Shown here in pieces: positions 1 to 20,000 of a DNA stretch of 20,000 nt. How positions within the stretch are numbered: position 1 is the first letter of the stretch; every line of letters starts with the position of its first letter. The position numbers and the translations under genes are program-made. The stretch comes from an uncultured virus (IMG/VR IMGVR_UViG_651053023_000007) (Duplodnaviria > Heunggongvirae > Uroviricota > Caudoviricetes), in IMG/VR virus record IMGVR_UViG_651053023_000007; one strand, 5' to 3'. Below the pieces are notes generated by a model. That model worked only from the letters and a program-made list of their open reading frames with translations, did no database searches and had not been told where the DNA came from.

Positions 1-1305
1 GTCAAGATTCTGGCGCTGAATGAAGCTGCCGCCATCACGGCGGGAAGCAGTGATGAAGCCGGAAATAACGTGGTTAACCTGCTGGCAAAACTGACCAGTA
101 AGGATATTGAAACAGCGGCTGCGGGGATAAATTACAACGGTAAGGGAATCGACTTTTCCGGTACGCTGACTGAAGCACGTGAGAATGGACTTAATCCGAT
201 AGACGCGCTGTCCAGCCTGATAGACAAAATCGTTGCCAGCGATAAACGCTATCAGGAGCTGCAAAAGAAACTGGCCTCCGCCCGGGATAAAGGTGAGCAG
301 ACGGCTGTTTATGATTCGATGGCAACACTCCTTGAAGGCTTTGGTGTCGGAAAGCTGATTGCAGACCGTCAGGCGTTGATGGCGTTGTTAGCCTACCGTA
401 ACAACCCTGAATACCGGAAAAAGGTTGAAGACGCGATTAATCAGCAGCGCACCCTGCCGGAAGGTCAGCGCGCGGGTGATGTGGATTTTAAATTCATATC
501 AGATACGAATGATTTTAAAACCGAACAGGCTAAAAACACGCTTGAATTTTCACAAATGGACAGCGTGAAAAAGCTGGCGGATGCATCCGGTACTGTGGCC
601 GATGCCATAAGCTGGGCGGGTGAAAAATTTCCGGGACTGACCACAGCAGTCGTGGGTGCCACGACCGCCATTGAAGCGATGACCGCAGCAGCCCTGACAT
701 GGGCCGGGATCAAAATCCTGACCGGGGGTAAACCCGGTGGCAAGGCTGGCGAGGTTGTCGGTGATGTCATTGAAAACACGGTCAAAAAAGGCAAAGGATT
801 TAAATTCCCCGGCATTGCCGGTGGCCTGCTTTCTTTCGGTAGCACCGTTACGGCACTGGCCACTGCAACCAGCCCGGAAGAAGACGCCGCCGTCGAAGGA
901 AGCGAGGAGCGCTGGAAAAATATACGGGCTAAATATCCTCAGTGGCTGATTGATGCTGCCCGTGAAAAATATCAGCCGTGGTGGCAGTTTGGCGAAGGTT
1001 ACTCAACAGAAAACGAGAAATGGATCCAGCAGTATCTTGACGAACTGAAAAAAACCGGGGTTATCGCCGGTGATTCTCTGCCAACACCAGAACAAGTCCG
1101 ACAGCAAGCCGGAATGGCAGCGTCTGAAACGGCATCAAAGCAACCCGGACGCATCACCCAGCCGGAATACCTCACGCACTGGGGACCACCTGCCAGCCCC
1201 ATTAATTTCACCACACAACTGGTGCTCGATGGTCAGGTCGTGGCGGAAGCGGTGAATAAATACAACCTTCAGGACGGCAACAGAGGCACGGGAGGAACTT
1301 ACTGA
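1..1305 (+). CDS. Tail tape measure protein, C-terminal part (Mu gp42 position), 5' end outside window
   Basis: Frame 1 is open from base 1, so the GTG at 70 is probably not the true start. Ala/Gly-rich helical sequence with hydrophobic segments and C-terminal 'INFTTQLVLDGQVVAEAV' typical of tape measure ends. Its stop overlaps the ATG of the gp43-like gene. Confidence 0.85.
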   Translation, partial: VKILALNEAAAITAGSSDEAGNNVVNLLAKLTSKDIETAAAGINYNGKGIDFSGTLTEARENGLNPIDALSSLIDKIVASDKRYQELQKKLASARDKGEQTAVYDSMATLLEGFGVGKLIADRQALMALLAYRNNPEYRKKVEDAINQQRTLPEGQRAGDVDFKFISDTNDFKTEQAKNTLEFSQMDSVKKLADASGTVADAISWAGEKFPGLTTAVVGATTAIEAMTAAALTWAGIKILTGGKPGGKAGEVVGDVIENTVKKGKGFKFPGIAGGLLSFGSTVTALATATSPEEDAAVEGSEERWKNIRAKYPQWLIDAAREKYQPWWQFGEGYSTENEKWIQQYLDELKKTGVIAGDSLPTPEQVRQQAGMAASETASKQPGRITQPEYLTHWGPPASPINFTTQLVLDGQVVAEAVNKYNLQDGNRGTGGTY

Positions 1306-2654
1306 TGGGCTGGGCTGAAAACCTGCAAAACGCCTCCTTTCGTGGCGTGCAGTTTGATGTACTGAACACGGATGAACAAATCAGCCGCGACCATGCGGTC
1401 TATGAATACCCGTTTGTTGACGGGGCGGATTTGCACGACCTCGGGCGCAAGGCGCGACCGTTCCGCATGACGGCGTTCCTGTGGGGGGAGTATTACGAAT
1501 ATAAACTCGAAAAGCTGATCGCCGCCCTGGACGAAGGCGGCGATGGTGAGCTGATTCACCCGGTTTATGGCTCCGTTCCGTCGGTGATTGTGACCGGCTA
1601 CAGCATTCGCCATGACGCAGAAAGCCCGGACAGCTGCACCATCGACATGAGCTTTCTGGAGAACCGCACCGGCAGCGCGTTGTTCAGCACCCCGTTACCG
1701 GAGCTGTTTGCACAGCAGTTATTTGAAGAACTGGATAAGTTACTGGCACAGTTAAGCGAATTATTTGACGCTGTTACGGCCCCTTTAAAGACCATTAACA
1801 GCGTGATTAAAAAAATCCAGACAGTGCGCGCCACACTGGTAAATACCCTGCTGACGTTCAAAAGCGATTTTCTCTCATCCATCGACAATATGATGTCGCT
1901 GGCCAGCGAACCCGGGAAATTTATTGGCGGGCTGGCAGAGGTGCTGGAAATCCACACGTCAGATGTCGGGCACGCGGTGCCGGTGCTGGAGCGTACTGAT
2001 TCCGCCACCACGACCGGACTGACCGGGGAAGACAGCGTCGCCAGTTCTGCGACAGTGATGACCTGCTGGAATGAGGTGACGGCAGATATGGATGAGCTGG
2101 TCGCGCTGCCGGTCGCACTGGTCAGCGGTGATAAAACGCCGTCTGTGGCACTTCCGCCGGATGCGTCCGTGGAAGACGTGCAGGACGTGAAAGCGGCTTA
2201 TGCGGTTCTGGCAGCCTCAGAGCTGGCCAGCGTGGCGACGGCGATACTGTCCGATGAGGCCCAGTCAGAACAGCTTATACCGGCAGATATCGGGCGACTG
2301 GTCGGGGATGTGCGCACCCGCTTACAGGCAGCCATCACGCTGTTCCGTGAACGCTATGAAAGCGAACGCGAACGGATAACCGAAACCGCATCACCACTGG
2401 GGCTGATGTACCCGGAAATCATTCAGAGCATGAAGAACGTGGCGGCATCCGTGCAGGATGTCGGCCTGCTGGTTCTGTCACGCCGCCCACCGCTGACGCA
2501 GAAACAGGTGCAGGCGGACAGCTGTCTGCTGTTGCTGGCGTGGCAGTGGTACGGTGATTACAGCCGTGCGGCAGAGCTGCAACGTCTGAACCCGCAGCTG
2601 CGTGACCCGAACAACATAACCGCCGGGATGGTGATTAATGCCTACGCAAAATAA
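1305..2654 (+). CDS. Mu gp43-like DNA circularisation N-terminal domain tail protein
   Basis: N-terminus 'W..LQNASFRGVQFDV...HAVYEYPFVDGADLHDLGRKAR...GELIHPVYG' is the DNA_circ_N signature. C-terminus 'LAWQWYGDYSRAAELQRLNP' is LysM/tail-X-like. SD GGAGG upstream. Confidence 0.92.
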   Translation: MGWAENLQNASFRGVQFDVLNTDEQISRDHAVYEYPFVDGADLHDLGRKARPFRMTAFLWGEYYEYKLEKLIAALDEGGDGELIHPVYGSVPSVIVTGYSIRHDAESPDSCTIDMSFLENRTGSALFSTPLPELFAQQLFEELDKLLAQLSELFDAVTAPLKTINSVIKKIQTVRATLVNTLLTFKSDFLSSIDNMMSLASEPGKFIGGLAEVLEIHTSDVGHAVPVLERTDSATTTGLTGEDSVASSATVMTCWNEVTADMDELVALPVALVSGDKTPSVALPPDASVEDVQDVKAAYAVLAASELASVATAILSDEAQSEQLIPADIGRLVGDVRTRLQAAITLFRERYESERERITETASPLGLMYPEIIQSMKNVAASVQDVGLLVLSRRPPLTQKQVQADSCLLLLAWQWYGDYSRAAELQRLNPQLRDPNNITAGMVINAYAK

Positions 2655-3849
2655 CGACGACAAAATCAGTCTGGTCATTGCCGGAAGGTCGCATTCTGAC
2701 TGGAGCAGTTACCGTATTGACAGTGATTTCCTGAAAGCTGCCGACGGCTGGCAGCTTCAGTTGGGACTGCCTGAAAAGGTGTTCCCGGCGGATATCGTCC
2801 GGGGTGCGCCAGTCCGGTTGCAGGTGGGAGACGAAACGGTGCTCAGTGGTCGCGTGGACAGCGTGCGCCGCAGTGTATCCCGTCAGAGCTGCACGCTGAC
2901 GCTGTCCGGGCGTGATGATGCCGCCATTCTGGTGGACTGTGCCGCGCCGGTGTTCAGCGCCAACCAGCTGACACTGGACGAGGTCATCGACAGGATAGTC
3001 AGACCGCTGGGGATACAGCGCATTCGTATTCAGGCGTCCGGTGTGTCACGTAATGACAAGGTCGTTATAGAGCCGGGGATGCGTGCGTGGGATGCACTGG
3101 CTAAAGCTGCCGCCGGTCGCGGCTTATGGCCGTGGTTTGAGCCTGACGGGACGCTGGTTGTGGGTGGCCCTGACTACACCACCACGCCGGTGGATACGCT
3201 GATTCTGAAGCTGGACGGCACCGGGAACAACGTGATGGAGCTGGATGATACCCGGTCCATTAACGGCTGCTTCTCCGAACTTACAGTGCTGGCACAGAGC
3301 CACGCCCGCCGCGCAGACAGCAAAAAGCAGCTGGCCACAGTGCCACTGGATATCTGGAACGAGGACGGCAGCGTGCGCACATTATCCGGGCGGGACGGCG
3401 GTAATACGGACAATGGCCAGACAGGCATTCATAACATGAAAGCTGTGGCCACCGACCCCACCGTGGATTATTACCGCCCGCAGATTATCACTCAGGGTGA
3501 CACCAGCAACCTGGAGCAGGTGAACTGGCGCGCCAAAAAAATGATGAGTGATGCCCGTCTGTCGGGGCTGGATATCGTCGCACTGGTTGCAGGTCATCGC
3601 ACGGCGGACGGTGTCCTGTGGCAGCCCGGCCAGCGTGTGCGGATTGTCAGCGAACCCCACGGCATCGACGCCATCTTTTTCCTGATGGGGCGTGAGTTCA
3701 GCGGAGGCCGTAACGGGAAGACAACCCGGCTCCGATTTAAGGAGGACGGCGTGTGGATACCTGACGCCTTCCCGCGCGAGAAGAAACGCCATCACCGCAG
3801 GGGCAAAAAGAAAAAAGAGGTCGCCATTGTTAAGGTCTGGGAGAAATGA
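2638..3849 (+). CDS. Baseplate hub protein (Mu gp44/P family)
   Basis: Motifs 'WSSYRIDSDFLKAADGWQL', 'LSGRDDAAILVDCAAP' and 'GHRTADGVLWQPGQRV', plus position between gp43 and the spike. Confidence 0.9.
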   Translation: MPTQNNDDKISLVIAGRSHSDWSSYRIDSDFLKAADGWQLQLGLPEKVFPADIVRGAPVRLQVGDETVLSGRVDSVRRSVSRQSCTLTLSGRDDAAILVDCAAPVFSANQLTLDEVIDRIVRPLGIQRIRIQASGVSRNDKVVIEPGMRAWDALAKAAAGRGLWPWFEPDGTLVVGGPDYTTTPVDTLILKLDGTGNNVMELDDTRSINGCFSELTVLAQSHARRADSKKQLATVPLDIWNEDGSVRTLSGRDGGNTDNGQTGIHNMKAVATDPTVDYYRPQIITQGDTSNLEQVNWRAKKMMSDARLSGLDIVALVAGHRTADGVLWQPGQRVRIVSEPHGIDAIFFLMGREFSGGRNGKTTRLRFKEDGVWIPDAFPREKKRHHRRGKKKKEVAIVKVWEK

Positions 3850-4499
3850 TGTGGGACAAAGTTAATCAGCGCGTACAGCAGGCACTGGCCGCCGTTCGCC
3901 AGGCATTCAGGGTGGTGACCGGTACGGTGGACAGTTCGACCAAAGTACAGTTGCTTCAGCTGAACGGGCTGGCAGGCGAACAGCTGGATGGTGCGGAGTA
4001 TTTCCAGCATTACGGCCTCACCACATCTCCGCCACCCGGCTCGATGGGTATTGCCGTTCCGCTGAACGGCAATACCTCCCATACCGTCGTCGTGGCCACA
4101 GAGCACGGCGCATATCGCCTGACGGAACTGAAACCCGGCGAGGTGGCCCTGTATACCGATGAAGGCGCGAAAATCGTACTGAAACGCGGGCGGGTTGTTG
4201 AAACGGACTGTGACGTTTACCGGGTGAAATGCAAACGCTATGAGGTTGAGGCAGAGGAAAGTGCCGCATTCACGACACCGTTACTGACGGCCAGCGATAA
4301 GCTGACGGTGGAAGGTAAAATCACCGGCAACGGTGGCATGGCCATCAGTGGGGGCAAGAAATACGCCGCCACCTTTGAAGGCAACATCAACCATGTGGGT
4401 GGTGTGATTACCTCCGTTGACGTCACCGTTAATGGCGTTAAAATCGGAACGCATAAACACGATACCCCTCACGGCATATCTGGTCTGCCGCATAATTAA
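3846..4499 (+). CDS. Baseplate spike protein (Mu gp45 / gpV family)
   Basis: 'EYFQHYGLTTSPPPG', 'YRLTELKPGEVALYTDEG' and C-terminal HxH metal-binding apex 'GTHKHDTPHG'. Confidence 0.92.
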   Translation: MMWDKVNQRVQQALAAVRQAFRVVTGTVDSSTKVQLLQLNGLAGEQLDGAEYFQHYGLTTSPPPGSMGIAVPLNGNTSHTVVVATEHGAYRLTELKPGEVALYTDEGAKIVLKRGRVVETDCDVYRVKCKRYEVEAEESAAFTTPLLTASDKLTVEGKITGNGGMAISGGKKYAATFEGNINHVGGVITSVDVTVNGVKIGTHKHDTPHGISGLPHN

Positions 4500-4558
4500 G
4501 TGCTGAACCCCCTCACCTGATTCTGACCTGTCCATGCTGCCAGACTGGCGGCATGGAC
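4500..4558 (+). promoter_or_regulatory. Candidate internal late promoter / hairpin over the gp46 start codon
   Basis: Only sizeable intergenic gap (53 bp) in the baseplate operon. No Shine-Dalgarno before ATG 4553. A -10-like CAGACT lies at 4541-4546. An inverted repeat 4530-4543/4545-4558 includes the ATG. Confidence 0.4.
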
Positions 4559-4903
4559 CAGACGATTTCACCTGCAACCGGCGACTACGAACGCCGCCGG
4601 ATTTATACACTCCATAACGCGGTTTATCTGCGACTGGCGACACCGCTTGGCAGTTACTGGGCGGATGCGTCGCTGGGGTCACGCCTGCACGAACTGAAGC
4701 GGGAAAAAGACGTTTCCCGTGTTCACAGGCTGGCGGCGCAGTATGCCAGCCAGGCACTTCAGCCCCTGCTTGATGACGGGCGGGCAAAATCCATTACCGT
4801 TGACACGAAAGCGGGCCAGCGCGGCTGGTTGTTGCTGTTAATCACTGTCACGGATAACGCGGGCACACCGCAGACGTTTGAACACCCTGTGAGGATTATG
4901 TAA
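4553..4903 (+). CDS. Baseplate protein Mu gp46 family
   Basis: 'NAVYLRLATPLGSYWAD..LGSRLHELKREK...AAQYASQALQPLLDDGRA' GP46 motif and position after the spike. Confidence 0.9.
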   Translation: MDQTISPATGDYERRRIYTLHNAVYLRLATPLGSYWADASLGSRLHELKREKDVSRVHRLAAQYASQALQPLLDDGRAKSITVDTKAGQRGWLLLLITVTDNAGTPQTFEHPVRIM

Positions 4904-5982
4904 TGCCGTTTCCTGTTCCGGGCGTTGCTGAAAACACAGAACGCCAGCTACGTGATATCGCTAACGCCCTGCCGGGAGAAACCATCGACACCGGCGCTGA
5001 CAGCGATTACCGCATTCGTGCAAATGCCGTATCCGGCGTGGCGGACGGGCTTTATATGCATCAGGGATGGATCCTCCGTCAGGTGTTTCCTGACACGGCA
5101 GACCCTGAATATCTGGAGCTGCACTGCCGTACGCGCAATGTTTTTCGTAAAAAAGCAACGGCCTCATCCGGTCCGGTAGTGATTACCGGCACACCCGGTA
5201 AGACGCTGCCAGCCGGTGCGGAAATTCGTGGTGAAGGTGTCAGCGTGACCACCACAGCAGACTGCACCGTCGGCGATGAAGGCAGTGCAGAGGTGACGGT
5301 AAAAAGCTCCGCCACGGGTGCACAGACGAACGCATCCGCAACGCAGACGGCAACGCTGGTCAGCCCGCCGGAAGGCATCAACAGCACGGTGACGATTAAA
5401 TCCCTGACCGGCGGAACGGACAGGGAAAGCGACGCCGACCTGCTGGCGCGTTATCTGGATATTCTGCGCAGGCCGCCCGCTGGCGGTAACAAATATGATT
5501 ACAAACGCTGGGCGCTGGAAGTGGATGGCGTTACGTCTGCGTATGTGGAGCCGTTGCGTCGTGGACTGGGGACGGTTGATGTGGCCATTACGTCAGCCAA
5601 TGACCTCCCTTCGCAGGAACTGATTAATGCCGTGCTGGCACATATTGAGGAAGTCCGCCCGGTCACAGCGAAAGACACGATGGTACTGGCCCCGACGAAA
5701 AAAGCCGTTGATTTCGTTGTCCGGGTAAAAACCAGCGGCCTGACCGTTGAGCAGATAAAACCGCAGATAACTGACGTTATCACGGATTTTATGAACCGGC
5801 TGGAGCCGGGGCAGGAATTAATTATTTCACAACTGGAAACCCAGATTTCATTAATTTCCGGTGTCAGTGACCGGCGAATCATTACGCCAGCAGACAATGT
5901 AAAAGCCATTATTAACGCGTCAACGTGGGAATGGCTGCGTCCGGGAAATATTGATATTCAGTCCTTTCCGCGTGAGGGGTGA
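4903..5982 (+). CDS. Baseplate wedge protein J / Mu gp47 family
   Basis: 'QVFPDTADPEYLELH', 'GGTDRESDADLLARYL...PPAGGNKYDYKRWALEVDGV' and 'RRGLGTVDV' Baseplate_J motifs. Confidence 0.93.
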   Translation: MPFPVPGVAENTERQLRDIANALPGETIDTGADSDYRIRANAVSGVADGLYMHQGWILRQVFPDTADPEYLELHCRTRNVFRKKATASSGPVVITGTPGKTLPAGAEIRGEGVSVTTTADCTVGDEGSAEVTVKSSATGAQTNASATQTATLVSPPEGINSTVTIKSLTGGTDRESDADLLARYLDILRRPPAGGNKYDYKRWALEVDGVTSAYVEPLRRGLGTVDVAITSANDLPSQELINAVLAHIEEVRPVTAKDTMVLAPTKKAVDFVVRVKTSGLTVEQIKPQITDVITDFMNRLEPGQELIISQLETQISLISGVSDRRIITPADNVKAIINASTWEWLRPGNIDIQSFPREG

Positions 5983-5985
5983 TTC

Positions 5986-6558
5986 ATGAATATGGTCGAT
6001 TTATTTCGCGCCATGCTGCCGCCTGTCAGTTATGACCAGAACGGAAAATATATTTCCGCAGAACTGATGGCCGAGGCTAACGTCATGGAGGCCGTGAAGG
6101 CATCAGCGGCGAGTGTTCTGGCACAAATCACCCCATTGCAGGCATCGATGACGCTGTCTGACTGGGAGCGCGTGTACGGTGTTGTCCCCCGTGAAGGTGC
6201 CACGCAACAGGAGAGGCGGCAGAACATCCAGGTCAGGATGGCTGCCACTGGCGGGCTGTCAATTCCTTACTTTAAGAGTCTTGCCGCCAGCCTGGGCTAC
6301 ACCATCACCATTACGGAGCCGCGAGCGTTCCGGGTGGGGATAAATCGCTGCGGTGACCGTCTGCTGATACCGGAAATCCGCTGGGTGTGGCAGGTCAATG
6401 TTATCGGGACAAAAACGCCGGTCTACCGTTTCAGAACGGGGGCATCGGCAACCGGCGAACCGCTGACGGCCTTTGGTGAATCCATTTTAGAAAACACGTT
6501 TAAAGACCTTAAACCGGCTTTTACAGACTGTTATTTCACATATGAGGTGGAGGAATAA
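5986..6558 (+). CDS. Baseplate wedge protein Mu gp48 / YmfQ (DUF2313) family
   Basis: 'LSDWERVYG', '[23 protein letters not shown]', '[12 protein letters not shown]' and 'LKPAFT' motifs. Follows the J-like gene. Confidence 0.9.
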
Positions 6559-7541
6559 TGCAGAATTTAATGCCTCCGGTGAATACGCCGGATAAGCTAT
6601 TTCATGATGGTGACCCCACTCAGGGAATTGAGGGAACCATCGTTTACGCCGAATATATGAATAATCATCAGGCGGCAACGCGCGATTTGCAGCAGGAGGT
6701 GATTAACGTCCTTAAAGAGGCTGGCGTAACCCCGGATCCGAAAAAACAGAATCAACTGGTTGAGGCGCTGGCCTTATATGTCGGGAAAAAAGTTCCTGAC
6801 GCATCATTAACGAAGAAGGGTATCGTTCAGCTCAGTAGTGCAACAGACAGTGATTCAGAAGAACTGGCTGCCACCCCAAAGGCAATAAAGGCGTTAGCAA
6901 AAAAAATTGCTGATTTACAGGGTACGGCTTTACCGGTCGGGACACCAATCCCGTGGCCATCTGATTCTGTGCCATCCGGTTATGCCTTAATGCAGGGGCA
7001 AAGTTTTGATAAAGGCTCTTACCCTAAACTTGCGGTTGCCTATCCGTCCGGGGTTATTCCTGATATGCGCGGCTGGACTATCAAGGGTAAGCCTGCCAGT
7101 GGTCGTGCCGTATTGTCTCAGGAACAGGATGGCATCAAGTCGCATACCCACAGTGCCAGTGCGTCAAATACCGATTTAGGAACGAAAACGACAAGTTCAT
7201 TTGACTACGGCACCAAGACAGTCAGCACGTTTAACCACGGCACAAAATCAACAAATAACACAGGAAATCATACGCACAGTGTCGGTGGTGTTTATGGCGG
7301 CGACTCTATCGGCGGAAAACAACGTGTGCAGGCGTCAGGGAGCAATCAGATTTCCAGTACTGCCGGAGCACATGCTCATACTGTCGATATTGGTCAGCAT
7401 AACCACACCGTAGGTATTGGTGCCCATGCACACACTGTGGCATTGGGTGCGCACGGGCACACCATCACGGTAAATCCAACAGGCAATACCGAAAACACCG
7501 TCAAAAACATTGCATATAACTATATTGTGAGGCTGGCATAA
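6558..7541 (+). CDS. Tail fibre 1: Mu gp49-type baseplate anchor, fibre repeat, collar domain and His-rich lambda Stf/T4 gp37-like tip
   Basis: N-term '[15 protein letters not shown]...MNNHQ'. Repeat '[29 protein letters not shown]'. Collar '[32 protein letters not shown]'. Repeated HxH motifs and terminal '[16 protein letters not shown]'. Confidence 0.92.
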
Positions 7542-8116
7542 TGACTTTCAAAATGAGTGCAGAAGCACAAACCATTCGTGTATTTAATTATCTCGATGGC
7601 ACAAATGAATTTATTGGCGAAAGCGACGCATATATTCCACCTCATACAGGTCTGCCAGCTAATTCAACAGATATTGCGCCTCCTGATATTCCGGCGGGTT
7701 TTGCTGCCGTGTTTAATGCTGATGAAATGAAATGGCATCTGATGGAAGACCACCGAGGGAAAACGGTTTATTCAACAGAAACCGGAGTAGCTGTAACAGT
7801 GTCTGAACTGGGAAGCCTTCCTGAAAATGTGACTTCTGTTTCTCCTGATGGCGAATACCAACGCTGGAATGGCAGTCAGTGGGTGACAGATGAAGAAGCC
7901 AGGCGTAATGCGCTGATAAATCAGGCGGCAGAGAAGAAAGCGGGTCTGCTTAAACAGATGGGAGAGCAAATCGCCGTTTTACAGGATGCCGTTGATTTTG
8001 GTGAAGCGACGCCAGAAGAACAGGAACAGCTGACAGCCCTCAGGAAATTACGAATAAAGTTAAATCGCATTCAACCGGAAAACGCGCCAGATATTGACTG
8101 GTCAGACTTTGAATAA
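7541..8116 (+). CDS. tfa: Tail fibre assembly chaperone, lambda Tfa-like (Caudo_TAP)
   Basis: 'MTFKMS...[43 protein letters not shown]' closely resembles the lambda Tfa N-terminus. C-term 'LQDAVD...AT.EE...APDIDW'. Coupled to the fibre gene by TAATG. Confidence 0.92.
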
Positions 8117-8123
8117 ATCAGAC

Positions 8124-8145
8124 AGCCGCCCGCAGGCGGCTTTTT
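8124..8145 (+). terminator. Rho-independent terminator
   Basis: AGCCGCC-CGCA-GGCGGCT stem-loop followed by a T run, 7 nt after the tfa stop. Confidence 0.75.
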
Positions 8146-8161
8146 ATCATTCAGAGGTTTT

Positions 8162-9778
8162 ATGTCTGTATTAATCTCAGGCGCGCTTATTAATGGCGCT
8201 GGCGTTCCGATGGCGGAATGCAAAATTTATTTAGATGCACTGGTTAATACCAGTGAGGTGGTCACTGAATCATTCGCGGTTATTGAAACCGATGCGGCGG
8301 GACAGTATGCCTTTGAAGCGCAAAAAGGCAAATACACCGTACACATCAAGCAAAAGAACGGCCCCAAGTGCTGCGTGGGTGATATCGCTGTATACGATGA
8401 CTCAAAGCCCGGCACACTGAATGATTTTCTGACCGCCCCCAATGAAGGCGACCTCAAACCCGACGTGGTGAAACGCTTTGAGGAAATGGTGGCGCAGGCG
8501 CAGCAGAGCGCGGAAGCGGCAGCGGAAAGCGAACGACAGGCCGGGCAACACGCAGCTGATGCGCAGAAGATTAAGGGTGATTGCCAGACGCTGGCAGATA
8601 ATGTTCAGCAGAATACAAATGCTGTGGAGGAAAACACGCAGCGCGTTGAACAGCTGGCCTCAGAAGTTGAGCTGAACGCCGGGCAGGTGCAGCAGGGCGT
8701 GCAGAATGTTACTGATGCGGTAAAAAAGGCGCAGCAGGCAGCAAAGAATTCTGCTGACAGTGCCACTGACTCAAAAAACAGTGCTGACAACGCCGCCCTG
8801 AGCGAACAGAACGCACAAAAACACGCGCAGAAAGCTGAACAACATGAGCAGCAGACTAAACAATATGCGCAGGATGCAGCGACCGCCGCAGAATCAGCAG
8901 AGAACGCCAAAGGCGAAATTGACGAAATTCTGGATGGCGGCTATCTCAAGATAAAAAACAACTTTCAGGAAATTGTTGATGCTGGCCCCTCAGCACTGGC
9001 TCAGGCCCAATGGAATTTACAGATTTCCGGGGTGAAAAATAAACAGGTAATTGCCACCCCTTATACATGGCCATCCAGAACTGAGTATGAACAAAGGGTG
9101 CATCTGCCACTCGCCGGGGCTTACGGATTTGGCTACACGTTTGAAGACAAAAGCCAGGGACGTATAAACCTTAGCGAAAGTTACACCGGCTCCTGGTGGT
9201 CACAGTGGGTAAAGCCGGGGCGTTATTACGTTACAACCAGTGATAAACAATATCTGACACCAGACGGGTACACGTACGGGGTTGTTGATGTGCTGTGGCT
9301 TAACGGTAACGCATATAATGACGCTTCGCAGGTTCTTAAAATACTGGCTTTTTACGATGGTGACGGATGCCTGCATATCGGCAAGCGCGTTGGTCAGAGC
9401 AACTGGTCAATAAGCTGGCGCAAGCTGACATCGCTCCCTGATGTCAGGGCCATGCTGTATTCATATATTTATAATAATTACAACAGAGAATGGCGTGACC
9501 CGGAGCTGGGAGGTTTAATTCTGGCGTCATACCAGGGAACCGCAGACGGCGACACAAATATAAAAGTATCCCGTGGTCAGACTTATCCCGGCTCACGACT
9601 TGCACCTGTGGCGATAGAATGCCAGTTCACTCCATCCGGTACGTATGCCGCAACACCGCGATTCCATATTACCGGCTGCAAGAGCAAATCACTCCCCGGA
9701 ACTTATATTTCACTGTCTGGAGCACCCACAACATACAGCGACCAGGCTTTTGTGGCGCTATTCATGAGGATTGCATGA
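8162..9778 (+). CDS. Tail fibre 2: lambda Stf-type N-terminal (Phage_tail_N) domain, coiled-coil stalk, variable C-terminus
   Basis: 'MSVLISGAL..GAGVPM...GDIAVYDDSKPGTLNDFL' resembles the lambda Stf N-terminus. Ala/Gln/Glu-rich heptad region follows. SD GAGG. Paralogue at 18025-19428. Confidence 0.88.
   Translation: MSVLISGALINGAGVPMAECKIYLDALVNTSEVVTESFAVIETDAAGQYAFEAQKGKYTVHIKQKNGPKCCVGDIAVYDDSKPGTLNDFLTAPNEGDLKPDVVKRFEEMVAQAQQSAEAAAESERQAGQHAADAQKIKGDCQTLADNVQQNTNAVEENTQRVEQLASEVELNAGQVQQGVQNVTDAVKKAQQAAKNSADSATDSKNSADNAALSEQNAQKHAQKAEQHEQQTKQYAQDAATAAESAENAKGEIDEILDGGYLKIKNNFQEIVDAGPSALAQAQWNLQISGVKNKQVIATPYTWPSRTEYEQRVHLPLAGAYGFGYTFEDKSQGRINLSESYTGSWWSQWVKPGRYYVTTSDKQYLTPDGYTYGVVDVLWLNGNAYNDASQVLKILAFYDGDGCLHIGKRVGQSNWSISWRKLTSLPDVRAMLYSYIYNNYNREWRDPELGGLILASYQGTADGDTNIKVSRGQTYPGSRLAPVAIECQFTPSGTYAATPRFHITGCKSKSLPGTYISLSGAPTTYSDQAFVALFMRIA
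8494..8661 (+). repeat. Direct repeat shared with 18357-18524 (identical blocks of 48 bp and 74 bp)
   Basis: Read by eye: 8494-8541 = 18357-18404 and 8588-8661 = 18451-18524. The offset 9863 is constant and equals the offset between the two start codons. Confidence 0.9.
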
Positions 9779-10347
9779 TGCAGATAAAAGAAATTACCAG
9801 CCCCCACTACACCGAATCCGGTGCGATTGACTGCGAAGTTTTATTTGAAGGGATGGATGAAGCCGTTCCGTACACAGCCACACCAGAAGACACAGCAACA
9901 ACAGGCCAGCAAATTTGGCAGGAACTGCAAAGCGGCAAATGGGGCGAGATTGCCCCGTTCACCGCATCACCTGAACTTATCGCAGCAGCAAAGGACGCCA
10001 AAAAACGGGAAATTGAGGCATGGCGCACAGAACAGGAAGCGCAGCCATTCACGTTCGAATGGAACGGCCGCACATGGAACGCTGGCCCCGACTCAATGGC
10101 CCGTCTTTATCCTGTGGTAATGGCTGCAAAATCTGATACGGCACGAACTGCCCTTGCGTGGGGTGACGCCGATAATCAACAGGTGAAACTGTCGATGCCG
10201 GAACTGGAAGAACTGGCAGCCGCGATGGCGCAGGCGCAGGTTGAGCGCAATGACGAGATTTATCAACGCCAGCGTGAGATGAAGGAGGAACTGAATAACC
10301 TGGATGATTTACGCTCAATCAGAGCGATGACGATTAGCAGCAGTTAG
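9778..10347 (+). CDS. DUF4376-type tail fibre assembly protein
   Basis: 'GAIDCEVLFEG...PYTATPED' N-terminus and 'EIEAWRTEQEAQPFTFEWNGRTWNAG...WGDADNQQV' C-terminal domain. Start placed at ATG 9778 (9775 also possible) from SD GAGGA at 9766-9770 and by analogy with paralogue 19428. Confidence 0.8.
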   Translation: MQIKEITSPHYTESGAIDCEVLFEGMDEAVPYTATPEDTATTGQQIWQELQSGKWGEIAPFTASPELIAAAKDAKKREIEAWRTEQEAQPFTFEWNGRTWNAGPDSMARLYPVVMAAKSDTARTALAWGDADNQQVKLSMPELEELAAAMAQAQVERNDEIYQRQREMKEELNNLDDLRSIRAMTISSS

Positions 10348-10351
10348 CGGT

Positions 10352-10429
10352 CAATTCTGGACTTTTTGGGCGCACCTGAACCGTCCAGAATTGCGCGTCA
10401 ATCAGTCCAGAAAAAAACGCGAAGTTACA
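10352..10429. repeat. Putative transposable-phage right end: three GTCCAGAA-core sites plus terminal CA
   Basis: CAATTCTGGAC at 10352-10362 (inverted), GTCCAGAATTG at 10383-10393, GTCCAGAAAAA from 10405 (22 bp after the previous copy), then ...GAAGTTACA ending at 10429. Confidence 0.75.
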
Positions 10430-10430
10430 G

Positions 10431-11507
10431 ATGATCAGCGACAGAGGTACGCTTATCGCGTACGGACGTTATCCCGACACCTTTTTACCAGACCAGACGG
10501 ACTCCGTTATCAAGGAAGTTATTCTGACGCTGGTTCTTGGGTTGACGCACGCACAAAACGTGGTGCTGGAAGTTGATCCGGACAGGGCCATTATTACTCA
10601 GGAAATCGGAGACAGACGCTATCTGCAACGAAAAAAGAATCTTTCGGATGTGGAAGACAAGGATGAGGCTGTTGAAAACCTCGGATTAAAACCCACGGTG
10701 GACAAGGCAAAAAATGCCGTTCAGCGTGATGGTGACACCATGACCGGGGAACTGAAAATCCGTGGTGTTAATGCGCTGAGGATTTTCAACGAGGCTTTTG
10801 GCCTGATTTTTCGTCGTTCAGAAGATTACCTGCACTTCATTCCCACGCAGGAAGACCATGGAGAAAATGGTGATATTGGCCCACTGCGGCCCATTTCCAT
10901 TAACCTGCGCCAGGGCGATGTGGTTATTGGTGACAGGATTGGCATCGGTAATGAGAACAATCTGGGTGAAAAATCACTCACGCTCTGTGATAGCAATACC
11001 GGTTTTAAGTGGGGCGGACGCGGTGTTATTAATGTGTTTGCAGAGGGACACAACGTCTTTCGTTTTACAAAAAACGGTGTGCTGGCATTAGAAAATCTCT
11101 CGACCGGCAATTTAAGAAAGTTCACGCTGTCGTGTGACAGTTCTTCCACGAAGAGTGCAAGATTTAATCTATGGGGAAATTCCTCAAGGCCTGTTGTTGC
11201 AGAGCTTGGTGATGATTCTGGCTGGCATTTTTACAGTCAGAGGAATACGGATAACAGCATAACGTTTGCCGTAAACGGGCAGATGGTTCCATCAAACTAC
11301 GGAAATTTTGATACCCGTTACCAGACCAGAACAGGTGGTGTGCAGGATGTGCGTCTGGGAGGTGCCATTGGTATTGGACGCGGAGGAAATGCGCCATCAG
11401 GTCATTTACTGAGTGGTGTTGATGGCGGTGAAAGTGTGGACTGGGCCAATGCACGCCCGGTGCAGGTTCTGATTAATGGTGTCTGGCGAAATGTAGCGAG
11501 TTTGTAA
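10431..11507 (+). pseudogene. Tail fibre 3 (P2 gpH-type anchor, Mu S-like distal part), N-terminally truncated
   Basis: Begins 'MISDRGTLIAYGRYPDTFLP...VVLEVDP', which corresponds to the second half of the gpH N-terminal (DUF3751) domain. In-frame stop at 10377-10379 and no clear SD. Distal part 'NALRIFNEAFGLIFRRSE...GENGDIGPLRP' and 'FNLWG..RPVVAELGDDSGWHFYSQRN' resembles Mu S/P2 H. Confidence 0.75.
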
Positions 11508-11509
11508 TC

Positions 11510-12055
11510 ATGATGCACTTAAAAAATCTTACGGCACAAAACCCTAAAACAATTGAGCAATACCAGCTGGCACGACAGCATAAATTTTTATTGTGGCTGT
11601 TCTCCGATGATGGTCAGGAATGGCACGAAGCCCAGGAAAAATTTCAGCCAGACACTCTGAAAGTTATTTATGTTGAAACTGGCGAAGTGGTCTGGGTCGG
11701 AAAAGACATCACCTCAATCTGCCCGGAAAATAAAAGTGTGATTGAGTTGCCGGATATTACCGCTAATCGTCGCATTGAGGCGTCGGGATACTGGTTCTAC
11801 CGCAATGATGAATTTGTTTTTGACTACAAACTTAAAGCGGAAGATGAGCGTGATGCACTGTTAAAACAGGTCAGCATCATGACCAGCGAATGGGAAAAAG
11901 ACCTGCTGCTGGGATTAATCAGTGACGAAGACAGGGAAAAGCTCAAAGCGTACCGCATTTACGCGAAATCGCTGCAGGCGATGGATTTCAGCGCTATTAC
12001 GGATAAGACCACTTACAACAATATTAGCTGGCCTGAGCAGCCACAAAATACCTGA
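11510..12055 (+). CDS. Tail fibre assembly chaperone (Mu gpU / P2 gpG-like)
   Basis: 'MMHLKNL...NPKTIEQYQL...WLFSDDGQEWHE...FQPDTLKVIY...ELPDITANRR' and C-terminal 'ISWPEQP'. Confidence 0.9.
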   Translation: MMHLKNLTAQNPKTIEQYQLARQHKFLLWLFSDDGQEWHEAQEKFQPDTLKVIYVETGEVVWVGKDITSICPENKSVIELPDITANRRIEASGYWFYRNDEFVFDYKLKAEDERDALLKQVSIMTSEWEKDLLLGLISDEDREKLKAYRIYAKSLQAMDFSAITDKTTYNNISWPEQPQNT

Positions 12056-12074
12056 AAAAGAAGTTAATCATCTG

Positions 12075-12096
12075 ACCGCCTGAGGGCGGTTTTTTT
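12075..12096 (+). terminator. Rho-independent terminator
   Basis: ACCGCC-TGAG-GGCGGT stem-loop followed by a T run, between chaperone and sheath genes. Confidence 0.75.
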
Positions 12097-12109
12097 ATGG
12101 GAGAAATGT

Positions 12110-13585
12110 ATGTCCGGATTACATGGTGTTGAAACCATTGAACTGACGACAGGCACGGTTGCCGTGCAAACCATCTCCACGGCAGTGATTGGCCTGGTGG
12201 GGACAGCGCCGGACGCCTCTGGTGGTGTGTGCGCTTCCGGCACAGCCGGTTCCTGGCTGCTGGGAACGGCGCTGGATTTCACGGCGAAACAGGAAGGTCG
12301 GGTCGGTAATAAGATTTCGGTTGTTGCCGTGGCTGCCACGGAACAAAACGCGCAGACAGTGGCCTCGCTGAAAGGTACGACCCTGACGATAACACTGGGG
12401 ACGGACGAACACAGCCAGGTTAACGCCACGGTGGATTGTGTGACTGAAGTGGTGAATGCGCTGGGGGATTCGCCTGTGACGGCGGCTGCCAGCACCCTGA
12501 ATGCAGGAGGCGCTGAAAATAAAGTGGTGTCGCCGTTCAGCCTGACGTTATCCGGCGGGGAAGATGAGGCGTTCCCGGTCAACACACCGGTGGTGGTGGC
12601 AGGGGCCATTACTCAGGCGGGGAAACTGGGCACAGCCGGAACATTATACCCGGCCCTGCGTGATATTTTTGACCAGACTGGTGCGCTGGTGATTGTGGTG
12701 CGCGCAGAAAGTAAAGCAAAGGCGAAAGAGGCCGAACAGCGTGCGGCGGTGATTCAGGCCATGGAGGCGCTGACAGAAAGTAAGGGCGTGACAGGCTATC
12801 AACCGCGCATCCTCATTGCCACGGGGTACAGTGAGGATGATGGCGTGGCAAAGGCGCTGGAAACGTATGCCGCGAAGTTGCGGGCTGTGGCCTATATTGA
12901 CTCGCCCTCAATGGCAACGCCGCAGGATGTGGTTCAGCGGCGCGCGTCATTTGGCGGACGTGTGGAGCTGCTGCGTCCGCGCGTGTCAGTGACGGATGAC
13001 AGCGGGCAAACGGTATTTCGTCCATATTCGGCTCGTGCTGCCGGGCTGCGTGCCCGTATTGATTATGAAAAAGGGTGGTGGTGGTCCAAATCAAACCAGG
13101 ACGTGATGAATATCACCGGTCTGGAGCAGGTGGATACGTTTATTCTCGGGGAGCAGAACTGCACGGCAAACCTGCTGAACATGGAAAATATCTCCACCAT
13201 TATTCGCCATGACGGTTTTAAACACTGGGGTAACCGTCTGTGCACATCCCACAGTCAGTGGCGCTTTGAACCGGTACGTCGCACTGCAGATGTGATTGAG
13301 GACAGTATCCAGGAGGCCATGTTGCCTTATGTCGATCGCCCGCTTGATCGGGATGTGGCAGACGACATTCTTGGCAGCATTAATGCCTATATGCGTCAGC
13401 TTAAAAATCTGGGTGCGATCCACGGTGGCAGCGCCTGGCTGAATGATGAACTGAATACAGCAGAAACCCTGGCGGCAGGGCAGTTGTATATCGATTATGA
13501 CTTTGGGCCGAAGTCACCACTGGAGCGCCTGACACTGCGGGCAATGATTAACAATAAACTGGCGCTGGAGGAACTGACGGTATGA
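12110..13585 (+). CDS. Contractile tail sheath protein (P2 FI / R-pyocin type) with an inserted domain
   Basis: 'LHGVETIE', 'TAVIGLVGTAPDA', 'AFPVNTPV', 'PRILIA.G', 'AAGLRARIDYEKGWWWSKSN', 'GFKHWGNR' and 'GQLYIDYDF.P..PLERL'. SD GGAG. Confidence 0.95.
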   Translation: MSGLHGVETIELTTGTVAVQTISTAVIGLVGTAPDASGGVCASGTAGSWLLGTALDFTAKQEGRVGNKISVVAVAATEQNAQTVASLKGTTLTITLGTDEHSQVNATVDCVTEVVNALGDSPVTAAASTLNAGGAENKVVSPFSLTLSGGEDEAFPVNTPVVVAGAITQAGKLGTAGTLYPALRDIFDQTGALVIVVRAESKAKAKEAEQRAAVIQAMEALTESKGVTGYQPRILIATGYSEDDGVAKALETYAAKLRAVAYIDSPSMATPQDVVQRRASFGGRVELLRPRVSVTDDSGQTVFRPYSARAAGLRARIDYEKGWWWSKSNQDVMNITGLEQVDTFILGEQNCTANLLNMENISTIIRHDGFKHWGNRLCTSHSQWRFEPVRRTADVIEDSIQEAMLPYVDRPLDRDVADDILGSINAYMRQLKNLGAIHGGSAWLNDELNTAETLAAGQLYIDYDFGPKSPLERLTLRAMINNKLALEELTV

Positions 13586-14100
13586 TTACGGGTGAAAAAA
13601 AACTGTTGCGTGCATGGGCGTTATTTCTTCCTGGCGGGATCCGCCTTCAGGGTGCGCATGAATACACGCCGCCTGCCATTAATATCACGACAGTGGATAT
13701 CAAAACCGGCGCAATGGATGCACCGGTGGCAGTGGATGACGGCATGGAAGCGCTGACCTGTTCGTTTAAGATTTATGGTTATGATGTTGCCATGCTTACG
13801 CTGCTGGGATTGCAGGCCGGGCTTTATTCGCCGGAGATTGTTGTGCGCCAGGCTTATCGGGTGGGAAATGCGACCAGCGGACAGGTGGAAACCCTGCAGG
13901 GGATGATCACCAGTATCACGCCGGATGCACGTCCGGCAACATCACAGGCAGAGGCTTCGGTGACAGTGGAAATGTCACTGAGTTATTACCGTCAGGCTGT
14001 CGATGGCCTGGAAACCATCTGCATTATTCCGGAGGAATTTGTACGTCGTATTAACGGCGTTAATGTTCTGTCGGATCTGAAAAAAATCATCCGGGTTTAA
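13582..14100 (+). CDS. Major tail tube protein (P2 FII type)
   Basis: 172 aa after the sheath, with 'TGAMDAPVAVDDGMEALTCSF' and 'LSYYR...RRINGVNVL' Phage_tube motifs. Confidence 0.9.
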   Translation: MITGEKKLLRAWALFLPGGIRLQGAHEYTPPAINITTVDIKTGAMDAPVAVDDGMEALTCSFKIYGYDVAMLTLLGLQAGLYSPEIVVRQAYRVGNATSGQVETLQGMITSITPDARPATSQAEASVTVEMSLSYYRQAVDGLETICIIPEEFVRRINGVNVLSDLKKIIRV

Positions 14101-14118
14101 TCCGGGGATCTGCCATTC

Positions 14119-14147
14119 AGGCGGCTCAGGCCGCCTTTTCTTTTTTT
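14119..14147 (+). terminator. Rho-independent terminator after the tube gene
   Basis: AGGCGGC-TCAG-GCCGCCT stem-loop followed by TTTCTTTTTTT, immediately before SD AGGAG of the next gene. Confidence 0.75.
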
Positions 14148-14158
14148 AGGAGATGCTT

Positions 14159-14461
14159 ATGTCGGAAAAAAACAGTGTTCCTGCCAGCTGCGTGGAAATT
14201 GTGTTATCCGTGCCGTATGTCACCGCATCAGGACAGACGATCACGCACGTCACCATGCGTGCGCCCACCGTCCGCGATCGTCTGTTGCATCGCCGGAGTA
14301 CCAAACCGGAAGCAGAGGCTGATCTGGATATGATTGCCGGTCTGTGCGGGATGGACGCGGCAGACATGATGAACATGGAAGCGTGTGATTACCTGGCCCT
14401 GGAGCGGCAGTTTAATGTTTTTTTGCTGCCGCCGGTCCGGCGGAAGAAGAAAACATCCTGA
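14159..14461 (+). CDS. Tail assembly chaperone (P2 gpE / FluMu gp41 family)
   Basis: 'VTMRAPTVRDRL...MIAGLCGM...DY..L' motif. ATG 14159 preferred over 14153 on SD (AGGAG 14148-14152) spacing. Confidence 0.88.
   Translation: MSEKNSVPASCVEIVLSVPYVTASGQTITHVTMRAPTVRDRLLHRRSTKPEAEADLDMIAGLCGMDAADMMNMEACDYLALERQFNVFLLPPVRRKKKTS
14419..14443 (+). other. Programmed -1 ribosomal frameshift signal (T TTT TTG plus downstream hairpin)
   Basis: Slippery heptamer T-TTT-TTG at 14419-14425, in phase with the gpE codons. GC stem CCGCCG/CGGCGG at 14429-14443. The -1 frame is open to 14598. Confidence 0.8.
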
Positions 14462-14598
14462 TGGCGATACGGCGTGCCGGAGTATGGTTCGGGTGGTCAC
14501 CCGGAGATGTGATGGCACTGCCGTATGAGGATTTTGTGGCAATAATGCTGGCAGAGGCGGAAGAGAGGAAGCAGTGTTATGGCAACGGTGGGCGATAA
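14425..14598 (+). CDS. GpE' frameshift extension (not in the ORF track)
   Basis: -1 frame translates AAAGPAEENILMAIRRAGVWFGWSPGDVMALPYEDFVAIMLAEAEERKQCYGNGGR*. 'FGWSPGDVMALP' matches the P2 gpE' F.W.P.E...M pattern. It fills the gap before the tape measure gene. Confidence 0.8.
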   Translation, partial: AAAGPAEEENILMAIRRAGVWFGWSPGDVMALPYEDFVAIMLAEAEERKQCYGNGGR

Positions 14599-16237
14599 CC
14601 TCAGAGCGAATATCCGGATCGGCGGCACTATTGACCCGTCGTGGAAAAAATCGACAGAGGGGCTGAAGCGAGGTCTGGCTGGTGCGACACAGGAAGTGGC
14701 ACGCCTGACGCGTCAGCAGGATGTACTGAAGCGAAAAATTCAGGCTGGCGTACTGGCAGGGCAGGATATTACCGATCTGCGAAAGCAGTATGAAAAGCTG
14801 AAACGGAAAATCAATGATGCTGCAGCGGAGCAGGAGCGATTTAATCGCCAGCTTGAACGGGCAGAGCGCCTGGAACGCTGGAAAGGACGGGCAGGGACAT
14901 TTCTTAAAACCGGACTCGGGCTCTCTGTTGGTTCCGGGCTGACGCTGGCAGCAGGTGCCAGCGCGGTACTGAACCGGAATTCGGAAACGGCAGAGCGGGC
15001 AGGGATAGCCCGGAGTTATGGGGTGGATTACGAAACCTATGCGGCGTGGGATTCACTGGGCCGTCAGATGGGGTTAAACGGCGAAAACATTGGTGATCTG
15101 TTTGAGGAATACCGGAACAAGGTTTTTGACGATGATAATGGTGCCACGGACAAAGGAGCCATTCAGGAGGTATTCGGTAAACTGGGGCTGAAAGCGGGCG
15201 TAATGGCCGGAAAAAACAACCAGGAACAGGTCGAATTTTTGTTTGATCGCTTACTGCAGGTGGAGAATGAGCAGCAGGCGGCGGGGATGGCAGATGCGCT
15301 GTTTGGGGGGGAGGCCAATAAAATTCTGACCTGGATGCGTCTGTCAGGAAAAACCTTCCGGGAGCTTATCAGTGAGCAGAAACGCTATAACCTGGTGACA
15401 AAAGAAGGGGCTGATGGCGCAGTTCAGGGGCATGTGGCGCTGTCAAATCTCCGTAATGTTTTGAGTTCTTCCATTGATGAAATCAGCGGACAACTGGGTA
15501 ATGAGCTTGCGCCACGTATCCAACAGGTGACGGATGATCTTGCGGCTTGGTTTAAGGAGGGTGGCCTTGAGAAGATTCAGGCATTTATCCTTGATGATGC
15601 CCTGCCGGCGTTGATCGATTTGTCCGAGTGGATGTGGAAATTCGGAAAAGTTCTTGCAGGAATAACGCAGAAAGCCATTGAGTGGGGGCTGGCGGATGAT
15701 TCGCGGGAGGACCGGCGAGAGGTGCTGGAATATCTGGCAAAAATGGGTTCGCCTGAGCTGGCGAGAGCGGTGGCGCAGAAAAACGGTCAGGGTGAATGGT
15801 TTGATGAACTGCTCAGGAAAAATCCGGAGCTGACGAAACAGGTTGTACAGGCTTATAAAGACACCCGCGGTTATCTCCCCTGGAACCATGACGATAAAAA
15901 GTTTGATGCATTTCTCGATCCTTTGCTGGGACCGAAGGAAGAACCTGATTTTGATGGGGCGAGGGAGCGTGTTCGCGCTGCCCGCGATCAACTACAGAAA
16001 ACTCGTCAGGAACCCGCATCGGGGGAGGCTGACCGCCTTTCAGCGCTTCAGCATACCCCCGGCAGTATCAGCCGGGTGGAAGTAAAACCCACGTATCAGA
16101 TACGGGCGGAATTTAACATCACCCAGAAGCCCGGCGAGGATGCCGGACAACTGGCAGACAGGGTAACGAAAAATCTGGGAGATATTAATTTTGGTCAGCG
16201 TTCCCGCATGACCGATGGTGATGCATTCTGGGGGTGA
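14579..16237 (+). CDS. Tail tape measure protein (552 aa)
   Basis: Position after E/E'. N-terminal 'IRIGGTIDPSW' then coiled coil and a Gly-rich hydrophobic stretch. C-terminal 'FNITQKPGEDAGQLADRV'. Confidence 0.88.
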   Translation: MATVGDNLRANIRIGGTIDPSWKKSTEGLKRGLAGATQEVARLTRQQDVLKRKIQAGVLAGQDITDLRKQYEKLKRKINDAAAEQERFNRQLERAERLERWKGRAGTFLKTGLGLSVGSGLTLAAGASAVLNRNSETAERAGIARSYGVDYETYAAWDSLGRQMGLNGENIGDLFEEYRNKVFDDDNGATDKGAIQEVFGKLGLKAGVMAGKNNQEQVEFLFDRLLQVENEQQAAGMADALFGGEANKILTWMRLSGKTFRELISEQKRYNLVTKEGADGAVQGHVALSNLRNVLSSSIDEISGQLGNELAPRIQQVTDDLAAWFKEGGLEKIQAFILDDALPALIDLSEWMWKFGKVLAGITQKAIEWGLADDSREDRREVLEYLAKMGSPELARAVAQKNGQGEWFDELLRKNPELTKQVVQAYKDTRGYLPWNHDDKKFDAFLDPLLGPKEEPDFDGARERVRAARDQLQKTRQEPASGEADRLSALQHTPGSISRVEVKPTYQIRAEFNITQKPGEDAGQLADRVTKNLGDINFGQRSRMTDGDAFWG

Positions 16238-16728
16238 ACATGGTGGATTTGCTGGGCTGGGGCGTAAACCGGCTTGAACGTGAAGCATGGGATGCGGTGG
16301 GTTCATTAACGGATGTCGCCTCCCGCGTCATGCTGTCGTTTGGTGAGTTTGAATTCAGTATTGATACGGCAGCCTATAACGCCATGAAGCGCACTATGGA
16401 ATGGCGATGGGATGAACAGCAGCTTATCGGAAAAAACGACCTGCTGCAGTATACCGGTAAGGGGGCCAGAACAATAACCCTTGAAGGCATGGTGCATGCG
16501 GGATTTCGTGACGGTGTGGGAATGGATGCCCTTGATACGCTGGTTCAGATGGTGGATGACAATCCGGCCCCGCAGTTACTGGTCTCAAGTACAGGCGATG
16601 TGATGGGGTATTTCGTGGCAACCGCCTATTCAGATAACACCACGTCCTTTCTTCCCGGCGGGGCGCCAAAGAACAAAACGTTCACACTGGAGCTGAAATA
16701 CTATGGCGAAAAACTGGCGGACCACTGA
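16234..16728 (+). CDS. P2 gpU-family tail tube initiator
   Basis: 'MLSFGEFEFSIDTAAY..MKR..EWRW..Q...G....LQYTG.G..TITLEG...FTLELKYY' GpU pattern. Confidence 0.9.
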   Translation: MNMVDLLGWGVNRLEREAWDAVGSLTDVASRVMLSFGEFEFSIDTAAYNAMKRTMEWRWDEQQLIGKNDLLQYTGKGARTITLEGMVHAGFRDGVGMDALDTLVQMVDDNPAPQLLVSSTGDVMGYFVATAYSDNTTSFLPGGAPKNKTFTLELKYYGEKLADH

Positions 16729-16921
16729 CGGCGATATGCTGGATGACATCTGTCAGAGACACTATGGCAGTGCCGGGCTTAACCAGTCACTGGCGGCGGT
16801 ACTGGAAGCCAATCCCGGGCTGGCTGACCTTGGTCCGGTCTATCCGTCGGGAGTGGAAATCGTGTTGCCGGACTGGGTATATGAACCGGAAGTGAAGGAG
16901 ACGTTTCAGTTATGGGACTGA
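16703..16921 (+). CDS. P2 gpX-family tail protein (LysM-like)
   Basis: 'TTDGDMLDDICQRHYG....VLEANPGLADLGPVYPSGVEIVLPD...QLWD'. Confidence 0.93.
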   Translation: MAKNWRTTDGDMLDDICQRHYGSAGLNQSLAAVLEANPGLADLGPVYPSGVEIVLPDWVYEPEVKETFQLWD

Positions 16922-18000
16922 ATGAATATCAGCCGGATTTCAGCCTGACAGCGGAAGGCCAGGATATCACGAAGGCCCTGAAACGGGGGCTGGCTGAACT
17001 GCGATATACCGATAATGGTGCAGCCACAAAGCGGTCCGATGAACTGATGATAACGCTGTTCAGCGAGACGCTGGCGTTACCACCGAAAGGCGCGGTGCTA
17101 ACGCTGGGACTGGGGTTCAACGGAAATCTGGTCAATAAAGGCAGTTTTACCGTCTGTCAGGTGGCAAGCGGTGGTCCTCCCCGCCGGCTCACCATTTATG
17201 CCACCGCAGCCCCCATGAATGCGTCAAAACATGGCGCAGACGTGACCGCACTGAAAACCCGGGCTTTCAGCGATATCACACTGGGCGACCTGGTGAACAC
17301 CATCGCCACTGAAAATAATCTGGTGGCGCGCGTCTCATCGGTGCTTGCTGATATTCATATCCCGTGGGTGATGCAGTCATCAGAATCTGATGCTGCCCTC
17401 TTGTCCCGCATTGCAGGTATGTACGGCGCCACCAGTAAACCGACCAATGGCTACTGGTTATTTCTGGAATACGGGGCATCACAGAGTACGGGGGGCAGAA
17501 ATGCGCCTGAGATAACCATTACACCGGGTATGGTATCAGACTGGGATTATCGTGAAGGTGAGCGACAGGGCGCTGCGGGTGGTGCGAAGGGGGATAAAAA
17601 GAGCGGGAAAGTTGGGGTCCGGTATTTTGATGCCCGTGACGGACGCACACGTGAAGTTAAAGTTGACGTGGAGTCAACAGATAAGCGGCATCCGTTTACC
17701 CAGCCTGACCAGGGCACCGCAAAACACTGTGCAGAGTCGAAGGTTAAACGTGTGCAGAAAGTCGGACGCCAGATGACGATAACGTTGCCCTGCAGGCCGG
17801 AACTGCTGAAAGCAGGGGCGGAGATGCGTTTTGTCACGCAGGGATTTGGTGTGCGTGAGGACCATCACTGGCAGGCTGAGTCTGTGGAGTTTTCACTGGT
17901 ACCGGGACAGGGATTTACGCTGAATCTGTCACTGACCACGGATATTTCTGCAAAGGGGAAAGCCAGTGGCAAGAAAAAAGGCGTCAATTATTTTGGTTAA
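16912..18000 (+). CDS. P2 gpD-family baseplate hub (late control D)
   Basis: 'PDFSLTAEGQDIT', 'LRYTDNG...SDEL.ITL', 'LPPKGAVLTLGLG...LVNKGSFTV' and 'QSSESDAALLSRIA'. Confidence 0.92.
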   Translation: MGLNEYQPDFSLTAEGQDITKALKRGLAELRYTDNGAATKRSDELMITLFSETLALPPKGAVLTLGLGFNGNLVNKGSFTVCQVASGGPPRRLTIYATAAPMNASKHGADVTALKTRAFSDITLGDLVNTIATENNLVARVSSVLADIHIPWVMQSSESDAALLSRIAGMYGATSKPTNGYWLFLEYGASQSTGGRNAPEITITPGMVSDWDYREGERQGAAGGAKGDKKSGKVGVRYFDARDGRTREVKVDVESTDKRHPFTQPDQGTAKHCAESKVKRVQKVGRQMTITLPCRPELLKAGAEMRFVTQGFGVREDHHWQAESVEFSLVPGQGFTLNLSLTTDISAKGKASGKKKGVNYFG

Positions 18001-18024
18001 TGTTTTCTGAATCAGGAAATAAAC

Positions 18025-19428
18025 ATGTCTGTATTAATTTCGGGTGTGCTGACGGATGGTGCGGGACTCCCCATGTCCGGATACCATATTATTCTGAAAG
18101 CCCGACAGAATACATCCGCAGTGGTCATGAGAACGGTGGCAACAGTGGTGACGGGGCCGGCAGGAGAATATGCATTTGAGGCTCAGACCGGAAGATATGA
18201 CGTTTATCTTCGGTCATGTATTGAAAGAGAATATTGTGTCGGTGATATTTCGGTTTACGACGATTCAAAGCACGGCACGCTGAACGACTTCCTGACCGCT
18301 CTCGATGAAGGCGACCTGAAGCCAGATGTTGTTAAGCGGTTCGAAGAACTGGTGGTGCAGGCGCAGCAGAGCGCGGAAGCGGCAGCGGAAAGCGAACGAC
18401 AGGCAGGGCAACATGCTGAAGCGGCAGCTCTGATAAAAGAGCAGGTTGAAACGCTGGCAGATAATGTTCAGCAGAATACAAATGCTGTGGAGGAAAACAC
18501 GCAGCGCGTTGAACAGCTGGCCTCGCAGGTTGAGGATACCGCCGAAGAAGTCAGGCAGGATGCTGAAGCCGCCAAACAGGCCGCATCCGATGCAGAGCAG
18601 GCCAGAGATGATATTGATGTTGCGTTATCTGCAACGCTGAAAACGGCGAATCACCTGTCAGAAATTGCAGCAGAGGGGGAAGATGCTCAGCAGGAATCCC
18701 GAGACAATCTGGGGTTGAAAAGTGCTGCAACGATGGATGTACAAACAGACATTTACAACCGAACTGAAGGTTGTGTGGCACTTCCGGGAGCTTTCGGTTA
18801 TGGCGCGTATCCCACACAACGTAAGGAGTTTGATAAATACGCGACATCAGCAACATTTGCTTCTTGGGTACAGACCACTCCCCCGGGGCGCTATCTTGTC
18901 GTTCAATATGGTGGCCCATATTCCAAGGACATTATAGAAGGGGTTGTTTTTAGCGGAGAGGTAGAGATAAAAATGCTGGAAACAGCAACGCATGAAAATC
19001 AAAACAGGCGCGATAAGTTTGTCATTTTTAACGGGGTTAATCAGGACGTGTATTGTTGTGAGGTCAGGGCGGACAGTACGAACATACGCTGGACATGCCT
19101 GAGTCAAAACTTAACCGCGATAGATGGTGCGAGATGGCTGTATAACATAGCTGGCCCGTGGTACGACGTACCATTCAGAGATGTGGCAGTTGGCGGCTTA
19201 ACTCAGGCCGCGTACCGTGCAGCAAATACTGATGAATATACGATAAAACGTGGTGACAGCGTAAGCGGCAGCACTCTGATTCCCTGCGCTGTTATAGTGT
19301 CGAATGACGGAGCACCACGGTATGTGCTGGATACTGGACGCCACTTTTCGGGAGCCTATGTCTCTCTGGGCAACAGCACTCAGGCGACCAGCGATTTTAT
19401 TTTCGGTCTGTTTGTGAGAGTTTCCTGA
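18025..19428 (+). CDS. Tail fibre 4: Phage_tail_N domain, coiled coil, variable C-terminus
   Basis: 'MSVLISGVLTDGAGLPM...ILKARQNTSAVV...GDISVYDDSKHGTLNDFL'. Paralogue of 8162-9778. SD AGGA. Confidence 0.88.
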   Translation: MSVLISGVLTDGAGLPMSGYHIILKARQNTSAVVMRTVATVVTGPAGEYAFEAQTGRYDVYLRSCIEREYCVGDISVYDDSKHGTLNDFLTALDEGDLKPDVVKRFEELVVQAQQSAEAAAESERQAGQHAEAAALIKEQVETLADNVQQNTNAVEENTQRVEQLASQVEDTAEEVRQDAEAAKQAASDAEQARDDIDVALSATLKTANHLSEIAAEGEDAQQESRDNLGLKSAATMDVQTDIYNRTEGCVALPGAFGYGAYPTQRKEFDKYATSATFASWVQTTPPGRYLVVQYGGPYSKDIIEGVVFSGEVEIKMLETATHENQNRRDKFVIFNGVNQDVYCCEVRADSTNIRWTCLSQNLTAIDGARWLYNIAGPWYDVPFRDVAVGGLTQAAYRAANTDEYTIKRGDSVSGSTLIPCAVIVSNDGAPRYVLDTGRHFSGAYVSLGNSTQATSDFIFGLFVRVS

Positions 19429-20000
19429 TGAATGGGATAAAAATAAAAGAAATCAAAAACGCCCGCAGGCTGGAGAATGGCGCAATTGACTGTGAAGTGT
19501 TATTTGAGGGGATGAAAGATTTCATCCCCTACACATCTACACCAGAAGACACAGCAACAACAGGCCAGCAAATTTGGCAGGAGCTGCAAAGCGGTAAATG
19601 GGGGGATATAGCCCCGTTCACTGTATCACCTGAAATGCTGGAAGCAGCAAAAGCCGCCAAACGCCAGGAAATCGAAGCATGGCGCACAGAACAGGAGGCG
19701 CAGCCGTTCACGTTCGAATGGAACGGTCGTACCTGGAATGGTGGTGCAGACTCAATAAGTCGTATTGCGCCCGTGGCAATGGCGACAAAGGTTGCAGGTA
19801 CGCGGTCAACGCTGGGATGGGGGGATGCAGCAAATAACCTTGTCACTCTGACAATGGCACAGCTTCAGGAGCTGGCGGCAGCAATGGCGCAGGCTCAGGT
19901 CGATCGCAATGACGAGATTTATCGCCGTCAGCGTGAAATGAAAGAGGATCTGAACAATCTGGAGGATTTGGGTTCAATCCGAGCGTTTGGTATTGGCTAA
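19428..20000 (+). CDS. DUF4376-type tail fibre assembly protein
   Basis: Clear paralogue of 9778-10347, with a 44 bp identical block (9880-9923 = 19539-19582). TGATG coupling to the fibre gene. Stop TAA at the last bases of the window. Confidence 0.82.
   Translation: MNGIKIKEIKNARRLENGAIDCEVLFEGMKDFIPYTSTPEDTATTGQQIWQELQSGKWGDIAPFTVSPEMLEAAKAAKRQEIEAWRTEQEAQPFTFEWNGRTWNGGADSISRIAPVAMATKVAGTRSTLGWGDAANNLVTLTMAQLQELAAAMAQAQVDRNDEIYRRQREMKEDLNNLEDLGSIRAFGIG

Follow-up and report, generated by a model that had tools for sequence, protein, structure and literature searches.

The ends of phage Mu carry a CGAAA-type repeat which, in the sequence used here for comparison (NC_000929.1), lies at positions 21, 126 and 166 of the left end and at positions 21, 43 and, inverted, 57 of the right end. 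Transposable prophages are recognised by their flanking scars, which measure 5 bp in Mu and 6 bp in B3 (PMC8705779). Six of ten copies of Mu-like phages in 13 closed genomes are located within mobile elements and several Stx phages bear insertions of Mu-like phages (PMC10132054), so that the insertion of one phage into another is already in print. The entry of a Mu-like phage into a prophage is thus a known and published kind of event. LC727881.1 annotates a duplication of 4 bp around an inserted Sp18-like Mu phage. No statement on a 4 bp duplication made by Mu-like phages was found in the papers searched, and the main text of PMC10132054 is silent on the length of the duplication.

The window analysed here is a stretch of 20,000 bp that is identical to the Escherichia coli chromosome record NZ_AGTD01000001.1 (no mismatches in 20,000 bases). 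It contains parts of two prophages, the host of both being a pig E. coli strain. Pfam searches with the open reading frames of the window reveal a tail module of the Mu type that directly adjoins a different one of the P2 type. At a probability of about 96%, the non-coding stretch at 10348–10429 is best read as the right end of a 37,086 bp Mu-like prophage that would have been inserted by DDE transposition into the gpH-type fibre gene of a resident prophage. A first-pass annotation of the sequence had already proposed the right end of a transposable phage inside the fibre gene of another phage, and the left end, the transposition genes, the empty site and the relatives of the element all agree with this proposal. 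The lineage of the element and its 4 bp scar are the only parts of the finding that may be new to the literature.

The non-coding stretch (attR, + strand) measures 82 bp when read directly from the sequence, and its outer limit is further defined by an alignment of eight right ends (A1) and by loose ends at 10429 in the sequencing runs X8, X11 and X13. It contains three copies of a short core. The inner, inverted copy (R3-like, − strand) at 10355–10362 reads TTCTGGAC on the + strand, while the middle (R2-like, 10383–10390) and terminal (R1-like, 10405–10412) copies read GTCCAGAA and are also on the + strand. The two direct copies are 22 bp apart, and the inner copy is part of an 11 bp perfect inverted match between caattctggac (10352–10362) and gtccagaattg (10383–10393), all of which had been correctly noted in the first-pass annotation. 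The stretch closes with ...CGCGAAGTTACA, placing GTTACA at 10429, and the sequence continues with GATGATCAGCGAC from 10430; GATGATCAGC stands directly after the GTTACA. The terminal CA of the element (10428–10429, + strand), likewise anticipated, is the probable cleavage point as judged from the sequence, the junctions and the right-end alignment. In the 20 kb window GTCCAGAA occurs three times when both strands are considered, each time inside the same 58 bp. The expected number is 0.49 per window, and three copies anywhere were reached in 3 of 200 shuffled sequences. In a 48 kb stretch that holds the whole element, five of the seven matches to GYCCAGAA fall in the two element ends.

The left end was taken from NZ_AGTD01000001.1, which is a shotgun assembly, because the provirus record itself starts inside the element. 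The 5' part that the fibre gene lacks in the window had been predicted to lie some tens of kilobases upstream and is found in NZ_AGTD01000001.1 at a distance of 37,086 bp, where it closes with ...CTGGGGATG and is followed by TGTGGGG. The annotation of this record has a 354 bp open reading frame for a phage tail protein ∼37 kb upstream of the right junction. The left junction reads ...ctggggatg/TGTGGGGTGGTGATCAATTCTGGAC and the right junction reads ...CGCGAAGTTACA/gatgatcagc. Strain ETEC1738 has the same resident prophage with an unbroken fibre gene of 449 codons that reads ...ctggggatgatcagc... The left flank (2,000 bp) aligns to positions 4005–6004 of the ETEC1738 locus and the right flank to positions 6001–8000, with identities of 99.95% and 99.85%, respectively, and the two flanks overlap by exactly 4 bp on this allele. 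The alignment defines an element of 37,086 bp with TG...CA termini and a 4 bp duplication of GATG, the right copy of which lies at 10430–10433 (+ strand). The prediction of a 5 bp target duplication, GATGA at 10430–10434, did not hold. A 5 bp duplication (GGATG/AGATG or GATGT/GATGA) was rejected in every framing, since none of the six informative insertions has a matching fifth base.

The uninterrupted fibre allele occurs in other E. coli. Homology to such alleles had been expected to start at 10430, and among the matches listed all 29 non-self records start at query position 431, which is 10430 in the window. Homology to related prophages stops at 10429 in the relatives, again as expected. 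A search with 10330–10429 alone does not by itself show this limit, since its matches all end at the last base, where the query ended too. The joined sequence is present in only one of 5426 complete E. coli genomes, and the empty-site allele, the left end and the transposase were all found.

The insertion point lies after codon 92 of the fibre gene, inside the N-terminal fibre domain (residues 4–148 in the intact allele), in agreement with the earlier observation that the sequence after the CA resumes in the middle of a domain of a gpH-type fibre. The resident gene is thus split into a 5' part of 92 codons, whose reading frame continues for 25 codons within the element, and a 3' part of 358 codons (10431–11507, + strand), as judged from Pfam and the comparison with ETEC1738. 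The open reading frame of the 3' part starts at the duplicated internal Met-92 codon, and its match to the tail-collar fibre N-terminal family is confined to the final third. Downstream on the same strand are the tail-fibre assembly gene of the resident prophage (11510–12055, PF02413) and P2-type tail genes (12110–18000; Pfam and annotation) of the sheath, tube, E-type chaperone, gpU, gpX and gpD types, together with a 552-residue open reading frame at the tape-measure position. The resident prophage's own side-fibre-like and DUF4376 genes occupy 18025–20000 (+ strand; Pfam and comparison). The locus is a clean natural case in which a structural gene of one temperate phage is inactivated by a second such phage, with both junctions, the empty site and sister copies at other sites available for study.

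The provirus record (G000, in which the window spans positions 25526–45525) is a chimera of the two prophages. Because its first base corresponds to a point 1,132 bp within the element, it is without the left end and the repressor gene, and it runs through the joint into the right part of the resident prophage, as far as the stop of the DUF4376 gene of the latter, next to potB. The exact joint at 10429/10430 allows both prophages in this record to be delimited correctly.

Counted from the outside, the left end has cores at 18–25 (TTCTGGAC), 92–99 (TTCTGGAT) and 143–150 (TTCTGGAC), all in a single orientation. The presence of TGT and of further cores at this end had been predicted and is borne out by the TGTGGGG tip and the cores at +18, +92 and +143. 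The right end, counted in the same way, has TTCTGGAC at 18–25 and 40–47 and the inverted copy at 68–75, so that the outermost cores of the two ends are equally far from their tips. The six sites have (A)TTCTGGAC in common, with weaker similarity in the flanking bases, and the positions of the cores are fixed in the alignments of seven elements.

The parallel positions of the repeats indicate that the layout is that of Mu, while the recognition sequence differs. As in Mu, the termini are TG...CA, each end has three repeats and the element is ∼37 kb long. The distance between each tip and the first core is ∼20 bp (18 in the element, 21 in Mu), the pair in the right end is 22 bp apart with the third repeat inverted, and the repeats of the left end are spread over ∼150 bp in one orientation. 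Unlike in Mu, the core is TTCTGGAC rather than the CGAAA-type repeat, the target duplication is 4 bp rather than 5 bp, and the right end has no invertible G segment, gin or mom but instead has side-fibre-like and DUF4376 genes. On the basis of their position, repetition and conservation, the TTCTGGAC cores are putative transposase-binding sites. They differ from the repeats of Mu and of the Sp18-like phages and are candidates for the element's own binding motif, which the first-pass annotation had postulated.

A fibre switch based on an invertible segment (of the Gin/Hin/Cin kind) was rejected, since no serine invertase is found among the window open reading frames by Pfam or in the annotation; the repeats are moreover located at the tip of the element next to a target duplication. 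A 9-mer, TGCAAGCCT, is present 51–59 bp from the left tip (L003, 8208–8216) as well as at positions 84–92 of phage Mu, in both cases between the first and the second repeat. It falls within a block that is conserved in all seven left ends, and its sharing with Mu may be due to chance.

The right-hand 10.4 kb of the Mu-like prophage (1–10429, + strand; Pfam and the annotation of NZ_AGTD01000001.1) contain the end of the tape-measure gene, a DNA-circularisation gene, baseplate genes of the gp44–48 type and two fibre modules, with Pfam matches to DNA_circ_N, GpP-like, Phage_Mu_Gp45, GP46, Baseplate_J, Phage_Mu_Gp48, fibre repeats and Caudo_TAP. The first fibre gene is adjoined by its assembly gene (Pfam, window open reading frames). 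The second-to-last gene (8162–9778, + strand) is side-tail-fibre-like with a prophage tail fibre N-terminal domain (PF08400, E = 9e-50), and the last gene (9775–10347, + strand; PF14301) encodes a DUF4376 protein and ends with a TAG stop at 10345–10347. A repressor, a Ner-like protein, a DDE transposase and an AAA ATPase had been predicted near the left end and all four are encoded there. Starting from the left, the order is repressor gene (Phage_CI_repr, on the opposite strand), Ner-like HTH gene (HTH_35), transposase and AAA ATPase, the same order of functions as beside the left end of Mu. The remaining gene set is also Mu-like, with Mor, lysis, terminase, DUF935, protease, gpT-type head, sheath, tape-measure and baseplate genes; the Mu-type late genes among these (Mor, DUF935 portal type, gpT-type head and Mu-type baseplate) are identified from the annotation and, for the part inside the window, from Pfam.

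The transposase has 680 residues and scores above the cut-offs for both Mu-transpos_C (PF09299, 61.6 bits) and HTH_Tnp_Mu_1 (PF02316, 40.6 bits), while the catalytic core family rve is matched at 23.4 bits, below its curated cut-off of 32.6. BLASTP aligns it along its length to MuA with a sequence identity of only 22%, and both the GDG and the DN motif are matched. Two catalytic aspartates of MuA, numbered 269 and 336 in the alignment, are among the matched residues, and the third catalytic residue is left unaligned. The best match to the transposase in the phage collection is that of Pseudomonas phage VW-6B, with 48.7% identity. The ATPase matches AAA_22 (71.1 bits) and TniB and is 31% identical to MuB.

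By analogy to phage Mu, the transposase would bind the six ∼22 bp sites and pair the two ends. The DNA would then be nicked 3' of the terminal CA and the 3' OH ends would be joined to target phosphates 4 bp rather than 5 bp apart, with the ATPase delivering the target DNA, again as in Mu. Filling of the gaps by repair or replication would result in the 4 bp duplication. The mechanism class of the Mu-like phages holds in that TG...CA ends, the Mu repeat layout, a Mu-domain transposase with a MuB-like ATPase and insertion into many unrelated sites are all found, and the duplication has a fixed length, although this is 4 bp and not 5 bp.

A search with the outermost 313 bp of the left end found matches in 12 of the 5426 genomes. 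All 12 matches start at base 1 or 2 of the query and adjoin differently annotated genes. Five of these and one further element from the right-end search were taken as relatives, which together with the copy in the window makes seven elements of 34.6–37.5 kb. The six relatives cover 80–86% of the element in the window at ∼94–95% identity. The seven targets are the fibre gene, tkt, another prophage, phnJ, an rhs gene, a plasmid methyltransferase gene and fliH. In the alignments, conservation runs from TG to CA and the flanks are unrelated. An exact 4 bp duplication is seen in six of the seven insertions (GATG, ATAT, CGAA, CCCT, TGTC and ATTG), and the terminal dinucleotide is CA in six of the seven copies and CT in one. 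Three copies of 35,237 bp that differ from each other in only 18–24 bases are located at three different sites, which points to recent movement.

Fourteen sequencing runs from seven studies contain 94–100% of the sampled words of window 10250–10610. Seven of these runs may be sources of this DNA, and four (X3, X8, X11 and X13) were examined. One contig of X3, a potential source, runs across the junction. X8 and X11, which are from two other studies, and the gut metagenome X13 contain a right end without any difference over 180 bp that gives way to other DNA directly after 10429. In these three runs the fibre part continues upstream of 10430, without a gap, into the uninterrupted fibre sequence. 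Both halves consequently occur apart in nature, with the break at exactly the predicted base. X8/X11 and X13 provide further flanks beyond the seven known targets. Three contigs of X13 reach 10429, and loose ends beyond this position are recorded for two of them with an agreement of only 0.7. This gut sample suggests that the element is present at more than one insertion site.

The stretch could be a true Mu-type end that belongs to a copy that no longer transposes or forms particles, the 82 bp then being a scar. The first fibre gene of the element is annotated as partial in NZ_AGTD01000001.1 (N-terminus missing, from 6807), and this copy may therefore not form infectious particles. Such ends can also persist as fossils, as is seen from a decayed relic of the same end in an O157:H7 genome. 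Against this, an ATG-started fibre open reading frame of 327 codons is open in the window at 6558–7541 and the fibre gene of a relative is about as long (987 bp), all six cores are intact, and the transposase and ATPase open reading frames have the same lengths as those in the relatives. The identical right end at other sites in the runs of three other studies likewise argues against a scar, and we consider a dead copy to be unlikely.

The relic is found in E. coli O157:H7 PV15-279 (L012, 41265–41493), the sole genome examined of the 577 that fall in the 60–80% identity band of the right-end search. It follows a DUF4376 pseudogene and lies beside a fragment of an ompW-family gene, on the margin of a lambdoid prophage. 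Decay has turned its cores into GCCCAGCA, GCCCCAAA and TTTCGGGT, yet it still closes with ...GTTACA, and its homology to the window stops exactly at 10429.

A very different origin would be a mosaic joint produced by recombination between prophages, in which the 82 bp are the conserved 3' untranslated tail of a side-fibre/DUF4376 cassette and the repeats form a hairpin or terminator. The coding part of the DUF4376 gene is indeed common to lambdoid phages, the match in the phage collection being confined to it (up to 10310), and the resident prophage's own DUF4376 copy is 83% identical. This similarity, however, stops within the coding region and the DNA downstream of the resident gene is unrelated to 10348–10429. 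Conversely, the conserved right-end block in the alignment comprises only about the last 85 bp and is retained irrespective of the upstream gene, three relatives with a different last gene having the same terminal 85 bp. The predicted RNA fold of the stretch is better than that of shuffled sequences (z = −3.17), but an inverted repeat gives such a fold anyway. No terminator-like site was found in 10000–10800, and the terminator reading was rejected for this reason. The joint moreover shows a precise 4 bp duplication and has both an empty site and a left end that matches it, and a mosaic origin is highly improbable. Still less credible is an erroneous assembly of two prophages with similar fibre genes, for which the shotgun nature of NZ_AGTD01000001.1 and the joint being seen in a single genome of 5426 might speak, since both junctions are base-precise with a duplication, the X3 contig spans the joint and the 14 runs mentioned above contain 94–100% of the sampled words, although seven of them are potential sources and, of the other seven, the three examined have the halves unjoined.

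The Sp18-like Mu-like phages of Shiga-toxin-producing E. coli share the host species and the insertion into resident prophages with the element described here, and the repeats in the right end of the Sp18-like element of LC727881.1 agree with those of the present element in their 22 bp spacing and in their distance from the tip. Instead of TTCTGGAC the Sp18-like repeats have the core TTTGATAC(C), and the transposases are 44.8% identical. These differences in core and transposase set the element apart as a separate lineage with its own end specificity. Both the N-terminal DNA-binding domain and the C-terminal domain of the Mu type are present in the transposase here, in contrast to the B3 transposase, a Tn552-type enzyme without Mu domains. 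B3-type phages are similar in size (∼37–39 kb), in their use of many sites and in having a short flanking duplication, but this duplication is 6 bp long (PMC8705779). It is a tentative proposal, with slightly less than an even chance in our estimate, that the element represents an undescribed lineage of E. coli transposable phages with its own TTCTGGAC core, a transposase that is 22% identical to MuA and less than 49% identical to that of any phage searched, and 4 bp joining like Sp18. Among the papers listed on the prophages of the NZ_AGTD01000001.1 strain, none treats the element.

The point of wider reach is the combination of a 4 bp duplication with a Mu-domain transposase in two E. coli lineages, the present one and the Sp18-like phages. 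If the 4 bp stagger is real and general, the two would be natural comparators for what sets the spacing of strand transfer in Mu-type transpososomes, and programs that find prophage ends by scars of 5 or 6 bp would misplace them. The Sp18-like element in LC727881.1 (L016, 178–40145) is located in an Stx2c phage and its 4 bp duplication is also GATG; as deposited, one of its tips is TA and not TG.

An exact scan with the terminal 23-mer against one genome per species gave no match. In the same kind of collection, a looser search, for a pair of GYCCAGAA cores at a spacing of 22 bp with GTTACA behind them, gave a single match, in a Sulfurimonadaceae metagenome-assembled genome (L018; contig JBNKJB010000003.1, 60465–60811), where both copies read TTTTGTCCAGAACT and ∼3.7 kb of contig remain on the inner side. 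With ∼0.3 chance matches expected by our own estimate, this could be the end of an unrelated element or a chance match.

Two of the relatives deserve separate mention. The copy in E. coli F163 (L007, 268–34834) has no duplication and its last base is T rather than A. It is bordered on one side by a truncated phnJ and on the other by a truncated ABC-type gene located upstream of phnM, a pattern that would fit a deletion next to the element, which looks like it extends from phnJ to phnL. In E. coli O166:H15 JNE21-009 (L006, 5535–40771) the sister element is inserted in another prophage, between the DNA-circularisation gene and a baseplate gene, with CGAA as its 4 bp duplication, and is a second case of a phage within a phage in this lineage.
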